Assembly: GCA_035532155.1 (NCBI GenBank)
Contig: DATKRN010000022.1
Location: 8,078 to 72,077, forward strand
DNA length: 64,000 nt
Origin: Verrucomicrobiia bacterium
GTDB lineage: Bacteria > Chloroflexota > Dormibacteria > Aeolococcales > Bog-877
Reading direction: 5' to 3'
Below are positions 1-64,000 of the stretch, piece by piece (positions within the stretch are counted from its first letter, which is position 1; the number at the start of each line of letters is the position of its first letter). A program made the position numbers and the translations under genes. The notes under the pieces are model-generated. The model did no database searches. It saw nothing but the letters and a program-made list of their open reading frames with translations, and was not told the origin of the DNA.

Positions 1-3000
1 CGCGGCCGACGCTGCCCACCCCGGCGCACACCGACCGACGCGAGCAGCCGTGGTCGGGATCGAGGCAGGTCCAGTGGGCGTGGCGGGGCTGTGCCGGGAA
101 GCGGCCGGAGGCGATCCGGCGGCCCTCCTGCTCGAACCGGTCGACGAAGCTCCCGAGCGCGGCCGCGGGGAGCTCGCGCAGCTCGTCCGCCTCGTGCGGG
201 GGCAGCGGCCGGTCCCCGTCGATCCGCAGCCCGCGACGGTCGAGCGGACGGTCGGGCCATCGCACCGAGGCGGGAGAGTGCCCCACATACCAGGTGCGGG
301 CGAGCGCGGGAACGATGGCCGGGAGCGGAGTCACCGCCCCCCGGGCGAGCGCCAGAGCGTAGACCGGCAGCTGCCAGTCGGAGGGGCCCTCCTGGTCGCT
401 GCCGTGGATCGCCGCCAGGATCGCCCCGCGGGCGGGGACTGCACGGGCGGTCTTGTAGTCGAGCACCTCGACCGCGCCCTCGTCGAGGGAGCGGACCCGG
501 TCGATCCGCCCCCGCAGCTCCAGCCCCTCCAGCGCCAGGCGAAAGTCAAGCTCCACCCCGAGCGTCTCCCCCACGCCGCCCCCGACCGCGACCCAGTGGC
601 GGGCGTAGCGGTCGACCAGCCGGCGCAACCACGCCTCGGCCGCCCGCAGCTCCAGTCGCCCGGGGATCTCGGGAGCCAGCCAGGGGAGGATGTGTCGCTC
701 CAGACACTCGTCGGCCGCGGCGCGAAAGCGGTCGGGATCAGCCCGCCAGCTGGCCTCGACCCGGTGGAGCTGCTCCAGCAGCCGGTGGGCGGCCTCGCCG
801 CGCAGCTGGGCCGGGGTGGGCGGGCCGGGGCGGACGACGCGGTGGTAGTAGAGGCGCCGGGGACACGCGAGCCATTCGTTGAGAGCGGTGGTGGAGAGCT
901 GGAGCGGTGCCGACCCGACCGCCGGGGCGCCCTCCACGGGGTCGAACTCCGGCAGCGTGGCCAGCAGGCGGCCGAGGTCCAGCTGCGGCAGGGCGACCGC
1001 CTCGGGCCGGAGCGCCGGGCGGGCGGTCACGGCCGCGGCGAGCGCCGCCGCGAGGTCACTGCGCGTGAGGTCCGGGAGCGCGGGAACAGCCCGCTCGACC
1101 ACCCCGGCCGCTCGCAGAGGCCGGAGCAGGGACGAGGGCTGCGCCACCCGCCCGTCGTACCGCTCGGCGTAGGTGCAGGTGACAGCCTGGGTGGCCCGCG
1201 TGAGCGCCACCACCAGGTGGCGGGCCTCCTCCTCCCCCTGGCGGTCGACCTCCAAGATGGTGTCCTGCAGCTCGGGCACCCGCTCCAACAAGAGCGCCAG
1301 CTCGTCGGGGGCGAGCAGACCCAGGGGGCGGGCCCTGGCCGGGAAGATCCCGACGGCACAGCCCGCCACGAAGACCCGCGCAAAGGCGAGCCCGCGGGCC
1401 TGGCGGATGGTGAGCAGGTGGACCGCATCGCGATCGGGATCGGGCTCGTCGTCCTCCTCGACGGCGCGTTGCAGCGCCACCTCTAGGAGGTCGAGGGCCA
1501 CCTCGAGCGTCGGCGGCCGCCCCCGCAGGCGCGCCTCGACATCGGTGATCGCGCGCAGCGCCGCGGTCACCCCCCGGAGCACCGCGGCCAGCACCGGATC
1601 GGCCGGGGCGGCGGCAAAGAGCCCGGTCGCCGCCGCCACCTGGCCCACCCAGATCAGCAGTCTGTGGGGATCCACAGGACCGGGACTGAGAGCCGTTGCA
1701 GCCGCCTGGGCCCGCGCCAGCCGGCGCGCGAGCCGGCGCAGCTCGGCCCGCAGCGTCCCGTCCGCCTCCCTCCCCTCGCGCTGGACGGATTGCGCCTGCG
1801 CCTCGGCGAGCTCCACCCGCACGGTGCGGAGCAGGTCGGAGCCGTGGGCGCCGCTGCGCCGCCGCAGCCAGCGCCGGGCCGCTGGCGACAGCCCGCCCCA
1901 AGCGGCCTCCAGCAGGGTGGCGACGCGCTGCGGGTCGGCGGGTGCGGCGGACCAGCGCAGCCAGGCGCGCAGGGACCCCAGGGCGGGGTGGCGACTCCAG
2001 CCCAACCGTCCGGCACCGCACGGGACCCCGGTCAGGGCGAGGGCCTCCACGAAGACCGGCCCGAGCGGGGAGACTCCGCGCAGCAGGATCGCCACGTCGG
2101 CATAGCGCCCCGACCCCTGAAGCACCCAGGCCTTGATGGCACGCGCCACCCCGAGCGCTTCGGCGGACTCGTCCTCGGCCCGCCAGATCTCCACCGCCGG
2201 CCCGACCCCGGGGAGCGCGCTCCCGGCCGGGGAGGCCGGCTCCCCGGCGGCTCGCGACAGGGCGATCGGGTCGAGCGCCGCCGCCGCCGCCAGCACCGCC
2301 GGAGGCCGGCGCCGCGACTCCGGCAGGACCCAGTCCGCGACCGCCAGCGAAAGGGGCAGCTCCTCCTCGAACCAGCGAGCGCTGCCACCCCCCGCGCCGC
2401 CGAGCGCCTGGCGGGGATCTCCCGCCACCGCCAGCCGCCCCGGCGGGGGCAGCCCGAGGGCGAGTGCGCGCACGAGATGGAACTGAGCCGGACCCCAGTC
2501 CTGGGCATCGTCGATGAGGGCCGCGTCGAAGCGGGCGGCGACCCGCGACGGATCCTCCAGCAGATGCTCGGCGGCCAGCGCCACCGCGCCGTCGAGGTCG
2601 ATGGCGCGGGCGGACTCGAGCACGTCCTGGCTGCGGGCGGCGATCACCGCGAGCTCCGCCAGCGCCACCGGCGCCCCGTGGAGCCGCGCCGCCAGGAGGC
2701 CGGGGCCGACCAGAGCCTGCCGGAGCGCCGCCACCGCCCGGCTGGCGTCCTCGATGCAGGCGGCGTCGGCGTGGAGGGGCGCGAGGCGGGGAAGCTGGCG
2801 GCGCGCCCGCTCCAGGGTCGCGCGCGCCGCCAGCCAGGTGCCGAACCCGGTGAGCACCTGCGGCCCCGGCCCGGCATCCTCGCGCGACCCGATCACCCAG
2901 CGGGCCAGATCGCCAAGGGTCCAGACGACCGCGAGCGGCTCGGCTCCCGGAGCGGACCGAGTCAGCCTCCGGCTAACATCGGCCCGAGCCCGGCTCGAGT

Positions 3001-3151
3001 CGACCACCACCAGAATGCGGGCGGGGTCCGTGCCCCCGGCAACGAGATCCCGGTGGAGGCGAGCGAGCAGATCGGTCTTGCCGGCAGCGGGACCGCCGAG
3101 GATCCGCACCGGGCCCCGCAGCGGTGGCGGCGGCGCGTCGGTCTCGATCAC
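1..3151 (-). CDS. UvrD-like helicase fused to a RecB/Cas4-type PD-(D/E)XK nuclease (AddA/AdnB-like). Partial: the C-terminus runs off the window start.
   Basis: The minus-strand frame is open from 3151 to the window edge, so it is absent from the ORF track. The N-terminus reads VRILGGPAAGKTDLL (Walker A) by reverse-complementing ~3060-3151. The nuclease motif ...GRIDRV...EVLDYKTAR... is read directly at ~440-520, followed by a Cys-rich tail (C-x6-C-x5-C) typical of Fe-S nuclease domains. The GTG start overlaps the TGA stop of the upstream TetR gene (GTGA). Confidence 0.6.
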   Translation of the reverse strand, partial: MIETDAPPPPLRGPVRILGGPAAGKTDLLARLHRDLVAGGTDPARILVVVDSSRARADVSRRLTRSAPGAEPLAVVWTLGDLARWVIGSREDAGPGPQVLTGFGTWLAARATLERARRQLPRLAPLHADAACIEDASRAVAALRQALVGPGLLAARLHGAPVALAELAVIAARSQDVLESARAIDLDGAVALAAEHLLEDPSRVAARFDAALIDDAQDWGPAQFHLVRALALGLPPPGRLAVAGDPRQALGGAGGGSARWFEEELPLSLAVADWVLPESRRRPPAVLAAAAALDPIALSRAAGEPASPAGSALPGVGPAVEIWRAEDESAEALGVARAIKAWVLQGSGRYADVAILLRGVSPLGPVFVEALALTGVPCGAGRLGWSRHPALGSLRAWLRWSAAPADPQRVATLLEAAWGGLSPAARRWLRRRSGAHGSDLLRTVRVELAEAQAQSVQREGREADGTLRAELRRLARRLARAQAAATALSPGPVDPHRLLIWVGQVAAATGLFAAAPADPVLAAVLRGVTAALRAITDVEARLRGRPPTLEVALDLLEVALQRAVEEDDEPDPDRDAVHLLTIRQARGLAFARVFVAGCAVGIFPARARPLGLLAPDELALLLERVPELQDTILEVDRQGEEEARHLVVALTRATQAVTCTYAERYDGRVAQPSSLLRPLRAAGVVERAVPALPDLTRSDLAAALAAAVTARPALRPEAVALPQLDLGRLLATLPEFDPVEGAPAVGSAPLQLSTTALNEWLACPRRLYYHRVVRPGPPTPAQLRGEAAHRLLEQLHRVEASWRADPDRFRAAADECLERHILPWLAPEIPGRLELRAAEAWLRRLVDRYARHWVAVGGGVGETLGVELDFRLALEGLELRGRIDRVRSLDEGAVEVLDYKTARAVPARGAILAAIHGSDQEGPSDWQLPVYALALARGAVTPLPAIVPALARTWYVGHSPASVRWPDRPLDRRGLRIDGDRPLPPHEADELRELPAAALGSFVDRFEQEGRRIASGRFPAQPRHAHWTCLDPDHGCSRRSVCAGVGSVGR

Positions 3152-3888
3152 GGCCGCGGGCTGACGCCCTCCGGTACGGATCGTGGAGGCCGGCGGTCCG
3201 CTGGTTCCGGGGAGGTCGCGGCCAGCGCCCGCAGCGGCTCGAGCCGGACGAACCGGCTGAGCTCGCCGGCCAGGGTCGGCAGGTCGCACTCAGGGTGCAG
3301 CCGCATCGCCACCCCCTCCACCAGAGCGCAGAGGGCATCCCCGGCCCACTCCGGCATCCCCTCCACCGATCCCACCGACGCCGCCAGGCAGGCGGCGCCG
3401 ACGCCGTGCCGAGCGGCGTCGATGCGCTCGGTGACGGAGAGGTCGGTGCCATCGACGGCCCGGAACAGCAGCCGAAACGCGACCGGGTGGCCGCGGGCGA
3501 AGTCGAGATAGACCATGAACTGGTGGGCGAGCCCGGCCGATCCCTCCCCCGGCGCCGCCACCCCGAGGCGATCGAGCAGCAGCCGGCAGTGCTGCTCGAC
3601 CACCGCCATCAGGGCGGCCCGCTTGTTGGGGAAGTACTGGTAGATGAGCGGCTTGCTCACCCCCGCGGTGGCGGCGATCGAGTCCATCGTGGTGGCGACC
3701 ACGCCATCGCGTGCGAACGCGATCAGGGCCGAGTCGATGATCTGGGCGCGGCGATCGTCCCGGCTGAGTCGCAGCGCCCGCGACCGTGCCGGCGTGGCCC
3801 GCGATCCGCGCAGGCGCCGCGTGACTCGCCCGATGGTCTCGACGGCCGGCACCGCCGGCCAGCGCGACACCGGCAGCTCGCCTCCCAT
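3148..3888 (-). CDS. TetR/AcrR family transcriptional regulator
   Basis: Six-frame ORF with the N-terminal HTH signature ...ALIAFARDGVVATTMDSIAATAGVSKPLIYQYFPNKRAAL. The start codon is uncertain (possibly internal). Its stop overlaps the downstream helicase-nuclease start. Confidence 0.8.
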   Translation of the reverse strand: MGGELPVSRWPAVPAVETIGRVTRRLRGSRATPARSRALRLSRDDRRAQIIDSALIAFARDGVVATTMDSIAATAGVSKPLIYQYFPNKRAALMAVVEQHCRLLLDRLGVAAPGEGSAGLAHQFMVYLDFARGHPVAFRLLFRAVDGTDLSVTERIDAARHGVGAACLAASVGSVEGMPEWAGDALCALVEGVAMRLHPECDLPTLAGELSRFVRLEPLRALAATSPEPADRRPPRSVPEGVSPRP

Positions 3889-3918
3889 CCTGGGCCGAGA
3901 TCATACAAGGACGCCGAC

Positions 3919-3934
3919 GTGGCCCGCCGGCCAC
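3919..3934. promoter_or_regulatory. Inverted repeat GTGGCC-N4-GGCCAC in the divergent TetR/SBP intergenic region. Candidate TetR operator.
   Basis: Read directly in the 110-bp intergenic region between the divergent starts at 3888 and 3999. Confidence 0.3.
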
Positions 3935-3998
3935 CTGCGTGGCGCCCTGATATCCTGTCGAGACCCTGTCGGGATGGGGCGGGGAGGAGGGTCGCGAC

Positions 3999-5820
3999 CG
4001 TGAGTCGACCAGGACTGCGACGGGCCACGGGAGCGGCCGCGGTGGTGGCGGGGGCGCTGGTCCTCAGTGCCACCATGGGAGTCGCCGCCGGTGCCCGCGA
4101 GGGGATCTCCGCGCGAGCGACCGGGGGCACCGTTCGCTTCGCCCTGCCGCCGGCGGTGACCCCGACCTACATCTACCCGCTCTACCCCTTCGCCGACTAC
4201 ACGTATGCCAATCAGAGCTTCTTCGAAGCGCTGATGTACCGGCCGCTGTACGCGTTCGGCGACAACGGCTCGCCCCTGCTCAACCGGAGCGCGAGTCTGG
4301 CCGATCCCCCCTCGTTCTCCAACGGCGGCCGCACCGTCACGATCACGCTGAAGCCGTACCGCTGGTCGGACGGGCGTCCGCTGACCTCGCGGGACGTCGA
4401 ATTCTGGGAGAACCTGGTGGTGGCCAACAAGGCCGACTTCGGCCCCTATGTGCCCCACAACTATCCCGACAACGTGGTCTCCGCCACCTACCCGGCCCCG
4501 AACCGCTTCACCCTCACCTTCAATCGCGCCTACAACCACTTCTGGCTCCTCTACAACGAGCTCAGCCAGATAACGCCGATGCCCCAGCACGTCTGGGACC
4601 GGGTCAGCCTGACTGGGCCGGCCGGCAACCTGGACCAGACTCACGCCGGGGCGGTGGCGGTGAACCGGTTCCTGACCCGTCAGGCGAGTCAGCTCGACTC
4701 GTATGGCCGCAACCCGCTCTGGCGGGTGGTGGACGGCCCCTGGCGACTCAGCGCCTACACGCCAGCCACCGGCTTCTCGGTGTTCACCCCCAACCCGGCC
4801 TACTCCGGTCCTGACCGGCCCCGGATCCGCCGCTTCGAGGAGGTGCCCTTCACCAGCGACGCGGCGGAGTTCAACGCCCTGCGCGCCGGCACCATCGACT
4901 ACGGCTACCTACCCCTATTCGATCTCAGCCAGCGGAGCTACTTCGAGCACCACGGATACCGGGTGTCGGCCTGGCCGCTGTGGGCGTTCGACAACCTCAC
5001 CCTCAACTTCGGCAATCCCCGGCTGCGGCCGATCCTGGGCCAGCTCTATGTCCGCCAGGCGCTGCAGCACCTGGTCGATCAGCCCAGCTACATCCGCCAC
5101 ATCTTCCACGGCTATGCGGTGCCCACCTACGGGCCAGTGCCGCAGCAGCCGGTCACCCCCTTCGTCAGCCCGCAGGAGCGCCGCAACCCTTACCCCTTCA
5201 GCATCGCCGCCGCCCGAGCCCAGCTGGCCGCCCATGGCTGGCGGGTGGTTCCCGACGGGCGCTCGGTCTGCCAGCGGGCCGGCACGGGACGTCAGCAGTG
5301 CGGCGCTGGGATCGCGGCCGGCACCGCGCTCAGCCTCAACTTCGAATACCCCAGCGGGAGCGTCGCCGCCACCCAGGAGGCGCAGGCCTACAAGTCGGCG
5401 GCCGCGGCCGCCGGGATCCAGGTCCAGCTCGCCTCGCTGCCGCTCAACACCATCAACTCGCAGGGCGACTACTGCCCCGGGGCGGGATGCAAGTACGCGC
5501 TGCTCAGCTACGGCCTGGTGGGCTGGGACTACGGCCCCGACTACTACCCAACCGGGGGCGAGATCATCGGCACCGGCGCCAGCGGCAACAGCGGCGCCTA
5601 CAGCGACCCCATCAACGACCGCAACATCGCCGCCACCCATGTCGAGCCCGGGCTGGGTCCGCTCTACCGCTACCAGAACTATGTCGCGACCCAGCTGCCC
5701 CTCCTGTTCTTCCCCACCCCGGTGTTCCAGGTCTCGGTGATCCGGGACACCCTCCAGGGTGTCGGCCCCCAGTCACCCCTGACCACCATCAGTCCCCAGA
5801 GCTGGTCGCTGAGCGGCTGA
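3999..5820 (+). CDS. ABC transporter substrate-binding protein, family 5 (peptide/oligopeptide-type), secreted
   Basis: This is the C-terminal 607 aa of ORF 3124..5820. A GTG start is preceded by GGGGAGGAGG. An RR-containing signal-like N-terminus is followed by family-5 SBP-like sequence. No permease or ATPase genes are adjacent (orphan). Confidence 0.75.
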
Positions 5821-5821
5821 G

Positions 5822-5837
5822 CCCCGGCGCCCCGGGG
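5822..5837. terminator. GC-rich hairpin (CCCCGG-cgc-CCGGGG) between convergent genes. Candidate bidirectional terminator.
   Basis: Stem-loop read directly. No U-tract, as is common in high-GC genomes. Confidence 0.25.
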
Positions 5838-5847
5838 AGCGGTCGGC

Positions 5848-6150
5848 TCAGTCGACGCCGCCGGCGACCAACTGGCGCTGCACCACCTCCTGCAGCGCAA
5901 ACACCAGGTCCAGGGCCTGCGCGGTCGAGCCGGACTCGGACGCCAGCGCCCGCTCGGCGGGCAGGATCGCCTCCTGCATCGACGCCAGCAGCTGCCAGCA
6001 GGGGATGGGGCAGCGATCGTGATGGCGCAGGTTCGCGCTCTCCAGCTCCCACAGCAACGAGTCCAGCTGCGCCAGCCAGGCGCGTCCGGTCACCCTCGTC
6101 CCCGCCAGGGAGGGAGCGGCCAGGGTGAGCGGGCGACGCGGAAGGTTCAC
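5848..6150 (-). CDS. Small hypothetical protein (~100 aa), translationally coupled to the upstream DUF1707/LiaF-like gene
   Basis: This is the C-terminal part of ORF 5848..6528. It reads as non-repetitive helical sequence (...LAQLDSLLWELESANLRHH...ALDLVFALQEVVQRQLV). A candidate GTG at 6148-6150 overlaps the TGA of the upstream gene. Confidence 0.35.
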   Translation of the reverse strand: MNLPRRPLTLAAPSLAGTRVTGRAWLAQLDSLLWELESANLRHHDRCPIPCWQLLASMQEAILPAERALASESGSTAQALDLVFALQEVVQRQLVAGGVD

Positions 6151-6881
6151 GTCTCCTCGTCCCCGCCGCCGCGCCAGCGCTGCTGGTGGCGCCACGCCCG
6201 GACCTGATGCCAGGGCGTCGCCTCCCCCGCCCACGATCGCGAAGCCGCCGCAGCAGCCTGCGGGTGCTCCCGCCCGGAGCCAGCCGGCTGCTGGCTGCGC
6301 ACCCTCACCTCCCCCATCAGCGCCAGCGCCCTCACCCGCACCAGCGGGGTCCCGGGGCGCACCGGCACGGGGGCGAGGTGGAGCTGCTTGCCGCCCATGA
6401 TCGCCAGTCCCTGGAGATCGACATCCACCCCCTCGGGCACGACGATGTCGACGCCGCCCATCAGGGCGAGCACGTCGACGACGACCTCGGGAGCGTCGAT
6501 CGTCGCCTGGCGGAGGTCGAGGACACATTCCCCCATCACCGCGGCCACCACGCTGTGCGCGTGGACCCGCCAGCGACCCTGCCGGCTGACCCGCGACATC
6601 ACCGCCAGGGTGAGGTGCACCGCGCGCCGGCGCGACGCGTGACCCGCCCCGGCGAAGACGGCCACCGGCTCGGGATCGGCCGGCAGCCCCTCCAGCACCG
6701 CCGCCAGCTCGGCGTAGCTGCGCGCCGCGTAGGCGGCTCCGGAACGGTCCGCCAACTCGCCGAATGTGAGCCGTCCCTGGGCGCAGGATTCGCGCAGACG
6801 GTCCACCGCCCGCTCGCGGTCGACGTCAGCGACCAGCACGGTCGCCCGGCCCCCGACAGCTCCCGGCGGCTGCGTGGACAT
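6147..6881 (-). CDS. DUF1707 domain protein with a LiaF-like (DUF2154) C-terminal domain. Envelope-stress-associated family.
   Basis: ORF 6147..6881. The N-terminus ...DVDRERAVDRLRESCAQGRLTFGELADR... is DUF1707-like. The central region ...VVAAVMGECVLDLRQATIDAPEVVVDVLALMGGVDIVVPEGV... is LiaF-like. ATG start with a GGGAGGAG RBS. Confidence 0.65.
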   Translation of the reverse strand: MSTQPPGAVGGRATVLVADVDRERAVDRLRESCAQGRLTFGELADRSGAAYAARSYAELAAVLEGLPADPEPVAVFAGAGHASRRRAVHLTLAVMSRVSRQGRWRVHAHSVVAAVMGECVLDLRQATIDAPEVVVDVLALMGGVDIVVPEGVDVDLQGLAIMGGKQLHLAPVPVRPGTPLVRVRALALMGEVRVRSQQPAGSGREHPQAAAAASRSWAGEATPWHQVRAWRHQQRWRGGGDEET

Positions 6882-7034
6882 CGACCGCTCCTCCCTGTCG
6901 ATGCACGGCGGACGAGGGTCCCGACGGTGGGCGCGAGCCCGGTGCGCCCGCGGCGGGTGGCAGGATTATAGGCGCACCGTCCCCCGTCTCCGTGCGCTCG
7001 TGACACGCGCGCGCGGACCGGGCGCCGGCCCGCT

Positions 7035-8200
7035 TCAGTCCCCGGCGAGTCCCCCGCAACCGTGGTAGCCGGGGTCGTCGATCGTCTCCGCCCGGCGCGC
7101 CAGGCACAGCGGTCGGACGGTGTCGCACATCACCGCCAGCTCGTCGGGTGCGGTGCGCCCGAGCGCGGCCTCCCGCAGTCCCGGCTGCGGCCCGTGGGCC
7201 AGCCGGGAGGAATGCAGGGTGATCGATCCCGGCGCCACACCGCGGCGGGAGCCGACGCTCCCCGCGACGTAGTAGAGGACGTCTTCGGAATTGAGGTTGG
7301 CGGGGTCGTAGGGAATCGGGACCGCGAGCGCCTCCCAGTCCAGCCGGCGCGAACCGCAGGAGCAGCGGACAAAGCCGCGGCCCTCGACGGTCTGGTGGGC
7401 GGGCGGTGGCACGTGAACGCGGCCGGCCACCAGCTCGAAATCAGCAATGTTGAGGGTCAACGGGTACAGCGACCCGTCCCAGCCGACGACATCGAAGGGA
7501 TGATGACGGAGCCGGGAGGACTGCAGGCCGCCGCGGATGCGCACGCGCAGGTGTGCTCGCCCTCCTCGCCGTCGGTGGGCAGCGGCGTCGGCGGGTGGCA
7601 ATCGCGATGGTAGGAGGGCGCCCCTCGAGCAGCTGGCCCGAGGGAGTGCGGTAGCGCCGCGGGATCGTGATCACGCCGGGGCTGGTCAACTCAACGTGGA
7701 GCTGCGGGCCCTCAGGTTGGAAGCGGTCGGTCGTCCCCCGCGGGATCACGCGGTAGTCGCCGCCGCCGTAGGCGAGGTCGCCGAAGACGGTGGCGAGCAC
7801 CCCCTCTCACCGATGCACGAACACCACCTCGTCACCCTCGCTATTGCGGTAGCACCACGGCATCGGCTCCATGCAGTGGCGCAGCGCCACCTCGACGTCG
7901 TCGTTCCGGACCCGGGTGCGCGGCCGCCGCACCGGGTCCGCCTGGGCGCCAGCACGCCGGTGCGCAGGGGGTGATGGAGGTGACGGAGAGGGACCCACTC
8001 GTCATGCGCGGTCGGCTCCCAGTCCTGGCTAGCCGTGTAGCCGAGGGGCGGACTCGGGCGGGAGAGGGTCGACTCATCGCCGCTGACCCCCTCCAGCCCA
8101 TCACCTCCGCGCAGAGCAGGCGCCCCTCCCAGCGGAGCTGGGTGGGGCGCTGGGCGGGGAGCTCGCCCCGCTGCTGGTACACGGGCATCCGAACCGTGCC
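7035..8200 (-). pseudogene. hmgA: Homogentisate 1,2-dioxygenase (hmgA) remnant. N-terminally truncated, with an in-frame TGA and at least one frameshift.
   Basis: HGO-like segments lie in three frames. ORF 7807..7998 reads ...EPMPWCYRNSEGDEVVFVH-R-stop. ORF 7441..7800 reads ...LATVFGDLAYGGGDYRVIPRGTT...RYRTPSGQLLEG. ORF 7035..7601 reads ...HHPFDVVGWDGSLYPLTLNIADFE...GSITLH...HGPQPG...DELAVM. The TGA at 7807-7809 lies in the same frame between the first two segments. A frameshift occurs around 7540-7610. There is too little room for a full N-terminus before the FAH gene. Confidence 0.6.
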
Positions 8201-8204
8201 GCCC

Positions 8205-9052
8205 AAGGGGCCGGGATCCCGTCCTGGGATTCCAGCCGGCTCCGGGAGCGCGATCGCGGGCGCACCCGCTGCCGCAGGTGCCGGTGGCGAGGACATCGCC
8301 GCAGACGGCCCGGCTGCCCCGGCTGGCCTGGGCCAGCATCTCCCCGCAGCTCCAGGGGAGGTCGGCCAGCCAAGCCCTCGACGGCGGCCGGCCGGAGACC
8401 GTGGCGGTCATCTCCAGCTCGCAGCCCCCGCCCCGGCGGCGGTCATGGAGCTCGTCGGGCGTCACCCGGTAGGGGCCGAGGCTGGTGGCGAAGTCGTTGG
8501 CCGTGACCGCTCCCAGCCCGACCGGTCGCTCTGCCCGCTGCAGGTCGCGCGCGCTCCAGTCGTTGCAGATGCAGAGGCCGGCCAGGTGCCGCTCGGCCCG
8601 GTCGGGGCTGAGGTCGTGCCCCTCCCGCCCGACCACCGCGGCCATCTCCAGCTCGAAGTCGAGCTCGCGGCAGCCGGGCGGCGCCGTCACCGGGGTCCCG
8701 TCGCCCACCACCACGTGGGGAGTGCTGACGTAGAAGCCGGGTCCCGGTACCACGCGGGTTCGACCACCAGGCCGCGCGCCCCCCACCTGGTGAGCACCTG
8801 CGCCTCGAAGGCGTAGCAGTCACGCAGCGCCGGGGGGCGCGGGACCGGCGCCAGCCGCACCACCTCGGCCAGCGCAACCACCTCGCCGGGGTCGCGACCG
8901 GCCCGCTCGCCGGCCGCCGCCAGCCGCTCTTCGTGATCACCCAGCAGGTCAACCAGGCCAGGGCTCGCCTCCCATCCCTGCAGGCGGTCATTCAGCACCA
9001 GCCGGACCCTCTCGTCGGCCGAATCGAGAGGACGGGAGGTGGCCCAGCGCAC
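8205..9052 (-). pseudogene. Fumarylacetoacetate-hydrolase (FAH) family protein, split by a 1-nt frameshift in a G/C run
   Basis: The N-terminal fragment is ORF 8687..9052 (...ALRDCYAFEAQVLTRWGARGLVVEPAWYR then out of frame). The remainder lies in ORF 7746..8786 (...VVPGPGFYVSTPHVVVGDG...LDFELEMAAVVGREG...NDWSARDLQ...GDVLATGT). The junction is at ccgggtcccgg (~8743-8753). The exact C-terminal end is unclear. Confidence 0.45.
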
Positions 9053-9189
9053 CGCGACTCAGCTGCTCGTCAGCCGGGGCGGGCCGCCCCGGGGACTTCA
9101 CCGGCGGCCAGAGCCCAGTCCAGACCGGCCCATCTCACCGGTGTAGGAGGGGGCGCAGCGCCGCCCCCCGCGTCCCCTACGATGCCCGG

Positions 9190-9627
9190 ATGAGTTCCGA
9201 CCCACCCCCCAGCGCCGGTCTCCCCGAGTTCGCTCCCGGACCGCTCTCGCTGGGGTTCGACCAGCTGCTCGGGTCCGAGATCATCGAGGCCGGTCCGGGA
9301 CGCGTCCACCTGCGGCTGGTGCTGACGCCAGCCCACCACCAGCCGTTCGGGATCGTGCACGGGGGCGTGCACGCCGCCCTCGCCGAGAGCGCGGCCTCGA
9401 TCGCGGCCAGCTTGAATGCGGGGCGGATCGCGGTCGGCATCAGCAACCACACGAGCTTTTTGCGCGCCGTTCGCGACGGGGTCCTGGACGCCGTCGCCAC
9501 CCCGGTCCACACCGGGCGGCGGGTCCAGCTGTGGGAGGTCGCCATCCACCGTGGCGAGGAGCTCGTCGCCAGTAGCAGGGTGCAGCTGTTCGTGCTGGGG
9601 GACCCGGGCCAGCCCGGCAGCGCCTGA
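9190..9627 (+). CDS. PaaI/4HBT family hotdog-fold thioesterase
   Basis: ORF with ...PFGIVHGGVHAALAESAASIAAS..., characteristic of PaaI-type thioesterases. Confidence 0.75.
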   Translation: MSSDPPPSAGLPEFAPGPLSLGFDQLLGSEIIEAGPGRVHLRLVLTPAHHQPFGIVHGGVHAALAESAASIAASLNAGRIAVGISNHTSFLRAVRDGVLDAVATPVHTGRRVQLWEVAIHRGEELVASSRVQLFVLGDPGQPGSA

Positions 9628-9643
9628 GCACCCCGGCCCCCGC

Positions 9644-12418
9644 CTACGCCGTTGAGGTGGGCTGCGCCCCCAGCACCGCCTGCGCCGCCGCGAGTCGAGC
9701 CGCCGGCACCCGGAACGGGGAGCAGGAGACGTAATCCAGCCCGATCCGCTCGCAGAGCGTGATCGAGGCCGCGTCGCCGCCGTGCTCTCCGCAGATCCCG
9801 ATCTCGATGTCGGGCCGAGTCGCCCGCCCCTGTTCGACCGCGATCGCCATCAGCTGGCCCACGCCGTCCGGGTCGAGGTGCTCGAACGGATTGGCGGGTA
9901 GCACCCCGTCCCGCACGTACTGGCCGAGGAACTTGCCCTCCGCGTCGTCGCGCGAGACCCCATAGGTCATTTGGGTGAGGTCGTTGGTGCCGAAGGAGAA
10001 GAACTCGGCCGCCTCCGCGATCTGGCCGGCGGTGAGGGCGGCCCGGGGAACTTCGATCATGGTCCCGATCTTGATCGACAGGCGCGTGCTGTGCTCGCCG
10101 GCGACCGCCTGCAGGGTGGCCTCGATCACGGCCCGCGTGCGACGCAGCTCCTCGACGTGACCGACCAGCGGCACCATGATCTCCGGGACCGCGCGAACGC
10201 CGCGGCGACGGAGCTCGCAGGTGGCCTCCGCGATCGCCCGGGTCTGCATCTCGATGATCTCCGGGTAGAGCAGTCCCAGGCGACAGCCGCGCAGGCCCAG
10301 CATCGGATTCTGCTCGCGCAGATCCTCGACCGCCGCCAGCAGCTGCTCGGCGTGCGCCAGCTCGGCGCCGTGCTCGCCTCGCCCGCGGCGCTCCGAGACC
10401 TCGACCAAAAGGGCGTCGTGGTTGGGCAGGAACTCATGCAGCGGCGGGTCGATCAGGCGGATGATCACCGGCAGGCCCCGCATCGCCTCCAGGATCCCGA
10501 TGAAGTCCTGGCGCTGGAAGGGCAGCAGCTCGGCCAGGGCTTCGCGGCGTCCCTGGGGAGTGGCGGCCAGGATCATCGCCTGCACGTGCGGCAGCCGGTC
10601 CTGCTGCATGAACATGTGCTCGGTTCGGCACAGGCCCACACCCCGGGCGCCGAAGTCCCGGGCGCGCCGGGCGTCCTCGGGGGTGTCCGCGTTGGCGAAG
10701 ACGCCCAGCCGGCGGACCCGGTCGGCGAGACTCAGGAGCTGGCGCAGGTCACCCGAGACGGCCGGCTCCACCGTCGGCACCTCCCCCAGGATGACCCGAC
10801 CGGTGGTGCCGTCGAGGGTGAAGACCTCACCCTCGCGCAGGGTCACCCCTCCGGCGGTGAACTGGCGCCGGCGCAGGTCGACGGTCACCGACTCGGCGCC
10901 GGAGACACACGGCTTGCCCATCCCGCGCGCCACCACCGCCGCGTGCGAGGTGCGGCCGCCGCGAGCCGTGAGCACCCCCTCGGCGGCGATCATGCCGTGG
11001 ACGTCGTCGGGGTTGGTCTCCACCCGCACCAGGATGCACGGCGTCCCGGCCCGGGCCATCGCCTCGGCGCGGTCGGCGTCAAACACCGCCGCCCCGGTCG
11101 CCGCCCCCGGGGATGCCGCCAGGCCGGTGGCGAGCACCTGCACCGGGGCCCGGGGGTCGAGGCCGCGATGCAGCAGCTGGTCGATCTGGTCGGGCTCAAC
11201 CCGCAGCAGCGCCTCGTCGCGGGTGATGAGGCGCTCGCGCAGCATGTTCACCGCGATCCGCACCGCCGCCTGGGCGGTGCGCTTGGCGGTGCGCGTCTGG
11301 AGCATGTAGAGATGGCCGCGCTCGATCGTGAACTCCATGTCCTGCACGTCGCGGTAGTGGGCCTCCAGCCGCCGGGCGATCCGCTCGAACTCGCGGTAGA
11401 CCGCCGGCAGCTGCTGGCGCAGGGTCGCGATCGGCTGGGGCGTGCGGATTCCCGCCACCACATCCTCGCCCTGGGCGTTGAGCAGGTACTCGCCGAACAC
11501 ACCGCGCTCCCCGGTGGCGGGGTCGCGGGTGAAGGCGACGCCGGTGCCGGAGGTCTCCCCCATGTTGCCAAACACCATCATCTGGACATTGACCGCGGTG
11601 CCCAGGGTGTGGGGGATGTGGTTGTACTCCCGGTAGGCGATCGCGCGGCGCGTGTTCCAGGAGCGGAACACGGCCCCGATCGCGTGCTCCAGCTGGCGCA
11701 TCGGGTCGTCGGGGAACTCCTCCCCGGTGGCGCTGCGCACCAGCTGACGCATCCGCGCCACCAGCCGCTCCAGCGGGGCCACCCCGAGGTCGGCGTCGGT
11801 GGCGGCGCGGGCGCGTCGCTTGGCCTCGGCGAGCGCCTCCTCGAAGGGTTGCGGGTCCGCCCCCAGCACGATCTTGGCGAAGAGCTGGATGAAGCGACGG
11901 TAGGCGTCGAGCGCGAAGCGGCGGTCGCCGGTCCGCTGGGCGAGCCCCTCCAAGGTGGTGGGGGTGAGCCCGAGGTTCAGCACCGTGTCCATCATCCCGG
12001 GCATGGAGAACGCCGCCCCCGAGCGCACCGAGACCAGCAGCGGATCCGCGGGGTCGGCGAACTGGCGGCCGGCCGCCCGCTCCAGCCACCGCAGTCCCGC
12101 CTGGACCTCCTCCCAGAGCCCGGCGGGGAGCCGGTTGCCCGCCCCCAGGAAGGCCAGGCAGGCCTCGGTCGTGATCGTGAAGCCGGGCGGGACCGGCAGG
12201 CCGGCGCGGGTCATCTCCGCCACCCCGGCGCCCTTGCCTCCGAGCAGCGAACGCATCTCGCGCCCGCCCTCGTCGAACCGCCACACCCAGTGCCGGCCGG
12301 CGCGGGCGCGGGTCCGCCGGGGGGACCCGGCGCCGGCGGGCTCGCGGCTCGGACGGCGGGGACCGGGGCTCTCGGGTCGCTGGGTCGCGCGCTTGGGGGC
12401 CGCCTTGGGCGCCATCAC
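9644..12418 (-). CDS. ppdK: Pyruvate, phosphate dikinase
   Basis: This is the C-terminal ~924 aa of ORF 9644..12835. It carries WVWRFDEGGREMRSLLGGKGAGVAEM, a PEP-utilizing phosphohistidine region, and the TIM-barrel C-terminus ...GICGEHGGD.... The start is chosen at the ATG giving MAPKAAPK; the upstream 139 codons are Arg-rich read-through. Confidence 0.85.
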   Translation of the reverse strand: MMAPKAAPKRATQRPESPGPRRPSREPAGAGSPRRTRARAGRHWVWRFDEGGREMRSLLGGKGAGVAEMTRAGLPVPPGFTITTEACLAFLGAGNRLPAGLWEEVQAGLRWLERAAGRQFADPADPLLVSVRSGAAFSMPGMMDTVLNLGLTPTTLEGLAQRTGDRRFALDAYRRFIQLFAKIVLGADPQPFEEALAEAKRRARAATDADLGVAPLERLVARMRQLVRSATGEEFPDDPMRQLEHAIGAVFRSWNTRRAIAYREYNHIPHTLGTAVNVQMMVFGNMGETSGTGVAFTRDPATGERGVFGEYLLNAQGEDVVAGIRTPQPIATLRQQLPAVYREFERIARRLEAHYRDVQDMEFTIERGHLYMLQTRTAKRTAQAAVRIAVNMLRERLITRDEALLRVEPDQIDQLLHRGLDPRAPVQVLATGLAASPGAATGAAVFDADRAEAMARAGTPCILVRVETNPDDVHGMIAAEGVLTARGGRTSHAAVVARGMGKPCVSGAESVTVDLRRRQFTAGGVTLREGEVFTLDGTTGRVILGEVPTVEPAVSGDLRQLLSLADRVRRLGVFANADTPEDARRARDFGARGVGLCRTEHMFMQQDRLPHVQAMILAATPQGRREALAELLPFQRQDFIGILEAMRGLPVIIRLIDPPLHEFLPNHDALLVEVSERRGRGEHGAELAHAEQLLAAVEDLREQNPMLGLRGCRLGLLYPEIIEMQTRAIAEATCELRRRGVRAVPEIMVPLVGHVEELRRTRAVIEATLQAVAGEHSTRLSIKIGTMIEVPRAALTAGQIAEAAEFFSFGTNDLTQMTYGVSRDDAEGKFLGQYVRDGVLPANPFEHLDPDGVGQLMAIAVEQGRATRPDIEIGICGEHGGDAASITLCERIGLDYVSCSPFRVPAARLAAAQAVLGAQPTSTA

Positions 12419-12657
12419 CTGCCTCCACGCAGAGCCGCTCCACCACCACCGGCAACCGTGAGCGGATCGACCCGCCTTGCGCTGCCTGCTCCCCCGCCGG
12501 CGAGTGTAGCGAAGCGCCGGTCGGCCCCGGGGCAGGGCCCCCGACCGGGAGCGGCCCGAGGCCCCGGCGCCCCGGCGGGCCGATCGGGTTCGGTGCCAGC
12601 GGATCTTGGGCACCGCTCTGACCTCGGACCGTCGCGAGCGGTGGGAGCCCGGCCCGG

Positions 12658-13536
12658 ATGACCGACGGGACCCGCCGGCTGATCGGGGGGTTGACCCTGG
12701 CCGGCCTTCTGATCGGGGTGGGGGCGGGCTCGCGCCGCCGAGCGCCCGCCGACCGGACCGGTGGCTGGCGCCCCCGCTCGGGTCTCGATTCCAGTACCAG
12801 CTCCAGACCTCGTCGTCGCCGGCCCTTGCCGGCACCGGGGGGATCGAAGTCGGGCTCTGCGCCCGCCCCGCCGAGGGTGGCGCCTGCGTCCGACCGCGGG
12901 TCTTTCGGCATCGACGTCTACGGTCCCGATGGGAGGACCCCCAACCGGGCGGCGGTCCGCGCCATCCGCGCCCGGGGCGGCTCTACCATCTGCTACGTGG
13001 ACGCGGGCACGTGGGAGAGCTGGCGTCCCGACGCGGCGCGGTTTCCCCGCCACCTTCGGGGCCGGCCCAACGGGTGGCCGGGGGAGCACCGGCTCGACAT
13101 CCGCCAGACCGGAGAACTGCTGCCGCTGATGGCCGCCCGGGTGGCCCGCTGTCGGAGCGCCGGCTTCGAGGGCGGCGAGGTCGACAATGTCGATGGGTTC
13201 GCCAACGCCACCGGCTTTCCGCTCACCTCCGCCCAGCAGCTCCGCTACAACCGCGACCTGGTCGCGCTCGCCCACCGCCAGGGGCTCGCCGCCGGACTCA
13301 AGCACGACCTCGGACAGGTGCGGGCGCTCCCGCCCGCTGTCGACGTCGCCATCGACGGGCAGTGCGCGCAGTACGCGGAGTGCGATCGTCTCCGGCCCTT
13401 CCTGGCCGCCCACAAGGCCGGGTTCGAGATCGAGTACACCCTGGCCCCCGCTCGCTTCTGCCCGGCCGCCGCGGGACGGAGCGCAGGCGCCAAGCGGCCC
13501 GCCCTGCGCGCCCGGCCGTGGACGCCGTGCCGCTGA
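12658..13536 (+). CDS. Glycoside hydrolase family 114 (endo-alpha-1,4-polygalactosaminidase-like), membrane-anchored
   Basis: ORF carrying ...FGIDVYGPDGRTPNRAAVRAIRARGGSTICYVDAGTWESWRPDA...GFEGGEVDNVDGF...QCAQYAECD.... The N-terminus has a hydrophobic anchor. A WQWQL-like upstream motif (RWLAPPLGSRFQYQLQ) sits in a different frame (ORF 12606..13592), suggesting a possible N-terminal frameshift. Confidence 0.6.
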   Translation: MTDGTRRLIGGLTLAGLLIGVGAGSRRRAPADRTGGWRPRSGLDSSTSSRPRRRRPLPAPGGSKSGSAPAPPRVAPASDRGSFGIDVYGPDGRTPNRAAVRAIRARGGSTICYVDAGTWESWRPDAARFPRHLRGRPNGWPGEHRLDIRQTGELLPLMAARVARCRSAGFEGGEVDNVDGFANATGFPLTSAQQLRYNRDLVALAHRQGLAAGLKHDLGQVRALPPAVDVAIDGQCAQYAECDRLRPFLAAHKAGFEIEYTLAPARFCPAAAGRSAGAKRPALRARPWTPCR

Positions 13537-13588
13537 GGCCGGCCCCGGCCCCCACCGGGGACCGCAGCCCGCTGAAGGCCGCGCCCCG

Positions 13589-14926
13589 ATGATGGCCACC
13601 GCCCGCTCGCCGGATGACGGCCGACCGCTGGCGCTCGACCTCTTGCCCGACACCGCCGAGGTGACCCCATCGGGGGAGCTGCGGGTGGGAGGCGTCGACC
13701 TCCTGGAGGTGGCGCGGATCGTGGGCACGCCCTGCTATGTCTACGACGAGGCCACCCTGTGGGCCCGCTGTCGGGCCACGGTGCAGGCCTGGCCCGGCGG
13801 CGCCGCCTACTCGTCGAAGGCGTTCAGCTGCGTCGCGATGGACCGGCTGGCTGCCGGGGCGGGGCTGCGGGTGGATGTCGCCAGCCTGGGCGAGCTCCAG
13901 GTCGCCCTCGCCGCCGAGGTGGCGCCCGAGTTGATCGTCTGCCACGGCAACAACAAGTCCGACGCCGAGCTCCAGCTGGCGCTCGCCCGGGGCGTGGGGC
14001 GGATCGTGGTCGACTCGTTCGACGAGATCGATCGGCTCGAGCGGCTGGTCGCGGCGGGACCGTACTCAGCCCCCGGGGTGTGGTTGCGGGTGACCCCAGG
14101 GGTGGACCCCCACACCCATCGGGCGGTGGCGACCGGGCAGCTCGACTCCAAGTTCGGGCTGCCGGTGGACGGCGGCCTGGCGGACGCCGCCTTGGACCGC
14201 CTGGCCCGCTCGCGCCGGCTGCGCCTGGTGGGCCTGCACACCCACATCGGCAGCCAGGTGGTCGAGCTGGAGCCCTTCCGGGTCGCCGCCCAGCGGGTGG
14301 CCCGGGTCGCGGTCGCGCGCCGGCTCGCCGAGCTCTGCCTGGGGGGCGGACTCGGGGTCGCGTCGGTGACCGGCGAGCTTGTGCCCACCCTCTCCGACTG
14401 GGCCGAGGCCGGCGAGCGCGGCTGCCGGGAGGCGGGGCTTCCCCACGATATCCACCCATCCGCGGAATTCGGGCGGGCGGTGGTGGCCCGGGCGGGCCTC
14501 ACCCTCTACACGGTGGGGACGATCAAGCGGCTCCCCCACGGGCGCACCTTCGTGTCGGTCGACGGGGGGATGGGCGACAACCCCCGACCCGCGCTCTACG
14601 GCAGTCGCTACGAGGCGTTCCTGCCCCGCGACCCCTTGGCCCCCCGCGGGCTGCCGGCCGATGTGGTTGGCCATCACTGCGAGTCCGGCGACGTGCTGGT
14701 CCGGGACGGGTGGCTGCCGCGGGACACAAAGGTGGGCGACTGCCTGGCGGTGCCGGTGACCGGTGCCTACGCTCACGCCATGGCGTCGACCTACAACCGG
14801 GTGCCCCGGCCCCCGGTGGTGTTCCTCGCCGAGGGCCGGGTCCGCCAGGTGGTTCGGCGCGAGACGGTGGAGGACATCCTGCGGCTGGAATCGGATCTGC
14901 AGCTGGCGCGGGGCGCCCGCGGCTGA
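13589..14926 (+). CDS. lysA: Diaminopimelate decarboxylase
   Basis: This is the C-terminal 445 aa of ORF 13187..14926. It is a PLP-dependent fold III decarboxylase (...CYVYDEATL...YSSKAF...HTHIGSQ...GGGLGV...CESGD...). ATG at 13589 with a GAAGG RBS. Confidence 0.85.
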   Translation: MMATARSPDDGRPLALDLLPDTAEVTPSGELRVGGVDLLEVARIVGTPCYVYDEATLWARCRATVQAWPGGAAYSSKAFSCVAMDRLAAGAGLRVDVASLGELQVALAAEVAPELIVCHGNNKSDAELQLALARGVGRIVVDSFDEIDRLERLVAAGPYSAPGVWLRVTPGVDPHTHRAVATGQLDSKFGLPVDGGLADAALDRLARSRRLRLVGLHTHIGSQVVELEPFRVAAQRVARVAVARRLAELCLGGGLGVASVTGELVPTLSDWAEAGERGCREAGLPHDIHPSAEFGRAVVARAGLTLYTVGTIKRLPHGRTFVSVDGGMGDNPRPALYGSRYEAFLPRDPLAPRGLPADVVGHHCESGDVLVRDGWLPRDTKVGDCLAVPVTGAYAHAMASTYNRVPRPPVVFLAEGRVRQVVRRETVEDILRLESDLQLARGARG

Positions 14927-15044
14927 CCCTCGCGGGCAGCCGCAGGCGCGGACGGGACCGCCGGGACCGGTGCTACTGTGATTACATCGGCACCCCGGCG
15001 GTGGCGATCAGGAATGCACGTCCACCCGCCTGAGGATCCGCTCG

Positions 15045-16943
15045 ATGGGCATGCACGCAGGGGCCAGCGGACACGGAGGGGCGGGACGGTTTGCCCGCGG
15101 GGTCGGGCGCGGTCCCCAGCCCCAGGACCTGCGCCCGGTGCGACGCAGCACCGTGCTCCGGGTGGCGCGGCTGTTCCAGGCCTACCGTCGCCAGGTCCTG
15201 ATCGTGCTCCTGATCCTGGTGGTGGTGGCGCTGCTGGGGGTGGTCAACCCCTACATGCTGAAGCTCATCATCGACGTCGCGTTCCTCCACCACAGCATGC
15301 GGCTGCTGCTGATCTTCGTCGCCATCATGCTGATCACGCCGGTGATCAGCACCGCCCTGGGGGTGTGGCAGACCTATCTCAACGCGATCGTGGGCCAGCG
15401 GGTGATGCAGGACCTGCGGCTCGCCCTCTACACCCACCTGCAGCGGCTGCCGCTGCGCTTCTTCACCGCCACCCGTACCGGCGAGATCCAGTCGCGCCTC
15501 GCCAACGACATCGGCGGGGTCGACAGCGTGATCACCAACACCGCGACCTCGATCGTCTCCAACCTGACCCGCGCCGCGGCCACGATCGTGGGCATGCTGG
15601 TGCTCAGCTGGCAGCTGACCGCGCTCTCGCTGGCGCTGCTGCCGGTGTTCCTCTACGTCACCGTGCGGGTCGGCGAGGTTCGCCGCCGGGTCAGCGGCGA
15701 GACCCAAGAGACCCTGGCCGACCTCTCCGCGCTCGCCGAGGAGACGCTCTCGGTGAGCGGCATCCTGCTCACCAAGGTCTTCGGGCGCGAGTCGTTCGCG
15801 CGCCAGCGCTACGCTCGCGAGACCGGCCGCCTCACCCAGCTGATGATCCGCCAGCAGATGGTGGGACGCTGGTTCTTCGGGTTCATCTCGACCTTCTTCT
15901 CGATCATCCCCGCGCTGGTCTATCTCGCCGCCGGGGCGATGCTGTTCGGCTCCCACCCCGCCGGGCATGCGGCCTTCGCCACCAGCGGGGCCGACTCCAT
16001 CGGCACGATCGTGGCCTTCACCACGCTCCAGTCGGGGCTCTTCTTCCCGCTCGGCCAGCTGCTCAACATCCAGGTGGAGATCCAGGGCGCCTTCGCCCTC
16101 TTCGACCGCATCTTCGAGTACATCGACATCCCCCTCGAGATCACCGAGCGTCCCGGGGCGCTGGCGATCCCCAGCCAGGAGATCCGGGGGGCGGTGAGCT
16201 TCGAGCACGTACGCTTCCACTACCAGCCGGGCCAGGGCGTGGCCGCGATCGACGAGGTCTCGTTTCGCGCCGAGCCCGGCCAGCTGGTCGCGCTGGTGGG
16301 TCCCAGCGGGGCCGGCAAGACCACCCTCACCTACCTGCTCGCCCGCCTCTACGACGTCGACGCCGGACACGTGCGGGTGGACGGACACGACCTCCGCGAC
16401 CTCACCTTGGCCACCGTCCAGGGGGCGATGGCGATCGTGACCCAGGAGGTGTTTCTCTTCCACAGCACGATCCGCGAGAACCTGCTGGTGGGCAAGCCCG
16501 ACGCCACCGCCGAGGAGGTGGAGGCGGCCGGCCGCGCCGCCGCCATCCATGACCGGATCATGGAGCTGCCCCAGGGCTACGACACGGTCGCCGGCGAGCG
16601 CGGGTATCGGCTGAGCGGGGGCGAGAAGCAACGGATCGCGCTCGCCCGGGCGATCCTCAAGGACCCCCGGATCCTGGTGCTGGACGAGGCCACCTCCGCG
16701 CTCGACACTCACAGCGAGCGGCTGGTCCAAACCGCCCTCGACCGGCTGATGGCGGGCCGGACCACCCTGGCGATCGCCCACCGTCTCTCCACCGTGATGG
16801 CGGCCGACCAGATCCTGATGCTGGAGCGGGGCCGGATCGTGGAGCGCGGCACCCATGCCCAGCTGCTGGCCGCGAACGGCGCCTACAGCCGACTGTACCT
16901 CAGCCAGTTCGCCGGCCAACCGAGCGAGGCCGCCGCCAGCTGA
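15045..16943 (+). CDS. ABC transporter, fused permease/ATP-binding exporter (MsbA/MdlB-like)
   Basis: Six TM helices followed by Walker A GPSGAGKTT, signature LSGGEKQRIALARA, and Walker B ILVLDEATSALD. The true start may be an internal start codon. Confidence 0.85.
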   Translation: MGMHAGASGHGGAGRFARGVGRGPQPQDLRPVRRSTVLRVARLFQAYRRQVLIVLLILVVVALLGVVNPYMLKLIIDVAFLHHSMRLLLIFVAIMLITPVISTALGVWQTYLNAIVGQRVMQDLRLALYTHLQRLPLRFFTATRTGEIQSRLANDIGGVDSVITNTATSIVSNLTRAAATIVGMLVLSWQLTALSLALLPVFLYVTVRVGEVRRRVSGETQETLADLSALAEETLSVSGILLTKVFGRESFARQRYARETGRLTQLMIRQQMVGRWFFGFISTFFSIIPALVYLAAGAMLFGSHPAGHAAFATSGADSIGTIVAFTTLQSGLFFPLGQLLNIQVEIQGAFALFDRIFEYIDIPLEITERPGALAIPSQEIRGAVSFEHVRFHYQPGQGVAAIDEVSFRAEPGQLVALVGPSGAGKTTLTYLLARLYDVDAGHVRVDGHDLRDLTLATVQGAMAIVTQEVFLFHSTIRENLLVGKPDATAEEVEAAGRAAAIHDRIMELPQGYDTVAGERGYRLSGGEKQRIALARAILKDPRILVLDEATSALDTHSERLVQTALDRLMAGRTTLAIAHRLSTVMAADQILMLERGRIVERGTHAQLLAANGAYSRLYLSQFAGQPSEAAAS

Positions 16944-16945
16944 GC

Positions 16946-16962
16946 GGGCCGCCCCGCGGCCC
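16946..16962. terminator. GC hairpin (GGGCCG-ccccg-CGGCCC) between the convergent ABC exporter and glyQS
   Basis: Read directly in the 30-bp convergent intergenic gap. Confidence 0.25.
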
Positions 16963-16973
16963 GGACGCCGGGG

Positions 16974-18323
16974 TCAGGGCTCGAGCCCGAGCCGCTCCCG
17001 GCACACCTCGACCAGGCGGTCGAGCCCGACCCGCACCTGGGCCATGCTGTCGCGCTCGCGGATGGTGGCAGCCCGGTCGCTCAGGCTGTCGAAATCCACC
17101 GTGACGCACAGGGGCGTGCCGATCTCGTCCTGGCGCCGATAGCGCCGGCCGATCGACTGGGTCTCGTCGTAGTCGGTGGCGAGCACGCGGCGCAGGTCGG
17201 CCTCCACCGCCCGGGCGGGCCCGACCAGGTCAGTGTGCTTGGAGAGGGGCAGCACCGCCACCTGGTAGGGAGCCACCGATGGCGCCAGCCGGAGCACCAC
17301 CCGGCGCTCGCCGCGCACCTCCTCCTCGGCGTAGGCGTCGAGCAGGACGGTGAGCGCAGTGCGATCGACTCCCACCGCCGGCTCGACCACGAACGGCAGC
17401 AGCGGCTGACCGGTGGCGGGGTCGGGGACGGCGAGGTCCTTGCCGCTCACCTCCTGGTGGCGGCGGAGGTCGTAGTCCCCCCGCCGCGCGATCCCCTCCA
17501 ACTCCCCCCATCCGAATGGGAAGCGGTACTCGATGTCGCTGGCGCCGAGGGCGTAGTGGGCCAGTTCCGCGGGCGCGTGGGGCCGCAGCCGCAGGTTCTC
17601 AGGGCGGATCCCGAGCTGACTGAACCACTCCATCTGGTCGTGGCACCAGTACTCGAACCACGGCTCGTCCTCACCCGGCGCGCAGAACCACTCCATCTCC
17701 ATCTGCTCGAACTCGCGCGAGCGGAAGATGAAGTTTCCCGGCGAGATCTCATTGCGGAAGCTGCGCCCGATCTGGGCGATTCCGAAGGGGAGCCGCTGGC
17801 GAGCGCTCTGGAGAACATTCTTGAAGTTGACAAACATCCCCTGCGCCGTCTCCGGACGCAGATAGACTCGGGTGCTGTCGTCCTCCACCGGGCCCACGAA
17901 GGTCTTGAACATGAGGTTGAACCGGCGCACCACCGAGAGCGGTCCGCCGCAGTGGGGACAGCGATCCCCCTCGAGCTGGTCCTGGCGCCACCGCATGTGG
18001 CAGCTGCCCAGGCAGTCCACCAGGGGGTCGGTGAAGGCATCGACGTGGCCCGAGGCGACCCAGACACGGGGGTTCATCAGGATCGCGCACTCGATGCCCT
18101 CGACGTCCGGGCGCAGCTCGACCACGCGGCGCCACCAGGACTCGCGCACGTTGCGCCGCAGCCTCACCCCCAAGGGTCCGTAGTCCCAGACCGCATTGAG
18201 GCCGCCGTAGATCTCGCTGCTGGGGAAGACGAACCCCCGTCGCTTGGCCAGCGACGTCAGCTTCTCGATCACGCTCTGGCCCCCGCCCACGGGGGGGGGC
18301 AGCGGCTCGGTCGCGTCGGTCAC
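16974..18323 (-). CDS. glyQS: Glycine--tRNA ligase (class II, alpha2 type)
   Basis: ...IEKLTSLAKRRGFVFPSSEIYGGL..., class II motifs, and an anticodon-binding C-terminus. A GTG start at 18323 is preceded by GGAGGAG. Upstream in-frame codons are Ala/Pro-rich read-through. Confidence 0.85.
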   Translation of the reverse strand: MTDATEPLPPPVGGGQSVIEKLTSLAKRRGFVFPSSEIYGGLNAVWDYGPLGVRLRRNVRESWWRRVVELRPDVEGIECAILMNPRVWVASGHVDAFTDPLVDCLGSCHMRWRQDQLEGDRCPHCGGPLSVVRRFNLMFKTFVGPVEDDSTRVYLRPETAQGMFVNFKNVLQSARQRLPFGIAQIGRSFRNEISPGNFIFRSREFEQMEMEWFCAPGEDEPWFEYWCHDQMEWFSQLGIRPENLRLRPHAPAELAHYALGASDIEYRFPFGWGELEGIARRGDYDLRRHQEVSGKDLAVPDPATGQPLLPFVVEPAVGVDRTALTVLLDAYAEEEVRGERRVVLRLAPSVAPYQVAVLPLSKHTDLVGPARAVEADLRRVLATDYDETQSIGRRYRRQDEIGTPLCVTVDFDSLSDRAATIRERDSMAQVRVGLDRLVEVCRERLGLEP

Positions 18324-18399
18324 GGGCTCCTCCAGCTGCGCCGGCCGACCGGCTGCCACCGGGGCGCCATTGTACGGGCTCGTCTCCCCCCGGGCGGCC

Positions 18400-19800
18400 T
18401 CAGTGGCGGTAAAGGCGCTCCGCCAGGGTGCGGCCGGAGGGCGGGCGCCCGCTGCGGTCGGCACGCCGGTCCACCGCCAGCAGCGCGCGCTGTATATAGC
18501 GGACGCCGGCGAAGCGCAGCGGCTCCGGCTCCCACCGCGGCGAGCGGTGGCCGATGTAGGCGAGGCCGGTACGCTCCGACTCGCGGCCCAAAGCCAGCTC
18601 GGCTACGGTGCGCCCGAAGAGGTTGGTGGTGCTGACCCCGTCGCCGACGTACCCGCCGGCCACGATCACGCCGCCCGCCCGGTCGTGCCGAATGGCGGGA
18701 GTGAAATCGCGGGGGACTCCGACCACGCCCGCCCACCCGTGGGTGAAGCGCGCCTGGGCCAGTGCCGGAAACCAGCGACGCGCCTGGGCCTGGAGGCGAC
18801 CCTGGGTGCGCCGGTCGCGCTCCATGTGGGCGGGGATGCGCGAGCCGTAGTGATAGGGAGCTCCCCGTCCGCCGAAGAGGATCCGGTCGTCCGCGGTGCG
18901 CTGCAGGTAGTCGACCGCCAAGTGGTAGGAGGAGAGGCATTCGGCCCCGCTCCATCCGATCTCGCGCCACAGCGACGGCGCGAGCGGTTCGGTGAGCACG
19001 ATCGTCGATGTCATCGGCAGCAGACGCCGGCGGAATCCGGGCAGACCCACGCCGTAGGCCTCGGCGGCGACCACCACGGTGGCGGCGCTGATCCGCCCCC
19101 GGGCGGTGCGCAGGGCCGCCGGCCGCCCGGGCTCGACCGCCTCCACCCGCGTGTGCTCCAGGATGCGCCCGCCGAGCCGCTCCACGGTGCGCGCCAGCTG
19201 GCGGACCAGGCGCCCGGGGTGGATCCGAGCGCACTGGGGGTGGAGCACCGCGCCGATGGCACCGGGGATCCGAACCCGCTGGGCCAGCTCGACCGCGTCC
19301 AGCACCCGCCGGCCGTCGCCGGGACGGGAGCCGATCGCCTCCGCCTCCAGCAGGGGTCGGTGCTGAGGACCGAGGGCGATGTGGAGCGCCCCCACCTTGC
19401 GAAAGTGGCAGTCGATCCCCTCCCGCTCCGCCACCCGGCCCACCTCGTCGACGGCGTCGCCGAGGTGGCTCATCAGCCGCCGGGCGGCGTCCGGTCCGTG
19501 TCGCTGGGCCAGCTGAGCCTCCTCCACCGGATAGAAGGCACTGCACCAGCCGCCGTTGCGTCCCGAGGCGCCGTAGCCGGCGATCTCCTGCTCCACCACC
19601 GTCACCTGCAGCTGAGGATCCAGCTGCAGCAGGTAGTAGGCGGTCCACAGCCCGGTGAACCCGCCCCCGAGGATCGCGACGTCGCACCGGACATCGCCGT
19701 CCACTCCCGGGCGGGGGGTGAGATCGTCGGCAGCGGTCGCCAACCAGAAGCTCTGCTGGGTGTAGTCGGTGAGCATGGGCGTCCCCTCGATGGTGGGCAC
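18400..19800 (-). CDS. FAD-dependent oxidoreductase (DadA/gamma-glutamylputrescine-oxidase-like)
   Basis: N-terminal Rossmann fold DVAILGGGFTGLWTAYYL...GRNGGW, with an amine-oxidase-like remainder. Confidence 0.75.
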   Translation of the reverse strand: MPTIEGTPMLTDYTQQSFWLATAADDLTPRPGVDGDVRCDVAILGGGFTGLWTAYYLLQLDPQLQVTVVEQEIAGYGASGRNGGWCSAFYPVEEAQLAQRHGPDAARRLMSHLGDAVDEVGRVAEREGIDCHFRKVGALHIALGPQHRPLLEAEAIGSRPGDGRRVLDAVELAQRVRIPGAIGAVLHPQCARIHPGRLVRQLARTVERLGGRILEHTRVEAVEPGRPAALRTARGRISAATVVVAAEAYGVGLPGFRRRLLPMTSTIVLTEPLAPSLWREIGWSGAECLSSYHLAVDYLQRTADDRILFGGRGAPYHYGSRIPAHMERDRRTQGRLQAQARRWFPALAQARFTHGWAGVVGVPRDFTPAIRHDRAGGVIVAGGYVGDGVSTTNLFGRTVAELALGRESERTGLAYIGHRSPRWEPEPLRFAGVRYIQRALLAVDRRADRSGRPPSGRTLAERLYRH

Positions 19801-19890
19801 CGCGCGGGGTCACGGTCGCCCAGCCGGTGACGCCCGATCCCGGCGGCGGGGGGGCGCCGCGGGCAGCCGCCCGCGGCGCCCGGCCCCGGG

Positions 19891-21726
19891 CTACTTAGTG
19901 TAGTACCAGTCGTTCGGGTAGATGTTCAGATAGGGGTCCTGGGGCGCGACCCCATCCAGGTTCTTCTTGACCGCCGAAATCCGGAACACCGGCATCGGCA
20001 GGAAGATCTCGTACTGCTGCGTCGTCATGTAGTTCTCGTAGGCGGCGAAGGTGGTGAAGTCAGAATGGGTGTGGGTGGCGTTGATCAGCTGCTGCAGGTG
20101 GGGGTCGCAGAGGTCGGAGTAGTTGCCGCTGGCGTTGCAGCCGAACGGCGCCCCGCCGGTGGGATACCAGCCCGGCCAGCCCCAGGGCCAGAACTCGATC
20201 GAGTAGTTGAGCTGCCACGAGCAGCTCGTGGCCTGGATGCAGGCTCCCTCCAGCGACACCTCCTCGCCGGCGTTGACGATCTTGAGGATGAGGTTGATCC
20301 CCACCAAAGAGAAGCTCGACTTCAGCAGCTGCACCATCTCCGAGTTCATGGTGGTGGCGGTCTGCGCCAGCAGGGTGAACTGCAAGGGAGCCCCTTTGTG
20401 CACCCCGACCCCGCATTCGCTGGCGCTGGTGCCGGGACGCTGGCAGGTGGAGGTGCCGTTGGGGACAACCCTCCAGCCGTGCGCCTTGAGCAGCTGCTTG
20501 GCACTGGACACGCTGTAGGGGTAGGGGTCGTCGCGCTCGAAGGCGGTGACCAGGGGGTTGTTGTAGCCCGGGTCGGGCACCGGTCCGGCGGCGTAGTAGC
20601 CGAGCCCATGCTCGACGTTCTTCAGGATCGAGCTCATGTTGACGAGATGGGTCATCGCCTGGCGGACGTAGAGCTGCTTGAGGATGGGGGTCTGCGGATC
20701 CTTGGGCGCGTAGCTGAAGATGATGCCGCCCCACGTGTCCTGGCCCCAGTTGATGATTTTGTACCCCTTGGCCTTGAGGGCCGGGATGGTGCTGCGGTCG
20801 TTGAGCGGGACGTAGCCGTAGTCGAGCTGACCGGACTCCAGCGCATTGAACTCGGCGCTGTCACTGGTGAACGGAACCTCGACGAACTCTTTGATCTTGG
20901 GCTTGGTCGCCCCCGAGTAGCGGAGGTTGGGCGCGAAGGCGACGTAGCTGTTGGTGGGCTCGTAGGACTTGATCTCCCAGGCCCCGTCGACCACCTTCCA
21001 GAGCGGGTTGCTGGCGTAGGTGGCCACCGTCTTGGTCTGCGCCATGAGGTAGGTGTACACCTTGGCGGCGCCGGCCGCGGTCCGATCGTAGTTGCCCACC
21101 GGGCTGCTGGCCGAGGTCTTGTCCCAGGCATGCTGCGGGATCGGCGTGATCTGGCTCAGCTGGTTGCCCAGCACCCAAGTGTGGCTGTAGGTGCCGTTGA
21201 ACGTGATCGAGAACTTGGACGCCGAGAGGTAGCGGATGCTCTTGATGTTGTCGGGGAAGTGACCCGGGACATAGGCGGGCCAGTTGGTCTTCTCCGCCTT
21301 CAGCAGGTTGATCCAGAATTCGATGTCACGGGTCGTCACCGGCCGGCCGTCCGACCAGCGCCAGGGCTTGAGGGTCATGGTCGCGACCGTGTCCCCGCCC
21401 GTGCTGCTCCACACCGGCGCGTAGCCAAGGCTGTGGCGCGGGCTGAACACCGGCTTTCCGTTCTGGCCCCAGATATAGAGCGGACGCCACATGAGGTAGG
21501 TGAACCAGGGGACATAGCCGACGTCCCAGTAGGCGCCGGTGAACATCGGGAACAGGAAAGTGGGTCCCTCTCCGACGTAGCCGGCGAAGCGGACGACGCC
21601 ACCGGACGCCGCCGGCGCAGGTGTCGGGGTCGCCTTGATCGCGGTGGCGCCGCAGCCCGCCAGCACCACGGCCATCGCCGCCACGCTCAGCAGGGCCCGG
21701 CGCCCCCCTCCCAACCAACGGGTCAT
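19891..21726 (-). CDS. ABC transporter family-5 substrate-binding lipoprotein, paralog of 3999..5820
   Basis: Lipobox LAGCG. Many shared blocks with the first SBP (TLKPWRWSDGRP, LSQITPIPQH, FTSDSAEFNAL, QLYVRQA, HGWRVVP). Visibly lower GC and K/N/I/Y-richer codon usage than its surroundings. Strong RBS AGGAGG. No adjacent permeases. Confidence 0.8.
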   Translation of the reverse strand: MTRWLGGGRRALLSVAAMAVVLAGCGATAIKATPTPAPAASGGVVRFAGYVGEGPTFLFPMFTGAYWDVGYVPWFTYLMWRPLYIWGQNGKPVFSPRHSLGYAPVWSSTGGDTVATMTLKPWRWSDGRPVTTRDIEFWINLLKAEKTNWPAYVPGHFPDNIKSIRYLSASKFSITFNGTYSHTWVLGNQLSQITPIPQHAWDKTSASSPVGNYDRTAAGAAKVYTYLMAQTKTVATYASNPLWKVVDGAWEIKSYEPTNSYVAFAPNLRYSGATKPKIKEFVEVPFTSDSAEFNALESGQLDYGYVPLNDRSTIPALKAKGYKIINWGQDTWGGIIFSYAPKDPQTPILKQLYVRQAMTHLVNMSSILKNVEHGLGYYAAGPVPDPGYNNPLVTAFERDDPYPYSVSSAKQLLKAHGWRVVPNGTSTCQRPGTSASECGVGVHKGAPLQFTLLAQTATTMNSEMVQLLKSSFSLVGINLILKIVNAGEEVSLEGACIQATSCSWQLNYSIEFWPWGWPGWYPTGGAPFGCNASGNYSDLCDPHLQQLINATHTHSDFTTFAAYENYMTTQQYEIFLPMPVFRISAVKKNLDGVAPQDPYLNIYPNDWYYTK

Positions 21727-21922
21727 TCAGGTATCCTCCTGGACCGAGGGCGCTCTCGCGGACGGACCCGCAGATTCCACGACCCGCCCTCCCGCGTCAA
21801 GCCGACGGCCGCTGTCCGTCGCTTGCAGCACGGCTGCAAGGTTTGCCGAGGATGGTACGAAGCCCCCTGGGTGGTGTCAAGTAGGCGAGGGAGCCGCACC
21901 CCGGGGCAGCCCTCTGGGACGG

Positions 21923-22897
21923 TCAGGGAGAGGGCGCGGGCGCCCCGCCCCGGAGCACCGGGACCCGGACGGCGGGCGGACGACCGGCCAGGACCCCGAG
22001 CGTGATGGCCACGCCGCCAACCAGCTGGAGCGGGCGGATCGGCTCACCGATCAGCGCCGCCGCGAACACGATCCCGAGGAAGGGCTGGGTGTAGCCATAG
22101 ACGGAGGTCCGGGTGGGGCCGAGGCGCTCCAGTCCTGTGTAGTAGAGCCATCCGCTCAGGGTGACCGCTGCCAGCGCGCTGAACGCCAGCAGGCCGAGGA
22201 CACCTGAATCGAACCGGGCGGGCGCGACCACCGCCTCCACGATCCCGAGCGGGGCCAGGCCGATGCTGCCCACCAAGCTCACCATCGCCGCCAGCGCGAG
22301 CGGCGGATGGCGGGAGAGGAGGGGCGAGATGAGCAGGAGGTAGGCGGTCCAGCTGACGGGCAGTCCCAACCCCACCAGGTCGCCCGCGACCGAGGAGCGG
22401 CCGTGGGCTCCGGTGAGGACCACCAGCCCGAGGCCGGCGAGGCCCACCCCGAGCCCGGCCCAGACCCGAGTTGAGAGCCGCTGCCGGCGCCGCCAGGCGA
22501 GCCAGCCGGCGACCCCGAGCGGCGCGGTGCCGGCGAGCAGGGAGACGTTGTCCGCGCTGGTGAGGCGCAGGGCCCAGGTGAACGAGACCTGGTTGATGAC
22601 CACCCCGCAGCCGGCCGCCAGCGTCAGCTGGGCCAGCTCCCGGCCCCGCGGCCATCGCAGCGGGCCCTCGCGCCAGCGCGCGAGGGCCGCCAGCAGGCCG
22701 GCCCCCAGCACCCAGCGCAGCGCCGAGAACGTGAGCGGGCCGACGGGGCCGACGGCCAGCTTGGTGACGACGACGTTGGCGCTCCAGATGACGTAGGTGA
22801 CCAGTACCAGCCCGTCGCCCCAGCCGGCTCCCCCCGGCAGCGCGCGGCCCGGGAGCGGCAGCCGGCCCGCGCCTGCCTGCTGCCTCACCACGCCCAC
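21923..22897 (-). CDS. EamA/DMT superfamily transporter (10 TM)
   Basis: ORF hydropathy shows two EamA repeats. Confidence 0.7.
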   Translation of the reverse strand: MGVVRQQAGAGRLPLPGRALPGGAGWGDGLVLVTYVIWSANVVVTKLAVGPVGPLTFSALRWVLGAGLLAALARWREGPLRWPRGRELAQLTLAAGCGVVINQVSFTWALRLTSADNVSLLAGTAPLGVAGWLAWRRRQRLSTRVWAGLGVGLAGLGLVVLTGAHGRSSVAGDLVGLGLPVSWTAYLLLISPLLSRHPPLALAAMVSLVGSIGLAPLGIVEAVVAPARFDSGVLGLLAFSALAAVTLSGWLYYTGLERLGPTRTSVYGYTQPFLGIVFAAALIGEPIRPLQLVGGVAITLGVLAGRPPAVRVPVLRGGAPAPSP

Positions 22898-22958
22898 GGT
22901 AGCGGAGCCGCCCGGGAGACTGGGTGGGGGGCGCGACGGAGGCTGTTACGATCGGAGC

Positions 22959-25148
22959 ATGCTGCGCCTGCATGACACGCTGGCGCGCGGCGTACGCCCG
23001 GTGGAGCCGGCCGAGCCCGGCCGGCTTGGCCTCTACAGCTGTGGACCGACCGTGTATCGCTCCGCGCACATCGGCAACCTGCGCACCTACCTGCTCGCGG
23101 ACTGGATCAAGCGCACCGCCCGCGGCGCCGGCCTCGAGGTCCGTCACGTCAAGAACATCACCGATGTCGGCCACATGCGCCAGGAGCTGGCCGAGCGCGG
23201 CGGCGACAAGGTGATCGCGGCGGCGCTGGCCGCGGGCCGCACCCCGCAGGCGATCGCGCGGGCCTACGAGGACGAGTTCCACGCCGACGAGGCGGCCCTT
23301 CTGATCGGGCCCGCGGACGTCTTCCCCCGCGCCACCGAGCATGTGCCCGCGATGCTGGACCTGGTGGCGCGGCTGCTGGCCCGCGGGCTCGCCTACCAGG
23401 CTCAGGGCTCCGTCTACTTCGACACCAGCGCCTGGCCCGACTACGGTCGCCTCTCCGGCAACCTGGCCCCCGCGCAGCTGGCCGCGGCCGCCGGCGAGGC
23501 CGACCCGCTAAAGCGCCACCCCGGCGACTTCTCGCTCTGGCGGGCCGCCGAGCCCGGGCGCCGGCTGATGGTGTGGGAGAGTCCCTACGGGCCCGGGTTC
23601 CCGGGCTGGCACATCGAGTGCTCGGCGATGGCGATGGCGCACCTGGGCGAGACGTTCGACCTCCACACCGGCGGCGTCGACAACATCTTCCCCCACCACG
23701 AGGACGAGCGCGCCCAGAGCGAGGGCGCCACCGGGCGACCGTTCGCGCGCGCCTGGGTCCACGGCCAGCACCTACTCGCCGACGGCCTCAAGATGGCCAA
23801 GTCGACGGGCAACGTGTACACCCTCGCCGAGCTGCGCCGGCGCGGCTACGATCCGCTCGCCTTCCGATATCTGTGCGCCACCGTCCACTACCGGACCCCC
23901 CTCCACTTCACCCTGGCCACCCTGGCGGGCGCACAACGGGCGCTGCAGCGGCTGCGCGCCGTGGTCGCCGCGGGGCGGCGCGACGGCGCCGCCGACCGCG
24001 ATCCCGAGCCCCAGGTGGGGGCCCGGCTCCGCGCCGAGGTGCAGCGCCTGCTGGAGGACGACCTCGGGGTGCCGGCGGCGCTCGCCACCTGCTGGCGGCT
24101 GGTGCGCCACGACCCCGCCGGGCCCCCCGCCAAGTCGCTCGCCCTGCTCGGGGTCGAGCCGCTCCTCGGTCTCGGGCTGGACCAACCGGCGTCGCCCCCG
24201 GCACCGGACTCCGGCTGGCGCCGCGATCGGCTGGCCCGGGAGCGGGCCCGGGCGTCGGGCGGCTGGGAAGCGGCCGACCGCGCTCGTGTGCGGCTGGCTC
24301 GGGGTGGAGTCGTGCCCGAGGATGGGCCCACCGGGACCCGGTACCGCGCCGCCACCGCACTCGACCGCCGCCGCGGCCTGATCTCCAGCCCCGCGGAGGT
24401 CGAGGATGGTCGCGAACGACCCGATCGCGTCGAGGTCACGGTCAGCCTGGTCTGCAACGGCCCCGCCCCCGATGCGGTTCGCTGCGTGGAGAGCCTGCTG
24501 GCGCACCGCGGGCCCAGGGGCGTCGAGATCGTGGCGCTCGACAACGGCGCCGACCCCGACACCGGCGCCGCGCTGGACCGACTGGCGGCGGATCACCCCG
24601 CGGTGCTGGCTCTCCACGCCGACCACCGCCTGGGCGAGGGAGCGGCCCGCAACTGCACCCTGCGCGCGGCCACCGGGCGGGTGGTTCTGCTCGCCGACAC
24701 CGGGCTGGAGGCGGTCGGCGACTGCTTCACCCCGCTGCTGGCGGCGCTGGCCGACCCCGAGGTGGGAGCGGTCGGACGCTTCGGGGTGCGCTCCCGGGAC
24801 ATGCGCGAGTTCACCCTCTCGGATGCGGTCACGGTCGACGCCGTCGAGGGGTACTGCCTCGGGTTCGCCCGGCATCGGCTCCTCGAGATCGGCCTGCTCG
24901 ACGAGCGCTACCGGTTTTACCGACTGCTCGACTTCGATTGGTCGATGCGGCTGCGCGCCCACGGGCTGGAGAATCGGAGGATCCCCGACCTGCCGGTGCG
25001 AATGCACCTTCACCGGGGCTGGGAGGAGACCGAGCCGGAGGAGCGCGAGCGGCTGAGCCGAGCTAACTTTCGCCGCTTCTACGACCGCTGGCACCATCGT
25101 CAGGATCTGCTTATCAGCGCAACGGACCCGCCGCCGCGGTCGGGGTGA
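22959..25148 (+). CDS. cysS: Fusion protein: N-terminal cysteinyl-tRNA synthetase-like enzyme (catalytic and anticodon-binding-like regions), C-terminal GT2-family glycosyltransferase domain
   Basis: Single uninterrupted ORF (22797..25148). ATG at 22959 gives MLRLHDTLARG... Class I motifs are HIGN (HIGH-like) and KMAKS (KMSKS). Zn/Cys-binding residues are conserved (SCGPTVY, WHIECSAM, FPHHEDE). A CysRS-like C-terminus reads ...DDLGVPAALA...GW..DRLARERARASGGWEAADRARVRLARGGVVPEDGPTGTRY. It then continues in frame into a GT-A/GT2 domain (...VSLVCNGPAPD...VEIVALDNGADPDTG...RNCTLRAATGRVVLLADTG...DFDWSMRL...). Confidence 0.7.
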   Translation: MLRLHDTLARGVRPVEPAEPGRLGLYSCGPTVYRSAHIGNLRTYLLADWIKRTARGAGLEVRHVKNITDVGHMRQELAERGGDKVIAAALAAGRTPQAIARAYEDEFHADEAALLIGPADVFPRATEHVPAMLDLVARLLARGLAYQAQGSVYFDTSAWPDYGRLSGNLAPAQLAAAAGEADPLKRHPGDFSLWRAAEPGRRLMVWESPYGPGFPGWHIECSAMAMAHLGETFDLHTGGVDNIFPHHEDERAQSEGATGRPFARAWVHGQHLLADGLKMAKSTGNVYTLAELRRRGYDPLAFRYLCATVHYRTPLHFTLATLAGAQRALQRLRAVVAAGRRDGAADRDPEPQVGARLRAEVQRLLEDDLGVPAALATCWRLVRHDPAGPPAKSLALLGVEPLLGLGLDQPASPPAPDSGWRRDRLARERARASGGWEAADRARVRLARGGVVPEDGPTGTRYRAATALDRRRGLISSPAEVEDGRERPDRVEVTVSLVCNGPAPDAVRCVESLLAHRGPRGVEIVALDNGADPDTGAALDRLAADHPAVLALHADHRLGEGAARNCTLRAATGRVVLLADTGLEAVGDCFTPLLAALADPEVGAVGRFGVRSRDMREFTLSDAVTVDAVEGYCLGFARHRLLEIGLLDERYRFYRLLDFDWSMRLRAHGLENRRIPDLPVRMHLHRGWEETEPEERERLSRANFRRFYDRWHHRQDLLISATDPPPRSG

Positions 25149-25163
25149 CCCGCCCGGGCGCGC

Positions 25164-25814
25164 TCAGGCGCTCGCGCCCGGCTCCAACAGGGCGAAGCGA
25201 CACCACAGGCTGACCGTGACGGTCTCCTCCCCCGCCTCCACCGCCATCGCCGCCGTCCCGGCGAGGGCGCGCCGATGGTTGCCCGGCACCGGCGCCGAAC
25301 CGTCCTCACCCGCCTCCACCACCCGCAGGACCGGACCCAGCCGGTGGCCCAATCCGACTGCCAGGGCGGTCGCCTGGGCGACCGCCCGCTCGAGAGCCAG
25401 GGTGCGGGCGCGGGCGCGGGCCGGGGCGGAGTCCGCCACCGTCCAGGCCAGGCCCCCGACAGTGAGACTGGTCGGCAGAGCGGATGCCACGGCATCGAGG
25501 ACAGGCCCGACGGCGGCCAGCTCGTCGAGCTGAACCACCAGCCCGTGGACGGCGCGGAACCCGGCCGGCTGACGCCCCCGGGGGTCGTGGATCGGGTGCA
25601 GCTGCACGGTCGAGGTCTGGCGGTCGAGAGCGGGGATGGCGGCCGCATCCAGGCAGTCCCGCAGGCGCTGCGAGTCGTCGGCCAGCTGCCGCAGCGCCAG
25701 GCCCGGGGTGGTGGCCCTGCACTCGACCCCGAGGGTGAGGCGCACCCGGTCCGGCGGGACCCGCGCCTCGCCGGTCGCGGTGACCTCGACCAACGGCGTG
25801 CGGCGCCCCCCCAT
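25164..25814 (-). CDS. SIMPL (DUF541) domain protein
   Basis: This is the C-terminal 216 aa of ORF 25164..26159, starting at ATG (MGGRRTPLVEVTATGEARV...). The upstream codons are compositional read-through. No signal peptide is evident. Confidence 0.55.
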   Translation of the reverse strand: MGGRRTPLVEVTATGEARVPPDRVRLTLGVECRATTPGLALRQLADDSQRLRDCLDAAAIPALDRQTSTVQLHPIHDPRGRQPAGFRAVHGLVVQLDELAAVGPVLDAVASALPTSLTVGGLAWTVADSAPARARARTLALERAVAQATALAVGLGHRLGPVLRVVEAGEDGSAPVPGNHRRALAGTAAMAVEAGEETVTVSLWCRFALLEPGASA

Positions 25815-26183
25815 CGGGGAGCCAGCGTAGCAGACGGCCAGCCGCCGGCTCGGCTCGGGCGGCTCCGATCGTCGCCGTCCGAGCCCCGCCGCTCCCGCTC
25901 GGCCTCCTCGGCGTCGCGCTGAGAGGAGACCGAGGCGAGATCGTCGGCCGCCAGCCGGCCACGCCGGCGGGGGCGCGGGGCTCGAGCTCGAGGCCGCGAC
26001 CCCGAGCCTGCGGCTGGTGGTCGAGACCGGGCCCTCGTCGACGCCCCCTGCGACCCACGCTGCAGCACACGGCCAGCAGTCAGGACGCCACGGCCGGGGG
26101 GGCGGCAGGGGACACGAGGTAGGCGCGCCGGCGGTCCCGGGCCACGCGGCGGACCCCAAAGCCGGCCGGGCCGGTGGCGCTCG

Positions 26184-26942
26184 TCATCCCGGGGGCCGCA
26201 GGAAGCGTAGCAGCGCCGCCGCTCGCAGGGGCCGGTCGAGGTGATGGCCGAGGTGGGCCACCAGCAACGCCTCCAGCTCATCACGCAGACCCGCGGTCCA
26301 GCGGACGTGGTCGTACAGCTCCCGATCACCGGCCGCCATGCGGCGCAGCAGCCGCAGCGTGGCCGCATGACAGGCGAGGGCGGAGGGGTCGAGATCGGCG
26401 CAGCGCCCCTGGATGACGCCGCCCCGACCCGGCGCAAAGGCGGCATCGCCGTTCACCAGGGGCCCGCCGCACGCGGCGCAGCGGTCGACCACCGGGCGGT
26501 AGCCGACCTGGTCCGCCGCCTCCAGCGCGAACCAGGCCAGCTCCGCCCGGGCGTCCCGCCTGGGATCGGCCACCTGGGTCAGCGTGGTGGCCACCAGCGA
26601 ATACAGGCGCGGCTGCGCATGCGCCTCCTCCAGGACCGCGTCCGCGACCCCTGCGACCACCCCCGCACAGGCGGTGCGGGTCAGATCGTGGCCGGGCCAG
26701 GGCCGGCTGAGGCGCTCGGCCTGGGTCACCACCACGAGCCCCCCCCGGCCCGGGGCGAGCTGGAGGGAGCAGCGCGAGAAGAGGTCGAGGGCGGGGCTGA
26801 GGCGGGATCGAGGGCGGCGCGCGCCCCGCACGATCGCACCCACCTTCCCGTGTCCACCGGTGAACAAGGTGAGGATGCGATCGGCGTCGGCGTAGTCCAC
26901 CCGGCGCAGGACGATCCCCTCATCGCGGAACGGCAGCGCCAT
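26184..26942 (-). CDS. recO: DNA repair protein RecO
   Basis: N-terminal OB fold (...EGIVLRRVDYADADRILTLFT...) and a Cys4 zinc motif CAACGGP...C. Confidence 0.85.
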   Translation of the reverse strand: MALPFRDEGIVLRRVDYADADRILTLFTGGHGKVGAIVRGARRPRSRLSPALDLFSRCSLQLAPGRGGLVVVTQAERLSRPWPGHDLTRTACAGVVAGVADAVLEEAHAQPRLYSLVATTLTQVADPRRDARAELAWFALEAADQVGYRPVVDRCAACGGPLVNGDAAFAPGRGGVIQGRCADLDPSALACHAATLRLLRRMAAGDRELYDHVRWTAGLRDELEALLVAHLGHHLDRPLRAAALLRFLRPPG

Positions 26943-26953
26943 CGGGGCCGGGG

Positions 26954-28357
26954 TCAGCCCCGGTCCGGTGCGTCCGGAGGCGGCGGATCGGCCGCGGCGG
27001 CCAGCGGAGCCGCCGGCACCTCCGCCCCGAGGGTCGGGACGGAGGTGCCCCCCGTCCTTCCGTCGAGGTCCTCCTCGTCCACCTCCGGCGGCGCGAAGGG
27101 GCGGGCGCCGCGCACCCGGACGGTGCGGATCGACTGGCGCCGCACGGACTCGACGGTGAGGGTGACGTCGGGCTCGACGGCGATCGTGTCGCCGACGGTC
27201 GGGATCCGCCCGAGCCGCGCGTACACGTATCCCCCGAGGGAGTCGAAGTCGTCCCCGGTCAGCTGCAGGTGAAGCAGTTCGTTGACGTCATCCAGACTGG
27301 CCCGCGCGCTCACCAGCGCCTCGGCGGGAGCGATGATCTGGACCTCCTCCGCCTCGGCCTGGTCGTACTCGTCGCGGATCGGACCGACGATCTCCTCCAG
27401 GACATCCTCGATCGTGGCCAGGCCGGCGGTGCCCCCGTACTCGTCCACCACGATGGCCAGGTGGACGTTCTCCCGCTGCATCTCGTGGAGCAGCTCGCCG
27501 ACGCGCTTGGACTCGGGAGTGAAGTGCGCCGGCCGAGCGACCTCCCGCAGGGAAGGTTCGCCCGAGTCGCCTCCAGCGCGGGTGCGCGCCCGGAGCAGGT
27601 CCTTGGCGTAGACGACCCCGACGATGTTGTCGACGGTCTCCTCGAAACAGGGGATCCGGCTGTGGCCGTGCGTGAGGACCAGCTGGATGGCGTCGGCGAG
27701 CGGGCGTGCGACCTCGATCGCGACCATCTCGACCCGGGGCACCATCACCTCGCGGACGGCCTTGTCGGTCATCTCGAAGATGCCATGGATCATCTCGCGC
27801 TCGCCCTCCTCGACCACGCCCTCCTCCTCCCCCACCGCGACCAGCATCTTCAGCTCGTCTTCGGTGAGGAAGGGCCCGCGCGCGGCGGAGCGGCCGGCGC
27901 GCGCGCCGGTGAGCAACCCGGTGACCAGCGTCAGCAGCCGCACTCCTGGCGCCAGCACCCAGGTCAGCCCCGCCACCGGGCGCACCAGCACCGCGGCCAC
28001 CCGGTCAGCGTGCTGCAGAGCGTACGACTTGGGGCCGATCTCACAGGCGATCAGCACCACCACCGACAGCGTCACCGTCGACCAGAACGCGGCCGAGTGC
28101 CCGAAAGCCTGGACCGCCAGCAGGGTGGCGCAGGTAGAGGCGACGATCACCGCGACCGTGTTGGTGACCAGAATCGCCCCGAGGTAGGCGTTGGGCCGGT
28201 GGTGCAGTCGATCGATCGCGACCGCGGTGGGGTCGCCCTCCTCCCGCCGGGCCCGCAGCCGGATGCGGCTCAGCGAGGTGAGGCTGGTCTCGGCGCTAGC
28301 CGCGAAGGCGGCCGCGAGCAGGGCCACCACCAAGATGGCGATCAGGGGGGCGCTCAC
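26954..28357 (-). CDS. Hemolysin-family CorC/HlyC (TlyC) protein: DUF21 membrane domain, CBS pair and CorC_HlyC domain
   Basis: ORF 26954..28456. The GTG at 28357 gives VSAPLIAILVV... (DUF21 TM region). It carries CBS domains and a C-terminus ...DDFDSLGGYVYARLGRIPTVGD.... It lies immediately upstream of recO. Confidence 0.7.
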   Translation of the reverse strand: MSAPLIAILVVALLAAAFAASAETSLTSLSRIRLRARREEGDPTAVAIDRLHHRPNAYLGAILVTNTVAVIVASTCATLLAVQAFGHSAAFWSTVTLSVVVLIACEIGPKSYALQHADRVAAVLVRPVAGLTWVLAPGVRLLTLVTGLLTGARAGRSAARGPFLTEDELKMLVAVGEEEGVVEEGEREMIHGIFEMTDKAVREVMVPRVEMVAIEVARPLADAIQLVLTHGHSRIPCFEETVDNIVGVVYAKDLLRARTRAGGDSGEPSLREVARPAHFTPESKRVGELLHEMQRENVHLAIVVDEYGGTAGLATIEDVLEEIVGPIRDEYDQAEAEEVQIIAPAEALVSARASLDDVNELLHLQLTGDDFDSLGGYVYARLGRIPTVGDTIAVEPDVTLTVESVRRQSIRTVRVRGARPFAPPEVDEEDLDGRTGGTSVPTLGAEVPAAPLAAAADPPPPDAPDRG

Positions 28358-28667
28358 CGGTCCGGCGCGACCCGCGAGGGGTGATCCGGCGACCCCGCCG
28401 AGTGGCGCAGGTCCGCCGCGGCGCGGGCATGCCGCACGGGTGCGCCGGCGGCGCACCCCTGCCCGCCGTCCCCACAGCCTTCCCGCGGGACCCGCGATCG
28501 TCGTCCGGGCGAGCCGGGGCCCATCTCGACGGGCAGTCTACCAGTCCGGCGCTGGTGCTCCCGGTGCGCCCCGGCGGTGCGAGAGAGCCGCCCGGGTCGG
28601 CATGGGTGGGCGGGGGACCGGCGCGGCCGCCCGGGGCCGGAGCGCGCGCGGGTCGTAGGGGTGAGCC

Positions 28668-29722
28668 TCAGGATCGTGGGCGACCTCGGACCCTGGCTCG
28701 GATCCCGGGACGTGGGCGGCTCCGCCGGGGTACGCCGACGACGATCCCGTGGCCACCCCCCCTGGTGCAGCGAGCGGTACGGTCCTTCGAGATTGGTGAC
28801 CCGCGCGAGGGGGCGAGGCCACCGAGCGCCCTGTGGGCGCGACGGGGATCGTAGGTGTGCGGCCAGCGCGGCAGCGCGTGGGCGCGGGCGGTGTGGGAGA
28901 GGTAGCGGCGGATGTGGGCCCCCTCATCCAAGAAGCTCCGGTGGGAGCGCTTGACCGTGCCGTAGCTCTGAAGGTGGTAGGGGCGCCGGTGGGTGGTGGG
29001 GGTCGCGGCCGGGCCGGGGCGACGTCGTAGCTGCCATAGCCGGCGCGGTTGTCGGGGAGGACACGGTGGGCAGGGACGCCAGGGGTGGTCCAAAAGGCCA
29101 CCGCCTGGCCCCAGCAGGCCGCGCAGGTGGTCGCCCGCTCAGCGGCCAGGATCTCGGTGGGGGCCACCCAGGCGTGATCGTCCCGCGCCGAGGGCAGCAA
29201 CTCATCGCCGCCGGCGCGCCGGCCCACGCGGTGGTGGCGGCCCCAGGCCCCGCCCCAGCGCTCGATGGCCCCCAACCCTATGGAGTCCGGCCCCGCGTCG
29301 TGACGTCGACGGGGATGCGCTCCCCGGGGGCGGCGTGCTCGTAGTGGCGCATCACCCGGCCGGTGGGCCGGTCCCGCCAGCGCACCCGGTTGAGCCCGAG
29401 GCGGACCAGCACGCGGTGCACGGTGGAGGCGGCCAGCCCGAGGGCCGGGCCGATCCGGGCCCCACGTGCGCGTGCGCCGCAGCGGCGCGATCCGGTGCTC
29501 GAGGCGCCGGGCCAGCCGGCGCGAGCTGTGCCGGAGCACTGAGGGCCGGTCGCGCAGGCCCTCGACCCCCTCCGCCTGGTACCGGGCCCACCACCGGGAC
29601 GCCGGGGGCCGGGAGATCCCCATCTCCGCCGCGCTATGGGCGATCGGGCGGGCGTCCGTGGGGATCCGCTCGCGGAGCCAGAGCCGGCCCGCCGGGGTCA
29701 CGCGTGGGCTAGGCTGGGGCAT
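28668..29722 (-). mobile_element. IS481-family transposase, degraded (pseudogene, multiple frames)
   Basis: ORF 28538..29722 has the N-terminal HTH ...AAEMGISRPPASRWWARYQAEGVEGLRDRPS..., then a DDE-core remnant (...DELLPSARDDHAWVAPTEIL...RVLPDNRAGYGSYD...). The C-terminal ...TVKRSHRSFLDE...YDPRRAHRALGGL lies in a different frame (ORF 28668..29093). No clean inverted repeats were identified. Confidence 0.55.
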
Positions 29723-30373
29723 GAGAGCCTCCTGCGTGGGGGCTGGCAGTGCTCCACCTACGCTCGGAGACTCTCTTCCTCCCTGTCAACAACCTCCGTG
29801 GGCACTGCAGCTAGCCTGCTTTCCGGCGGACGATCTGAAGGATGGCCTCAGTTCGCGCCGAACCCTCGCCTCCAAGGGGACGACCCGTCTGACCACCGGG
29901 CACGCGCTCTGGCCCGGGCAGCCCGGAAATGTTGCCGATCCTGTATCGCCACGATGGGCCGCATCCGAGCTGCTTTGAGATCCTCGTCCGGCATCTGGGA
30001 CCGGCAGGCGCGTGCCCGGCCGCCATCACCTCGACCGTCACTGCGTTTATGAATGGGCAGGTCCGGGCGGGTGGCAGTCCAGACGTGCTGCCGCCGCGGT
30101 CCATCACCGGGGCGCTGCTCGCACTCATAGCCGAGATGGCGCCGGTGCTCGGTCACACCGCCTGCTCCGCTGAGCTGCCCAGCAACGGTCGCTTCAAGCG
30201 GCTAGACGTCGACGGCACTCCTTGGAGACCCGCCGGCTCCGCCTCACGCGGGACTTCGGCCGGGTCGCGGCTCACCTCCGCGGCCGCCCGCAATGGCTCA
30301 GGCTGCGCCGGCTGCGGGCACGTCGCAGTCGGCCCATCGCCCCCGTCGCCGGTCCGTCTGGCGCCCCTGTGAG

Positions 30374-30529
30374 CTACCAGTAGTACCACCGCCCGCCGCG
30401 GGGGCGGAACGCAAAGCCGACAAGCCACAGGATCAGAGCGATGACGGCGATGATCCACAGGAGGTGAATCGAGATTCCGACACCGAAGAGGATAGCGACC
30501 AGCACGAGGAAGCCGAGCAGCGCGATCAC
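30374..30529 (-). CDS. Small membrane protein (51 aa), lmo0937-like family
   Basis: Below the ORF-track size cutoff. Reverse-complementing 30374-30529 gives V/MIALLGFLVLVAILFGVGISIHLLWIIAVIALILWLVGFAFRPRGGRWYYW-stop (two TM, LWLVGF motif). Its GTG overlaps the TGA of the upstream gene. Confidence 0.45.
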   Translation of the reverse strand: MIALLGFLVLVAILFGVGISIHLLWIIAVIALILWLVGFAFRPRGGRWYYW

Positions 30530-30861
30530 ACGTCACCACCCACCAGGGGCCGCCCCTGAGATGACGGGCCGCGATTCGCCATCAGCATGATCAGGCGAGC
30601 CACGATCCACGCGCCGATCGTGTACACGATGATGGCCACGACATCAGCCCAGTGGGTCACGTGGCCGGTGGTAAGGGTCTGCTCGGAGAACGTCCCTTGG
30701 AATGGCGCCGCGATGGAGCCGGCCACCTGGGCGACGAATGAGACGAATCCGGTCTCGTTGGCGGCCAGGATCTTGAAGACGAAGTCCATGGCCAGTACGA
30801 TGTCCACGATCCCGATCGCGAGCCACACAGCCTGGGTCCAGCGCGGACCGGTGTTCAGCAC
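30526..30861 (-). CDS. YggT-like small integral membrane protein
   Basis: ORF 30526..30861 (...WLAIGIVDIVLAMDFVFKILAANETGFVSFVAQVAG...). GC is lower than the window average. GTG start without a clear RBS. Confidence 0.4.
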   Translation of the reverse strand: MLNTGPRWTQAVWLAIGIVDIVLAMDFVFKILAANETGFVSFVAQVAGSIAAPFQGTFSEQTLTTGHVTHWADVVAIIVYTIGAWIVARLIMLMANRGPSSQGRPLVGGDV

Positions 30862-30975
30862 GGTCGTGCGCGTGCGCCGGAATCGCTCGCGGGATTGGAT
30901 GGGGAGTCCAGGTGCGCTCGGTGGCGACGTCGACGACTGCTCGACGATCGCCTCCTCAGTTTGAACGTCGCGACT

Positions 30976-30979
30976 CTAA
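30976..30979. repeat. Target-site duplication CTAA (left copy) of the IS5-family element. The right copy is at 32348-32351.
   Basis: Identical tetranucleotides immediately outside both terminal inverted repeats. YTAR-type targets are typical of IS5-group elements. Confidence 0.55.
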
Positions 30980-32347
30980 CAGGGTGCTGAAAAACCAGCC
31001 ATCATCACCGGCCCCCGAGCGCTCTCGGATGTGAGAGTCTTGGTCCAGCGAGTTGGTCTGAGGAGGACAGGTGATGCGGGGACCGGTGATCTACCAGACG
31101 GCGATGCTGTCCGCCGTCACCACCGAGGATCTGGTACCCACGGACCACCCCATTCGCCGGATCAAGCCGGTGGTGGACGCCATCCTGGTCGACCTCGAGC
31201 CCACCTTCCGGCAGATGTACTCGGTCATCGGGCGGCCGAGCATCCCGCCCGAGCATCTGCTCAAGAGCACGGTGCTGATGGCGATGTACTCGGTGCGGAG
31301 CGAGCGCCAGTTCTGTGAGCGGCTCCAGTACGACATGCTGTTCCGCTGGTTTCTCGACCTGGGCATCGAAGACCGTGTCTTCGTCCCCACCACCTTCACC
31401 AAGAACCGCGAGCGGCTGCTCACCCACGAGGGGGCGGACACGTTCTTCCAGGCCTCGGTGGAGCAGGCGCGGCTGCGCGGCTACGTCTCGGACGAGCATT
31501 TCACCGCCGACGGCAGCCTGCTCGAGGCATGGGCCTCGGTCAAGAGCTTCACGCCCCGCACCGAGAGCGGCCACGGGTCGGCCGCCAGCGGTGGCGGCGC
31601 TGGGCGCGATCCCGAGGTGGACTTCCACGGGGAGAAGCGGAGCAACGCGACCCATCAGTCCACCACCGATCCCGAGGCCTTGCTGATGCGCAAGAGCAAG
31701 GCCCACGCGGCCAAGCTCTCCTACGCCGATCACGTCCTGATGGAGAACCGCTCCGGCCTCATCGTCGCGACGGAACTCACCCCGGCGACCGGGTACGCCG
31801 AGCGCGACACCGCGATCGCGCTGCTCACGCGGCTGCCCGGCGCGGGCCGGCAGCGCCGCACCCTCGGCGTCGACAAGGGGTATGACACCCGTGACTTCGT
31901 GAAGGGGTGCCGCGCGCTCAAGGTCACCCCTCACGTGGCCCAGAATGTGAGCGGGCGCCGCAGCGCCATCGACGACCGGACCACCCGCCATACGGGATAC
32001 GCGGTCAGCCAACGGATCCGCAAGCGGGTGGAGGAGATCTTCGGCTGGAAGAAGACCGTGGGCGGCTGCCGCAAGCTTCGCTTCGTGGGCCGGAAGCGCA
32101 ATCGCATCTGGACCCTGTTCAGCGGAGCGACGTTCAACCTCACCCGGATCGCCACCCTCGATCGTGACGCCGCCCTCCGGGCGGCATGAGGGCGCCGGGA
32201 GCGGCCGCGCGGAGCGAGCCGGGGGCTCCGGCGGGCGGTCCAGCCGCCACCCCGGAGGCCGCCACGGGGCGACGAGCGCCTCGGGCCGCTGACCGCGACC
32301 AGCTTGGCGGCCCAGACATCTCGTGAGGTCGCTATTTCAGCACCCTG
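30980..32347. mobile_element. IS5-family insertion sequence (~1.37 kb), intact
   Basis: Perfect 13-bp terminal inverted repeats CAGGGTGCTGAAA at 30980-30992 and (reverse complement) 32335-32347. One transposase ORF. Flanked by 4-bp direct repeats CTAA at 30976-30979 and 32348-32351. Confidence 0.7.
31071..32189 (+). CDS. IS5-family (DDE_Tnp_1) transposase
   Basis: ORF with an RBS GGAGGA upstream, a DDE-type core (...GVDKGYDTRDF...), and the C-terminal ...EEIFGWKKTVGGCRKLRFVGRKRN.... Confidence 0.85.
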   Translation: MMRGPVIYQTAMLSAVTTEDLVPTDHPIRRIKPVVDAILVDLEPTFRQMYSVIGRPSIPPEHLLKSTVLMAMYSVRSERQFCERLQYDMLFRWFLDLGIEDRVFVPTTFTKNRERLLTHEGADTFFQASVEQARLRGYVSDEHFTADGSLLEAWASVKSFTPRTESGHGSAASGGGAGRDPEVDFHGEKRSNATHQSTTDPEALLMRKSKAHAAKLSYADHVLMENRSGLIVATELTPATGYAERDTAIALLTRLPGAGRQRRTLGVDKGYDTRDFVKGCRALKVTPHVAQNVSGRRSAIDDRTTRHTGYAVSQRIRKRVEEIFGWKKTVGGCRKLRFVGRKRNRIWTLFSGATFNLTRIATLDRDAALRAA

Positions 32348-32994
32348 CTAATCCATGGCTATCGCCTCCTTGGATGCGGCAACGCGAGCTCCCTCCAAAC
32401 CCTTGGGTGAGGAAACCATGCGATTTTGGCGGCCACCGAGGAGTGCCCCGCGCTCACTGGTCATCAGTAATCCAATCATATCTCGAAGGGTCATCCTCAA
32501 TCGAGGATCGTCTGTCGGAACGAGGGCGTCGGTCTGCTGGCGTGCCGAGCGGACGACCACCTCGGGGCTGGCTCCCACGCGGATTGGGATCAGCGCGCCA
32601 ATCGCTTGTACGAAGCCGTCGACCTGATGGATGCTCGGCGACTTGGCGATCGGGCGCCGGATCGGGGCCTTGTGGCCTGAGCTGACCGAGCGGCAGGGCC
32701 GGTGATCAGATAGACCACGCCCTCGCCCCGGTCGTGCAGCGCACGGTGCTCGCTGGCGTGACTGATGGCGTCCGAGTTCACGGCGCCGAGGCCCCGGCGG
32801 TAGGCCAAGCTGCCAAGGGCGTGCAGCCCCGCGTGGTCCTCGACCTGGTGGCTGCCTGACTCCACCACGACGCGGGCGGTCTTGGTCGCCTTCATCTGCG
32901 ACCCGCCTACCTGGTTGGAGTGGCTGCCGTCTCGACCACACCGGTGTCCCTCTCCGGAGGGAATTTCTGCAGCTTCACACCCCGCGATCGTCAA
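32348..32994 (-). other. Coding remnant(s) between prs and the IS5 element. Two overlapping partial frames. The downstream frame's TAG stop lies within the CTAA target duplication.
   Basis: ORFs 32590..32994 and 32348..32941 sit in different frames; both read as plausible protein in parts. The function was not recognised. Possibly one frameshifted gene. Confidence 0.25.
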
Positions 32995-33013
32995 CCCCCG
33001 TGAAGGCTGGCAG

Positions 33014-33965
33014 CTAGCGGAACAGCTCGGAGACGCTGCGGCCCTCGTGCACCCGCACGATCGCCTCCGCGATCAGGGGCGCGACCGAGACCTGACGGAG
33101 CTTGGGGAAGCGGAGCGCCCCGCTGGGCAAGGGGATGCTGTCGGTCACGACCACCTCGTCGATGGGCGCATCGCTGAGCCGCTCCAGCGCCCCCTCGGCG
33201 AGCACCCCGTGGGTGGCGAGCACGTCCACCGAATGCGCCCCCTTGGAGCGGAGCGCGTGAGCGGCGCCGACCAGAGTGGCCCCGGTGCCCACCAGGTCAT
33301 CCACCACCACGCAGGAGCAGCCCTCGACGTCGCCGATCACGTTGACGATCTCGACGTCGTCGTCGCGCGGACGGCGCTTGTCAATGATCGCCAGCGGCCG
33401 GTCGAGCCGGCGCGCGATCGAACGGGCCCGGGCGGTACCGCCGACGTCCGGCGACACCACCACCAGATCGTCCTCGGGGTGACGCTCCTGGATGTGGCCG
33501 GCGAGGATCTTGCTGGCGGTGAGGGAGTCCACCGGGATGTCGAAGAAGCCCTGGATCGCCTCGGCGTGCAGATCGAGTGCGATCACTCGCTGCGCCCCCG
33601 CCACCTGCACGAAGTTCGCCATCAGCTTGGCCGATATGGGGTCGCGGGGCTGGGTCTTCTTCTCCTTGCGGGCGTAGCCGTAGTAGGGGATCACGGCATT
33701 GATGCGCGCGGCGCTGGCGCGACGCAGGGCGTCGAGAATGATGAAGAGCTCCATGTAGGTGTTATTGACCGGGTGGCAGGTCGGCTGGATCAGGAAGACG
33801 TCGTGCTCGCGCACCGATGCCGCGATTTTCACGTCGAACTCCCCGTCGGCGAAGCGGGTGACCGCCATCGGGGTCAGCGGCAGCCCCACCTCGGCCGCGA
33901 TCCGGCGCCCCAGCTCGGGATGGGCGGTTCCGCAGAGCAGCATGAGGCTGTCATCCGCGTGACTC
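33014..33965 (-). CDS. prs: Ribose-phosphate pyrophosphokinase
   Basis: This is the C-terminal 317 aa of ORF 33014..35812 from ATG (MSHADDSLMLLCG...). PRPP synthetase motifs are present (...DLHAEAIQGFFDIPVD...VVSPDVGG...VDDLVGTGATL...). RBS GGGAGGGG. Confidence 0.85.
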
Positions 33966-35415
33966 ATCCCGGTTCCCCTCCCGGTGTCCGGTCCGCCGCC
34001 CGGGCCGGCGGCCGAGCCTCCCCATTGTCGCGGCTCGCCGGTGCGCGCCGCCCGGCGCGCCGCGCGACCCAGCCGAGCAGGGTGCGCTGGCGAGCCCGTG
34101 CCAGCCCGAGTGACCCCGCCGGGACGTCCCGGGTGATCACTGAGCCGGCCCCGGTATAGGCGCCAGCGCCGACGGTCACCGGGGCCACCAGGATGGTGTC
34201 GCTGCCGACGCGGGCCCCGTCGCCAATGACGGTGGCGTGCTTGTCCCGACCGTCCCAGTTGGCGGTGATCGTCCCGGCACCCACGTTCACGTCGCGGCCC
34301 AGGGTGGCGTCCCCGAGGTAGGTGAGGTGGGGGACCAGGCTGTGCGGGCCGACCCGGCTGCGCGCCACCTCGGTGAAGGTGCCGAGACGGCTGTGGTCCT
34401 CCAGCACCGACCCCGGGCGGATCCGATTGAAGGGTCCGATCGTGACCCCGTCGCCGAGGCGGCAACCGGCGAGGTGGGCGGTGGCGATCCGGCAGCGGTC
34501 GCCGGCCTCGGTGTCCTCCAGCTGGGCGAAGGGGCCGACCACGCAGGCGCGTCCGAGACGAGTCCGCCCGGCCAGCACGCTCCCCGGCCGGAGCACGGAG
34601 TCGGGCCCCACCTCGACGCCGGCGTCGACGTAGGTGGTGGCCGGGTCCTCCACCGTGACCCCGCTGCGCATGAGCCGGGTCAGCACCCGCCGGCGCAGGC
34701 TCGCCGCCGCCGCCGCGAGCTGGACCCGATCGTTGACCCCCAGCATCTCCTCGGGGTCGCCGAGCTCGACGGTGGCGACCCGGCCCAGCCGCGCGGGCGC
34801 GTCGGTGAGGTAGATCTCCTGCTGGGCGTTGTCGCTGCCAAGCCGATCCAGCGCATCCCAGAGTGCGGCGGGGGCGAAGACGTAGGCCCCGGTGTTCACC
34901 TCCACGGTCGGACCGGGGCCCGGGTCGGGTCGCGGCAGCGCGGGCAGGTCTGGCTCCTCCACCACCCTCACGAAGGCGCCCTCGGGGTCGCGGAGCACCC
35001 GCCCGTAGCCCGTGGGGTCGGCCGTCATCGCGGTGAGCAGGACCGCGTCGACGCCGCCCGCCTCGAAGCGGTCCAGCAGCCGCCGGACGGTCTCGCTTCG
35101 CAGCAAGGGGACATCTCCGTAGAGGACCACCACGGGGTCGTCCCCGGCCAGCAGCGGCCGGGCGGCCCGCACCGCGTCGCCGGTCCCGCGAGGCTCGGGT
35201 TGCTCGACGACGGTCGCCCGACCCTCGAGGTGCTGGCGGAGCGCCTGCGCCCCGGGGGCGACCACCACCACCGGCGGGAGCGGCCCCGCGTCGCGAGCCG
35301 CCTCCAGCACCCAGTCGATCAGCGGGAGGCCGCAGGCGGGATGGAGCACCTTGGGCAGTTGGGAGCGCATCCGGGTGCCGCGGCCGGCCGCCAGGATCAC
35401 CACGCGCGCGGCCAT
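33964..35415 (-). CDS. glmU: Bifunctional UDP-N-acetylglucosamine pyrophosphorylase / glucosamine-1-phosphate N-acetyltransferase
   Basis: N-terminus ...VVILAAGRGTRMRS..PKVLHP.... C-terminal left-handed beta-helix hexapeptide repeats. Overlaps the prs start. Conserved glmU-prs order. Confidence 0.85.
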   Translation of the reverse strand: MAARVVILAAGRGTRMRSQLPKVLHPACGLPLIDWVLEAARDAGPLPPVVVVAPGAQALRQHLEGRATVVEQPEPRGTGDAVRAARPLLAGDDPVVVLYGDVPLLRSETVRRLLDRFEAGGVDAVLLTAMTADPTGYGRVLRDPEGAFVRVVEEPDLPALPRPDPGPGPTVEVNTGAYVFAPAALWDALDRLGSDNAQQEIYLTDAPARLGRVATVELGDPEEMLGVNDRVQLAAAAASLRRRVLTRLMRSGVTVEDPATTYVDAGVEVGPDSVLRPGSVLAGRTRLGRACVVGPFAQLEDTEAGDRCRIATAHLAGCRLGDGVTIGPFNRIRPGSVLEDHSRLGTFTEVARSRVGPHSLVPHLTYLGDATLGRDVNVGAGTITANWDGRDKHATVIGDGARVGSDTILVAPVTVGAGAYTGAGSVITRDVPAGSLGLARARQRTLLGWVARRAGRRAPASRDNGEARPPARAADRTPGGEPG

Positions 35416-35534
35416 CGGCTCGTCCTCCCCGCGCCCGCCTCCGGGGGGGGCGACCCCGCCGGAGGCGGGCGCCCGCCAGCGGGGCGGAGTATACCCGGGC
35501 CCGCCGCGACCGGCCGGAAGGGTATCCTCCCGGC

Positions 35535-36344
35535 GTGGCAGGCGCCGACGAGGCGGAGCAAGGGCCGTGCGTGCGTCGCGACCAGCCCGCGGCGGGAGTG
35601 GTGCGGCTCACCCTCGACCGCCCGGAGCAGCGCAACGCCCTGACCCACGAGATGGGGGCCGCGCTCCGCGCGGAATGTGCGCGGATCCGCGAGGAGGCCA
35701 CCGCCCGGGCGGTGGTGGTGACCGGGACCGGGCCGGCGTTCTGCGCCGGGGCCGACCTCGGGGCACTGGGCCGCAGCGGCGACGGCTGGGACCAGCGCCG
35801 CCAAGCGCTCACCGCCTACTATCGCGCCTTCCTCGATCTGCGCGACCTCCCCATCCCCTCGGTGGCGGCAGTCGGCGGTGCCGCGGTCGGCGCCGGTCTC
35901 AACCTCGCGCTCAGCTGCGATCTGCGGGTGGCGGGCCGACGGGCGCGCTTCGCGGCCTCGTTTGTGCGGGTGGGAATTCACCCCGGCGGCGGTTGCACCT
36001 GGTTCCTCACCCAGACCGTGGGGCCGGCGCGCACCCGCGAGCTGCTCCTGCTGGGTGAGATGGTGGACGCCGAGAGGGCGGAGCGGATCGGGCTCGTCAA
36101 CCGCGTGGTGGACGACGACCGAGTTCAGGCCGAGGCGGTCTCCCTGGCCGCCCAGCTCGCCGCCGGCCCCGGCGACGTGGTCCGCAACATCCGGCAGGCG
36201 GTGACACTGGCCCAGTCGCACGGGCTCGACGCGGTGGTGGCGTTCGAGACCGGGGCGCAGGCCGCCTCGCTCATGTCCGAGGACGCCCGCGAGGGTTGGC
36301 AGGCGTTCTTGGAGAAGCGTAGGGCGGTGTTCGGCCCGCGCTGA
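35535..36344 (+). CDS. Enoyl-CoA hydratase/isomerase (crotonase) family protein
   Basis: ...VVVTGTGPAFCAGADLG...AAVGGAAVGAGLNLALSCDLRVA.... The start codon is uncertain (GTG at 35535 or an internal GTG). Confidence 0.7.
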   Translation: MAGADEAEQGPCVRRDQPAAGVVRLTLDRPEQRNALTHEMGAALRAECARIREEATARAVVVTGTGPAFCAGADLGALGRSGDGWDQRRQALTAYYRAFLDLRDLPIPSVAAVGGAAVGAGLNLALSCDLRVAGRRARFAASFVRVGIHPGGGCTWFLTQTVGPARTRELLLLGEMVDAERAERIGLVNRVVDDDRVQAEAVSLAAQLAAGPGDVVRNIRQAVTLAQSHGLDAVVAFETGAQAASLMSEDAREGWQAFLEKRRAVFGPR

Positions 36345-36347
36345 CGG

Positions 36348-37841
36348 TCAGAAGAGCCCCGGCACCAGCGGCGCCGGGGTGAGGTGGCGGGCGCGGATCA
36401 GGCTGACCAGCCGCTGCAGCTCGCCCGTGAGCCCCGGATCCCAGTGCAGCAGGATGATCTCGCCGGCCTCAAGCGGCTCGCCGTTCCAAGTTTGGATGCG
36501 CCCGTTGGTATCCGTGGCGCTCCAGAGCACGATTCCTCGCAGCCCCGCCAGCCGGGCCGCCCGCAGCACCGACGGGTCGGCGTCTCCGTAGGGGGGCCGG
36601 CCCAGCGTGGGGGACCTCCCCAGCCACCGCTGCAACCGCACCCGGTTGGCGGCCCACTGCAGCAGGGCGCCGCGGGGCGTCAGGGTGTTGAGGTCGGGGT
36701 GGGACACCGTGTGGTCCTCGATCACCCCCCCGGCGGCCACGAAGGCCCGCCAGAAGGGAATGTCCTCGCGGACCGCGTCCGCGATCAGGAAGGTGGTGAT
36801 GGGGAGGTGGAAGCGGCGCATCAGCCGGAGCACCCCTACGCTGGGAAACCAGCCGTCGTCGATGGTGATGTAGAGGCGACCCCTGGCCGGGTTCCCGAAG
36901 GAGTAGACCGGAATCGTCGGACCGGGTGGAGACCCGGGCCGCCCCCCTCGCGGCCGCCGGGCGCGGCGGCCGGGTGATCGGCGCGGGGAGGGCAGCAGGA
37001 GCGCGACCGCCCCGGAGGCGACCAAAGCCCCGTCGCGTCCCGCCAGCGGCGCGGCCGCGGGCACGACCACCCTGAGCCGGCCGCCCCGGGGCCACCCCGA
37101 GCGGGGCACGAAGCGTAGCGTCGAGGTGCCCACCGTCTCCCACCGGCCCGCCACCGCCGGGGCGAGCGGTAGGCCGGCCCGGCCTCGCCCCCAGCGAATC
37201 GGCTGAGCGAACCGCACCAGCAGCGGGGTGCGCCGGCCCAGGCGCGCCGGGCCGGCGGTCCACGCGACCGCCGCCAGCGGTGGAATCCGGACCACCAGCT
37301 GGGTCTGCTCACCGTCCCGGGCGGTGACCCGCAGGCGCAGCCGCTGCGGTCGCGCGGTGCGCGCCAGCCGAACCGCCGTCCCGGTGGCGGCAACCACCCC
37401 GGGCGCGGCGCGACCGGGGGCAGCGAGCACCGCCCCGACCCGGACGTCGAAGCGAAGCTCCAGCGTGCGGGCCGCGAGCCGACTCAGGCGCAGCTGGGGA
37501 GCGGGTGGGACCCGCAGCGTGACCAGCTCCGTTCGCGGCGGCAGACCCGCCAGCTCCACCCGCTCGCGCACGCGTTCGCCGGGACGGAGCTGCTGGACGG
37601 CGTGCTGACCCCGCCGTCTCCCCGCCAGCTCGAGCCCCGCGTGGTCGAGGAGCCAGCCCGCCAGCGGCCCCGACCCGACGGCCAGGCCCAGCTGCAGCCG
37701 GTTGTCGGCGGGGCGCAGGCGCCAGCTCAGGCGGGGCTGGCCGACCGCCACCGCGACTCCGAGCAGGGCGACCCCGGCGAGCCCAGCCAGCGTGACAACC
37801 GCCGCCCGCCGGCGCGGACGTCGGCCCCCCGGCCCCGGCAC
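36348..37841 (-). CDS. Membrane-anchored polysaccharide deacetylase (CE4/NodB) family protein
   Basis: This is the C-terminal part of ORF 36348..38813. The GTG at ~37841 follows GGAGG. A TM anchor ...AAVVTLAGLAGVALLGVAVAVG is followed by an extracellular region and a C-terminal NodB domain (...RLYITIDDGWFP...IEDHTVSHPDL...). The upstream 320 codons overlap nth and are an artefact. Confidence 0.65.
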   Translation of the reverse strand: MPGPGGRRPRRRAAVVTLAGLAGVALLGVAVAVGQPRLSWRLRPADNRLQLGLAVGSGPLAGWLLDHAGLELAGRRRGQHAVQQLRPGERVRERVELAGLPPRTELVTLRVPPAPQLRLSRLAARTLELRFDVRVGAVLAAPGRAAPGVVAATGTAVRLARTARPQRLRLRVTARDGEQTQLVVRIPPLAAVAWTAGPARLGRRTPLLVRFAQPIRWGRGRAGLPLAPAVAGRWETVGTSTLRFVPRSGWPRGGRLRVVVPAAAPLAGRDGALVASGAVALLLPSPRRSPGRRARRPRGGRPGSPPGPTIPVYSFGNPARGRLYITIDDGWFPSVGVLRLMRRFHLPITTFLIADAVREDIPFWRAFVAAGGVIEDHTVSHPDLNTLTPRGALLQWAANRVRLQRWLGRSPTLGRPPYGDADPSVLRAARLAGLRGIVLWSATDTNGRIQTWNGEPLEAGEIILLHWDPGLTGELQRLVSLIRARHLTPAPLVPGLF

Positions 37842-37912
37842 CCCTCGACCTCCCCCTGGCGGCCCCAACCCATCCGGCCTCTGCGCGGGCAACGGGACCC
37901 GAGCCCCGGCGG

Positions 37913-38599
37913 TTACGCGGGCAGCCGCCCCGAGGTCGCCCGCCGGCCCCGAGCGAGCGGGGAGCCCGGACACCAAGCCACCAGCAGGCAGGCGGAGCAG
38001 CGCGGCCGGTTGGCGATGCAGACCCGCCGACCGTGCTCGATCAGGCGCAGACCGACGCGGGTCCACTGCGAGCGGGGCAGCATCGCACACACCTGCTGCT
38101 CGATCGCCACCGGGTCGCGAGTGGCGACCACGCCGAGGAGATTGGTGAGTCGGATGACGTGGGTGTCGACCGCCAGCCCAGGAATGCCGAAGCCCACGCC
38201 GAGGACGACATTGGCCGTCTTGCGCCCGACCCCGGGCAGCCGGGTCAGCTCGGCCATGTGGCGGGGCACGGCACCCTGATGGCGCTGCTCCAGGGCGAGG
38301 CCGAGCGCCACCAGGGTGCGCGCCTTGACCCGAAAGAACCCCGTCGGCCGGATCAGCGCCTCCAGCTCGATCACATCCGCCCGGGCGAGGTCCCGGGCGG
38401 ACGGGAAGCGGGCGAACAGCCCGGGGGTGACCTGGTTCACCCGCTCGTCGGTGGTCTGGGCGGAGAGCACGGTCGCCACCAACAGCTGGAGGGGTCCGTC
38501 GTGGACCAGGGCACAGCGGCCGGGGTACGCGCTGGCGAGAGCGCGGCACGCGGCCCGGGCACGGCCCGCCGGCGTGCGCGGTCGAGACGCCGAGGCCAT
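37913..38599 (-). CDS. nth: Endonuclease III
   Basis: HhH-GPD motif (...LPGVGRKTANVVL...) and an Fe-S cluster C-x6-C-x2-C-x5-C (CIANRPRCSACLLVAWC). Confidence 0.85.
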   Translation of the reverse strand: MASASRPRTPAGRARAACRALASAYPGRCALVHDGPLQLLVATVLSAQTTDERVNQVTPGLFARFPSARDLARADVIELEALIRPTGFFRVKARTLVALGLALEQRHQGAVPRHMAELTRLPGVGRKTANVVLGVGFGIPGLAVDTHVIRLTNLLGVVATRDPVAIEQQVCAMLPRSQWTRVGLRLIEHGRRVCIANRPRCSACLLVAWCPGSPLARGRRATSGRLPA

Positions 38600-38688
38600 C
38601 GGGCCATCCTACCCACCCCGGGGGCTGCCCCGACCCCGCAGCGCCGGGCTCCCGAGGGGAGCACCCGGAGCCGGTATCCTCAGGGGCC

Positions 38689-39177
38689 ATGGGGCGCACA
38701 CGGCGCGCGCGCGCAGGGTGGATCCCGCGCCGGCTGCCCGCCCTGGCGGGTGCCCTCGGGCTGGCGCTGGCGCTCGCCGGGTGCGGGGCCTTCGGCTCGG
38801 TGGGAAACCCCACCGACGCCCATGTGCCGTTCGCGCCCGGCGCGGTGCCGCCTCACAGCGCGACCAACCTCGCCCTGCGCCCCCTCCCGGGGCCGCTGGC
38901 GCACCCCGACTACACGGTGATCATCTACCACAGCGTCAACACCGTCGGCGAGTTCGCCCCCGAGAACCTCACCGTCCCGGTCGGGTCGAGCGTCCAGTGG
39001 GTGTGGACCGATCACTACGATCTCCACAATGTGTGGTGGATCGATCAGACCCTCGTCAACTCCCCCACCCGGGGCTCCGGATTCCGCTGGGCGGTCCGGT
39101 TCACCCACCGCGGGGTGTACGAGTACTACTGCACGCTCCACCCGGGCATGATCGGCCGGGTGGTGGTCACCGGCTAG
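38689..39177 (+). CDS. Cupredoxin (plastocyanin/azurin-like type-1 copper) lipoprotein
   Basis: Lipobox LAGCG. Type-1 Cu ligand pattern ...H...C-x2-H-x4-M (YEYYCTLHPGMIGRVVV). Confidence 0.7.
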   Translation: MGRTRRARAGWIPRRLPALAGALGLALALAGCGAFGSVGNPTDAHVPFAPGAVPPHSATNLALRPLPGPLAHPDYTVIIYHSVNTVGEFAPENLTVPVGSSVQWVWTDHYDLHNVWWIDQTLVNSPTRGSGFRWAVRFTHRGVYEYYCTLHPGMIGRVVVTG

Positions 39178-39178
39178 G

Positions 39179-39670
39179 GTGGCGAGCTGGGTGCCGCGGC
39201 GGCGGGGGCTGGCCGTCGCCCTGATCCTGCTGGCGCTTCCCCTGGCCGCCTGCGCCCCCTCCCGAATCGCCGCCCGCGCGGCCCTGGAGCAGTTCCTCCA
39301 GGACGTCCACGCCCACGAGTCCGCCTACGCCTACACGCTGCTCGCCCCCGCCGCCGCTGCCCGCACCTCATTCGATGCGTTCAATCGGGCCGTCAGCGCC
39401 AGCCACGCCACCTTCCAGGTGGTCGGGGTGCGGAGCACCTCGGCCGGACGTGCCCGCGCAGTGGTCGTGGCCCACCTTCCCGGGGGCCAGCGGCGCCGCC
39501 TAGCGGTGACGATCATCGAGGTGGGCACCGGTGGAGACTGGATGGTGTCGGCCCCCTTCGCCACCTTGGGCGCGGTCGCAGTGCAGCTCCTCGGCTCCGC
39601 GTCCCCGTGCCCGCCGGCGGGCTGGACCGGCTATCCGCCCCGGCCCGCGCGGGCGGCCTGCGCACCCTAG
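39179..39670 (+). CDS. Hypothetical lipoprotein
   Basis: ORF beginning immediately after the cupredoxin stop. Lipobox LAAC. Confidence 0.45.
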   Translation: MASWVPRRRGLAVALILLALPLAACAPSRIAARAALEQFLQDVHAHESAYAYTLLAPAAAARTSFDAFNRAVSASHATFQVVGVRSTSAGRARAVVVAHLPGGQRRRLAVTIIEVGTGGDWMVSAPFATLGAVAVQLLGSASPCPPAGWTGYPPRPARAACAP

Positions 39671-39841
39671 CCACCGGACAACGGGAAGGGCCGGCGGTCC
39701 GCTCGGGCGCGCGCAGCGCCCGCATCGGGGTCCGGCGAGCCTGAGGCCTGCTCCCGTCGCTGGGGGCGGGCGCTCACCCCGACCCGATGCCCGCCGCTGG
39801 CGCCGGGGCGCCGGGCGGAAGCGCCGGGCGGCGGTGACCGG

Positions 39842-40276
39842 CTAGTCGAGGTCGGGCGCGTCCCCGGGCCAGCCCCCAGGTGGCGGCGAGGCGGGACCGG
39901 GCACACGCGCGAGGTCGGCCGGATCAAGCAGCAGCAGCAGCTGGTCGCCGACTCCAGCCCGGCGCAGTCGGTCCCACCCCGCCGCCTCGTCGGCGTCGAT
40001 CGTCAGCACCACGCTGCCGTGCTCCACTCGGCTGCTCCACCCAAGGGCTTCCAGCCGACGGACCACGTCGACGGCGAGGGTCAGGCGGTGCTGGAGCAGC
40101 TGCTTGACCGCCGCCAGCCGCACCGAGACGGGCATCCGGTCAGCGGTGGGGCGGTCGGCGAAGGCGAAGGAATGCATCTCGTAGTAGCGCACCAGCCACA
40201 CCGGCAGCGGCTCACGGCTGACCTCCTCCACGTCCTCGTCGAGGGTGCGCAGCGGGCACAGCCGGAGCTGCATCAC
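39842..40276 (-). CDS. Hypothetical soluble protein, last gene of the Rieske/cyt b/CydA-like operon
   Basis: ORF 39842..40276. Its GTG start overlaps the TGA of the upstream CydA-like gene (GTGA). Confidence 0.4.
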   Translation of the reverse strand: MMQLRLCPLRTLDEDVEEVSREPLPVWLVRYYEMHSFAFADRPTADRMPVSVRLAAVKQLLQHRLTLAVDVVRRLEALGWSSRVEHGSVVLTIDADEAAGWDRLRRAGVGDQLLLLLDPADLARVPGPASPPPGGWPGDAPDLD

Positions 40277-41645
40277 TCGCCACCGAGGATGAGGTTGGCT
40301 CCGGTGGCCGCCCCCCCCTGGGCGGGTCCGGTGGTGGCGGGGGGCACGAAGTTCTGCTGCTGGTTGATGAGCATGTGGTTGGTGATGAGGAAGGGGCCCC
40401 GGGCATCCTCACGGATGTAGCCCATGAGGGCCATGATCAGGCTCACCGCCACCCCCATGGTGATGAGCGCCAGCGCCTGGCTGCGGCGTGCCTCCCCCCA
40501 GCGCAGGTGGCCCCGGCTCACCTCGCGCAGGAAGACCGTCACCGCGGTGATGCTGACGAAGGTGAACGCCACCAGGGCGGTGAGCTTCCAGGGGATCATC
40601 GCCCCGAAGGGGATGAGCAGTCCGCCGTTCCAGATCGGCACGTTGGCGTTGGCGGCGAAGACCTGCTCGTAGCTCCAGGCCAGTGACGAGGGTGTGGCCC
40701 CCAGCAGCCAGGCCCCCATCGAGAGCACGGCGCAGAGCGCCAGGGTGGGAGAGCGGATCCCGCTGCTGCGCACGCGCCGCCAGAAGAAGAAGATCCCGGC
40801 GGTGAGGATCAGTCCCAGCAGGAACATCTGGAACAGGAAGGCGACGCTGAGACCGCCCAGCATCATGTCGTACCAGCTGGCGTAGGCGTGGAGCTGGATC
40901 TCCTTGGCGTACTCCCAGCCGACCAGCGGCTGGAGCGCGGTGAACGCGATCGCGATGACCGCTCCGATGGCCCCCATCCAATCCGCATAGCTGCGCTGCT
41001 GCGGGGTCCGCGCGCGCAGCACCCGCCACCCTGCCACGATCGCGATCAAGGCTCCGGTGAAGGCCACGTTGCCGATCAGGCGATGCACCTCCAGGGGGAT
41101 CAGGGTGGGGTTGAGCAGGATCAGGGGGAGGTTGAAGGCGGGCCGCGGCGTGAGCATGTAGGAGGCCACGAAGTTGATCGCCAGCATCTGCACGAAGAGG
41201 TCGACCGCGAGCACCAGCCCGAGGCCGATCCGCAGGGGACGGACGCGGCCCAGCCGGTCCCACCCGACGTAGAGGGTGTAGAGCGCCATGATCTCGAGAG
41301 CGAACGCGCCCGCCTCGATCACCAGCGGCCAGAACATGATCCGCAGCAGCTTCACCCAGAAGTGGCTCCACAGACCGGTGAACAGGATCATCATCGCGAA
41401 GATCGCCAGCGCCGCCCCGATCGAGAAGACCACCGCCATCGTCTTGACCATCCCTCGGGCGAAGCGGGTCTGACGCTCGTCCTTGCGGACCATGCCGAGG
41501 AAATCGAAGAGGGTCATCACGAGCGCGCCCCCCTGCTGGAAGGCGGCGAACTGGATGTGCGCCAGCATCAGCAGGCCAACCAGCGCGGTGGCCACCCCGG
41601 TGGAGATGCCCACCGGGACGAGATGCGGGGCAAGGGCGAGGGTCA
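40273..41645 (-). CDS. Cytochrome bd ubiquinol oxidase subunit I-like (CydA-like) polytopic membrane protein
   Basis: This is the C-terminal ~457 aa of the chimeric ORF 40273..43071. ...FWPLVIEAGAFALEIMALYTLYVGWDRLGRV... matches the CydA ...PLAIEGLMAFFLE...FFFGWDRLGKV block. ...ALMGYIREDARGPFLI... resembles the periplasmic ...AEYGRQPWAI motif. A GTG start ~16 nt downstream of the cyt b stop follows GGAGG. No cydB is adjacent. Confidence 0.6.
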
Positions 41646-41663
41646 GGGGCACGGAGCCTCCGA

Positions 41664-42878
41664 TCAGAGGTTGAAGAGACGGTTGACGGCGAGCAGCGCC
41701 TCGAAGATGAGGAACAGGAGCGTGAACAGGGCGGGCACCATCAGCTGGGGCCGCTTCCAGGGCTCCCGATCCGGAGAGCGGTCGAGGAAGGGGACCAGGA
41801 TCAGCAGCGTGCTGGCCAGCCCGGGGATGACGAAGACCCCGACCGGGATCATCCACGCCTGCGGGAACTGCACCAACAGCTGGTCCAGCGGCAGGAAGAA
41901 CCACTCCGGGGTGGGCACGTAGGTGAGCGAGGCGGGGTTGGCGGGCGCCTCCAGCGGCGAGCCGACCACCACCGCCATCACGAAGATGACCAGCACCAGC
42001 AAAAAGGAGATGATCGCGTCCTTGCCCACCTGGGAGGGGAAGAACTCGTCGAGGTCGTCGGGGACCGCATAGCCGGGGTCGGAGGGGACAGCCGGGTAGG
42101 GGGGCTCCGCCCGCAGCACGCGCTCCGCTCGCTCCCGCTCCGACTCGCCGGGGTCGTTGCGGTAGTTCACCCACGAGCCATGCTCGCCGTGGCGGCGAAG
42201 CAGGTAGAGGTGGACCACGATCAGCGGAACCAAGAGCGCGGGGAGCAGCCAGATGTGGATGGCAAAGGTGCGGGTCAGGGTCACCGGACCGACCTGATTG
42301 CCCCCCCGCCAGATCTCCTGCAGCCAGTGCCCCAGCCCGGGGACGTAACTCAGCACATGGGTGGTGACCACCGTGGTCCAATAGGCGGCCTGGTCCCAGG
42401 GCAGCATCGCCCCCGTGATCCCGAGAGCGAGCACCAGCAGGAAGAGCATGACTCCGGTGATCCAGTTGAGCTCGCGCGGCTTCTTGTACGAGCCGCTGAC
42501 GAAGGTGCGCACCATGTGCAGGCCGATCACCAGCAACAGAACGTAGGCGCCCCACAGGTGCATCCCCCGCACGATGGCGCCGAACTCGTCGTGGTGGGCC
42601 AGGTAGTTGAGGCTCTCCCAGGCCTCGGTGGTGGAGGGCACATAGCTCCACAGCAAGAACATGCCGGTCACGATCTGGAGCGCGATGATGATGAGGGTGG
42701 CGCTGCCCAGGGTGTAGGCCCAGGCGCCCCGTCGCGGCACCGCCTCGTAGAGGCCCTTGTAGGCGAGGTCGGTGATCCCCATCCGCTCGTCCACCCACCG
42801 ATAGGCGATCGCCAGCGGCCGGGATATCGGATGGGTCAGCCGCCCCGCCAGCTTGGATCGGGTCGACTCGCGGGCCAT
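41664..42878 (-). CDS. qcrB: Cytochrome b (b6-like N-terminal four-helix core plus a subunit-IV-like C-terminus), quinol:acceptor reductase subunit
   Basis: ORF with ...YTLGSATLIIIALQIVTGMFLLWSYVP...MHLWGAYVLLLVIGLHMVRTF...PEWFFLP.... Confidence 0.85.
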   Translation of the reverse strand: MARESTRSKLAGRLTHPISRPLAIAYRWVDERMGITDLAYKGLYEAVPRRGAWAYTLGSATLIIIALQIVTGMFLLWSYVPSTTEAWESLNYLAHHDEFGAIVRGMHLWGAYVLLLVIGLHMVRTFVSGSYKKPRELNWITGVMLFLLVLALGITGAMLPWDQAAYWTTVVTTHVLSYVPGLGHWLQEIWRGGNQVGPVTLTRTFAIHIWLLPALLVPLIVVHLYLLRRHGEHGSWVNYRNDPGESERERAERVLRAEPPYPAVPSDPGYAVPDDLDEFFPSQVGKDAIISFLLVLVIFVMAVVVGSPLEAPANPASLTYVPTPEWFFLPLDQLLVQFPQAWMIPVGVFVIPGLASTLLILVPFLDRSPDREPWKRPQLMVPALFTLLFLIFEALLAVNRLFNL

Positions 42879-42881
42879 CCT

Positions 42882-43373
42882 CTAGGCCTCGGTCAGCCGG
42901 TCGCGCACGTACAGGGTCTCCCCCGCCAGCTTGTGCTGGTAGCGGAAGAGGGGCTTGGGTGGTGGGCCGCCGACGTTGGTGCCGGTGATCGAGTAGAAGC
43001 CGCCGTGGCAGGGGCAGAGGAACTGCTGCAGGTCGATGTCCCAGTGCACATCGCACTGCATGTGGGTGCACACGTTGGAGAGCGAGAGGACCTGGAGCTG
43101 ATTGCCGACGTTGAGCTTGACGACGTACACGATCCTGGCCACCGGGGGCACCTTCCAGGCCTGGGTGGTGGGCATCTGCACCACGTAGGCGGTGGGCAGC
43201 CCTACCGGCACCTGGCTGATGTCACCCACCCGCACCCAGGGGTGGGAGCGCCGGGTGAAGATCGGCTGCAGCACCTCGCCGACGATGGGCGCCGCGATCA
43301 GCAGGGTGATGCCCGCGCCGGCGAGGTTGGTCGCCAGCACCATGAAGCGGCGGCGCGAGATCCGGGTGCCCAC
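42882..43373 (-). CDS. qcrA: Rieske [2Fe-2S] iron-sulfur protein with a Tat signal
   Basis: N-terminal twin-arginine RRRFM. Rieske boxes CTHMQC and CPCHGG. Confidence 0.85.
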   Translation of the reverse strand: MGTRISRRRFMVLATNLAGAGITLLIAAPIVGEVLQPIFTRRSHPWVRVGDISQVPVGLPTAYVVQMPTTQAWKVPPVARIVYVVKLNVGNQLQVLSLSNVCTHMQCDVHWDIDLQQFLCPCHGGFYSITGTNVGGPPPKPLFRYQHKLAGETLYVRDRLTEA

Positions 43374-43374
43374 C

Positions 43375-43608
43375 TCAGGCGCCTCCCTGCCCGATCGGGA
43401 CCACCACCAGCGCGATCAGCATCCCCAGCACGAACACCAAGCTGAGCACGGTCACCGACCCCGCCGCGGTCGCGGCGAGGTGGTCGCCGGCGCGCCAGAG
43501 GACCCGGAGCCGGCGCAGCACCAGCCAGGCTCCGACCAGCAGCACCACGAACAGCGACGTGATCACGATCCCGAGGAACCAGGCCGTCTCGAAGTCCTGG
43601 TAGTTCAA
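43375..43608 (-). CDS. Small two-TM membrane protein (77 aa) within the respiratory operon
   Basis: ORF 43375..43608. Sits 1 nt upstream of the Rieske start. Confidence 0.4.
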   Translation of the reverse strand: MNYQDFETAWFLGIVITSLFVVLLVGAWLVLRRLRVLWRAGDHLAATAAGSVTVLSLVFVLGMLIALVVVPIGQGGA

Positions 43609-43633
43609 CGCGATGCCCCCACGCCGCAGCGGA

Positions 43634-44902
43634 TCACGGCAGCACGCCGCGCGGGGGGTCGAAGTTCTGGGTCGCGGTGTGCAGGCTCATGAGGCAGCTG
43701 CTCTGGCCGCTGGGGGCGTCGATGGCGCAGGGCAGCTTGACGTTCTCTTTGATCACCCCCATGTACAGGCTGAGCGCGAGCGCCGCCACCGCCACCACCG
43801 GGATCAGGCGGCCGGCCGGCCCCGGCAGCCCCAGGGTGGCGGCCCCGCGCCGGTGCTCGGCAATGAAGCGCGCCAGATGCACCGCGGTGGCGGCGAAGGC
43901 CACCAGCAGCAGCGAATAGCGGAGCGCCACCAGCCCGCTCGGGATCACCACCGCGGGCATGGCGGCGCCCGCCATGCCGAGCAGGGCCACCACCGTGAGC
44001 CCGGCCCCCGCCCGGCTGCCGCGGGCGGCGGGGCTGTGCTGCCAGAAGACCAGGTTCGCCCCCACCACCACCACTGCCAGCAGGCCCACCTGCCCCACCA
44101 GCATCACCCCCGAGCCGCCGGTCGTGAGGTTGGCGAAGGCCGGTCCCGAGCTCTGCTGGAGGGTGGCGGCGAGCAGGAAGCCGGTCACCGGCTGCGCCAC
44201 GAGGAAGGTCGCGCCGATTGCGAAGTTGACCCGGGCCGCCCAGCGCTGGAAGGCCACCTCGGCGGGGTCGGTGGCACGCCCCAGCCGCCAGACCGCGATG
44301 GCGGCGAGCAGGAGGGCCGGCCACGAGAGGTTGGCGGCGGCGTAGTGGAGCAGCAGCCAGGGGTAGCTGGGGCTGAAGGCGGCCGAGCTGGCGTGAACCG
44401 ATCCCGGGGTGAGAGCGAAGCTGTCCAGCTCCACGATGGTGAACAAGAAGATGTACTGCACGGCCGCGAAGGCGAAGCCGATGGCGAGGTGGAGCCGGGG
44501 GGAGATCTGGTCCCAGCGGTAGACGTACAGCAGCATCAGCGGGATGCCGATAAAGAAGCTGCCGAAGGCGATCGTCAGCGGCAGCAGCAGCAGGTTCAGC
44601 AACGTCCCGATCAAGTTCCCGTAGATCCCGGTGAGGAGCACCACCGCGAAGACCGCCCAGGTGGCGCCGAAGCTGTAGAGGTACGCGGTCGCATGCGCCA
44701 GGCTGCGGGCGTAGCGGAGGTGGCGGGGGTCACCCCCGCGCCGACGCCCGGCCAGTTCCATGAAGGGCGCCAGCGCGCTGGCGCCGAGGATGAAGCCAAC
44801 CAGGGCGATGTGGATCAGAAAGGTGGCGCCGATGGCGGCGGCGGCCCCGACCGACCCCAGCGGCAGATGGGGGACCGGGGTCGGGAATGCGGAGAGGGGC
44901 AC
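43634..44902 (-). CDS. Second CydA-like (cytochrome bd subunit I-like) polytopic membrane protein
   Basis: ORF 43634..45040. ...LYVYRWDQISPRLHL... is the GWDRLG-equivalent. ...LYMGVIKENVKLPCAI... is the GRQPW-equivalent. The N-terminal helix contains His (FLIHIALVGF). The start is uncertain: GTG at 44902 with a GAGG RBS is preferred over 45040, which would crowd the divergent holA start. Confidence 0.5.
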   Translation of the reverse strand: MPLSAFPTPVPHLPLGSVGAAAAIGATFLIHIALVGFILGASALAPFMELAGRRRGGDPRHLRYARSLAHATAYLYSFGATWAVFAVVLLTGIYGNLIGTLLNLLLLPLTIAFGSFFIGIPLMLLYVYRWDQISPRLHLAIGFAFAAVQYIFLFTIVELDSFALTPGSVHASSAAFSPSYPWLLLHYAAANLSWPALLLAAIAVWRLGRATDPAEVAFQRWAARVNFAIGATFLVAQPVTGFLLAATLQQSSGPAFANLTTGGSGVMLVGQVGLLAVVVVGANLVFWQHSPAARGSRAGAGLTVVALLGMAGAAMPAVVIPSGLVALRYSLLLVAFAATAVHLARFIAEHRRGAATLGLPGPAGRLIPVVAVAALALSLYMGVIKENVKLPCAIDAPSGQSSCLMSLHTATQNFDPPRGVLP

Positions 44903-45060
44903 GCCGTACCTCACTGGCGGGGCGGGCGGCGGGAGCACGAGCCGACGCGGCGCAGGGGCCCGGGGCGCCCCGAGCCAGACACATGCTGACGGGGACCCCC
45001 CGTGGCTCGCAAGCCCGACCGCTGCTGGGGGCGGCGCCACCAGCGTCCATACTGGAGCCG

Positions 45061-46074
45061 ATGACAGGTCCCGCGGGCGGGGACGGGCCGGCCGGTGTGG
45101 TGGTCCTGATTCACGGTGACGAGCCCTTCCTCGTGGATCGCTGCGTCGCCGAGATGGTGGGCGGCTGGCGTGGCGGGCTCACCAACCCGATGAACGACGA
45201 GGTCTTCCGGGCACCGGCGGTCCTCGACGAGCTCCGTCAGAGTCTGGCCACCCCGGCCTTCCTCGACCCCCACCGCGTGATCCTGGTCTGGGACCCGCCC
45301 GCGTGCATCGCCTCCGGTCGCCGCCTCGCCGACGCCCCCCGACTGGTGGCGGCGCTGACCGACCGCGACCCGACTGCAGCCGTCTGCCTGGCGATCCACG
45401 GCACCCTCGCCGCGAGCAATCCCGTGCTCATCTTCGTGCGTCGGGTCGGCACGGTGCGCCTGGTCAATCGGCCGCGGGGTCGCGCCCTCGATGTCCACCT
45501 CGACACCGAGCTCGGCCGTCACGGATTGCGCTGCGGGACGGCGGCCCGGGCCCGGCTCCGCGCTCTGGCCGCGGCCGATCTCGGGCAGCTCGACCAAGAG
45601 GTCGAGAAGCTGTCGGTGGCAGCCGGGCCAGGCGGCCGAATCGACCCCGCCACGGCCGATGCCCTGATCGCCGACGGCGGTCGCAGCGAGATCTACCACC
45701 TGCTGGACGCTGTGATGGAGGGAGCGGCGCCGGCGCTGGGGCACCTCGCCGACCTGGAGCGCCGGCGGGCGGCGCCACCCCCGCTGCTGGTTGCCAGCCT
45801 GGGCCGCTGGCTGCGCGAGCTGCTCCAGCTGCACGCCCAGACCGAGCGCGGCATCCCTGTCAGCCGAGCCGCCACCGGGCGCCCCCCCTGGATGCTCGCG
45901 AGGCTCGAGCGCCAGGTGCGCCAGACCGACCCGGCCGCGCTGGCGACCGCCCTGGAGCGCCTGGCCGACCTCGACTGGGCGATCCGCACCGGGGAGGTGG
46001 ATCCTCCGCTGGGCCTGCAGGCCTTCGTCGCAGGGCTGGCCAGCGGCACCGGTCCGGCCCACCGGTCCGCGTGA
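45061..46074 (+). CDS. holA: DNA polymerase III subunit delta
   Basis: ATG at 45061 with a GGAG RBS (...VVVLIHGDEPFLVDR...). The upstream in-frame codons of ORF 44887..46074 are read-through. Confidence 0.75.
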   Translation: MTGPAGGDGPAGVVVLIHGDEPFLVDRCVAEMVGGWRGGLTNPMNDEVFRAPAVLDELRQSLATPAFLDPHRVILVWDPPACIASGRRLADAPRLVAALTDRDPTAAVCLAIHGTLAASNPVLIFVRRVGTVRLVNRPRGRALDVHLDTELGRHGLRCGTAARARLRALAAADLGQLDQEVEKLSVAAGPGGRIDPATADALIADGGRSEIYHLLDAVMEGAAPALGHLADLERRRAAPPPLLVASLGRWLRELLQLHAQTERGIPVSRAATGRPPWMLARLERQVRQTDPAALATALERLADLDWAIRTGEVDPPLGLQAFVAGLASGTGPAHRSA

Positions 46075-46093
46075 GACGCGGCCGGCCGCTGGG

Positions 46094-46582
46094 TCACTCC
46101 GTCGGGCGCTGCTTGGGTCCAGACGTACGGGAGGAGGCCGGGCGCGCCGCCACCTGGCGGGTGGCGCGGGTCTGTGACTTGGCGCCCGCGCGCGGCGACT
46201 TGCCCTTGACGGGCGCGCCCCGGGCGCCCCGCACGCCGCCGGTTCCCGGAGCCGCGCCGCGGGCGCGGCCGCTGCCCTTGGCATGGGACGGGGCAGCCAG
46301 CTCGGGGTTCGCGACCACTGCGGCGGCCCGAGCCGCCATCCGCATGAGACGCGACTTCCGGCGCGCCGCGTTGCGTCGGTGCAGCACCCCGTGGCCGGCC
46401 GCCTTGTCCAGCGCCGACACGGCGGCGCTGACCAGCACCGCGGCCGGCTCCAGCTCCTGGGCCACCAGATCCCGGCGCGCCCGCGCGACCGCAGTGCGGA
46501 CCGCGGACCGCACCGCCCGGTTGCGCAGGTGGCGGCGCTCTGCGGCGCGGATGCGCTTGCGAGCGGATCGGGAGTTGGCCAT
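46094..46582 (-). CDS. rpsT: 30S ribosomal protein S20 with a ~75-aa Ala/Arg/Lys/Gly-rich C-terminal extension
   Basis: ATG at 46582 gives MANSRSARKRIRAAERRHLRNRAVRSAVRTAV..., the S20 signature. The ORF continues ~75 aa beyond normal S20 length with a basic low-complexity tail. Convergent with holA. Confidence 0.8.
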   Translation of the reverse strand: MANSRSARKRIRAAERRHLRNRAVRSAVRTAVARARRDLVAQELEPAAVLVSAAVSALDKAAGHGVLHRRNAARRKSRLMRMAARAAAVVANPELAAPSHAKGSGRARGAAPGTGGVRGARGAPVKGKSPRAGAKSQTRATRQVAARPASSRTSGPKQRPTE

Positions 46583-46747
46583 TGAGGAGCGCCTCAGACT
46601 AGCGCGGGCTGACGAAAGCGGGTCTCCGGCTGGGAGATCCCTCAGGGCACACCGACGCTCCGCAGCGGCGGCGCGCCTCGCGTCGGCGGAGTATAGCAAG
46701 CCGAGGCAGGCTCCGCGGACGGGCCGGGGCAGGAGAGAATCTTCACC

Positions 46748-47665
46748 ATGTGGACAGCCCGGCGCGCCTGCGCCAAGGTCAACCTCGCGCTGGAGGTGCT
46801 CGGCCGCCGCGCCGACGGCTTCCATGACCTCGCCGCCGTCTCCCAGACGATCGACTGGGGCGATCTCGTCGCGGTTGAGCGCGGACCGGTCGACCCCCTC
46901 TCACCCGTGCCATCCGATGACCCCCGCGCGTGGGTGGTGATCGTGACTGGGGAGCTGGCGCCTGCGCTGGCGACCGACCACGAGCCCAACCTCGTGGCGC
47001 GGGCCGGGCTGGCGCTGGCGCGCGCCGGCCACGCGCCCGTCGGCGGCCGGATCTGGCTGGTCAAGCGCGTGCCGGTCGGCAGCGGCCTCGGGGGAGGGTC
47101 AGCGGACGCCGCAGCCGCACTCCGCCTGCTCAGCCCCGGGCTGCCAGAGCCCGAGCTGGCCCGCCTGGGGCTGACCCTGGGAGCCGACGTCCCCTTCGCC
47201 CTGCTCGGCGGGACCGCCCGGCTGGCCGGGGTGGGAGAGCGGCTGGAACCCCTGCCCCCTCCCCCTCCCAGCTGGTGTGTGATCGCCGTGCTCGGCCGGG
47301 TCCTCACCGCGGCCGTCTATCGGACCCTCACCCCCGCCGACCACACCTCCGGCGAGCGGGTCGCCCGGGTGGCCGGGGCGCTGCGCTCCGCCACTGCGAT
47401 CGACCCGGACTGGCTCGGGAGCGGGTTGGAGCCGGGGGCCTGGCGGGCCCAGCCCGCCCTGGCTCGGGCCGCCGGCCGACTGCGGGCCGCCACCCACCCG
47501 ACCACCTGGGCCCTCACGGGCAGCGGGGGAGCCTACTTCAGCCTGGAACCCGACCGGGAGCGGGCCGTGGGCCTGGTCGAGGCCGCCCGCGCAGCGGTGC
47601 CCCAAGCCCGGGTGAGGCTGGCCCGGACGGTGGGCCCGACTCGGCCCATGCCCGGGAGCGCGTGA
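46748..47665 (+). CDS. ispE: 4-diphosphocytidyl-2-C-methyl-D-erythritol kinase
   Basis: GHMP kinase motif PVGSGLGGGSADAAAAL. N-terminus ...KVNLALEVLGRRADGFHDL.... Confidence 0.85.
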   Translation: MWTARRACAKVNLALEVLGRRADGFHDLAAVSQTIDWGDLVAVERGPVDPLSPVPSDDPRAWVVIVTGELAPALATDHEPNLVARAGLALARAGHAPVGGRIWLVKRVPVGSGLGGGSADAAAALRLLSPGLPEPELARLGLTLGADVPFALLGGTARLAGVGERLEPLPPPPPSWCVIAVLGRVLTAAVYRTLTPADHTSGERVARVAGALRSATAIDPDWLGSGLEPGAWRAQPALARAAGRLRAATHPTTWALTGSGGAYFSLEPDRERAVGLVEAARAAVPQARVRLARTVGPTRPMPGSA

Positions 47666-49101
47666 CGCCCGCCGGGCCCACCGGAGCCGCTCGCCCCCCG
47701 ACGGGCCGCGCCGCCTGGCGCCTGCGCGCGGCCGTGACCGCCGGCCGCCTGACCGGCGCCGCGTCACGGTCGCTGGGACAAGGAGGGGGGACGACCCTGC
47801 CCGGGGATGTGGCCCGCGCGATCGACCCCGGGGTCCTCTCGGCGCTCGCCCGGCAGGCCCGCCACGGCACCGTGCTCGTGAGCGGGACCAACGGCAAGAC
47901 CACCACCACCGCCTTGGTGCGCGCCGCCGCCCGCGCCTCCGGGCGCACCGTGGTCGCCAACCCGAGTGGCGCCAACCTCGTCTTCGGGCTGACGGCGGCG
48001 GCGGTCCAGGCGGCGCCACCCAGCGGGAAGCTGGTGGCGGACTGGCTCGTGTTCGAGGTCGACGAACTCAGCCTGCCCCAGGCGGTGGACGAGCTGCAGC
48101 CCCGCTGCCTCACCCTCCTCAACCTCTACCGCGACCAGCTGGACCGCTCCTTTGAACTGCACCAGGTCGCGGCCCGGCTGCAGCGGGCGGTCGAGCACCT
48201 TCCTGCTGGGGCGGTGTGCATCGCCAACGCCGACGATCCCGCTCTCGCCGCTCTCGCCGCGGGAGCGCGCGAGGTGCGCTTCTTCGGGATCGACGACCAC
48301 GCCCTGGCGCGGGACCGGCTGGCTGCCGGTGCCGACGCGCGGCTCTGTCCCCGCTGCGGCGCCGTCCTCCATTTCCGCGCGGTTCTCTATGCCCACTGCG
48401 GGACCTATCACTGTCCCGGGTGCGGGTGGGCGCGGCCGCACCCGGACTGGGCCGCGGAGGGGGTGAGGCTGGCGGGCCTCGAGTCGGTACGGTTCTCGAT
48501 CCACGCCGCCGGCGCCGTGACCGCGATCACGCTGCCGCTCGGCGGGATGTTCAGCGTCGCCAACGGCCTGGCGGCCTTCGCCACCTGCGAGGTGATGGGG
48601 GTGCCCACCTCGACGACTGTCCGCGCCCTCGCCGCCGCGGTGCCGGCCTTCGGACGGGGCGAGCGAATCGAGCTCGAGGGAGGGGCGGTCCGTCTCCTCC
48701 TCGCCAAGAACCCCGCGGGGATGGACGAGGCGCTGCTCGCCGCCGTGGCCGAGCGGCCGGCCGCGATCGCCCTCGGCCTCAACGACGGGATCGCCGACGG
48801 GCGCGACGTCTCCTGGATCTGGGACGCCGACCTTTCCCCGTTGCTGGGCGCCGCCGCCCCCCAGGTGGTGGTGGTCACAGGAACCCGGGCGGCCGACCTC
48901 TGCCTGCGTCTCAAGTACGCCGGACTGCCGCCGGAGCGCATCCGACTCGCCGAGACGCCGGCGGCCGCACTGGACGCCCTGCTGGCGGCGGGCCGGGGGG
49001 CGGGGGCGGCACCTGCCCTGCTGACGTACACCGCCGCTCTCGGCTGGTACGCTGAGCTGACCCGCCGGGGCGCCGTCAGTCCCTACTGGTCGCGAGCGTG
49101 A
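47662..49101 (+). CDS. murT: Lipid II isoglutaminyl synthase subunit MurT (Mur-ligase-family)
   Basis: The GTG at 47662 overlaps the ispE TGA. ...GTVLVSGTNGKTTTTAL... (Mur ligase P-loop). Cys-rich C-x2-C...C-x2-C segment. DUF1727-like C-terminus. Confidence 0.8.
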   Translation: MTPAGPTGAARPPTGRAAWRLRAAVTAGRLTGAASRSLGQGGGTTLPGDVARAIDPGVLSALARQARHGTVLVSGTNGKTTTTALVRAAARASGRTVVANPSGANLVFGLTAAAVQAAPPSGKLVADWLVFEVDELSLPQAVDELQPRCLTLLNLYRDQLDRSFELHQVAARLQRAVEHLPAGAVCIANADDPALAALAAGAREVRFFGIDDHALARDRLAAGADARLCPRCGAVLHFRAVLYAHCGTYHCPGCGWARPHPDWAAEGVRLAGLESVRFSIHAAGAVTAITLPLGGMFSVANGLAAFATCEVMGVPTSTTVRALAAAVPAFGRGERIELEGGAVRLLLAKNPAGMDEALLAAVAERPAAIALGLNDGIADGRDVSWIWDADLSPLLGAAAPQVVVVTGTRAADLCLRLKYAGLPPERIRLAETPAAALDALLAAGRGAGAAPALLTYTAALGWYAELTRRGAVSPYWSRA

Positions 49102-49907
49102 CGGGGCCGCGGCGGCTGCGCCTGGGCCACCTCTACCCGGTCCAGATGAGTCTTTACGGTGACGGGGGCAACATCCTCTGCCTGCGGCAGCGTGCCGCCT
49201 GGCGCGGGTGGACCCTGGAGGTGGTGCCGCTCGGACTGGGCGCCGAGGACGGACGCCGAGCCGCCACCTGCGACGGCTTCTTCTTCGGGGGCGGGCAGGA
49301 CCGCGACCAGGCCCGGGTGGCCGACGACCTGCTCGCCTTCAAGGCCGGTCCCCTGGGTGCCGCGGTGGCGACGGGCCGGCCCCTGCTGGCGGTGTGCGGC
49401 GGCTACCAGATGCTGGGGACCCACTACCGCACCCTGGAGGGCGTGGTCGTCCCGGGGCTGGGCCTGCTCGACCTGCACACGATCGCCGGACGTCGCCGCG
49501 CAGTTGGGAATGTCGTGGTGGCGCCGGACCCTGCCCTGGGCGGGGGGACGCTGCTGGTCGGGTTCGAGAACCACAGTGGCCGCACCTTTCTCGGCCCCCG
49601 ACTTCGGCCGCTGGGGCGCACGGTGGTGGGCGCCGGCAACAACGGCGTCGACAGCGGGGAGGGCGTCCTCGCTGGCAGCGTCATCGGCACCTACCTCCAC
49701 GGGCCGCTGCTGCCCCGCAATCCCGACCTCGCCGACTGGTGGCTCGCCCGCGCGATCGCCCCGGGAGATCCCCAGCCGCTGCTCCTCCTCGACGACACCG
49801 CCGAGCGGGTGGCCCGGGAGCGCGCGGTGCGCCAGGCGCACCGGGAGCGGAGCGGGTGGCGCCGGGCCGGGTGGCGCCGGGCGGTCAGAATCCGGCCGGG
49901 ACGGTGA
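49098..49907 (+). CDS. gatD: Glutamine amidotransferase GatD (CobQ/CobB-type), partner of MurT
   Basis: The GTG overlaps the murT TGA. ...LLAVCGGYQMLG... (catalytic Cys) and ...YLHGPLL... (His). Confidence 0.8.
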   Translation: MTGPRRLRLGHLYPVQMSLYGDGGNILCLRQRAAWRGWTLEVVPLGLGAEDGRRAATCDGFFFGGGQDRDQARVADDLLAFKAGPLGAAVATGRPLLAVCGGYQMLGTHYRTLEGVVVPGLGLLDLHTIAGRRRAVGNVVVAPDPALGGGTLLVGFENHSGRTFLGPRLRPLGRTVVGAGNNGVDSGEGVLAGSVIGTYLHGPLLPRNPDLADWWLARAIAPGDPQPLLLLDDTAERVARERAVRQAHRERSGWRRAGWRRAVRIRPGR

Positions 49908-50913
49908 GCGGATGCGCCGACGAGCCGGTCAACTGGGACAGCGGCCGGGAGCGGGTGGGAGCCGTGATGCTGGGCACCCTGCCGTAGTCGAACCAGTGCA
50001 TGGCGAGCGTGACCGCGATCCCGAGCGTGCCGCTCGGGATCGCCGGCGAAGGGAGGGCCGGCGAGGGGGTGGAAGCCGCGGCGGTCGGGCGAGCGGACGC
50101 GCTCGGCGCGGGGGCCAGCGACCGCAGCACCTGGCCGATGGTGCTGAGGTTGAGGGTGCCACCTGCGGTGGCCTCCACTCGATCGAGCCGACCCGTCGCG
50201 CGCGCTACCCACAGGTCCACTCCCAGCGCGGGGCTGGCGACGGCGCCGGGGAGCAGCGCCAGGTCGGGCCGGAGCGCCTCGGCGCCCGGCAGCAAGCCCA
50301 GCCCCGCGAGCGCCTGCTGCCAGAAGCGGGAGAGGGAGGCCGCCGTGGCGGCCCCGGCGTAGTGCTGGGTGGCGACGCCATCGGTGGTCGCGGGCCCGAG
50401 GTCGCGCAGCGGGACCAGCGACGGGGCCTCGGTGGCGAGCCGCTGCACCAGCGCGAGCACCGCCTGCACCCCCCCCCGGCTCCGGGACGGGACAGTCGCC
50501 CGGTACCAGGGACCGCCGGGGAGCGACAGGTACCCCACCCCCTGCACCCACTCGACCTGGACCGCCGGGACGCCGAGGGCGGGCACCGAGATGGTCGCCT
50601 CCGCGGTCTGCGCCCCGGCCTTGACCCCGGTGATGTCGATGCTGAGGTGATCCCCGATCCGCGCCAGCTGGGCGCGGGCCGCTGGCGACAGCCCGAGCAG
50701 GCCCGCCGGGTCGAGGCTCACGGTCACGGCGGCGGAGTAGCGGTAGGTGAGCGCGAGCACCTGCCGGTCGGCGGCGGCGACCACGTGCCGGGGACTGCGC
50801 GCTCCCACCCGGGACGGCCCGGCCGCCGGGCCGCAGGCGGCCAGGGGGATCGCCACCAGGACCGCGGCCATCGCCACCGCCCGGACCCCCGCGCGACCGG
50901 AACGCGCTTGCAT
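49885..50913 (-). CDS. Hypothetical lipoprotein
   Basis: The ATG at 50913 gives MQARSGRAGVRAVAMAAVLVAIPLAACG (lipobox), followed by a Pro/Ala-rich C-terminal half. Confidence 0.5.
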   Translation of the reverse strand: MQARSGRAGVRAVAMAAVLVAIPLAACGPAAGPSRVGARSPRHVVAAADRQVLALTYRYSAAVTVSLDPAGLLGLSPAARAQLARIGDHLSIDITGVKAGAQTAEATISVPALGVPAVQVEWVQGVGYLSLPGGPWYRATVPSRSRGGVQAVLALVQRLATEAPSLVPLRDLGPATTDGVATQHYAGAATAASLSRFWQQALAGLGLLPGAEALRPDLALLPGAVASPALGVDLWVARATGRLDRVEATAGGTLNLSTIGQVLRSLAPAPSASARPTAAASTPSPALPSPAIPSGTLGIAVTLAMHWFDYGRVPSITAPTRSRPLSQLTGSSAHPLTVPAGF

Positions 50914-50999
50914 CTCGGACCATCCTACCCCACCATCGGAGAGCACCCCGGCGGGCGGCCGACACCGGTCGGATCGTCCCCCCCTCTGGAGAGACACCG

Positions 51000-53099
51000 A
51001 TGCAGACGCAGGCGGCCGGCGCTGTCGGCGTCACCCCGGACGCCATCGACGACCCGGCCAGCTACCTCAACCGCGAGCTGAGCTGGCTGGACTTCAACGC
51101 CCGCGTGCTGGCGGAGGCGCAGGATCCGCGCGTCCCGCTGCTGGAACGGCTCCGCTTCATCGCGATCACGGCGAACAATCTCGACGAGTTCTACATGGTG
51201 CGGGTGGCCGGCCTCAAGCGCCAGGCGGCCGAGCGCGTCCAGGCGACCCACGCCGACGCCATGCCCGCACACGACCAGCTGGCGGCGATCCGCGAACGGT
51301 CCGCTGTGATGGTGGCCGAGCAGATGCGCTGCCTCACCGAGGAGCTCGCCCCCCAACTCGCGGCCCGGAGCATCCGCCTGATCCTCCCCGACATCCCGCT
51401 GACCGACGCCGAGGCCCGCGCCTGCCGCGAGTACTTCGACCGCCAGCTGTATCCCCTGCTCACCCCGCTGGCAGTGGACCCGGCCCACCCCTTCCCTTAC
51501 CTCAGCAACCTCTCGCTCTCGCTGGCGGTCCTGCTGCGGGATCCTGATGAGAGGACCACCCACTTCGCCCGGGTCAAGGTCCCCTCAGCGGTGCCGCGCT
51601 TCTTCTGTCTGCCCGACCGCACCGCCTTCATCCCGCTGGAGCGGATCATCGCGGACCACCTCGCCGAGCTCTTTCCGGGGATGGCGATCCTGGCCCACTC
51701 CGAGTTCCGGGTCACCCGAGACGCCGACCTCGACGTGGACGAGGACGAGCCCAATCTCCTCTCCGCGATCGAGCAGGAGCTGCGCGAGCGCCGGTTCGGG
51801 GCGATCGCGCGGCTGGAGGTCGCCGCCAGCATTCCGGCGGAGATCCGGACCATGCTCCAGGACGAGCTCGAGCTCGAAGAGGACGACATCCAAGCGGTCG
51901 AGGGGCTCTTGGATTGCACCGGACTCGAGAGCGTGCTGGCGCGACTCGAGCGACCGGAGCTGTCCTACCCTCGCTTTACCCCGTCGACGCCGCCGCGGGT
52001 GCTCACGGTCCAGGATCAGGACACCGACCTATTCGCGATCCTGCGGCGGGGGGACCTGTTCGTCCACCATCCCTACGACTCCTTCGCCGCGACCACCGAG
52101 CGCTTCATCGACCAGGCGTCGCGCGACCCGCGCGTGGTGGCGATCAAGCAGACGCTCTACCGCACCAGCGGAGACACCCCGATCATCGACGCCCTGACGC
52201 GGGCCGCCGAGGACGGCAAGCAGGTGGTGGTGCTGGTGGAGATCAAAGCCCGCTTCGACGAGCAGAACAACATCCGCTGGGCGCGCCAGCTGGAGCGGGT
52301 GGGTGCCCACGTCGCCTATGGAGTTGCCGGCCTCAAGACCCACGCCAAGCTGTCCTTGGTGGTGCGCCAGGAGGAGACCGGCGTCCACCACTACGCCCAC
52401 ATCGGCACGGGGAACTACAACGCGCTCACCGCCCGGCTCTACACCGACTTCGGCCTGCTCACCGCCGACCCCCGCCTGACGGGCGAGATCGCCGATGTCT
52501 TCAACTACCTCACCGGCTACTCCCGCAAGCGCGACTACACCGAGCTCTGGGTGGCGCCCATCAACGTGATGGAGCACCTGGAGACCGCGATCGACCAGGA
52601 GATCGCGCACCAGCGCGCCGGCCGGCCCGCCGGGATCCTGATCAAGGTCAATGCCATCGCCGACGAGCGCGCCATCCGGGCGCTCTACCGGGCCTCCTCC
52701 GCAGGCGTGCCGATTCGGGTGCTCGCGCGCGGCATCTGCGCGCTGGTGCCGGGGGTCCCCGGACTCAGCGAGACGATCGAGGTCCACAGCGTGATCGGGC
52801 GCTTCCTGGAGCACTCGCGCGCCTTCGTCTTCACCGCCGGCGGCGAACCCACCTGCTACGTCGGGTCCGCCGACCTGCTCGGCCGCAACCTCTACCGCCG
52901 GGTCGAGTGCGTGATCCCGGTGCGCGACCCCGCCGCCGCCGCGGAGTTGCGCCAGGTCCTGGAGCTCTACTGGGCCGACCGCCGCCAGAGCTGGCGGCTG
53001 GGATCGGACCGGCGCTGGGTCCGCATCGACCCGCTCACGACAGCTCCCGGCGTGCAGGAACGGCTGGTGGAGCGCGTCCGCGCCCGCCCGCTCCCATGA
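51000..53099 (+). CDS. ppk1: Polyphosphate kinase 1
   Basis: 699 aa. N-terminal ...YLNRELSWLDFNARVLAEA..., and two PLD-like HKD domains (...HAKLSLVVR..., ...HSRAFVF...). Confidence 0.9.
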   Translation: MQTQAAGAVGVTPDAIDDPASYLNRELSWLDFNARVLAEAQDPRVPLLERLRFIAITANNLDEFYMVRVAGLKRQAAERVQATHADAMPAHDQLAAIRERSAVMVAEQMRCLTEELAPQLAARSIRLILPDIPLTDAEARACREYFDRQLYPLLTPLAVDPAHPFPYLSNLSLSLAVLLRDPDERTTHFARVKVPSAVPRFFCLPDRTAFIPLERIIADHLAELFPGMAILAHSEFRVTRDADLDVDEDEPNLLSAIEQELRERRFGAIARLEVAASIPAEIRTMLQDELELEEDDIQAVEGLLDCTGLESVLARLERPELSYPRFTPSTPPRVLTVQDQDTDLFAILRRGDLFVHHPYDSFAATTERFIDQASRDPRVVAIKQTLYRTSGDTPIIDALTRAAEDGKQVVVLVEIKARFDEQNNIRWARQLERVGAHVAYGVAGLKTHAKLSLVVRQEETGVHHYAHIGTGNYNALTARLYTDFGLLTADPRLTGEIADVFNYLTGYSRKRDYTELWVAPINVMEHLETAIDQEIAHQRAGRPAGILIKVNAIADERAIRALYRASSAGVPIRVLARGICALVPGVPGLSETIEVHSVIGRFLEHSRAFVFTAGGEPTCYVGSADLLGRNLYRRVECVIPVRDPAAAAELRQVLELYWADRRQSWRLGSDRRWVRIDPLTTAPGVQERLVERVRARPLP

Positions 53100-53103
53100 T
53101 CGC

Positions 53104-53514
53104 ATGACGATCGCGGAGGCGCTCGACTTTCTGCGCCAGCATCCACGCGCGGTTTTGGCCACGGTGCGCCGGGATGGGGGCCCGCAGCTGTCCCCGGTGG
53201 TGGCAGCCGTGGATGACGACGCGAGCGTGCTGGTCAGCACCCGGGAGACCGCGGTGAAGACCCGCAACGTCGCGCGCCGGCCGATGGCAAGCCTGCTGGT
53301 GCTGACGGAGAGCTTCTTCGGCGCCTGGGCGACGATCGAGGGCGCGGTCACGGTGGAGCGTCTGCCCGAGGCGCTCTCGACCCTGGAGCGCTACTACCGG
53401 CTGGTGCGGGGGGAGCACCCGAACTGGGAGGAGTACCGCCGCGCGATGAAGCAGGAACGGCGGGTGATCCTGCGGCTGCGCCCCACCGCGGCCGGCCCGA
53501 GGCAGCTGGGCTGA
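53104..53514 (+). CDS. PPOX-class (pyridoxamine 5'-phosphate oxidase-like) F420/FMN-binding split-barrel protein
   Basis: ...HPRAVLATVRRDGGPQLSPV... pattern. Confidence 0.65.
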   Translation: MTIAEALDFLRQHPRAVLATVRRDGGPQLSPVVAAVDDDASVLVSTRETAVKTRNVARRPMASLLVLTESFFGAWATIEGAVTVERLPEALSTLERYYRLVRGEHPNWEEYRRAMKQERRVILRLRPTAAGPRQLG

Positions 53515-53555
53515 GCGGGCGGATCGCCCCCGGCTCCGGGGGTGCTCCCGATCCG

Positions 53556-54311
53556 ATGACCCAGGTGGGGGCCGCGGCAGCGGCCCTGATCCCGCCCGGG
53601 ATCTGCCTCGGGATCGGCTCCGGGCGGACCGTCGCCAGCTTCCTGGGTGCGCTGGCTCCCCGGATCGCGGCGGGGCTTGGGGTGGCCGGAGTGTGCGCCT
53701 CGCTCGCGTCCGAGGAGCTGGCCCGCCAGGCAGGGGTGGAGGTCATCGATGGGGTGAGGACCCCGCTCGACCTCGACATCGACGGGGCCGACGAGATCGA
53801 CTCGGAACTGGGATGCCTCAAGGGCGGGGGGGGGGCGCTGCTGCGCGAGAAGGTGATCGCGGTCAACAGCCGTCGGCTCTGGATCCTTGTCACCAGCGAC
53901 AAGCGGGTAGCCCGGCTGGGCTCCGCCCGACCGCTCCCGGTGGAAGTGCTCCCCTTCGGCTGGGAGTGGACGGCTGAGCGGCTGCGCGACCTCGGCCTGG
54001 AGCCGGCCCGACGCGGCGGTGAGCACCCGCTGCGGACCGACAACGGCAATTTCGTGCTCGACTGCACGTCGGTCGGGGGTCTGCCCGACCCGGCCGGCCT
54101 GGATCGCTCGCTCAGCGGGGTGCCCGGCGTGGTGGGACATGGGCTGTTCCTGAAGCTCGCCACCGCCGCGCTGGTCGCCGACGGGGAGCAGGTGACCCGG
54201 CTCGGTGATCTCGATGCCCGCCGTGGGGCCCCGGCTGCTCGGAGCGACCCCGTCAGCGGTCCTGCGGGTCGGCCGTCCCCCGACCACGCCACCGACCCAG
54301 ACCCCAGCTGA
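53556..54311 (+). CDS. rpiA: Ribose-5-phosphate isomerase A
   Basis: ...IGIGSGRTVA...DGADEID...LKGGGGALLREK.... Has a ~40-aa C-terminal tail overlapping the convergent gene. Confidence 0.8.
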   Translation: MTQVGAAAAALIPPGICLGIGSGRTVASFLGALAPRIAAGLGVAGVCASLASEELARQAGVEVIDGVRTPLDLDIDGADEIDSELGCLKGGGGALLREKVIAVNSRRLWILVTSDKRVARLGSARPLPVEVLPFGWEWTAERLRDLGLEPARRGGEHPLRTDNGNFVLDCTSVGGLPDPAGLDRSLSGVPGVVGHGLFLKLATAALVADGEQVTRLGDLDARRGAPAARSDPVSGPAGRPSPDHATDPDPS

Positions 54312-54774
54312 GCGCGAGCGGCACCCCGACCGCGCCGAGCGCGGTCAGCACCGCGATCCCGTTGGGAAGCTGGCGGCTGCTCTCCATCCCGATGAAGGAG
54401 AACACGGCCGCCAGCACCGACGCCACCACCACGATCACAAAGGCGATCCAGAAGACCAGCAGCTGGTGCTCTTCGCGGCTGAGCAGGAAGCCCGGCCAGC
54501 GTCCCCGAATGAATCGATAGACGTACACGCCGGTGAGCCCGTTGAGGGCCAGGCTGCTGATGAAGGCGCTGATCGCGATCCCCAACCGGAAGGCGCCCAG
54601 GTGGAGGATCACCCAGGCGGACGCGTTCACGACCAGCAGTCCCACCGGGGTGGCGAGGCCGATGATCGGCAGGACGCAGGTACGGCGGTCCTGAGGCAGG
54701 GGGACGTAGAGGCCGCCACCGACCCCGCGCCGGGCACGCCGTCCCGGCTGACGGTCCGGCCCCTGCTGCTTCAT
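54253..54774 (-). CDS. Hypothetical membrane protein (4 TM)
   Basis: ORF 54253..54774 hydropathy. Function unknown. Confidence 0.4.
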   Translation of the reverse strand: MKQQGPDRQPGRRARRGVGGGLYVPLPQDRRTCVLPIIGLATPVGLLVVNASAWVILHLGAFRLGIAISAFISSLALNGLTGVYVYRFIRGRWPGFLLSREEHQLLVFWIAFVIVVVASVLAAVFSFIGMESSRQLPNGIAVLTALGAVGVPLALSWGLGRWRGRGTADPQDR

Positions 54775-54903
54775 CGCGCCCGCGTGGCCCCCATGCGGCG
54801 TCGCCGGCCCGGCGCCGGGCCGGGGCCCGGGCGGTCACCCACAGCCTACGGGAGCGCGCGGACGGACCCCGGTCCGCCCGCGCGGGGATGATGGCGAGAA
54901 CCG

Positions 54904-56079
54904 ATGGACCCGCTCGATCTCGTCGTGCTCGTCTTGCTGGTGCTGGCGGCCGGTGCCGGGCACCGCCGCGGCCTCTCCCTGGTGGGCATGTCCCTGGTCG
55001 GCCTGCTCGCCGGGGTCGCCGCCGGGGCGATGCTCGCCACGGTGGTTCCGATGCACCTTAGCGGGCTCTCGGTGACGGCGCGGTCGGCGGTGGCGATCGG
55101 ACTGCTAGTGGGGGGAGCCATGATCGGCAACGCGGCCGGGGGTGTGATCGGCGTGCGCCTCAGACGCTCGGCGCTTCGCACCCCGCTGGGACGGCTGGAC
55201 TCCTGGCTGGGGTCCGCCGCCGGAGCGGCCGCGACCCTACTCCTCGTCTGGCTGCTCGGACTGGTCTTCTCCACTGGTCCGATCGCCCCGCTCAGCGCGC
55301 AGATCCAGGGGTCCGTGATCCTGCGGAGCCTGGACGCCCACGTCCCGCGACCTCCCGGCGTCTTCGCCGCGCTCCAGCAGCTGCTCGCCGGGGTGCCGTT
55401 CCCCGAGGTGTTCGTGAACCTGGTGCCGTCCCTGCCGGGCCCGGTGCCGCTCCCCGGCAGCCTGCTGGCACACCCGGGCGTCCGCCAGGGCATCGCCGCC
55501 ACCGTGCGGGTGGTCAGCAGCGGCTGCGGGGGCATCGAGGAAGGCAGCGGCTTTCCGATCGCGCCGGATCGGATCCTCACCAACGCCCATGTGGTGGCCG
55601 GATCCACCTTGGTCGCGGTCCAGCCGCCGACGGGGGGCACGCTGAGCGCCACCGTGGTCCTGTTCGACCCCCGGCGTGACCTGGCGGTCCTGCGCGTGCC
55701 CGGCCTCGACCTCGCCCCGCTGCGGTTCGCGCCGGACCGGGGCCGGGGCAGCAGCGGCGCCGTGATCGGCTACCCCGGAGGTGGCCCGGAGCGGGCGGTG
55801 CCGGCGGCGGTGCGGGGCACCCTCGACGCGGTGGGCCGGGACATCTACGCGGCAGCGATCGTGACGCGCCAGATCGAGGTGCTGGACGCCCAGATCCGTC
55901 CCGGCAACTCGGGGGGGCCCTTCCTCTCCCCGGGCGGGCGCGTCCTGGGAGTGGTCTTCGCCAAGTCGACGGTGACCCCCGATCTCGGTTTTGCCCTCAG
56001 CAGCCGCGAGGTGGAACCCGATGTCCGCGGGGCCGGCCGGCGCCGCCGCCCGGTGTCCACCCAGGGGTGCGTGTCCTGA
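54904..56079 (+). CDS. MarP-family membrane-anchored serine protease (CvpA-like TM domain plus trypsin-like S1 domain)
   Basis: Four N-terminal TM helices, then ...RVVSSGCGGIEEGSGFPIAPDRILTNAHVV...DLAVLRV...GNSGGPF... (His/Asp/Ser triad). Confidence 0.75.
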   Translation: MDPLDLVVLVLLVLAAGAGHRRGLSLVGMSLVGLLAGVAAGAMLATVVPMHLSGLSVTARSAVAIGLLVGGAMIGNAAGGVIGVRLRRSALRTPLGRLDSWLGSAAGAAATLLLVWLLGLVFSTGPIAPLSAQIQGSVILRSLDAHVPRPPGVFAALQQLLAGVPFPEVFVNLVPSLPGPVPLPGSLLAHPGVRQGIAATVRVVSSGCGGIEEGSGFPIAPDRILTNAHVVAGSTLVAVQPPTGGTLSATVVLFDPRRDLAVLRVPGLDLAPLRFAPDRGRGSSGAVIGYPGGGPERAVPAAVRGTLDAVGRDIYAAAIVTRQIEVLDAQIRPGNSGGPFLSPGGRVLGVVFAKSTVTPDLGFALSSREVEPDVRGAGRRRRPVSTQGCVS

Positions 56080-56096
56080 CCGCCGGCCTGGCGGAG

Positions 56097-56155
56097 TAAC
56101 TAGACAGACTAGTGAGATAGCCTACGAAGGTAGTCTATCGAGGTAGACTGGGGCG
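56097..56155. promoter_or_regulatory. AT-richer intergenic region with repeated TAGAC/AGTCTA half-sites, including the perfect inverted repeat AGTCTA-N6-TAGACT. Candidate MarR operator/promoter.
   Basis: Read directly at 56101-56149, immediately upstream of the MarR start. Confidence 0.3.
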
Positions 56156-56652
56156 TGGACACGCTGATCCCGCCGGGCGACAAGGGAGCGGCACCCGCCG
56201 CCCCGCCTCCGCCAGCCCCCCGCCGCCCGGCCGGGGTGGCGGCTCTCGCGGACGAGCTGCGCCCGGTGCTGGTTCGGCTCGGGCGCCGGCTCCGCCAGGA
56301 GCCGGTGGTGCCCGGGCTGGGGGCGTCGCATGCCGCGGTGCTGGGCGCGCTCGGGCACGGACCGATCACGGTCGGGGAGCTGGCCGCTCGGGAGCAGATG
56401 CGGGTTCCGTCGATCATCGTGCTCCTGTCCCAGCTGGAGGCCCGGGGCCTGGTCCGGCGCGGCCCCGACCCCAGCGACGGACGCCGGGTGTGGATCACGC
56501 GCACCGAGGACGGCGACCGCCTGGCGCTGGCGGCGCGACGCGCGCGCACCGCCTGGCTGGCGGCCCAGCTGCAGCGGCTGACCCGATCCGAGCGACTGCT
56601 GGTGGCGCAGGCGCTGCCGGCCCTCGAGCGGCTGCTCGCCGACGAGGTCTGA
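56155..56652 (+). CDS. MarR family transcriptional regulator
   Basis: Winged-helix region ...ITVGELAAREQMRVPSIIVLLSQLEARGLVRR...DGRRVWITRTEDG.... Confidence 0.8.
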   Translation: MDTLIPPGDKGAAPAAPPPPAPRRPAGVAALADELRPVLVRLGRRLRQEPVVPGLGASHAAVLGALGHGPITVGELAAREQMRVPSIIVLLSQLEARGLVRRGPDPSDGRRVWITRTEDGDRLALAARRARTAWLAAQLQRLTRSERLLVAQALPALERLLADEV

Positions 56653-56655
56653 GGG

Positions 56656-57902
56656 TGGCCCTGCGCGACGTCGGACAGCGCACCTTCCTCGCCCTGGGCA
56701 CCTACAACTACCGCCTCTTCTTCGCCGGGCAGCTGGTGTCGGTGACCGGCAGCTGGATGCAGACGACGGCCCAGGCGTGGCTGATCCTGCAGCTGACCCA
56801 CTCGCCGTTCATGCTGGGGCTGCTCATCACCGTGCAGTTCCTGCCGGTCTCGGTGGCCGGCCCGCTGGGCGGCATCGTCGCCGACCGGCTGCCCAAGCGC
56901 ACCGTCCTGATCGGGACCCAGAGCGCCTTCGCGGTGGCGGCGGCCGTGCTCGCCGGCCTGACCTGGGCCGGCCACCCCCACCCCATGCTCATCTTCGTCA
57001 TCGTCTTCGCCTTCGGGGTCATCAACGTGGTCGACGGGCCTACCCGCCAGGCCTTCGTGACCGAGATGGTGGGCCGGCCCCAGCTCTCCAATGCGGTGGC
57101 GCTCAATTCGCTGGTCTTCAACTCGGCCCGGGTGGTGGGTCCGGCGGTGGCGGGCGTGCTGATCGGCACCACCGGCGTGGCCTGGTGCTTCACCCTCAAC
57201 GCCGCCTCCTACCTGGCCGTGATCGTCGGCATCTGGCTGATCCGGAGCGACCAGCTGCACCGCCCGGTTCCCGCGCGCCCCACGCCGAGCGGGGCGCTGC
57301 GCCAGCTCCGCGAAGCCCTGGTGTACGTGCGCCAGACTCCCGATCTCGGGCTCGCGATCGGGCTCGCCGCGGTGGTCTCGACGTTCACTCTCAACTTCTC
57401 CATCTTCCTGCCGGCACTGGCCCGGGAGACCCTCAAGGTGGGAGCCACCGGCTACGGACTGCTGAGCGCGGCGCTCGGAGTGGGCGCGCTCGCGGCCGCG
57501 CTCGCGGTCGCCTACCGAGGGCGGGCCGACTGGCGCGGGCTGCTCACCGGCTGCGCGACCCTGGGCGTGTTCATGGTGCTCGCCGGCCGGGCTCCCACCC
57601 TGCCCCTGGCGATGATCTGCCTGGCGCTGACCGGCGCCGGCATGATCACCTACACGGCGATGACCAACAGCCTCATCCAGCTGCGCACCCCGGCCCACCT
57701 GCGCGGGCGGGTGATGGGCCTCTACCTGTGGATCTTCCTCGGGACCGCCCCGATCGGGAGCCTCGCGACCGGAGCGGTCGAGCAGGCGGGGGGCGCCCCC
57801 CTGGGAATGGCGGTGGGAGGCCTGCTCGCGGTCGGCACGGCTTTGGCCGGGGTGCTGCTGCTGGCGCGTCGCCGGCGCGCGCCACTGCGCTTCGCCGCCT
57901 GA
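56656..57902 (+). CDS. MFS transporter (efflux type), downstream of MarR
   Basis: The GTG at 56656 is just after the MarR stop. 12 TM. The in-frame upstream part of ORF 56490..57902 overlaps marR and is an artefact. Confidence 0.75.
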
Positions 57903-57920
57903 CCTCGGCGGAGCCGGCGC

Positions 57921-58736
57921 TCAGTCGGTCGCGGCCGGTCCGGGTCCGCTCTCCGGGAGCGGGCTCCCGAGGGCGTGGTAGCCCCCGTCCACGTGGAGCA
58001 GCTCGCCGGTGGTCGCCGTCAGGTAGTCGGAGAGCAGCACCGCCGCGGCCCGCGCCACCGGCCTGAGGTCGCGGGCGTCCCACCCGAGCGGGGCCTGGGC
58101 CGCCCAGCGCACCGGAAAGATCTCGAAGCCGGGGATCCCCTTGGCGGACATCGTGACCAGCGGGCCGGCCGCGATCGCGTTCACCCGGATCCGGTGGCGT
58201 CCCAGGTCGCGGGCCAGGTAGCGGACGACCGCCTCCAGCCCCGCCTTGGCCACCCCCATCCAATCGTAGTGGGGCCAGGCGACCCGCGCGTCGAAATCCA
58301 GCGTCACGATGCTGCCGCCGCGGGCGCGCATCAGCGGCAAACAGGCCCGGGCGAGGGCCTGGAGTGAGTAGGTGGAGATCTGGAGCGCGGACGCCACCGA
58401 CGTCCAGGGGGTCTCCAGGAAGTTGCCCCCGAGGGCATCGGGCGGGGCATTCCCGATCGAATGGACGATCCCGTCCAGATGGTCGCCGCCAGCGGTGAGC
58501 GCGGTGGTCAGACTCTCGAAATCCTCCGATCGGGTCACGTCGAGTTCGAGAATGGGCGGGACCGGGCGGAACCGCCGGGCGGTCCGCTCGGTGAGCGACC
58601 GAGCCCGCCCGAACGACGTGAGCACGATCTCCGCACCCTCCGCCTGCAGCTCGACCGCGATCGCCGAGGCGATCGAGCTCGGGGTGAGGACCCCGGTCAC
58701 TAGGATCCGCCGATCGTCAAGCAGCCCCATCGCCAT
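57921..58736 (-). CDS. fabI: Enoyl-[acyl-carrier-protein] reductase [NADH] (InhA-like)
   Basis: SDR fold (...ILVTGVLTPSSIASAIA...). Catalytic Y...K (...YDWMGVAKAGLEAVVRYLA...). Confidence 0.85.
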   Translation of the reverse strand: MAMGLLDDRRILVTGVLTPSSIASAIAVELQAEGAEIVLTSFGRARSLTERTARRFRPVPPILELDVTRSEDFESLTTALTAGGDHLDGIVHSIGNAPPDALGGNFLETPWTSVASALQISTYSLQALARACLPLMRARGGSIVTLDFDARVAWPHYDWMGVAKAGLEAVVRYLARDLGRHRIRVNAIAAGPLVTMSAKGIPGFEIFPVRWAAQAPLGWDARDLRPVARAAAVLLSDYLTATTGELLHVDGGYHALGSPLPESGPGPAATD

Positions 58737-58858
58737 CTCCCGCTCGCGTAAGGTCGGCTCGCCGGCGGCACCACGCCGCCCACCTGACCCGGGAAGGGTA
58801 GCGGGCGCCGAGGTCGCCAGGACGGCTCGCCTCGGGCCCGCGGCTAGAATCGGGTGCC

Positions 58859-59878
58859 GTGTCCATGGCGAGCGACCCGCCCCGGCGTCGGCGCGCCGGG
58901 CTGCGGGCGAGCGGAGGGGGCTCCACCCGCAGCCGGTGGGGCCGCCGGCTCACCGTTGCCGGGTTCGTCCTATCGGGCCTCTGCGGCGTGTTCTTCTACT
59001 TCCTCCCGGTGCTGACCACCGCCCTCCATGACACCGGCCAGGCGCGACCGGCGACCGACCCTGGAGCCGCAGCCGCGCCGGCTCCGGGGTCGGGTCAGCC
59101 CTTCACGGTGCTGCTGCTCGGGTCGGACAACGACAAAAAGTTCGTCGCCGCCCACATCCTCACTCAGACCATGATCTTGGTCCGGGTGGTCCCCGCCACC
59201 CACGCGGTGTGGATGCTGTCGCTGCCCCGCGACCTGTGGGTCCCGATCTCCACCGGCGGGTCCGCCAAGATCGACGCGGCTTACGAGCTGGGTGGGCCGG
59301 CGAGCGCGATCGCGACCGTGCAGCAGGACTTCCATGTGCATGTCGACTACTACGCGTGGGTGGGCCTCAACGGGCTGGTCGACCTGATCAATCGCCTGGG
59401 AGGCATCGACCTGATCGCCCAGATGCCGGTGCTGGACGACTTCTACCCGGCCGACCTCGCCGGAGGGGACCCCTACGGCTACCGTCGGGTAGCGGTCCTG
59501 CCCGGGCCGCAGTTCGACTCCGGACTGCTCTCGCTCGAGTACGTCCGCTCCCGGCACGGCGACCTGCTGGGGGACATCGCCCGGTCCAAGCGCCAGCAGG
59601 AGCTGCTGGTCGACCTGCGCGCCGCCGCCCACGCGGTCAGCCTGGCCGACCTCCCGTCGTTGATCAGCGCCCTGAACGGCCAGTTTCACACCGACCTCGG
59701 GCTGGGTCAGGTCTCCGCCCTGCTCCCCCTGGCACGGGGCATCACCTCGGCCGACGTCCACGAGCTGGTGATGCTGCCGCCCGACTTCAGCTACGGGGTG
59801 GCCGACGGCGAGGACGTCCTGTTCCCCAACTGGTCCGCGATCCAGCAGCTGGTGGCACGGGGGTTCCCCAGCTCGTGA
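58859..59878 (+). CDS. LytR-CpsA-Psr (LCP) family cell-wall glycopolymer ligase
   Basis: TM anchor then ...FTVLLLGSDNDKKF...ILVRVVPATHAVWMLSLPRDLWVPI...GGIDLI.... Confidence 0.8.
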   Translation: MSMASDPPRRRRAGLRASGGGSTRSRWGRRLTVAGFVLSGLCGVFFYFLPVLTTALHDTGQARPATDPGAAAAPAPGSGQPFTVLLLGSDNDKKFVAAHILTQTMILVRVVPATHAVWMLSLPRDLWVPISTGGSAKIDAAYELGGPASAIATVQQDFHVHVDYYAWVGLNGLVDLINRLGGIDLIAQMPVLDDFYPADLAGGDPYGYRRVAVLPGPQFDSGLLSLEYVRSRHGDLLGDIARSKRQQELLVDLRAAAHAVSLADLPSLISALNGQFHTDLGLGQVSALLPLARGITSADVHELVMLPPDFSYGVADGEDVLFPNWSAIQQLVARGFPSS

Positions 59879-60897
59879 CCCTCCGTCGCTCCGTCCGGAT
59901 CCTTAGGGCGGGCCTGCTGATCGTGGTGATGGGGGGGTTCGGACTCGGGGTCTGGCGCCTGCTCGGCGCCTTCCAGACCCACTTTCTCACCGGGGTGCGC
60001 CCGGACCAATCGCAAGCCCTCGTCAGCCTGCCGGGCACGGTCGTGCTGGCCCAGGGCGGGACCTTGTATCGCCTCCGTGGGGAGTCGTTCACCGCCATCA
60101 CCGGCAGGTCCGGACGCTGGACCCAACCCACCTTGGTCCCCGGCGGCGGGCTGATCGCCGTGTCCCAGACGATCGACTACTCGAACCTCGTGCAGTTGGC
60201 GTCGAACCGCCGCGATCGCCGCCTCCTCACCCACAACGCTGCCCCGGTCCAGGCGGACAACCACTGGGCCTACTATCCCCGGGTCAGTGCCGACGGGCGC
60301 AGCGTCTTCTATGCCTACGACCTTCACGACCCGGCGGCCAGCTACGATGTGACCTTCGCGATCATGAGCCAGCCGCTCGCGGGCGGCACGCCGACGCAAT
60401 GGACCACCCCCAACCCCTACACGGGCGGGGACGTCCAGCCCGTCCCGCTCCCGGGAGGGGGGCTGATCTACTCCAAGTGGGCGATCGACAGCACGGGGCA
60501 CACCTACTCACAGCTGTGGCTGCAGTCGGGGCCCGGGCAGCTCGGGGTCCCCCTCACCACCCCGACCTCCAATTGTCAGGAGCCGGCGCTGGCGCCGACG
60601 GGACACCTGCTCGCGATGATCTGCGTGGACGCCCGCACCCAGCAGGACACCCTCGCCGTGGCCGGGTTCAACGGTCACAGCCTGGGGCCCCGGCGCACCC
60701 TCGCCACCGGCCCCCTGCCGGCCAGTCCCACCTGGTCGCCGTCCGGCACCCAGCTCCTCTACCTCGCCCCGGCAGGCAGGCTCGGCCCCTTCCAGCTCTG
60801 GTGGCTGCGCACTCCGCTGGCGCGTCGGCCCGGGGCGCCGGTCCAGGTCACCAGCGGGCTCGACCTCACGGCGACCTCGGCGGTCGCCTGGAAGTAG
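59875..60897 (+). CDS. TolB/WD40-like beta-propeller repeat protein, membrane-anchored
   Basis: The GTG at 59875 overlaps the LCP gene's TGA. Contains PD40-like repeats. The in-frame upstream part of ORF 59209..60897 is an artefact. Confidence 0.6.
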   Translation: MTLRRSVRILRAGLLIVVMGGFGLGVWRLLGAFQTHFLTGVRPDQSQALVSLPGTVVLAQGGTLYRLRGESFTAITGRSGRWTQPTLVPGGGLIAVSQTIDYSNLVQLASNRRDRRLLTHNAAPVQADNHWAYYPRVSADGRSVFYAYDLHDPAASYDVTFAIMSQPLAGGTPTQWTTPNPYTGGDVQPVPLPGGGLIYSKWAIDSTGHTYSQLWLQSGPGQLGVPLTTPTSNCQEPALAPTGHLLAMICVDARTQQDTLAVAGFNGHSLGPRRTLATGPLPASPTWSPSGTQLLYLAPAGRLGPFQLWWLRTPLARRPGAPVQVTSGLDLTATSAVAWK

Positions 60898-60901
60898 GGC
60901 G

Positions 60902-61120
60902 GTGGCCACCTCATCGGTCAGCAGCGTGGTCGAGGTGGGTGCGCTGATCGTGGCGGTCTACACGGTGGCGCGGCTTCGGCCCCGGCCGGGCCGCGGCTGG
61001 CGGCTCCGGCGCCCGACTCCGCCCGATCGGGCACAGGGCTCGACGCCGCGCGACGGCCCCGCCGACCCCGCCGACCCCGCCGACGGGGGTGGCGATTCGG
61101 GGCCTGGACCACCGCTCTGA
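60902..61120 (+). CDS. Possible small single-TM protein
   Basis: Short ORF with a hydrophobic N-terminus and a low-complexity tail. Weakly supported. Confidence 0.2.
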   Translation: MATSSVSSVVEVGALIVAVYTVARLRPRPGRGWRLRRPTPPDRAQGSTPRDGPADPADPADGGGDSGPGPPL

Positions 61121-61208
61121 GCCCGAGCCTCCGACCGTCCCGAGATTGGACGACCGTGCGCCCGTCGCCTATCGTGGGCGCGATGCACGGTCGCGATCGG
61201 TCCAGGCC

Positions 61209-62255
61209 ATGAGCGCGCAGGCCGGGGCACGCCGACGGCTCCCGCGCCCCCGCCTCGGGACATGGCTGTCGGTGGTGGTCGGCCTGGCCGCCGTGGCCGC
61301 GCTGATCGTGCTCATCAATCCCGCCCTGCTGGGGCGAGCCCTGGAGCACTTCCAGCTGGAGCTGATTCCGGCCATCGTGATCGCTTCGCTCGGGTACTAC
61401 GTCCTCCAGGGGGTGCGCTGGCAGTTCCTGCTGCGGGACGCGGCGGTCCGCCTGCCGATGACCGGAACCGTCCTGCTCAACCTGGCCGGTCAGGCGACCA
61501 CGCTGCTCCCCCTGGGCGAGCTCACGCGCGCGGTACTGGTGGCCCAGGCCGCCGAGGCTGACTTCGGCGACGTCCTCGCCACCGTCACCGTGCAGGAGCT
61601 GATCTACACCCTACTTCTGATCGTGCTGGCGGTTCCGGGGCTGTTCGAGTTCCACCTCTCCCCCGCCATCCCGTTCGCGGCTCTCGCCGCCGCCTGTCTC
61701 GCCCTCGGGATCCTGACCATCCCGCCGCTATTTCGACGGGTCCATGGCCTCGTGACCAGAATTCCCGGGCTGGCCCGATTCGCCGGCCCACTCGACCAGC
61801 TCCAGCAGGAGACGGTGGAGTTGCTCCACCGCCCGGACACCGCCGGCTGGTCGCTGATCAGCGTGGTGCAGGCGGCGGCGATGGTTACCGCGTTCTGGCT
61901 GGTGGTTATCGCACTCGCCCCGGGCAGCCTCTCCTGGCCTGAGGCGGCGTCGATCTACGCGCTCGCCAGCATCGCCGGCGCGGTCAGCCTCATCCCCGGG
62001 GGGATCGGCGCCTCCGAGGCGGCGCTGGCGGGCCTGCTGATCGCAGCCGGGCTGACCCCGGCCAGCGCCACCGGAGTGGCCCTGATGCAACGGCTCGCCG
62101 ACAAGGGCCTCGCCACGCTGAGCGGCTTCGTCGCCTACGCGATCGCCCGCCCCCGCTATCACCTCTCCGGGCTGTTTGCGCTGCGACCGCGCGGGGGCGG
62201 GAGCGGCGGCGCGGTCGCCGGCGGCCTCGCGGCCGACTCCGCCACGCCGTCCTGA
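61209..62255 (+). CDS. UPF0104 / lysylphosphatidylglycerol-synthase-TM-region-like (flippase-like) membrane protein
   Basis: The ATG at 61209 gives MSAQAGARRRLP.... Eight TM. ...SLIPGGIGASEAALAGLL... motif. Confidence 0.65.
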   Translation: MSAQAGARRRLPRPRLGTWLSVVVGLAAVAALIVLINPALLGRALEHFQLELIPAIVIASLGYYVLQGVRWQFLLRDAAVRLPMTGTVLLNLAGQATTLLPLGELTRAVLVAQAAEADFGDVLATVTVQELIYTLLLIVLAVPGLFEFHLSPAIPFAALAAACLALGILTIPPLFRRVHGLVTRIPGLARFAGPLDQLQQETVELLHRPDTAGWSLISVVQAAAMVTAFWLVVIALAPGSLSWPEAASIYALASIAGAVSLIPGGIGASEAALAGLLIAAGLTPASATGVALMQRLADKGLATLSGFVAYAIARPRYHLSGLFALRPRGGGSGGAVAGGLAADSATPS

Positions 62256-62429
62256 CTCCATCCGCTACCGTGAGCGGCGCGGCTGATCGGGCGCGGTCCC
62301 GGGGCCGGTCGGCGACGCACGGGGCTGCTGGCCCAGCCCGGACGGGCGAGAGCGGAGGCGTGGGGTGGTGATCGAGGACGTGCGCGCCGGCCCGATCCGG
62401 CGTGCGCGCGGGACCGGGTTCCGAGGTCG

Positions 62430-64000
62430 GTGACCGCCGGGCTTCTCACCCTCTACTGGGTCCTCGTTCTGGGCGCGGGGGCGACGGCCGTGGGGCTGGT
62501 CGATTACCCCTGGCGCTGGCCGGAGCGCGCGGCGCTCAGCCTGGTCGCCGGACTCGTCCTCGGCACCCTGGCGGGCTATCTGCTCGCCTTCGGACCCGGG
62601 GTCTCTCCCGCCAGCGCGCTCGGCGGACCGCTGCTGGTGTGGCTGCTGGCGGCTCTGGTCGCCCGACGACGGGGGCGGCGGCCCCTGGGGCCGTGGGTGG
62701 AAGAGGGGCGGCGCTGGGCCCGCGCGCTGCGCTCCGGCTCGCTGCCGGAGGTCGAGATCGGGACCGGCCTGGTGCTGCTGGTCATCGGCATGGTCCTACT
62801 GGCGGTCATCCAGCGCGCGCTCATGCCCGGTCCGGGCGGGACCGTCACCACCGGCTACGACCCCACCTGGGATGACTGGTCGGTGCACCTGAGTTACGCC
62901 GAGTACTTCGCCTTCAGCCACCACTGGCCCCCGATCGACAGCCTGGCAGCCGGGCAGGTGCTCCGCTACCCGTTCATGGCCGACCTCCAGTCCGCGTTCC
63001 TGCGGGTGCTGGGGCAGGACCTCGCCGGCGCGCTGACCCTGCCGTCGTGGCTGGTCAGCTGGGCGGCGACCATCCTCATCTGGAGCGTCGGTCGGCGCCT
63101 GCTGGGGTCGCGACTGGCGGCGACCCTGGCGGTCCTGCTGGTGCTCCTGGGCGGCAGCCTCGGGTTTGCGCGCCTCTACCCGGACGCGTGCCGATTCGAG
63201 ACCCCCCAGGTGGCCGGAGCCGCCGCGCTGGTGCCGGCGAGTGCATGCTCCGGGCTGGCGACCGCCTCCCCCACGACCCTGGACGCGGTGGTGCGGGTGC
63301 TGCCCCGGGTCCTCGGTCACCTTCCGCGCAGCTACGACAGCTCTCCCGGGCTCGCCAGTGGCGCGGCGCCTCCCTTCCCGGACATCCAGCTCTACACGCC
63401 GCTGATCCTCTACTGGCTCGCCCAGCGCGACTACGACTACGGGGTGGCCATCCTCGCCACCCTGCTGCTGGGCGGCTGGATCGCCCTGCGCGAGCGCCGG
63501 CACGACCTGGCAGTGGCGGTCGGGGTGCTGGGAGCCGCGCTCTCGTTCTTCAACCCGTTCGGGTGGATCGCCGCCGTCATGATCGCGTGCGGCTGGTGGG
63601 CGCTGACGCGGCGGCGCGAGGCGGGGCTGGTGCTCGCGCCGCTGCTGCTCGGGGGACTGCCCTGCGAAGTCTTCGACGCGATCGGACCCCACGGACAGCT
63701 GAACGGGCCAGTGGGCGAGAACGTCTTCCCCGTGTTTCAGCTCGGCTGGTGGTCCAACCTCGGCGCCGTCTGCACCGGCGCCCAGCTCCACCACGGGGCG
63801 GCCTGCGTCGGCCTGTACCTCCACGGGGTGAACCCGCTCACCCTGGTCGCCTTCGCGATCAAGACCATGGCGGGTGGCAGCTTCTGGGCCAACCTCGTCC
63901 ATTTCTGGCTGCTCAACACCGGGGCGTTCTTGCCGCTCTGCGCTGCCGCCGCCGGCCTGGCCCTGCTGGCGCGCCGTCGCGGGCGCGTGCTCCGCGTGCT
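62430..64000 (+). CDS. Large polytopic membrane protein, possibly a GT-C-type glycosyltransferase. Partial: runs off the window end.
   Basis: This frame is not in the ORF track because it has no stop before the window end. My manual translation from GTG at 62430 (GAGG RBS) gives >520 hydrophobic-rich codons with no stop (VTAGLLTLYWVLVLGAGATAV...YPFMADLQSAF...). Confidence 0.5.
   Translation, partial: MTAGLLTLYWVLVLGAGATAVGLVDYPWRWPERAALSLVAGLVLGTLAGYLLAFGPGVSPASALGGPLLVWLLAALVARRRGRRPLGPWVEEGRRWARALRSGSLPEVEIGTGLVLLVIGMVLLAVIQRALMPGPGGTVTTGYDPTWDDWSVHLSYAEYFAFSHHWPPIDSLAAGQVLRYPFMADLQSAFLRVLGQDLAGALTLPSWLVSWAATILIWSVGRRLLGSRLAATLAVLLVLLGGSLGFARLYPDACRFETPQVAGAAALVPASACSGLATASPTTLDAVVRVLPRVLGHLPRSYDSSPGLASGAAPPFPDIQLYTPLILYWLAQRDYDYGVAILATLLLGGWIALRERRHDLAVAVGVLGAALSFFNPFGWIAAVMIACGWWALTRRREAGLVLAPLLLGGLPCEVFDAIGPHGQLNGPVGENVFPVFQLGWWSNLGAVCTGAQLHHGAACVGLYLHGVNPLTLVAFAIKTMAGGSFWANLVHFWLLNTGAFLPLCAAAAGLALLARRRGRVLRV

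Follow-up and report, generated by a model that had tools for sequence, protein, structure and literature searches.

Two adjoining genes on the minus strand at 7035-9052 of the window (the whole stretch of 64,000 nucleotides analysed here, with a G+C content of 73%), an FAH-family hydrolase (9052-8189) followed by a homogentisate 1,2-dioxygenase (HGO; 8188-7035), are pseudogenes, and neither of them can make a functional protein. They very probably represent the remnant of a two-gene homogentisate (tyrosine/phenylalanine) operon that was inactivated soon after the lineage split and has since been subject to near-neutral drift. This is ordinary bacterial gene decay, and the pair are unannotated pseudogenes of known families. 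The genes and the flanking controls are as follows.

8189..9052, minus strand: FAH-family (PF01557) hydrolase pseudogene; begins with GTG (9052-9050), own stop codon gone
7035..8188, minus strand: short-type homogentisate 1,2-dioxygenase (HgmA-like cupin) pseudogene; begins with ATG (8188-8186) and ends with the original TGA (7037-7035)
9190..9627, plus strand: PaaI/4HBT thioesterase, intact flank control; single-frame match to orthologues, exact protein in four public sources
9644..12415, minus strand: ppdK (923 aa), intact control for evolutionary rates; one HSP (84% identity) spanning residues 1-920, three branches equal
6147..6881, minus strand: DUF1707 gene, intact downstream flank; single-frame tblastn match to orthologue

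Locus organization and intact orthologous neighbourhoods

Reference orthologues were obtained from two loci, L001 (ENA; encoding P0001) and L002 (NCBI GCA_027313425.1; encoding P0002). The gene order UvrD-TetR-SBP5-h101-DUF1707-HGO-FAH-4HBT-PPDK-OrnDC-ABC-HisRS is common to the window and L001. Synteny between the window and L002 is partial, comprising UvrD, TetR, SBP_bac_5, the 100-aa gene, DUF1707, HGO, FAH, PaaI and PPDK, and the OrnDC, ABC transporter and HisRS end of the shared order is found in L001. Both genes of interest are uninterrupted in L001 and L002, with FAH encoding 318 and 309 aa, respectively, and HGO 385 aa in both. An intact orthologue in the same syntenic position is present in L001, L002 and L007.

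When the orthologue proteins were used as tblastn queries, PPDK, the PaaI thioesterase, DUF1707, SBP_bac_5, TetR, UvrD, OrnDC, the ABC transporter and HisRS were each recovered as a single-frame HSP, and only FAH and HGO were split across frames. The intactness of the neighbouring genes, which had been claimed in the original prediction, is hereby corroborated, and ppk1 is among the full-length genes. Since the remainder of the window is densely occupied by full-length housekeeping genes (including ppk1, murT/gatD, rpsT, holA, Rieske, cytochrome b, glmU-like, prs and recO), the decay is local and not genome-wide within these 64 kb. Neither Rfam families nor tRNA genes were found in the whole window, and the weakly coding stretches are therefore not explained by an RNA gene. 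Gene callers place a 270-aa antisense ORF over the dead FAH gene.

Lesions in the HGO gene

Lesions were mapped in a three-way DNA alignment of the window, L001 and L002. Homology to HGO is distributed over five segments which lie, in order, in minus-strand frames 0, 2, 1, 0 and 2, in keeping with the expectation that all three reading frames are involved. The uninterrupted frame of the orthologues has been broken by four 1-nt deletions and one in-frame TGA, and the predicted decay lesions are thus present, although the number of HGO frameshifts is four rather than the one originally counted.

8096..8097, minus strand: HGO 1-nt deletion 1, frame 0 to 2; orthologues GATGGG[T/G]CTGG
7942..7943, minus strand: HGO 1-nt deletion 2, frame 2 to 1; orthologues CGCCGA[T]GGGGGA, window CGCCCA-GGCGGA
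7807..7809, minus strand: in-frame TGA in place of the conserved Gly of FVH-x-G-x-G (G128, a near-invariant column)
7623..7624, minus strand: HGO 1-nt deletion 3, frame 1 to 0; orthologues CTGGAG[C]ACGC
7551..7552, minus strand: HGO 1-nt deletion 4, frame 0 to 2; orthologues ACTTCA[C]CCT
7302..7304, minus strand: Pro codon in place of the Fe(II)-ligand His (human His335 equivalent); H297P, from alignments to 1ey2 and 3zds
7035..7544, minus strand: 169-aa ORF left over from the HGO C-terminus; public as HUY96838.1 (VMW47_04305), hypothetical protein

The TGA at 7809-7807 lies where it had been reported, directly after the FVH motif, the window reading FVHR-stop-EGVLATVFG and the orthologues FVHQG(H/Q)GVLAT. 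It had also been claimed that the gene is truncated N-terminally, as the region upstream would be too short for ~90 residues. This part of the prediction is wrong, since the full gene length is present and merely spread over three frames. From the ATG at 8188-8186 the gene retains 1154 nt compared to 1158 nt in the orthologues, and the 383-aa translation, once corrected for frame, can be aligned end to end, with nothing missing, to the 385-aa P0001 and P0002 (70% identity over 100% coverage). The misreading arose from comparison with the canonical HGOs of 430-445 aa, by which the first 82 codons, residing in two other frames, went unrecognised.

The frame-corrected translation matches 4397 proteins at E<=1e-10. 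Comparing the translated fragments with HmgA and FAH profiles, the check put forward together with the prediction, gave a mixed outcome: the FAH frame-2 segment matched Pfam FAA_hydrolase with E=5.1e-37 and 128 bits against a gathering cut-off of 23.9 bits, whereas the raw, uncorrected HGO fragments gave no Pfam matches and, in NCBIfam, no more than a weak and partial match to hmgA (23 bits). For this reason the HGO homology had to be shown via the frame-corrected translation. P0124 was weighed as a variant of the 169-aa fragment within the population and rejected, the sole difference being V instead of M as first residue (GTG start) in otherwise identical DNA.

The substitutions in HGO affect the catalytic centre. 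The iron ligands of HGO are His335, His371 and Glu341 in human numbering (PMC6337169). Equivalents of Glu341 and His371 are kept in the window, as are those of His292 and His365, but the Fe(II) triad is incomplete since the His335 equivalent is Pro, and the family stretch PYYHANLNSEE has become PYDPANLNSED. Among 164 near-invariant HGO columns (at least 97% conserved among 117 homologues) the window is changed in 41, compared to 10 in P0001, 11 in P0002 and a mean of 0.8 over the 117 homologues.

Lesions in the FAH gene

The FAH gene was predicted to switch frame at a G/C run, and a 1-nt deletion was indeed located between 8737 and 8736, the run consisting of two C only. This frameshift, the only damage that had been claimed for the gene, is accompanied by the loss of the 3′ end and the stop codon, which had been overlooked.

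8736..8737, minus strand: FAH 1-nt deletion (frameshift); orthologues CCGG[C]CTTC, window CCGG-CTTC
8195..8255, minus strand: degraded FAH 3′ end; deletions of 6, 6 and 51 nt, stop codon and FAH-HGO spacer lost

The 6-, 6- and 51-nt deletions near the 3′ end were placed at 8249/8248, 8227/8226 and 8206/8205, with further alignment gaps at 8198/8197 and 8195/8194, and the placement of all these gaps is alignment-dependent. The C-terminal loss amounts to ~20 codons (63 nt), and the strand GD.V.LE.EG.G.L.N is absent. The FAH gene of the window, with the frameshift at 8737/8736 and ~20 codons and the stop codon deleted, thus has neither an intact ORF nor a complete C-terminal domain. Of the FAA_hydrolase profile (214 positions), the window segment spans 32-187 and an orthologue 4-213.

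Conserved residues have been lost here as well. Of 104 columns with a conservation of 95% or more, 40 are changed in the window versus 14 in each orthologue. The motif GPxKGKDF has become GAVTANDF, by which both lysines are gone, and P182A, K184T, G185A, K186N and H85Q, in this motif and in YAFExH, are among the 40 changed columns. The metal-binding motifs ExE and NDWSARD are still recognisable. Taken together, the two genes have suffered five 1-nt deletions, three larger deletions and one TGA relative to both orthologues, and zero insertions.

Substitution rates and relaxed selection

The amino acid identities of the two genes differ from those of the flanking control. For HGO, identity is 70.1% between the window and either L001 or L002 compared to 89.4% between L001 and L002, and the corresponding values for FAH are 66.7%, 69.3% and 77.9%. 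For PPDK they are 84.7%, 83.8% and 83.9%, and the 4HBT, DUF1707 and 100-aa genes follow the same pattern as PPDK, the three genomes being equidistant for the flanking genes. Branch rates at codon positions 1/2/3, given as uncorrected differences on a three-taxon tree in which third positions are probably near saturation, were:

HGO, window branch: 0.150/0.124/0.178
HGO, L001 branch (approximate): 0.025/0.022/0.146
PPDK, window branch: 0.052/0.044/0.179

On the window branch, positions 1 and 2 of HGO have thus changed 4-6 times as fast as in the intact lineages and at nearly the position-3 rate. The acceleration is seen in all HGO segments and, at position 2, in both FAH segments, the N-terminal FAH segment displaying it also at position 1. 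The coding composition of HGO is being erased, as expected, with GC2 moving from 0.47 to 0.525 and GC3 from 0.94 to 0.90. Judged from these rates, purifying selection is clearly relaxed on the affected lineage only, the PPDK control branches being equal. The branch rates further suggest an early loss of function of both genes on the window branch, by a crude estimate ~70% of the branch ago. At position 3 the branches of HGO (0.178) and PPDK (0.179) are equal in length, as would fit vertical descent of both over one and the same period; on this ground, and on that of the exact synteny, a replacement by a divergent, horizontally acquired copy was rejected.

Real decay or assembly error

The exact PaaI protein and the 169-aa HGO fragment were found in contigs of ENA ERZ27256799, JGI 3300031671 and 3300031670, Logan SRR8554483 and an NCBI TPA MAG. 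The NCBI TPA MAG contig carrying both proteins measures 230,888 nt and includes HUY96837, HUY96838 and HUY96841. The literature was also searched for the sample and run identifiers, without result. Aligned to window 1-19627, ENA k141_197631 displays 0 gaps and 1 SNP and JGI 3300031671 displays 0 gaps and 3 SNPs, none of these SNPs residing in 7035-9052. JGI 3300031670, aligned to window 8877-19627, has 0 gaps and 3 SNPs, two of which (8911 and 8939) are in the FAH 5′ end near the contig end. The Logan SRR8554483 contig, which is the same in three runs, is 100% identical over window 5370-9737. No length differences between the public assemblies and the window were thus observed in this comparison at assembly level, in which some of the assemblies may share read sets and the independence of ENA, JGI and Logan is only partly established, although several assemblers and several sequencing runs are in agreement. 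These observations strongly support that the disabling lesions are reproducible and reflect real decay rather than an assembly artefact. The same conclusion follows from the relaxed selection on the window lineage, which base-calling or assembly errors could not produce, and the claim that these are real lesions and not sequence errors is therefore sustained on both counts.

That the lesions arose through errors of sequencing or assembly, or through a mixed-strain consensus, with both genes intact in the organism, is accordingly a most improbable reading. It could appeal to the origin of the window in a metagenome-assembled genome, to the deletions at 8097/8096 and 7552/7551 that touch 3-base runs and the FAH deletion that touches two C, and to the one JGI contig that stops within FAH with two SNPs near that end. 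Three other assemblies nevertheless carry the same sequence without gaps, and the contig names suggest that these may be short-read MEGAHIT-type assemblies, which seldom introduce indels. The base runs touched by the deletions are at most two or three long. Syntenic neighbours are free of frameshifts, and the sole further frame-shifted gene, GH114, is gap-free in the other assemblies. Errors of this kind, moreover, cannot yield ~30 extra changes at invariant residues or a 4- to 6-fold rise of the rate at positions 1 and 2. These substitutions also bear on the proposal that the genes are still expressed, either by programmed frameshifting and stop read-through or as functional split polypeptides. 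Long ORF fragments remain, such as the 169-aa C-terminal ORF, and the gene length is almost wholly kept, but at a GC content of 73% chance alone is expected to produce long ORFs, and expression of this kind would require five frame corrections and one read-through at six positions that are all uninterrupted in the orthologues. With the iron ligand and dozens of invariant residues gone and near-neutral substitution in every segment, continued expression by such means is exceedingly unlikely.

Probable function of the intact operon

The orthologue is named homogentisate 1,2-dioxygenase by PGAP, and P0001 matches Pfam HgmA_N. Of 508 related loci in genome contigs, the best 80 were surveyed; they come mostly from MAGs of Gaiellaceae and other Actinomycetota, and the window's own genome is not among them. 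In 74 of these best 80 the sequence reaches far enough upstream, and 55 of the 74 have an FAH homologue there on the same strand. An HppD homologue resides within 6 kb of HGO in 44 of the 80. This linkage to HppD and FAH supports the pair as the lower homogentisate pathway. Based on the PGAP name, the distant homology to PDB structures and the HppD/FAH linkage, the intact short HGO family would be predicted to cleave the homogentisate ring. The FAH orthologues score below every NCBIfam equivalog threshold, and the exact reaction of the hydrolase is consequently deduced from context. Cluster look-ups of unnamed NCBI HGO matches returned no intact paralogue of the same MAG, a result that is uninformative and not evidence of absence.

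Proposed course of the decay

The ancestral operon very probably consisted of the FAH-family hydrolase and then the short-type homogentisate 1,2-dioxygenase, and its inactivation took place soon after the split from the two nearest sampled relatives. Probably the pathway had become dispensable, or one gene was struck first and its partner was useless thereafter. Near-neutral drift then introduced the small deletions, the nonsense codon and the substitutions at invariant residues, including that of the iron ligand, and the usual bacterial mutational bias towards deletion probably completed the decay.

The loss of hmgA could alternatively have been adaptive, so that homogentisate formed by an HppD encoded elsewhere in the genome was channelled into protective pyomelanin. 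A mutation in hmgA is reported to give pyomelanin in B. cenocepacia (PMC11218447), and the linkage of HppD to the HGO family in related loci makes it very probable that the ancestors of the organism made homogentisate. This adaptive scenario is nonetheless improbable in our view, since no match to HppD was obtained by tblastn against the 64-kb window and FAH has decayed as far as HGO, a pattern equally compatible with loss of the entire pathway. A further reading would be that two pseudogenes close to full length have persisted unusually long in a free-living soil bacterium, HGO having been shortened by 4 of 1158 nt only although its codon positions 1 and 2 have diverged near-neutrally by ~0.12-0.15 per site, and a third gene nearby, GH114, being frame-damaged as well. 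We regard such longevity as unlikely. If it were true, purging would be unusually slow or the deletional bias weak in this lineage, or alternatively the DNA would have a residual non-coding role, or the adaptive loss of hmgA leading to pyomelanin would apply, provided that hppD survives elsewhere. Early inactivation of the operon followed by near-neutral drift is the explanation retained here.

Comparison with known systems

HGO of the window belongs to the same cupin fold family as HmgA/HGD (for comparison TIGR01015, Pfam HgmA_N PF20510 and HgmA_C PF04209). The family profile aligns with 3zds of Pseudomonas putida (E=2e-11) and human 1ey2 (E=1.7e-9), and the His/Glu/His iron ligands line up in both alignments. 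In contrast to HmgA/HGD, the local branch is short (~385-400 aa) and found in Gaiellaceae and other Actinomycetota MAGs, and an intact orthologue scores 51 bits compared to the TIGR01015 cut-off of 510. The window copy differs further by its four frameshifts, its stop codon and the Pro at the His335 equivalent. The hydrolase shares the PF01557 domain with the FAH family (fumarylacetoacetase, HpaG/HpcE-type) and is located directly upstream of HGO as in the relatives, but the window copy is frameshifted and lacks the C-terminal strand, the stop codon and the KGK lysines.

Like bacterial unitary pseudogenes, the pair displays small frameshifting deletions without insertions, neutral-like substitution and a converging composition of the codon positions. 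The deletion-only spectrum of lesions matches the deletional bias of bacterial pseudogenes as it is described in PMC2817411 and PMC6054270. According to PMC2916853 and PMC6054270 the purging of bacterial pseudogenes is usually rapid, and compared to what is described there the window pair differs in that more than 90% of the length is kept at ~12-15% divergence at codon positions 1 and 2. The length retained for such neutral divergence is the only, and mildly, unusual aspect. In pyomelanin-producing hmgA mutants (Burkholderia cenocepacia; PMC11218447) the same step of the pathway is inactivated, but by recent point mutations or deletions and with a known pigment phenotype, whereas the decay in the window is old, affects both HGO and the hydrolase and is found in an uncultured organism.

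Implications for annotation

Public records label fragments of these genes as hypothetical proteins, e.g. HUY96838.1, which matters for annotation and metabolic inference, and homogentisate degradation should not be credited to the organism. The locus also constitutes a clean worked case of how true pseudogenes may be told from MAG errors without reads, by combining identical independent assemblies with branch-specific codon-position rates measured against syntenic orthologues. It is, in addition, a minor piece of evidence on deletional bias and on the persistence of pseudogenes in soil bacteria that are uncultured and rich in GC.

A third frame-damaged gene

The N-terminus of a GH114 gene had been pointed out as a further frame anomaly, and this was borne out by GC3 phase and by 11 homologues, which reveal two compensating frameshifts.

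12658..13536, plus strand: GH114 gene, frameshifted near 12730 and again, in compensation, near 12905; ~55 N-terminal codons out of frame

The frameshifts are ~175 nt apart and compensate each other, so that the ORF stays open. The Pfam domain of this gene (endo-alpha-1,4-polygalactosaminidase) scores 179 bits, but domain and N-terminal segment do not share a single frame. The ORF frame holds both the signal peptide and the catalytic domain, and the N-terminal conserved segment PPLGSRFQYQLQ...GGIEVGLCARPAEGGACVRPRVF falls in the other frame, to which GC3 phase also points over 12730-12870. All 11 homologues tested align to this other frame in the FQYQLQ...GGID..LC...RPRVF segment, with E from 1e-7 to 6e-16, and the closest homologues span only ~72% of the ORF. 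GH114 is located 3.6 kb from the pseudogene pair.

Co-occurring populations

Within a single metagenome (ENA ERZ27256799) the population bearing the FAH and HGO pseudogenes is found together with a sister species whose FAH-HGO operon is intact (contigs L003 and L001, respectively). The PPDK proteins of the sister species and of the pseudogene-bearing population share ~84% amino-acid identity.

Anomalous features of the window

The features considered here are listed by position and strand.

Features in the window and the basis of each
8004-8816, + strand: 270-aa ORF overlapping the FAH pseudogene on the opposite strand; gene call in public assemblies
12658-13536, + strand: GH114 glycoside hydrolase gene; a pair of frameshifts (near 12730 and 12905) that compensate each other
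22959-25148, + strand: 729-aa gene, class-I CysRS/MshC-like domain (tRNA-synt_1e) fused to a Glycos_transf_2 domain; domain matches
28538-29722, - strand: 394-aa HTH_28 ORF; within a weakly coding stretch
about 40200-45000, - strand: Rieske and cytochrome b genes with PF01654-matching genes on either side; PF01654 matches

The ORF called antisense to the FAH pseudogene is without a Pfam match and is most likely an artefact of high GC content. Sequence differences in the same pseudogene were seen in a JGI 3300031670 contig (L005), which terminates within it and includes the region 8877-9052. Compared with the window, two SNPs (8911 and 8939) fall in the last 62 nt of this contig, against one SNP across the other 10.6 kb. 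This terminal pair could represent strain polymorphism in the FAH pseudogene, or could be an artefact of the contig end.

In the GH114 gene the frameshifts put ~55 conserved N-terminal codons (FQYQLQ...RPRVF) out of frame, and the ORF is nonetheless open. No GH114 gene lies between PPDK and OrnDC in L001 or L002, the two contigs with the same neighbourhood and intact FAH and HGO genes.

Coding periodicity is weak across 28300-31000, a stretch in which tiny ORFs and a gap without a gene call (29722-30374) accompany the HTH_28 ORF. In other assemblies, contigs built from short reads terminate near 31.4 kb of the window. The weakly coding stretch may represent a decayed mobile element or repeat.

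The fusion of the CysRS/MshC-like and Glycos_transf_2 domains is an unusual architecture. The placement of PF01654 (cytochrome bd subunit I family) genes, encoding 422 aa and 459 aa, on both sides of the Rieske/cytochrome b genes is likewise atypical.

Organism labels

The NCBI organism label of the window's TPA MAG is 'Verrucomicrobiae bacterium', and that of the TPA MAG with an intact orthologue (L007) is 'Candidatus Micrarchaeia archaeon'. The window has 73% GC and actinobacterial-type genes (DUF1707, MurT/GatD, LytR_cpsA_psr and Mtb12_C); both labels conflict with this base composition and gene content. The closest relatives of its HGO, among the best 80 of 508 loci, are from Gaiellaceae.

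What the first reader, a model, noticed from the sequence alone, without database searches (positions are those of the whole stretch)
22959..25148. In-frame fusion of a complete CysRS-like enzyme to a GT2 glycosyltransferase domain
One uninterrupted ORF encodes a class-I aaRS fold with HIGN/KMAKS motifs, conserved Zn/cysteine-binding residues, and even the CysRS C-terminal helical and anticodon-binding-like region. It then runs directly into a GT-A/GT2 domain (DNGADPDTG, LLADTG, DFDW). Both domains read cleanly in the same frame, so a sequencing frameshift is an unlikely cause. Actinobacteria carry a CysRS paralog (MshC) that ligates Cys to a sugar, so a CysRS-like/glycosyltransferase fusion could build a cysteinylated glycoconjugate. 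Alternatively the housekeeping CysRS may have gained an appended GT domain.
Basis: seen in the sequence. Interest (0 to 1): 0.75.

Follow-up and report, generated by a model that had tools for sequence, protein, structure and literature searches.

The report
Cysteinyl-tRNA synthetase fused to glycosyltransferase
This gene is a real, complete cysteinyl-tRNA synthetase with a sugar-transferring enzyme domain attached to its tRNA-anticodon-reading end; the design is shared by hundreds of Dormibacterota and Chloroflexota species, I found no description of it in the literature I could search, and the attached domain's job is unknown.

Summary
Window 22959-25148 (+) encodes one 729-aa protein: a full-length CysRS (residues 1-463) joined in frame to a GT-A/GT2 glycosyltransferase domain (490-718). 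Identical proteins occur in independent assemblies, so it is not a frameshift artefact. It is not unique. At least 254 species-level genomes carry the GT module, and in 76 of the best 80 loci (Dormibacterota and Chloroflexota) the CysRS core lies in frame upstream. Databases name it plain "cysteine--tRNA ligase". The synthetase half is a normal CysRS subtype (HIGN, as in solved CysRS 3SP1), not MshC. The GT half has about 25 invariant polar residues and a confident GT-A model, so it is probably active.

The new result is that the GT domain also exists as a standalone ~300-330-aa protein, including in the cultured Ktedonospora formicarum. These proteins always keep the ~45-residue CysRS anticodon-binding mini-domain, and the residues that read G34 of tRNA-Cys are conserved in it. 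So the GT domain's constant partner is a tRNA-Cys anticodon reader.

The most likely reading is the housekeeping CysRS plus a glycosyltransferase that works while docked on tRNA-Cys. The acceptor is unknown. I could not test whether this is the only CysRS in the genome. No publication was found.

The parts
22959..25148 (+). Whole fused gene: 729-aa CysRS-GT2 protein plus the TGA stop
   Evidence: ORF; translation and coordinates checked; identical protein P0001 in independent assemblies
23004..23933 (+). Class-I CysRS catalytic (Rossmann) domain, residues 16-325
   Evidence: Pfam PF01406 E 1.3e-83; PDB CysRS hits E 1e-74 to 1e-68
23040..23042 (+). Cys28, zinc ligand (E. coli C28 equivalent)
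   Evidence: Aligned to E. coli YVCG; invariant in 120/120 homologs
23067..23078 (+). HIGN signature (HIGH-motif variant), residues 37-40
   Evidence: H37 120/120 and N40 119/120; the same HIGN/HLGN occurs in solved CysRS 3sp1 and 6ujd
23160..23213 (+). Subtype-specific insertion TDVGHMRQELAERGGDKV, residues 68-85
   Evidence: Present in 3sp1 and 6ujd, absent from E. coli and 8qhp CysRS
23601..23624 (+). PGWHIECS: W217 (cysteine pocket) and C221 (zinc ligand, E. coli C209)
   Evidence: Alignment to 1li5; at least 98% conserved
23688..23708 (+). FPHHEDE: H246 and E250 (zinc ligands, E. coli H234 and E238)
   Evidence: Alignment to 1li5; both 120/120
23790..23804 (+). KMAKS loop (KMSKS motif), residues 278-282
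   Evidence: K278, M279 and K281 120/120; A280 116/120
23934..24209 (+). Helical stem / anticodon-binding bundle of CysRS, residues 326-417
   Evidence: Covered by TIGR00435 and by the alignment to E. coli CysRS
24210..24347 (+). CysS_C mini-domain (alpha-alpha-beta-beta), residues 418-463, with the G34-reading residues R427, R431, W436, D440, R443 and D455. It is shared by the synthetase and the GT module.
   Evidence: Pfam PF23493; model m0bd554931db4; mapped to E. coli R423/R427/W432/D436/R439/D451 and conserved in fused and standalone proteins; residue roles from PMC12684709 and PMC13449415
24348..24425 (+). Linker, residues 464-489, partly ordered (conserved ISSPxEV)
   Evidence: Family alignment; pLDDT 82-88 in the module model; spacing from D455 to R508 fixed at 50-55 residues in all 120 fused proteins
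24426..25112 (+). GT-A / GT2 glycosyltransferase domain, residues 490-718
24540..24545 (+). D528-N529, at the position of the nucleotide-binding 'DD/DN' motif of GT2 enzymes
   Evidence: Aligned to VVVDS of 6yv7; D 105/120 and N 117/120
24696..24722 (+). D580-T-G...E584...D588: non-canonical 'DXD' region
   Evidence: Aligned to TDAD of 6yv7; D580 120/120, E584 119/120, D588 119/120
24912..24941 (+). R652-F-Y654-R655-x-L-D658 block (RFYRLLDFDW); candidate acceptor site or catalytic base
   Evidence: R652, Y654, R655 and D658 all 120/120 in fused proteins; altered in the Ktedonobacteria standalone subgroup
25005..25022 (+). H683-x-H685-x-x-W688
   Evidence: 119-120/120 in fused proteins; H685 and W688 are deleted in 61/110 short proteins
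25041..25079 (+). Conserved C-terminal helix ERERLSRANFRRF (R696, S700, N703, F707)
   Evidence: Invariant in fused proteins; N703 108/110 in short proteins; helix 276-294 in the module model

Best explanation
The gene encodes this lineage's ordinary cysteinyl-tRNA synthetase, of the HIGN subtype. An ancient fusion, retained across Dormibacterota and Chloroflexota, added a soluble and probably active GT-A (GT2) glycosyltransferase directly after the small C-terminal domain that reads the GCA anticodon of tRNA-Cys.

**Proposed mechanism**
- The N-terminal 463 residues activate cysteine and charge tRNA-Cys as in any bacterium. This is shown at the level of sequence and motifs; the activity is inferred.
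- The GT domain binds a nucleotide sugar and transfers the sugar to an acceptor. The fold and conserved residues are shown; the activity is inferred.
- The unit that evolution keeps together is not 'synthetase + GT' but 'anticodon reader + GT'. Standalone proteins made only of these two parts exist and still keep the G34-reading residues.
- My preferred acceptor is the anticodon arm of tRNA-Cys itself. A molecule whose glycosylation is gated by tRNA-Cys binding is the alternative. This step is inferred and weak.

**My probabilities for the steps**
- Real fused gene: 0.99
- Housekeeping CysRS: about 0.85
- GT catalytically active: about 0.7
- GT function coupled to tRNA-Cys binding: about 0.5
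- tRNA itself is the acceptor: about 0.2-0.25
For: - **Fusion is real and widespread.**. A profile scan finds the module in 254 species-level genomes, and 76 of the best 80 loci have the CysRS core in frame.
- **Bona fide CysRS.** TIGR00435 scores 344 against a cut-off of 340 and covers residues 2-463, while MshC is far below its cut-off. The zinc and cysteine pocket (C28, W217, C221, H246, E250) and KMAKS are invariant. HIGN and the insertion are shared with solved CysRS 3sp1 and 6ujd.
- **Housekeeping context.** In Dormibacterota the gene sits between a class-II aaRS and recO-corC-prs-glmU. There is no second cysS or mshC in the 64-kb window.
- **Standalone CysS_C+GT2 proteins are genuine.** Pfam detects both domains. 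No CysRS core lies in the flanks of L007, L009, L010, L012, L058, L094 or L095. One is from the isolate Ktedonospora formicarum (WP_220194942.1).
- **Anticodon-reading residues are retained.** Among 110 short proteins, R423 is kept in 106, R427 in 105, an aromatic at 432 in 107, D436 in 107, R/K439 in 106 and D451 in 108 (E. coli numbering). These are the residues that contact G34 or that set anticodon specificity (PMC12684709, PMC13449415).
- **Fixed geometry.** The two-domain module model has pLDDT 91.7 and pTM 0.83.
- **No alternative partner.** No partner gene is conserved across lineages. The covalently attached reader is the only constant partner.
Against: - **Sole CysRS not tested.** I could not test whether this is the only CysRS in the genome, because only flanks of up to 10 kb and this 64-kb window were readable.
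- **Marginal score.** The cysS model is passed by only 4 bits.
- **Non-canonical DXD.** The motif reads D-T-G. Nine of 110 short proteins have Gly at D580, and the Ktedonobacteria subgroup has lost H685/W688. Activity or acceptor may therefore differ or be lost in some members.
- **Acidic GT domain.** Median pI is 5.9 and net charge -6. That is not what one expects of a domain that grips an RNA backbone.
- **No local tRNA-Cys link.** No tRNA-Cys gene or RNA motif is linked to the locus.
- **Weak rigidity evidence.** A pTM of 0.83 for a 312-residue model with a 45-residue mini-domain is weak evidence for rigid packing.
- **Impure short-protein set.** The 110 short proteins include some truncated calls of fused genes. 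For example, P0129 shares a 90% cluster with a 728-aa protein.
Confidence: 0.6

Rival explanations
1. [quoted passage not shown] The GT makes or extends a sugar acceptor and the CysRS active site (or Cys-tRNA) supplies cysteine.
For: - Thiol-redox genes sit next to the module in three independent contexts. A small glutaredoxin-like gene lies directly upstream in 18 Chloroflexota species loci, plus 3 more loci. A thioredoxin-like/DsbA gene lies downstream in L010. A Thioredoxin_7 gene followed by SOD and the suf operon lies downstream in L095.
- Gamma-glutamyltranspeptidase lies directly upstream in three Ktedonobacteraceae MAGs.
- Unidentified thiols have been reported in Chloroflexus (PMC6336425).
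- From my own knowledge, MshC shows that a CysRS fold can ligate cysteine to an amino sugar.
Against: - The CysRS part fails the MshC model and keeps the full tRNA apparatus.
- Standalone GT proteins keep the G34-reading residues, which a small-molecule pathway has no obvious need for.
- The GT is GT-A/GT2, unlike the GT4 enzymes MshA and BshA (my own knowledge).
- No deacetylase or acetyltransferase partner is conserved nearby. Dormibacterota and several Chloroflexota neighbourhoods have no thiol genes.
- The disulfide-reductase-like neighbour in L062 and L077 is plain dihydrolipoyl dehydrogenase.
- The DsbA-like neighbour matches a lipoprotein family, so it is probably extracytoplasmic.
Confidence: 0.17
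2. The GT domain is a non-catalytic appendage. It would be a former enzyme now used for oligomerisation, localisation, regulation or tRNA handling by CysRS, as with many appended aaRS domains.
For: - The 'DXD' is non-canonical (D-T-G).
- Some standalone relatives have lost D580 or the H685/W688 block.
- No sugar-pathway partner is conserved across lineages.
- The domain is acidic. It could act as a nucleic-acid mimic next to the anticodon site, but that is speculation.
Against: - About 25 invariant polar or charged residues are kept across 43-60% identical sequences, at positions typical of GT-A nucleotide and acceptor sites: D528/N529, D580, E584, D588, D627, D658, H683.
- E584 and R638 are kept in 110/110 short proteins.
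- A GDP-mannose-pyrophosphorylase-like gene precedes the standalone gene in four Ktedonobacteria loci, with GGT between them in three.
Confidence: 0.13
3. The fused protein is a specialised paralog. A separate canonical CysRS elsewhere in the genome does the housekeeping charging.
For: - I could not read whole genomes.
- CysRS is among the aaRS that often have paralogs (PMC5388404).
- The TIGR00435 score is only just above its cut-off.
Against: - All catalytic and tRNA-recognition residues are invariant.
- The architecture is present in essentially every sampled Dormibacterota relative, at a conserved housekeeping locus.
- NCBI and IMG pipelines name it the cysteine--tRNA ligase.
- No second copy is present in the window.
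Confidence: 0.1
4. Assembly or sequencing artefact: two adjacent genes joined by a frameshift or a chimeric contig.
For: Frameshift-broken versions do occur in error-prone long-read assemblies (L008, L011, L013, L090). This shows that such errors happen at this locus, but they break the gene rather than join two genes.
Against: - The identical protein occurs in independent short-read assemblies.
- 76 of 80 species loci are in frame.
- 120 of 120 top homologs have both domains.
- The CysS_C-linker-GT junction is conserved in sequence and length.
Confidence: 0.01

Closest known systems
Canonical bacterial cysteinyl-tRNA synthetase (E. coli 1LI5/1U0B; HIGN-subtype structures 3SP1 and 6UJD)
   Same: - Full-length match, query 1-463 against 1-459 of the E. 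coli enzyme.
- Same zinc and cysteine pocket and the same KMSKS loop.
- Same C-terminal anticodon-binding mini-domain with the G34-reading residues.
- HIGN and the TD[IV]GH...DK insertion are shared with 3SP1 and 6UJD.
   Different: It carries 266 extra C-terminal residues that form a GT-A glycosyltransferase domain. The AARS Online table of aaRS domain superfamilies lists no glycosyltransferase (PMC11580382).
MshC (cysteine:GlcN-Ins ligase of mycothiol biosynthesis, a CysRS paralog; 3C8Z, 8HFM)
   Same: Same class-I catalytic fold and the same cysteine and zinc chemistry. It is detectable at E 4e-52.
   Different: - MshC is 413-414 aa and aligns only to query residue 378, so it lacks the anticodon-binding end.
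- The query scores 229.6 against a cut-off of 485.1 on the MshC model.
- MshC has no GT domain.
aaRS fused to an enzyme that uses the aaRS product or its tRNA, such as LysRS-MprF fusions; and GluQRS/YadB, an aaRS paralog that modifies tRNA-Asp (the latter from my own knowledge)
   Same: An aminoacyl-tRNA synthetase, or part of one, is covalently joined to or recruited for a second catalytic activity linked to tRNA. LysRS-MprF fusions are mentioned in PMC5388404.
   Different: The partner here is a GT-A glycosyltransferase attached at the anticodon end, far from the aminoacyl end of the bound tRNA. No activity is known for it.
GT2/GT-A glycosyltransferases (PcManGT 6YV7, GalNAc-T1, chondroitin polymerase K4CP, SpsA, GlfT2)
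   Different: - Only 13-21% identical to these enzymes, with no specific subfamily match. The best NCBIfam hit is MftF at E 1e-8, far below its cut-off.
- D-T-G replaces DXD.
- No membrane segment was evident in the sequence (by eye only).
- It carries an N-terminal tRNA-anticodon-binding mini-domain.
Eukaryotic queuosine glycosyltransferases QTGAL (B3GNTL1, GT2) and QTMAN (from my own knowledge, not tested here)
   Same: They are a precedent that a GT-A/GT2 enzyme can glycosylate a nucleoside in a tRNA anticodon loop.
   Different: They act on Q34 of tRNA-Tyr and tRNA-Asp, whereas tRNA-Cys has G34, not Q. They have no aaRS-derived domain. I did not test for homology beyond the general fold.

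Membership tests
Cysteinyl-tRNA synthetase (TIGR00435 / PF01406) | Scores above the curated whole-protein cut-off of the cysS equivalog model, over the full length | tested here: met
   344.0 bits against a cut-off of 340, covering residues 2-463 of the protein and 1-464/466 of the model. The margin is only 4 bits. PF01406 scores 281 bits against a cut-off of 27.
Cysteinyl-tRNA synthetase (TIGR00435 / PF01406) | Class-I signature motifs (HIGH-type and KMSKS) | tested here: met
   HIGN (residues 37-40) and KMAKS (278-282) are near-invariant in 120 homologs. The HIGN/HLGN variant also occurs in solved CysRS 3sp1 and 6ujd.
Cysteinyl-tRNA synthetase (TIGR00435 / PF01406) | Zinc and cysteine-binding residues (E. 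coli C28, C209, H234, E238, W205) | tested here: met
   C28, C221, H246, E250 and W217 align to them and are 98-100% conserved.
Cysteinyl-tRNA synthetase (TIGR00435 / PF01406) | C-terminal anticodon-binding domain with the residues that read G34 of the GCA anticodon | tested here: met
   R427, R431, W436, D440 and R443 correspond to E. coli R423, R427, W432, D436 and R439. Their roles come from PMC12684709 and PMC13449415.
Cysteinyl-tRNA synthetase (TIGR00435 / PF01406) | Charges tRNA-Cys with cysteine and is the cell's only such enzyme | not testable with these tools
   This needs an aminoacylation assay and whole-genome searches. Only the 64-kb window could be checked, and it has no second copy.
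MshC (TIGR03447, mycothiol cysteine ligase) | Scores above the curated cut-off of the MshC equivalog model | tested here: not met
   229.6 bits against a cut-off of 485.1.
MshC (TIGR03447, mycothiol cysteine ligase) | About 410 aa, with no tRNA anticodon-binding C-terminal domain | tested here: not met
   Solved MshC chains are 413-414 aa and align only to query residues 2-378. The query continues through a complete CysS_C domain.
Glycosyltransferase family 2 / GT-A fold (PF00535) | Scores above the Pfam gathering threshold | tested here: met
   49.7 bits against a cut-off of 23.3, at residues 503-629.
Glycosyltransferase family 2 / GT-A fold (PF00535) | GT-A three-dimensional fold | tested here: met
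Glycosyltransferase family 2 / GT-A fold (PF00535) | DXD metal and nucleotide-sugar binding motif | tested here: inconclusive
   The position aligned to TDAD of 6yv7 reads A-D580-T-G. D580 is invariant in fused proteins, as are E584 and D588 nearby, but the second acidic residue of DXD is missing.
Glycosyltransferase family 2 / GT-A fold (PF00535) | Transfers a sugar from a nucleotide sugar to an acceptor | not testable with these tools
   This needs biochemistry. Donor and acceptor are both unknown.
MshA/BshA-type thiol-pathway glycosyltransferases (GT4, GT-B fold; family definition from my own knowledge) | GT-B fold / Glycos_transf_1 domain | tested here: not met

The most novel reading that the evidence does not exclude
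The 'CysRS anticodon reader + GT-A' module is a tRNA-Cys-guided glycosyltransferase. Docked on the GCA anticodon, it would glycosylate tRNA-Cys itself (a nucleoside of the anticodon arm), or it would glycosylate another acceptor only when tRNA-Cys is bound. Either would be, to my knowledge, a previously unknown kind of tRNA-directed glycosylation in bacteria. It would be built into the synthetase in Dormibacterota and Chloroflexota and free-standing in Ktedonobacteria.
Probability: 0.22. Interest if true: 0.9.

Novelty: new variant of a known kind. Interest (0 to 1): 0.62.

Why it matters
Aminoacyl-tRNA synthetases gain extra domains when a second function needs to be tied to a particular tRNA or amino acid. 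Here two large, mostly uncultured soil and subsurface phyla have kept a glycosyltransferase welded to the anticodon-reading end of CysRS. Relatives keep the same 'anticodon reader + glycosyltransferase' pair even without the synthetase.

If the sugar transfer is directed at or gated by tRNA-Cys, this would open a new class of tRNA-linked glycosylation in bacteria. If instead it feeds a cysteine-sugar thiol, it could identify the unknown redox buffer of Chloroflexota.

Either way the question is directly testable. A standalone copy exists in a cultured organism (Ktedonospora formicarum, WP_220194942.1), and the proteins appear soluble.

There is also a practical point. Current annotation ('cysteine--tRNA ligase' or 'glycosyltransferase') hides the second domain in the fused proteins and hides the tRNA-binding domain in the standalone ones.

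Tried and rejected
- **Artefact hypothesis.** Rejected by the independent assemblies and the in-frame loci.
- **MshC membership.** Rejected.
- **HIGN as a sign of lost function.** Rejected, because solved CysRS 3sp1 and 6ujd have HIGN/HLGN.
- **False standalone hits.** Several apparent standalone GT genes on long contigs (P0279, P0281, P0327; L008, L011, L013, L090) turned out to be fused genes broken by frameshifts in long-read assemblies. I excluded them. P0129 is a truncated call of a 728-aa protein.
- **Conserved partner gene.** I clustered the neighbours of 80 loci and ran Pfam and NCBIfam on representatives. Nothing is conserved across lineages.
- **Promising 'disulfide reductase' neighbour.** The gene upstream in L062 and L077 is ordinary dihydrolipoyl dehydrogenase.
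- **CxxC scan.** A scan of flanking ORFs found almost nothing beyond the glutaredoxin clade.
- **RNA elements.** There is no Rfam family and no tRNA in the window. No tRNA-Cys gene lies in 60 related loci. No promoter-like or terminator-like sites flank the gene.
- **Charge test for RNA binding.** The GT domain is acidic, which counts against broad RNA-backbone binding.
- **AFDB Foldseek search.** The library was unavailable.
- **Literature.** Eight full-text searches found no description of a CysRS-glycosyltransferase fusion.
- **Cultured organism with the fused form.** None was named among the best 120 hits of two searches.
- **Second cysS elsewhere in the genome.** I could not test this, because the tools give at most 10-kb flanks.


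Full report

Yes. An uninterrupted ORF runs from 22797 to 25148 on the + strand. Its N-terminus (MLRLxxTL) matches that of 120 homologs and the start used by independent gene callers.

Pfam finds the CysRS catalytic domain at residues 16-325 (E 1.3e-83). It also finds the small CysS_C anticodon-binding domain at 426-463 (E 9e-4) and Glycos_transf_2 at 503-629 (E 5e-13, above the gathering score).

The identical protein is encoded on contigs from several independent assemblies. A frameshift or chimera is therefore excluded.

**2. How common is it?**

Very common within two phyla.

- All 120 best database hits (48-78% identical, 692-765 aa) carry both Pfam domains. Where they are named, they are called 'cysteine--tRNA ligase' from Candidatus Dormibacteria/Dormibacteraeota, Chloroflexota, Dehalococcoidia or Anaerolineae.
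- A second search starting from a Thermoflexales copy adds Thermoflexales and Roseiflexaceae.
- A scan of one genome per GTDB species with a profile of the GT domain found 254 genomes.
- The best 80 are all MAGs of Dormibacterota and Chloroflexota. In 76 of them the CysRS core (H[IL]GN ... KM[AS]KS) lies upstream in the same open frame.

The organism is not an actinobacterium. Sequence similarity and synteny place it in Dormibacterota. The NCBI label 'Verrucomicrobiae' on the identical protein comes from a MAG set whose labels look unreliable.

**3. The synthetase half**

It aligns end to end with E. coli CysRS. It passes the NCBIfam cysS equivalog model, though only just (344 against 340 bits). 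It fails the MshC model badly (229.6 against 485.1).

The zinc and cysteine pocket (C28, W217, C221, H246, E250) and the KMAKS loop are invariant in the family.

The unusual HIGN in place of HIGH, and an 11-residue insertion after 'TDVGH', are also present in solved CysRS enzymes 3sp1 and 6ujd. This is a normal CysRS subtype, not a degenerate paralog.

In Dormibacterota the gene sits in a conserved housekeeping neighbourhood:
- **Upstream:** a class-II aaRS and, in 18 loci, a divergent peptidase S51-like gene.
- **Downstream:** recO, a CorC/CNNM gene, prs and glmU.

The 64-kb window holds no second cysS or mshC. I infer, at about 0.85, that this is the cell's housekeeping CysRS. I could not read whole genomes, so that is not shown.

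**4. The glycosyltransferase half**

- **Conservation.** Across fused proteins whose GT parts are only 43-60% identical, about 25 polar residues are invariant or nearly so. They are D528-N529 (nucleotide-binding position), D580, E584, D588, D627, Y632, R638, R652/Y654/R655, D658, H683, H685, W688, R696, S700 and N703. That pattern is what one expects of an active enzyme.
- **Caveat.** The position of the DXD motif reads D-T-G.
- **Location.** I saw no membrane segment in the sequence by eye, so I take the domain to be cytoplasmic and soluble.

**5. The new finding: the GT domain travels with the anticodon reader**

An exhaustive profile search with the GT domain found 715 proteins at E <= 1e-30. 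Besides the fused proteins, it revealed many 300-345-aa proteins that start with Met and align to the query from residue ~423-427 onward. Residue 427 is where the conserved core of the CysS_C mini-domain begins.

Pfam confirms CysS_C plus Glycos_transf_2 in them, often above the gathering score.

Some are artefacts. In L008, L011, L013 and L090 the CysRS core lies upstream in shifted frames. P0129 is a truncated call.

Seven loci have no CysRS core anywhere in the fetched flanks:
- four Ktedonobacteria loci: L007, L009, L012, and L094 from the cultured Ktedonospora formicarum (WP_220194942.1)
- L010
- L058
- L095

See for their contexts.

In E. coli CysRS, G34 of the anticodon is read by Arg427 and Asp436 (hydrogen bonds), by Trp432 (stacking) and through a water network with Arg423. 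R427, W432, D436 and R439 are the residues mutated to change anticodon specificity (PMC12684709, PMC13449415).

Exactly these positions are conserved in the short proteins:

| E. coli position | Conserved in short proteins (of 110) |
|---|---|
| R423 | 106 |
| R427 | 105 |
| aromatic at 432 | 107 |
| D436 | 107 |
| R/K at 439 | 106 |
| D451 | 108 |

A model of residues 418-729 shows an alpha-alpha-beta-beta mini-domain followed by the GT-A fold (pLDDT 91.7, pTM 0.83).

A crude neighbour-joining tree, without support values, places the standalone forms in several separate positions among the fused ones. This suggests repeated fission or fusion at the same boundary.

So the unit that evolution conserves is 'tRNA-Cys anticodon reader + GT-A'.

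**6. What does the GT do?**

This is unknown. The evidence narrows it only partly.

*No conserved partner gene.* Across lineages the neighbours include pyruvate kinase, an ArsA-like ATPase, FolP, dihydrolipoyl dehydrogenase and others.

*Recurrent but lineage-limited neighbours:*
- A small glutaredoxin-like gene lies directly upstream in 18 Chloroflexota species loci, plus three more.
- Thioredoxin-fold genes lie downstream in L010 and L095.
- Gamma-glutamyltranspeptidase lies directly upstream in three Ktedonobacteraceae MAGs. A GDP-mannose-pyrophosphorylase-like gene lies upstream in four Ktedonobacteria loci.
- A peptidase S51-like gene lies divergently upstream in 18 Dormibacterota loci. 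It is homologous to the N-terminal domain of a single S51-like + CysS_C + GT2 fusion protein, P0151.

These neighbours keep alive a thiol or peptide-conjugate reading. Unidentified thiols are reported for Chloroflexus (PMC6336425).

*Against that reading.* A small-molecule pathway has no obvious use for a G34-reading domain.

*Against a simple tRNA-acceptor model.* The GT domain is acidic (median pI 5.9).

*My ranking:*

| Reading | Probability |
|---|---|
| GT activity coupled to tRNA-Cys binding | about 0.5 |
| ... of which tRNA itself is the acceptor | about 0.2-0.25 |
| Cysteine-sugar thiol or conjugate pathway | about 0.17 |
| Non-catalytic appendage | about 0.13 |

**7. Comparison with what is known**

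It is a member of the CysRS family; all testable defining features are met. It is not MshC. Its C-terminal domain is a GT2/GT-A member by score and fold, with an inconclusive DXD motif.

As a design, it belongs with aaRS that carry a second enzyme, such as the LysRS-MprF fusions mentioned in PMC5388404. The AARS Online table of aaRS domain superfamilies lists no glycosyltransferase (PMC11580382). Eight full-text searches found no paper on this fusion. The library covers only open-access papers and bioRxiv, so absence is not proof.

**8. Verdict**

The fusion is a real, ancient, lineage-wide architecture, not a one-off, and it is already sitting in databases under a plain name. That lowers the surprise of the raw observation.

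The appended enzyme is conserved, probably active and unexplained. Its strict association with a tRNA-Cys anticodon reader, even in free-standing proteins of a culturable bacterium, is a concrete and testable lead.

- **Novelty:** a new variant of a known kind (an aaRS with an appended catalytic domain).
- **Interest:** 0.62.

Noticed in passing
L007, L009, L012, L094 (gene at 10001-10990 in each), L010, L058, L095: Free-standing ~300-335-aa proteins consist only of the CysRS anticodon-binding mini-domain (CysS_C) plus the GT2 domain. Databases annotate them just as 'glycosyltransferase'. One is in the cultured Ktedonospora formicarum (WP_220194942.1).
   Followed up: yes
P0151 (593 aa, JGI contig of 375,972 bp); L017:3913-4623(-), L001:9166-9855(-): A single protein fuses a peptidase S51-like domain, through a proline-rich linker, to CysS_C + GT2. 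Its S51-like part is homologous (27% identity, E 2e-10) to the gene that sits divergently upstream of the fused cysS-GT2 in 18 Dormibacterota loci. That neighbour is absent from this window.
   Followed up: partly
L047, L049, L051, L061, L063, L064, L066, L068, L069, L071, L074, L076, L078, L079, L080, L083, L090, L093 (about 4290-4570 in most); L008, L011, L013: A ~68-aa glutaredoxin-like gene (C-x-x-C/S; weak match to the 'Uxx-star' glutaredoxin-like (seleno)protein family) lies within tens of bp upstream of the fused gene. A MatE-family transporter precedes it in one Chloroflexota clade. L047 also has a tRNA-Sec gene about 4 kb upstream.
   Followed up: partly
window 28538-31600, between the corC-like gene (26954-28456, -) and prs: Compared with a related Dormibacterota genome (L001), where corC is followed directly by prs, this organism has about 3.2 kb inserted. 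The insert holds an HTH_28 gene (28538-29722, -) and several small ORFs, and GC falls to about 0.68 in the adjoining 30-34 kb stretch. It may be a mobile or acquired segment.
   Followed up: no
window 19891-21726 (-): The SBP_bac_5 solute-binding protein gene has clearly lower GC (0.63-0.65) than its surroundings (0.73-0.79). Together with the EamA gene (21923-22897, -), it occupies the position that the peptidase S51-like gene holds in many other Dormibacterota.
   Followed up: no
window 25164-26159 (-): A SIMPL-domain protein gene lies between the fused gene and recO in this organism. In L001, recO follows the fused gene directly.
   Followed up: no
P0001; L014, L029, L035 (record titles): Taxon labels in one MAG collection (the 'TPA_asm ... 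SMAG' records) look wrong. Near-identical Dormibacterota-type loci are labelled Verrucomicrobiae (the window's own protein), Micrarchaeia archaeon, Nanopelagicaceae and Acidiferrales.
   Followed up: partly
L008, L011, L013, L090: In these assemblies (three are metagenome contigs named 'contig_NNNNN', which I take to be long-read) the fused gene is split into two or three frames. This produces spurious 'CysRS fragment' and 'glycosyltransferase' gene calls that end up in protein databases.
   Followed up: yes
P0474, P0481, P0479, P0486, P0450 and others: A subgroup of fused proteins is 790-830 aa long because of an extra 50-80-residue tail after the GT domain. The nature of the tail was not examined.
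   Followed up: partly
L010:9388-10915: In L010 a TadA-like tRNA adenosine deaminase gene, a tRNA-Ser(CGA) gene and the standalone CysS_C-GT2 gene lie directly one after another on the same strand.
   Followed up: no
L001:15381-16714 versus the window's organism (L004:19634-21085): In L001, glmU appears as two separate genes (nucleotidyltransferase 252 aa plus hexapeptide acetyltransferase 192 aa). In the window's organism it is one 483-aa gene.
   Followed up: no

Follow-up and report, generated by a model that had tools for sequence, protein, structure and literature searches.

An autonomous insertion sequence (IS) of the IS5 family has, judging from its sequence, almost certainly transposed in the recent past into a CTAA tetranucleotide between prs and a gene for a small membrane protein of 111 amino acids. 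The locus lies on a contig of a metagenome-assembled genome (MAG) and was analysed within a stretch of 64,000 nucleotides, which is referred to below as the window. As a member of the IS5 family the element is unremarkable, and a correct annotation of its transposase already exists in the public record. What is new is minor and consists of the exact boundaries, a clean pair of empty and occupied sites, and the share that a soil lineage has in the IS5 target rule. The element and its neighbouring genes comprise the following features (positions are those of the window).

30374..30529, minus strand: gene for a small membrane protein of 51 amino acids, with sub-threshold matches to DUF5670 and the lmo0937 family
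30526..30861, minus strand: gene for a small membrane protein of 111 amino acids (HUY96856.1)
30976..30979, no strand: left CTAA copy of the target-site duplication, read directly; a single CTAA is found here in the insertion-free contig L001
30980..32347, plus strand: complete IS5-family insertion sequence of 1,368 bp, its ends fixed by the empty site
30980..30992, plus strand: left terminal inverted repeat of 13 bp, CAGGGTGCTGAAA
31074..32189, plus strand: transposase gene, 371 amino acids, starting at ATG 31074 (NCBIfam, Pfam and the NCBI record)
32335..32347, minus strand: right terminal inverted repeat, the exact reverse complement of CAGGGTGCTGAAA (13/13 perfect)
32348..32351, no strand: right CTAA copy of the target-site duplication, from direct reading and the empty site
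33014..33967, minus strand: prs, ribose-phosphate pyrophosphokinase, the first confidently called gene to the right of the element (from gene calling and Pfam matches on L001; HUY96858.1)
33964..35415, minus strand: glmU, the next gene after prs (gene calls and Pfam on L001; HUY96859.1)

Structure and family assignment of the element

With 1,368 bp, one transposase open reading frame (ORF) and short terminal inverted repeats, the element has the format of a compact IS of about 1-1.5 kb. A pattern search of the 64 kb found two perfect matches to CAGGGTGCTGAAA, which are the two arms of the element, and the same arm pair at 30980 and 32347 was recovered by a repeat finder. Beyond the 13 bp the arms diverge, with 16 of 20 positions matching by eye. 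The only long ORF between the arms extends from 31071 to 32189 on the plus strand. Translation could start at GTG 31071, giving 372 amino acids, or at ATG 31074, giving 371; the latter is favoured because a GAGGAGG Shine-Dalgarno sequence is present at 31060-31066. The ORF is full length in comparison to its homologues of 361-372 amino acids. A preliminary description of this DNA had given the same coordinates, perfect 13-bp repeats and an intact transposase ORF, all of which are exact to the base. Its worry that the indexing of the inverted repeats or of the duplication might be off is dispelled, as the repeats match at these positions.

The transposase passes the NCBIfam model for the IS5 family (NF033581) with 232.4 bits at a cutoff of 140, and Pfam DUF772 (73.7 bits) and DDE_Tnp_1 (35.9 bits) are both above their cutoffs. 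In an alignment with 19 homologues of 63-92% identity, residues D146, D267, E320/E321 and K327 are invariant, which corresponds to a DDE triad followed by a basic residue (K/R) seven positions after the glutamate. The IS1182 model (NF033551) yields 202.9 bits, which is below its cutoff of 270 and does not assign the protein to that family. An N-terminal DUF772 region and a DDE_Tnp_1_6-like C-terminus are common to the transposase and the IS1182 family, but the match is confined to three stretches of the 488-position model, and the protein is approx. 100 residues shorter than the model.

The type element of the family, E. coli IS5, offers a second comparison. Its transposase InsH1 from MG1655 passes NF033581 at 366 bits, and pairwise BLASTP of the element's transposase against InsH1 gave no significant match. 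A profile comparison to InsH1 reached a probability of 93.8% (E 1.7e-7) over 248 columns, in which VDATIIEA, ADAGYQG and RVEHPF..K of InsH1 align with ADGSLLEA, VDKGYDT and RVEEIFGWKK of the element. The kinship to the type element is therefore visible at the profile level only. Like the element, E. coli IS5 (InsH, IS5 group) has a single DDE transposase gene that passes NF033581, and the short terminal inverted repeats of both share a GGTGC..GAA core (GGAAGGTGCGAATAAG in the element and CAGGGTGCTGAAAAAC in E. coli IS5). E. coli IS5 also resembles the element's lineage in duplicating 4 bp at YTAR, with CTAG used far more often than CTAA or TTAG (PMC5009759; PMC5493358). The two differ in length (1,195 bp for E. 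coli IS5, 1,368 bp for the element) and in the size of the transposase (326 amino acids for InsH, 371 for the element), with about 24% identity over the profile alignment and approx. 40 extra residues in the element's protein between the first two catalytic aspartates. They also differ in their hosts, since the element resides in an uncultured soil bacterium with 73% GC. By its profile matches and catalytic residues the element is a distant but genuine member of the IS5 family, and the label given in the preliminary description holds on three grounds, namely the NF033581 score, the invariant DDE and lysine residues, and the YTAR duplication.

The exact 371-residue protein is already present at NCBI as HUY96857.1, 'IS5 family transposase', on a contig of 230,888 bp, and this exact sequence is known only from the one NCBI MAG and from related metagenome contigs. 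More distant relatives are abundant, with more than 8,000 transposase homologues at E<=1e-20. In species-representative genomes, 333 relatives were found; they come from many phyla, including Acidimicrobiia, Dormibacterota, Acidobacteriota, Dehalococcoidia and Myxococcota, and are often present in multiple copies per genome. The best match among these genomes has 76% protein identity (an Acidimicrobiaceae MAG), and the best plasmid match has 54%; plasmid relatives are annotated as 'IS5 family transposase'. The element thus has its closest parallels in un-named IS5-family elements of soil MAGs and alphaproteobacterial plasmids, which share its architecture, CAGG[G/C]TG[C/T]TGAA termini and YTAR duplications.

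A search for further copies had been proposed in the preliminary description. It found no second copy within the window at either the DNA or the protein level. Elsewhere it was successful: copies with 92-95% DNA identity and the same perfect 13-bp ends are present at no fewer than three other loci in metagenomes.

NCBI lists the source MAG as 'Verrucomicrobiae bacterium' (the record of HUY96852-HUY96859), and the window has a GC content of 73%. The closest relatives of the IS are found in MAGs of Acidimicrobiia, Dormibacterota, Solirubrobacteraceae and Pseudonocardiaceae. The Verrucomicrobiae label may therefore be wrong, although IS kinship is weak taxonomic evidence because an IS moves horizontally.

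Empty and occupied alleles of the insertion site

An exact-protein look-up of the neighbouring 111-residue gene product led to four contigs. L001, an 82-kb metagenome contig (ENA ERZ27256801), contains the locus without the element. It aligns with the window over 38233..32348 at 100% and over 30979..24526 at 99.97% identity, and the two blocks overlap by exactly 4 bases. The empty site in L001 reads ...AAGGAGGCGATAGCCATGGA-TTAG-AGTCGCGACG..., which corresponds to a single CTAA on the plus strand of the window, and the empty junction sequence is GCCATGGATTAGAGTCGCGAC. Since L001 has one CTAA and no element, the CTAA pair in the window is a true target-site duplication. The preliminary description had left room for a coincidental pair and had suggested a comparison with strains that lack the insertion; L001 provides the reconstructed empty site and shows the duplication to be genuine.

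The occupied site was also found outside the window. The left junction is present in contigs L002, L003, L004 and L087, and the right junction in L089, L090 and L091. In two samples, ERZ27256814 and SRR8554483, both junctions occur. Altogether the occupied site was detected in at least five other samples, with flanks that are at least 99.9% identical. The 4.5 kb of right flank is 100% identical across all contigs, and the 6.4 kb of left flank contains one SNP between the empty L001 and the occupied L003. Populations with flanks of 99.9-100% identity contain both the empty and the occupied allele, and the insertion is therefore recent. It still segregates, as a young polymorphism, in what is one lineage at the population level. 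The claim of a recent insertion in the preliminary description is thus borne out by alleles on near-identical flanks and by the undamaged state of the element.

The junction-bearing contigs other than L001 break off inside the element. Examples are L002 (window 31552-31680), L003 (window 31232-31352), L089 and L090. Within the IS, all mismatches of the broken contigs to the window fall in the final ~170 bp ahead of the break. Such clustering is what is expected if assemblers mix reads of several diverged IS copies, and points indirectly to more than one copy of the element in these communities.

The breaks and the nearby mismatches indicate that the repeat is hard for assemblers, and one might ask whether the element owes its position to a false join of contigs at an IS repeat, with a CTAA pair that arose by chance. 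The probability of such an assembly artefact is practically negligible, because both junctions are independently reproduced (the left in L002-L004 and L087, the right in L089-L091), because L001 has the two flanks directly joined through a single CTAA, and because a false k-mer path cannot arise from a 4-bp repeat.

The polarity of the event is a separate matter. As only one empty-site contig was found and occupied contigs are several, polarity rests on parsimony, by which we infer that the occupied allele is derived, i.e. that an insertion and not an excision took place. Alternatively, the occupied allele could be the older one and the lone empty-site contig a revertant formed by precise excision, which would likewise leave a single CTAA and would agree with the finding of occupied alleles in at least five samples and of the empty allele in one. 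This alternative is very improbable. DDE insertion sequences very rarely excise precisely between 4-bp repeats, the element is undamaged, with perfect inverted repeats and an intact ORF, and the two alleles are flanked by virtually the same haplotype, which a very recent gain explains equally well or better.

Target preference and the overlap with a stop codon

The CTAA duplicated by the element conforms to the 5'-YTAR-3' motif that has been described for IS5 duplications (PMC5009759). The same preference is found among its relatives. Their termini were located by anchoring on CAGG, as a palindromic CTAG duplication lengthens the apparent inverted repeat, and the CAGG[G/C]TG[C/T]TGAA terminus is present throughout, in dozens of relatives. 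Identical 4-bp flanks were seen in 53 of the 68 relatives with both termini, and all of these are YTAR (CTAG in 49, CTAA in two and TTAG in two). The copies with 92-95% DNA identity that have both ends intact are flanked by CTAG on both sides; one of them, in L086, is 95% identical, has the same length of 1,368 bp and lies at a different locus. An ISfinder tally of IS5 targets lists CTAG 15 times, and CTAA and TTAG three times each (PMC5493358, Table 3). The YTAR preference is thus shown to be lineage-wide, in agreement with the published IS5 target.

Two further copies deserve description. A 92%-identical copy of 1,369 bp with CTAG on both sides is located at 2407-3775 of L093 and at the same site in L094-L100, where it lies within the final codons of a gene for a zinc alcohol dehydrogenase. 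As called, the dehydrogenase ORF extends 11 bp into the element and stops at the TGA of the terminal repeat (CAGGGTGCTGA), so that its stop codon is provided by the IS end. Another 92%-identical copy, in L101-L106 (e.g. L101 2408-3775), has a degenerate left tip, GCGGGTGCTGAAA, and unmatched flanks, ACCG on the left and CTAG on the other side. It adjoins an rve-integrase (IS30-like) gene and is probably a rearranged or nested insertion.

The preliminary description had emphasized that the element is placed exactly on the stop codon of a neighbouring minus-strand gene. Two minus-strand ORFs are relevant here.

32348..32941, minus strand: ORF of 197 amino acids from the preliminary description, with its TAG in the right CTAA; unsupported as a gene
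32590..32895, minus strand: orphan ORF of 101 amino acids in a different frame, over the upstream half of the 197-residue ORF (metagenome gene caller)

The TAG of the longer ORF (32941..32348) occupies 32350..32348 and is the complement of the CTA in the right CTAA. The same TAG closes this ORF in the empty site, and the insertion has therefore changed nothing in the 197-residue frame. Any YTAR contains TAA or TAG in one frame per strand, so that every insertion of the IS5 lineage sits on the stop of some ORF. Open frames are long in the window because of its 73% GC: of all stop triplets, 9.2% terminate a frame of at least 200 codons, and among the YTAR sites (25 distinct ones, or 26 occurrences when both copies of the target-site duplication are counted) seven have such a frame on one strand. 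The open frame closed by the TAG in the right CTAA has 208 codons. Hence, the coordinates in the preliminary description are right, and the significance attached to them was over-read. The overlap between duplication and TAG is a built-in effect of the YTAR target and does not indicate selection or special placement.

The landing of the element at the edge of an ORF is likewise as the target distribution predicts. The pre-insertion window contains 25 YTAR sites (0.40 per kb), for which base composition predicts about 290, and most of them fall outside confidently called coding sequence; the stop of prs is itself a CTAG. In E. coli, the YTAR density is 7-14 per kb (PMC5009759 Table 5). Of the 24 tetranucleotides that contain A, C, G and T once each, CTAG is the rarest in the pre-insertion window, with 18 copies compared with 53 to 530 for the others; a second-order Markov model predicts 78, approx. 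4-fold more. CTAA, TTAG and TTAA are also infrequent, yet near expectation. The host is thus strongly depleted in the target that the element's lineage prefers. A shortage of CTAG is known from bacteria in general, and no claim of target avoidance is attached to its depletion in the window.

A different reading of the overlap would be that the 197-residue ORF is a real gene and that the element was placed, or selectively retained, exactly at its stop, sparing the gene. The ORF does exist, its TAG lies inside the right CTAA and is the same in the empty site, which leaves the ORF unaltered, and its downstream half has some frame-consistent GC3 (0.78-0.80). We nevertheless consider this reading improbable. 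The ORF has no Pfam or NCBIfam match even at E<=10, and no credible homologue other than itself was found among 5.8 billion proteins or 1.8 billion representatives. The coding phase, as judged by GC3, is in frame 0 at ~32955-32690 and in frame 2 at ~32715-32450, switching near 32700, and the frame-2 value of only 0.78-0.80 is well under the 0.84-0.98 of confident genes. The gene caller selected the 101-residue frame instead. In addition, the NCBI record numbers the transposase HUY96857 and prs HUY96858, in direct succession, and lists no protein in the interval. The ORF that the preliminary description took for a neighbouring gene is thus not upheld as one, and the automatic overlap of YTAR with stop triplets on both strands remains the preferred explanation.

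Other origins of this stretch were considered and rejected. A frameshifted pseudogene of a known family is not indicated, as a frame-corrected hybrid of 182 residues has no Pfam or NCBIfam match at E<=10 and only matches itself among 5.8e9 proteins. Exhaustive HMMER searches with the C-terminal 114 residues gave four matches, which are artefacts from repetitive proteins that sum up weak repeat matches; the best single alignment has 21/62 identities and 33 bits. An IS1380-like origin of the N-terminus received no support from a permissive tblastn search of 72,556 plasmids, which returned three matches at E>=3, none of them on a transposase gene. Debris of a repeated element is not indicated either, as blastn and tblastx found no second copy of the orphan stretch in the window or in the fetched loci. 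The region of the 197-residue ORF is 100% identical in all contigs.

Neighbourhood, proposed mechanism and implications

The target site is located within a 781-bp spacer between prs and the 111-residue gene, 115 bp upstream of the start of the latter, and the element is antiparallel to the flanking genes. That it physically separates glmU and prs from the pair of small-membrane-protein genes, as the preliminary description had anticipated, is seen in the gene order. A scan around the site gave no sigma-70 promoter matches and, as to terminators, only weak hairpins inside the IS, which is uninformative for a high-GC organism. Rfam and tRNA scans of the whole window gave no matches.

The spacer is unusually long for so compact a genome and contains orphan sequence. 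Across ~29600-33800, which covers the small ORFs, the IS, the orphan stretch and prs, GC falls to 63-70%, compared with 75-80% on either side. A decayed transposase pseudogene of the IS481 family is present at 28538-29722 on the minus strand. Its N-terminal helix-turn-helix part is contained in a 394-residue ORF (NF033577, 73.6 bits at a cutoff of 224), and two further frames contain profile positions 99-141 (29278..29421) and 219-281 (28668..29093), respectively. L001 has this remnant as well, so that the IS5 element landed amid existing mobile-element debris.

A direct repeat of 10 bp with two perfect copies, which read AGGAGGCGAT on the minus strand, further brackets the CTAA at 30947-30956 and 32361-32370 of the window. 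In the empty site the two copies of AGGAGGCGAT are 42 bp apart (L001 5866-5917). The upstream copy contains a Shine-Dalgarno-like AAGGAGG, followed after 8 nt by a mini-ORF of two codons, ATG-GAT-TAG, which ends at the stop within the right CTAA. In the absence of the element, this TAG shares its reading frame with the GTG start of the 111-residue gene, 38 codons downstream. The mini-ORF and the repeat are possibly a regulatory leader for this gene, or a product of chance.

From what is generally known of DDE transposases, transposition would begin with binding of the transposase to the 13-bp termini. Staggered cuts of 4 bp would then be made at YTAR and the 3'-OH ends of the element joined to the target, and repair of the gaps by the host would leave CTAA duplicated on both sides. 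The IS5 mechanism itself has not been directly studied (PMC5493358). With empty and occupied alleles in natural populations and further copies at other loci as indirect evidence, the element can be regarded as probably active.

In E. coli, glpFK, bglGFB and flhDC are activated by IS5. By analogy, the insertion could be a segregating regulatory polymorphism for the 111- and 51-residue pair, either by blocking read-through from glmU-prs or by activating these genes. We regard this as a speculative and rather unlikely effect. If it were true, the apparent predominance of the occupied allele across samples might reflect selection rather than drift.

For the IS5 family, the boundaries, termini and target are now precise for an un-named but common element of soil bacteria, which may deserve a name in ISfinder. 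The pair of empty and occupied sites in natural populations constitutes a usable marker for strain tracking. The locus also calls for caution when DNA is read from its letters alone: elements that target YTAR overlap stop codons automatically, and in DNA of 73% GC long ORFs that end at a YTAR are common and are no evidence of a gene.

Follow-up and report, generated by a model that had tools for sequence, protein, structure and literature searches.

We have found that the window (the whole 64-kb stretch of DNA analysed) encodes at 38689-39177 a protein which homology and a predicted fold show to be a type-1 blue copper protein, with a conserved lipobox and a ligand loop of amicyanin length. 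We hold with high confidence that this cupredoxin is a tethered type-1 copper carrier and, judging by analogy with known blue copper proteins, its general role is very likely that of a membrane-tethered one-electron carrier. Its coupling to the Rieske/cytochrome b complex encoded nearby, which the first-pass annotation had put forward, is plausible, with a probability that we place just short of even. The features on the cupredoxin side of the locus are as follows.

37913-38599, minus strand: endonuclease III gene nth, the divergent neighbour of the cupredoxin gene
38689-39177, plus strand: type-1 (blue) copper cupredoxin lipoprotein, 162 aa (Pfam PF00127, lipobox, AF2 fold)
39025-39150, plus strand: copper ligand codons as read in the DNA, i.e., His113 39025-39027 (HNVWW motif), Cys148 39130-39132, His151 39139-39141, and Met154 39148-39150
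39179-39670, plus strand: lipo2, a lipoprotein of 163 aa with a GTG start (open reading frame, lipobox LAAC with Cys25)
39753-39807, no strand assigned: imperfect inverted repeat (arms of 19 nt with 79% complementarity) within the 171 bp between the convergent genes

The interval 38689-39670 had been presented as one cupredoxin. Actually, it consists of two co-directional lipoprotein genes, 38689-39177 and 39179-39670, the first of which encodes the cupredoxin. This product matches the Pfam family PF00127 (Copper-bind) over residues 88-160 with 34.4 bits against a cutoff of 21.2, and the four copper ligands H113, C148, H151, and M154 are invariant in an alignment of 21 homologues. The ligand loop, read directly from the DNA, is C148-T-L-H151-P-G-M154 (CTLHPGM), i.e., C-x2-H-x2-M as in amicyanin, and not C-x2-H-x4-M as first read. 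The protein is laid out as a signal peptide (1-32), a conserved tether motif (33-45), a variable linker (46-74), and the cupredoxin domain (~75-162). The lipobox L29-A30-G31-C32 (LAGC) stands after a basic n-region and a hydrophobic h-region (residues 18-36), and its cysteine (codon 38782-38784) is kept in 18 of the 18 Dormibacteria-type sequences aligned, from which lipidation at this residue is predicted. Export by the twin-arginine route was also considered and has been dropped, since the RR pair varies among the orthologues.

Structure modelling is in line with these assignments. The AF2 model of the cupredoxin is a Greek-key beta-sandwich of 8 strands with a mean pLDDT of 76, and for residues 60-162 the block values lie between 76 and 96 (mostly above 82). 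In a Foldseek search against the PDB, its best match is 5fc9, followed by amicyanins and plastocyanins, with a probability of 1.00 to all of these. A complete and invariant His/Cys/His/Met site within a canonical cupredoxin fold is the signature of electron transfer. Overall, the description of the product as a lipobox-anchored type-1 copper protein is borne out by the Pfam match, the LAGC lipobox, and the four invariant ligands.

Considering that the DNA is 75% G+C and that many long spurious open reading frames overlap this region on both strands, the cupredoxin frame might be taken for a chance one. This reading is refuted by the Pfam match, the confident fold, the coding-type GC3 of 0.85, and the 27 orthologue clusters (56-100% identity, with Dormibacteria as every informative label) in which the ligands are invariant, and we regard it as next to impossible.

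We have also considered whether the cupredoxin is a member of the amicyanin, plastocyanin, or halocyanin equivalogs, and have rejected all three, as every NCBIfam score is under its cutoff. The best of these matches is to amicyanin (TIGR02657, 37.8 bits vs an equivalog cutoff of 110.2). Amicyanin shares the C-x2-H-x2-M loop with the window cupredoxin and is among its best structural matches, while it is a soluble periplasmic protein without a lipid anchor; no methylamine dehydrogenase (mau) gene was found in the scanned parts of the window. The closest solved structure is the purple cupredoxin of Nitrosopumilus maritimus (PDB 5fc9), with 38% identity over 96 columns and a TM-score of 0.81 normalised to the target. 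This protein reportedly has no axial Met and an open coordination site, whereas the window cupredoxin keeps the invariant Met154. The window cupredoxin falls into no family with a known unrelated role.

The neighbouring operon is on the minus strand and comprises six genes, given here in the order of transcription.

43634-45040, minus strand: CydA-like 'b', longest open reading frame 468 aa (Pfam PF01654 at 44 bits)
43375-43608, minus strand: 77-aa protein with two TM helices, between the cydA-like 'b' and Rieske genes (position conserved)
42882-43373, minus strand: Rieske [2Fe-2S] protein, 163 aa (Pfam PF00355; NCBIfam b6f-type Rieske, 54 bits)
41664-42878, minus strand: cytochrome b, 404 aa, a fusion of a b6-like N-terminal and a subunit-IV-like C-terminal part (Pfam PF00033 and PF13631; NCBIfam cytochrome b6, 212 bits)
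40273-41652, minus strand: CydA-like 'a', ~459 aa with some 10 TM helices (59 bits to Pfam PF01654, matching the N-terminal half only)
39842-40276, minus strand: 144-aa cytoplasmic protein, the last operon gene, with a GTG start that shares 4 nt with the end of the cydA-like gene

As the orthologues of CydA-like 'b' are of 422 aa, its true start is probably near 44902. The two CydA-like proteins are 26% identical in pairwise alignment. CydA-like 'a' keeps the helix-1 His (H32, the O2-site His), the proton-channel Glu residues E113 and E120, and H190, while both Glu are missing in 'b', which has Ala and Gly at these positions. The profile of 'a' aligns to Geobacillus CydA (5doq_A) over residues 12-168, and no match to the quinol-binding Q-loop was found in it. 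The Rieske protein has the motifs CTHMQC...CPCH behind a twin-arginine leader (SRRRF); the cytochrome b has the Qo motif PEWF and no Cys. Of the two small genes, that of the 77-aa protein is likewise called in L001, L003, and L005, and that of the 144-aa protein, which belongs to no family of Pfam or NCBIfam and is predicted to be without TM helices, comes after cydA2 in nearly all close-clade loci.

These properties match the description of the OR-N type cytochrome bd-like oxidase family (Murali, Gennis and Hemp 2021), to which the operon belongs by its predicted products. In this family a pair of CydA homologues lacks the quinol-binding loop, and the proton-channel Glu pair is present in 'a' and not in 'b'. 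The window operon shows the same Glu pattern, Pfam and PDB profile matches on the N-terminal helices only, and the Rieske/cytochrome b genes between the CydA-like genes. OR-N operons have been described as carrying their own alternative electron-donor module, the proposed source of electrons, and at L008 the same CydA-like pair indeed stands behind an ACIII-like module. We have found no biochemical characterisation in the literature of this bd-like family, described in 2021. In agreement with the first-pass annotation, the operon is without a cytochrome c or f, that is, none of its six products has a CxxCH motif. Of the ORFs that were called and scanned in the window, those outside the operon are housekeeping genes, with no other redox enzyme among them.

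For this bd-like family, the question is by which route electrons exit from the Rieske protein, given that neither cytochrome c1 nor cytochrome f is there. A blue copper protein on a tether is a concrete candidate for this step, or for a link to a heme-copper oxidase. In the mechanism that we propose, the cupredoxin would cross the cytoplasmic membrane, receive a lipid at Cys32, and stay attached to the outer surface of this membrane through a ~40-residue tether, where it would act as a one-electron carrier like halocyanin, sulfocyanin, and auracyanin. Its donor would most likely be the Rieske iron-sulfur protein of the neighbouring module, which is free of c-type cytochromes, and it would pass the electrons on to a terminal oxidase. 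For the latter there are two candidates, the CydA-like pair of the operon and a heme-copper oxidase whose genes lie elsewhere. Dormibacteraeota have been described as monoderm and as having cytochrome-c-type terminal oxidases throughout the phylum, so that a surface-anchored one-electron donor is needed. The literature on respiration in Dormibacteria keeps to generalities (a monoderm envelope, cytochrome c oxidases, and cbb3 or bd), and we found nothing in it on this operon or this cupredoxin.

The cupredoxin and the neighbouring complex had been likened to plastocyanin and the b6f complex, and this comparison stands in part. Plastocyanin and the window cupredoxin share the cupredoxin fold and, as proposed here, the role of one-electron carrier, and the neighbouring cytochrome b and Rieske protein are b6f-like. 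On the other hand, plastocyanin has a C-x2-H-x4-M loop and receives its electrons from cytochrome f, while the loop here is of the x2 type, the score to TIGR02656 is 27.8 bits vs a cutoff of 87.85, and CxxCH is missing from the operon. As the operon has no cytochrome f, the analogy is a loose one.

Sulfocyanin and halocyanin are closer analogies. Archaeal copper proteins mediate the transfer from a Rieske protein to an oxidase, as does sulfocyanin (SoxE) in the SoxM supercomplex of Sulfolobus, where a membrane-anchored blue copper protein links a cytochrome-c-less Rieske/cytochrome b module to the terminal oxidase (PMC3062577; PMC4122944). Sulfocyanin is the best analogy for the proposed role, likened by function and not by sequence. 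The two systems differ in that SoxE is encoded and assembled within its supercomplex, with a heme-copper oxidase as partner, whereas the window cupredoxin gene is convergent to and outside an operon which carries CydA-like (bd-family) proteins. The sulfocyanin-type arrangement, i.e., a carrier in the operon of the Rieske protein and cytochrome b, is seen only at one distant-clade locus (L078) and is absent from the window and from the other 41 distant-clade loci. Halocyanin of haloarchaea is a small, lipobox-anchored blue copper protein which replaces cytochrome c as oxidase substrate. The window cupredoxin is bacterial, matches the halocyanin domain TIGR03102 weakly (33.6 bits vs a cutoff of 93.8), and has no conserved twin-arginine motif among its orthologues. 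Auracyanin of Chloroflexus, from a phylum sister to Dormibacteria, is likewise a membrane-tethered blue copper carrier and serves in Chloroflexi as the acceptor of a quinol-oxidising complex, alternative complex III (PMC5826079), whereas the candidate partner in the window is a Rieske/cytochrome b complex. In the Foldseek search, auracyanin (1qhq) comes only at rank 42, and its match (TM-score 0.48, normalised to the target) is far weaker than those of amicyanin or plastocyanin.

Regarding the arrangement of the locus, the cupredoxin pair is on the plus strand at lower coordinates and the operon on the minus strand, so the two units are convergent, i.e., tail-to-tail, and not divergent as had been stated; the divergent neighbour of the cupredoxin gene is nth. 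The distance of ~1.1 kb given earlier is confirmed, as the stops of the cupredoxin gene (39177) and the cydA-like gene (40273) are 1,096 bp apart; between the stops of lipo2 (39670) and the last operon gene (39842) there are only 171 bp. Being convergent, the two units must be separate transcripts and cannot be co-transcribed. A consensus scan of 38400-40400 for promoters and terminators gave no sites, so that the inverted repeat at 39753-39807 is a weak candidate for a bidirectional terminator. Within the cupredoxin pair, the GTG start of lipo2 is only 1 nt past the cupredoxin stop, and the two genes are therefore probably co-transcribed.

An alternative is that the adjacency is simply inherited gene order. 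In that case the operon would be a self-contained quinol:O2 oxidoreductase, whose mobile Rieske head reduces the CydA-like haem directly, and the cupredoxin would be a general tethered carrier acting elsewhere, for example between another donor and a heme-copper oxidase, or for a copper nitrite reductase encoded elsewhere. We take this alternative seriously and give it somewhat less than an even chance. Besides the convergent, separate units, it is favoured by the donor modules of the OR-N operons, including the ACIII-like one at L008, and by the O2-site His and proton-channel Glu which CydA-like 'a' keeps. On the other hand, the ORFs scanned in the 64-kb window include no alternative partner of the cupredoxin.

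The comparison of genomes bears on the same alternative. Of the 149 relatives found by a genome scan, 80 could be retrieved; the comparison covers 39 close-clade loci and 42 distant-clade operon copies. Downstream of the operon, the cupredoxin pair is present at 25 of the 39 close-clade loci, at 20 of them within 2 kb. Nevertheless, the whole ~20 kb block recO-CNNM-prs-glmU-ECH-nth...holA is equally syntenic in the close clade, so the vicinity there is largely inherited gene order and holds little functional information. In addition, unrelated inserts of 2 to >10 kb fall exactly between the cupredoxin pair and the operon in about one third of the evaluable genomes (2.3-9 kb in L014, L038, L030, L022, and L020), bringing in genes for ClpP, a two-component system, and Fer4/GltD-like, luciferase-like, and CopD proteins. 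At L012, L016, L017, and L021, no cupredoxin is found within 8-10 kb of the operon. That is, the junction between lipo2 and the 144-aa gene is the least stable point of the region, while the cupredoxin always stays with nth.

Among the distant-clade operons (about 40% identity), 41 of 42 have neither a cupredoxin nor a cytochrome c within 10 kb, and the complex therefore needs no operon-linked carrier. The CxxCH matches near these operons were considered as cytochromes and rejected, at least the recurrent ones being in a ~375-aa ORF with the motif near residue 145, i.e., the DnaJ zinc finger. Synteny between the cupredoxin and the operon thus holds for most of the close clade and for one distant case, and is offset by the inherited block, the inserts, and the remaining distant loci. 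The proposal that the cupredoxin carries electrons for this complex fares in the same way: the missing c-type haem, the missing alternative redox enzyme among the scanned ORFs, the 25 close-clade loci, and L078 speak for it, while the convergent genes, the inherited order with its inserts, the 41 distant operons, and the own donor module speak against it.

The distant exception L078 speaks against mere inherited order. Here a different lipoprotein cupredoxin (39.5 bits to Pfam, loop CEYHQGM, 33% identical to the window cupredoxin) is encoded inside the operon in translational coupling with the last cydA-like gene, its ATG at 11275 overlapping the cydA-like TGA at 11276-11278 (ATGA). Such an overlap would scarcely be expected unless the two were functionally linked, at least in the lineage of L078. 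When metagenomes were scanned with the L078 cupredoxin, three loci came up, all weak, namely L089 (a fragment), L090 (49.6% GC, membrane-fused), and L091; since none of them has the operon, L078 stays a single case.

A stronger form of the coupling would make the cupredoxin a dedicated shuttle from the Rieske protein to the CydA-like pair, in a 'Rieske/b : cupredoxin : bd-like' supercomplex, i.e., a quinol oxidase which depends on copper and is free of cytochrome c. The carrier gene would then be inside the operon in L078, and outside it, together with lipo2, in the lineage of the window. We consider this form unlikely. To our knowledge, no oxidase of the bd family receives its electrons from a blue copper protein. 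The potential of a type-1 copper site with a Met ligand usually exceeds that of the haem through which electrons enter bd oxidases, and such a site would thus donate poorly to the CydA-like pair.

Dormibacteria are abundant, uncultured bacteria of soil and permafrost, whose respiratory chain is known from gene lists only. If the link between cupredoxin and operon is true, the archaeal solution of sulfocyanin and halocyanin would be extended to a bacterial phylum, and if the acceptor is the bd-like pair, a new type of electron donor would be added to the bd superfamily. If the link fails, the window gene would be one more clade-specific cupredoxin.

The second lipoprotein, lipo2, adjoins the cupredoxin in every cupredoxin-bearing locus, and its lipobox Cys as well as H46, E114, W121, P126, and F127 are invariant among the aligned orthologues. 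Profile searches gave no Pfam family even at E<=10 and no PDB relative. There is a weak NCBIfam match to the WKL family lipoprotein (26 bits vs a cutoff of 105), a homologue search yielded 2 proteins only, and the AF2 model built from 3 sequences (pLDDT 48) is unusable. Considering this obligate partner, it is conceivable that the cupredoxin and lipo2 handle copper (buffering, delivery, or sensing at the cell surface) and not electrons; in L003 and L004 the pair is indeed followed on the same strand by luciferase-like and CopD-family genes. Among the loci with annotated gene content, however, CopD is confined to the lineage of L003 and L004, no copper motif rich in Met or His is seen in lipo2, and the cupredoxin keeps a complete, invariant type-1 site in a canonical fold, so we regard copper handling as quite improbable.

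Beyond the orthologues, the nearest relative of the window cupredoxin, P0029 (locus L092), adds nothing in favour of the coupling, as it is flanked by non-respiratory genes, i.e., those of an ECF sigma factor and a Na/Ca exchanger.

The G+C content of the window is ~74%, and long spurious ORFs are common there. Despite this background, 38689-39177 (+) is a genuine gene, which has a coding-type third-position G+C of 0.85 and matches the plastocyanin/azurin family PF00127 in Pfam (34.4 bits, cutoff 21.2). We have found 27 clusters of cupredoxin orthologues with identities of 56–100%, and those with an informative source label all belong to Candidatus Dormibacteria. At the N-terminus, a basic stretch is followed by a hydrophobic leader closing in a lipobox, L-A-G-C (Cys32), whose Cys is kept in 18/18 aligned Dormibacteria-type sequences, and the copper ligands H113 (within HNVWW), C148, H151 and M154 are unvarying in all 21 aligned sequences. 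The family match, the lipobox and the four ligands thus bear out the lipobox-anchored type-1 copper protein proposed in the first-pass annotation. Its ligand loop, given there as C-x2-H-x4-M, has to be corrected: direct reading of the DNA at 39130-39150 gives TGC-ACG-CTC-CAC-CCG-GGC-ATG, and the loop is therefore C-x2-H-x2-M.

An AlphaFold model built from a 21-sequence alignment shows a confident domain at residues 60-162 (block pLDDT 76-96, mostly >82) and a disordered tether. We have also observed that the tether directly past the lipobox Cys (residues 33-45, window 38785-38823) is not of low complexity, and that the motif C-x-x-F-G-x-V-G-x-P-T-x-A-H, including a conserved His, is kept across the Dormibacteria orthologues. 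Among solved structures, the model comes closest to the Nitrosopumilus cupredoxin 5fc9 (38% identity; target-normalised TM-score 0.81); amicyanins, plastocyanins and pseudoazurins come next, and the match to auracyanin is far weaker. Amicyanin shares the short loop type, but its NCBIfam model scores 37.8 bits (cutoff 110.2), and the halocyanin domain (33.6, cutoff 93.8) and plastocyanin (27.8, cutoff 87.85) models likewise score far under their cutoffs, so membership in these three families is rejected. Since all the equivalog scores are so low, we class the protein as a generic type-1 cupredoxin, whose subfamily is clade-specific and lies outside the named families. It adds to the tethered blue copper carriers already known.

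The first-pass annotation had given 38689-39670 for the cupredoxin lipoprotein, while this interval also contains a second lipoprotein gene, here called lipo2. The local genes are:

37913-38599 (-): endonuclease III, the divergent neighbour of the cupredoxin gene
38689-39177 (+): cupredoxin
39179-39670 (+): lipo2, a lipoprotein with lipobox L-A-A-C

The GTG start of lipo2 lies one base past the cupredoxin stop. The product has a conserved mature domain of ~110 residues, for which we have found no Pfam family and no PDB relative, and only a weak NCBIfam match to the actinobacterial 'WKL family lipoprotein' model; an AlphaFold-type model from three sequences was too poor for use. Its C-terminal extension (window 39590-39670) carries two Cys (…SPCPPAGWTGYPP…AACAP) and is limited to the closest relatives (P0082, L010), other orthologues being without it. 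As lipo2 accompanies the cupredoxin in every cupredoxin-bearing locus, the two form a two-gene unit. Overall, we consider it highly probable that the window protein carries electrons as a lipid-anchored type-1 copper protein and is expressed together with a small lipoprotein partner.

The neighbouring operon (39842-45040) encodes six products, listed here in the order of transcription:

Gene 1, 43634-45040 (-): CydA-like protein
Gene 2 (-): conserved 77-aa protein with two TM helices
Gene 3 (-): Rieske protein with a twin-arginine leader
Gene 4 (-): cytochrome b, fused cytochrome b6/subunit-IV-like
Gene 5, 40273-41652 (-): second CydA-like protein
Gene 6 (-): 144-aa cytoplasmic protein, its start overlapping the preceding stop

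No CxxCH motif occurs in any of the six products, and the first-pass annotation was thus right that a cytochrome c or f is missing from the operon. The CydA-like products of genes 1 and 5 are paralogues with 26% identity. The helix-1 His and both proton-channel glutamates are retained in the downstream protein (gene 5); in the upstream one (gene 1), Ala and Gly stand in place of the glutamates. Judged from its residues, the pair shows the 'a/b' pattern, which Murali, Gennis and Hemp describe for the OR-N family of cytochrome bd-like proteins, a family whose operons are said to supply electron donors of their own, and it flanks a Rieske/cytochrome b6-like module. The operon type is already described in outline, and we have found in the literature no biochemical characterisation of such a Rieske/cytochrome b/double-CydA-like complex. 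In locus L008 (2054-10459), a more distant CydA-like pair (28-31% identity) directly follows an alternative-complex-III-like module that brings its own cytochrome c (multihaem c protein, molybdopterin subunit, FeS subunit, NrfD, and ActD fused to cytochrome c). Quinol-oxidising modules of two different kinds thus go with the same oxidase-like pair. By this precedent, the Rieske/cytochrome b module would oxidise quinol and feed the CydA-like pair as its built-in donor, and an extra carrier would not be strictly required.

Such a self-contained complex, as the OR-N precedent suggests, fits the view that the cupredoxin is an unrelated neighbour of the operon. So does the layout: the cupredoxin pair (+) lies at lower coordinates than the operon (-), which is read from 45040 to 39842. 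The two units, formerly described as divergent, are separable and convergent, their stop codons 171 bp apart.

We have compared the contexts of the cupredoxin orthologue loci and of 80 genome loci bearing the downstream CydA-like gene, using the window proteins, a cupredoxin profile and a ligand-motif pattern as queries against every six-frame ORF. In the 39 loci of the close clade, where identity to the CydA-like protein is 61-88%, every contig that extends far enough carries the core operon and holA, and the cupredoxin-lipo2-nth block lies downstream of the operon in 25 loci, at <2 kb in 20, 2-5 kb in two and 5-10 kb in three. Four loci (L012, L016, L017, L021) have no cupredoxin within their 8-10 kb of downstream sequence, L040 has lipo2 alone at 8.7 kb before the contig ends, and the nine remaining loci are too short to score. 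All insertions fall between lipo2 and the 144-aa gene, the cupredoxin always staying beside nth; the inserted genes (ClpP, LuxR response regulator, histidine kinase, Fer4/GltD-like proteins, luciferase-like oxidoreductase, CopD) include none related to respiration. In one lineage, L003 (10941-12596) and also L004, luciferase-like oxidoreductase and CopD-family copper genes follow cupredoxin-lipo2 on the same strand, before the operon. Since these genomes also share the wider block (recO, CNNM, prs, glmU, enoyl-CoA hydratase, nth, holA and others), the adjacency within the close clade is mostly inherited gene order, again as expected of an unrelated neighbour.

The distant clade comprises 42 loci at ~40% identity; in 28, the downstream sequence extends for 5 kb or more. 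Its five-gene core is intact and lies among other neighbours (AI-2E transporter, CvpA-trypsin, DnaJ/GrpE/HrcA, DsbA, upstream ABC-2 transporter). The ABC-2 pair, ATPase and permease, stands immediately 5' of the first CydA-like gene on the same strand (L007 5313-6790) in 22-26 of the 42 loci, and the close clade is without it. Within 10 kb of these 42 operons we have found no cupredoxin or c-type cytochrome, except one cupredoxin in L078. The conserved vicinity thus holds for the close clade, but 41/42 distant-clade operons lack a cupredoxin nearby, which also speaks for an unrelated neighbour. Overall, this reading is quite possible, though somewhat below even in likelihood.

On the other hand, L078, a Dormibacteraceae genome bin, holds an independent cupredoxin inside the operon (1/42), which argues against mere neighbourhood. 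It is a 126-aa lipoprotein (11275-11655, +; 39.5 bits against Pfam Copper-bind) with the loop C-E-Y-H-Q-G-M and 33% identity to the window cupredoxin. Its ATG (11275) overlaps the stop codon (TGA, 11276-11278) of the CydA-like 'a' gene, the last CydA-like gene there, an arrangement that is operonic and translationally coupled. Used as the query of a metagenome scan, this protein matched unrelated loci alone, with no second in-operon case. L078 raises a testable and unusual hypothesis, that a blue copper protein feeds or bridges a Rieske/b : bd-like complex, which present evidence does not establish for this window.

The earlier proposal that the cupredoxin is the operon's electron carrier is therefore upheld in part: the operon without a c-type cytochrome, the lack of another redox partner among the scanned window ORFs, the conserved vicinity and L078 speak for it, but the convergent, separable layout and the 41 distant operons do not. 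We hold coupling to the neighbouring complex as a tentative reading that falls just short of even, and a copper-handling role for the cupredoxin as very improbable. Archaeal copper proteins, sulfocyanin in the SoxM supercomplex and halocyanin, replace cytochrome c downstream of Rieske (PMC3062577, PMC4122944), and auracyanin takes electrons from alternative complex III in Chloroflexi (PMC5826079). Dormibacteraeota are described in the literature as monoderm aerobes, so that a cell-surface carrier has to be anchored, and as having cytochrome-c-type terminal oxidases throughout the phylum. The larger coding-like ORFs of the 64-kb window, which we have called and scanned, are all housekeeping genes, such as those for PPDK, an amino-acid decarboxylase, tRNA synthetases, transporters and PPK1; we have found in this set no gene for a heme-copper oxidase, a c-type cytochrome or a nitrite reductase. 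Given the oxidases throughout the phylum, one requiring a one-electron donor is probably encoded elsewhere in the genome. If coupled, the cupredoxin would more likely pass electrons on to a heme-copper oxidase than to the bd-like pair, because Met-ligated blue copper sites usually have potentials above the entry haem of bd oxidases.

In addition, an IS-type transposase (DUF772 and DDE domain; 31071-32189, +) lies between the CNNM and prs genes in a patch with a G+C of 0.68 against ~0.75 around; as CNNM and prs are adjacent in the syntenic L001, L003 and L005, it looks like a recent insertion. At 22797-25148 (+), a protein of 783 aa joins a catalytic domain like that of cysteinyl-tRNA synthetase to a family-2 glycosyltransferase domain. 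The fusion is conserved in a relative (L005 1-980), and the protein may be a low-molecular-weight-thiol biosynthesis enzyme instead of a tRNA synthetase. Finally, contigs with the Dormibacteria-type block (L009, L034, L037, L040, L053, L064, L070, and the sources of proteins P0001 and P0003) are labelled Verrucomicrobiae, Micrarchaeia archaeon, Nanopelagicaceae, Acidiferrales, Angelobacter, Binatus or Eisenbacteria in public records, which probably reflects taxonomic mislabelling of genome bins.
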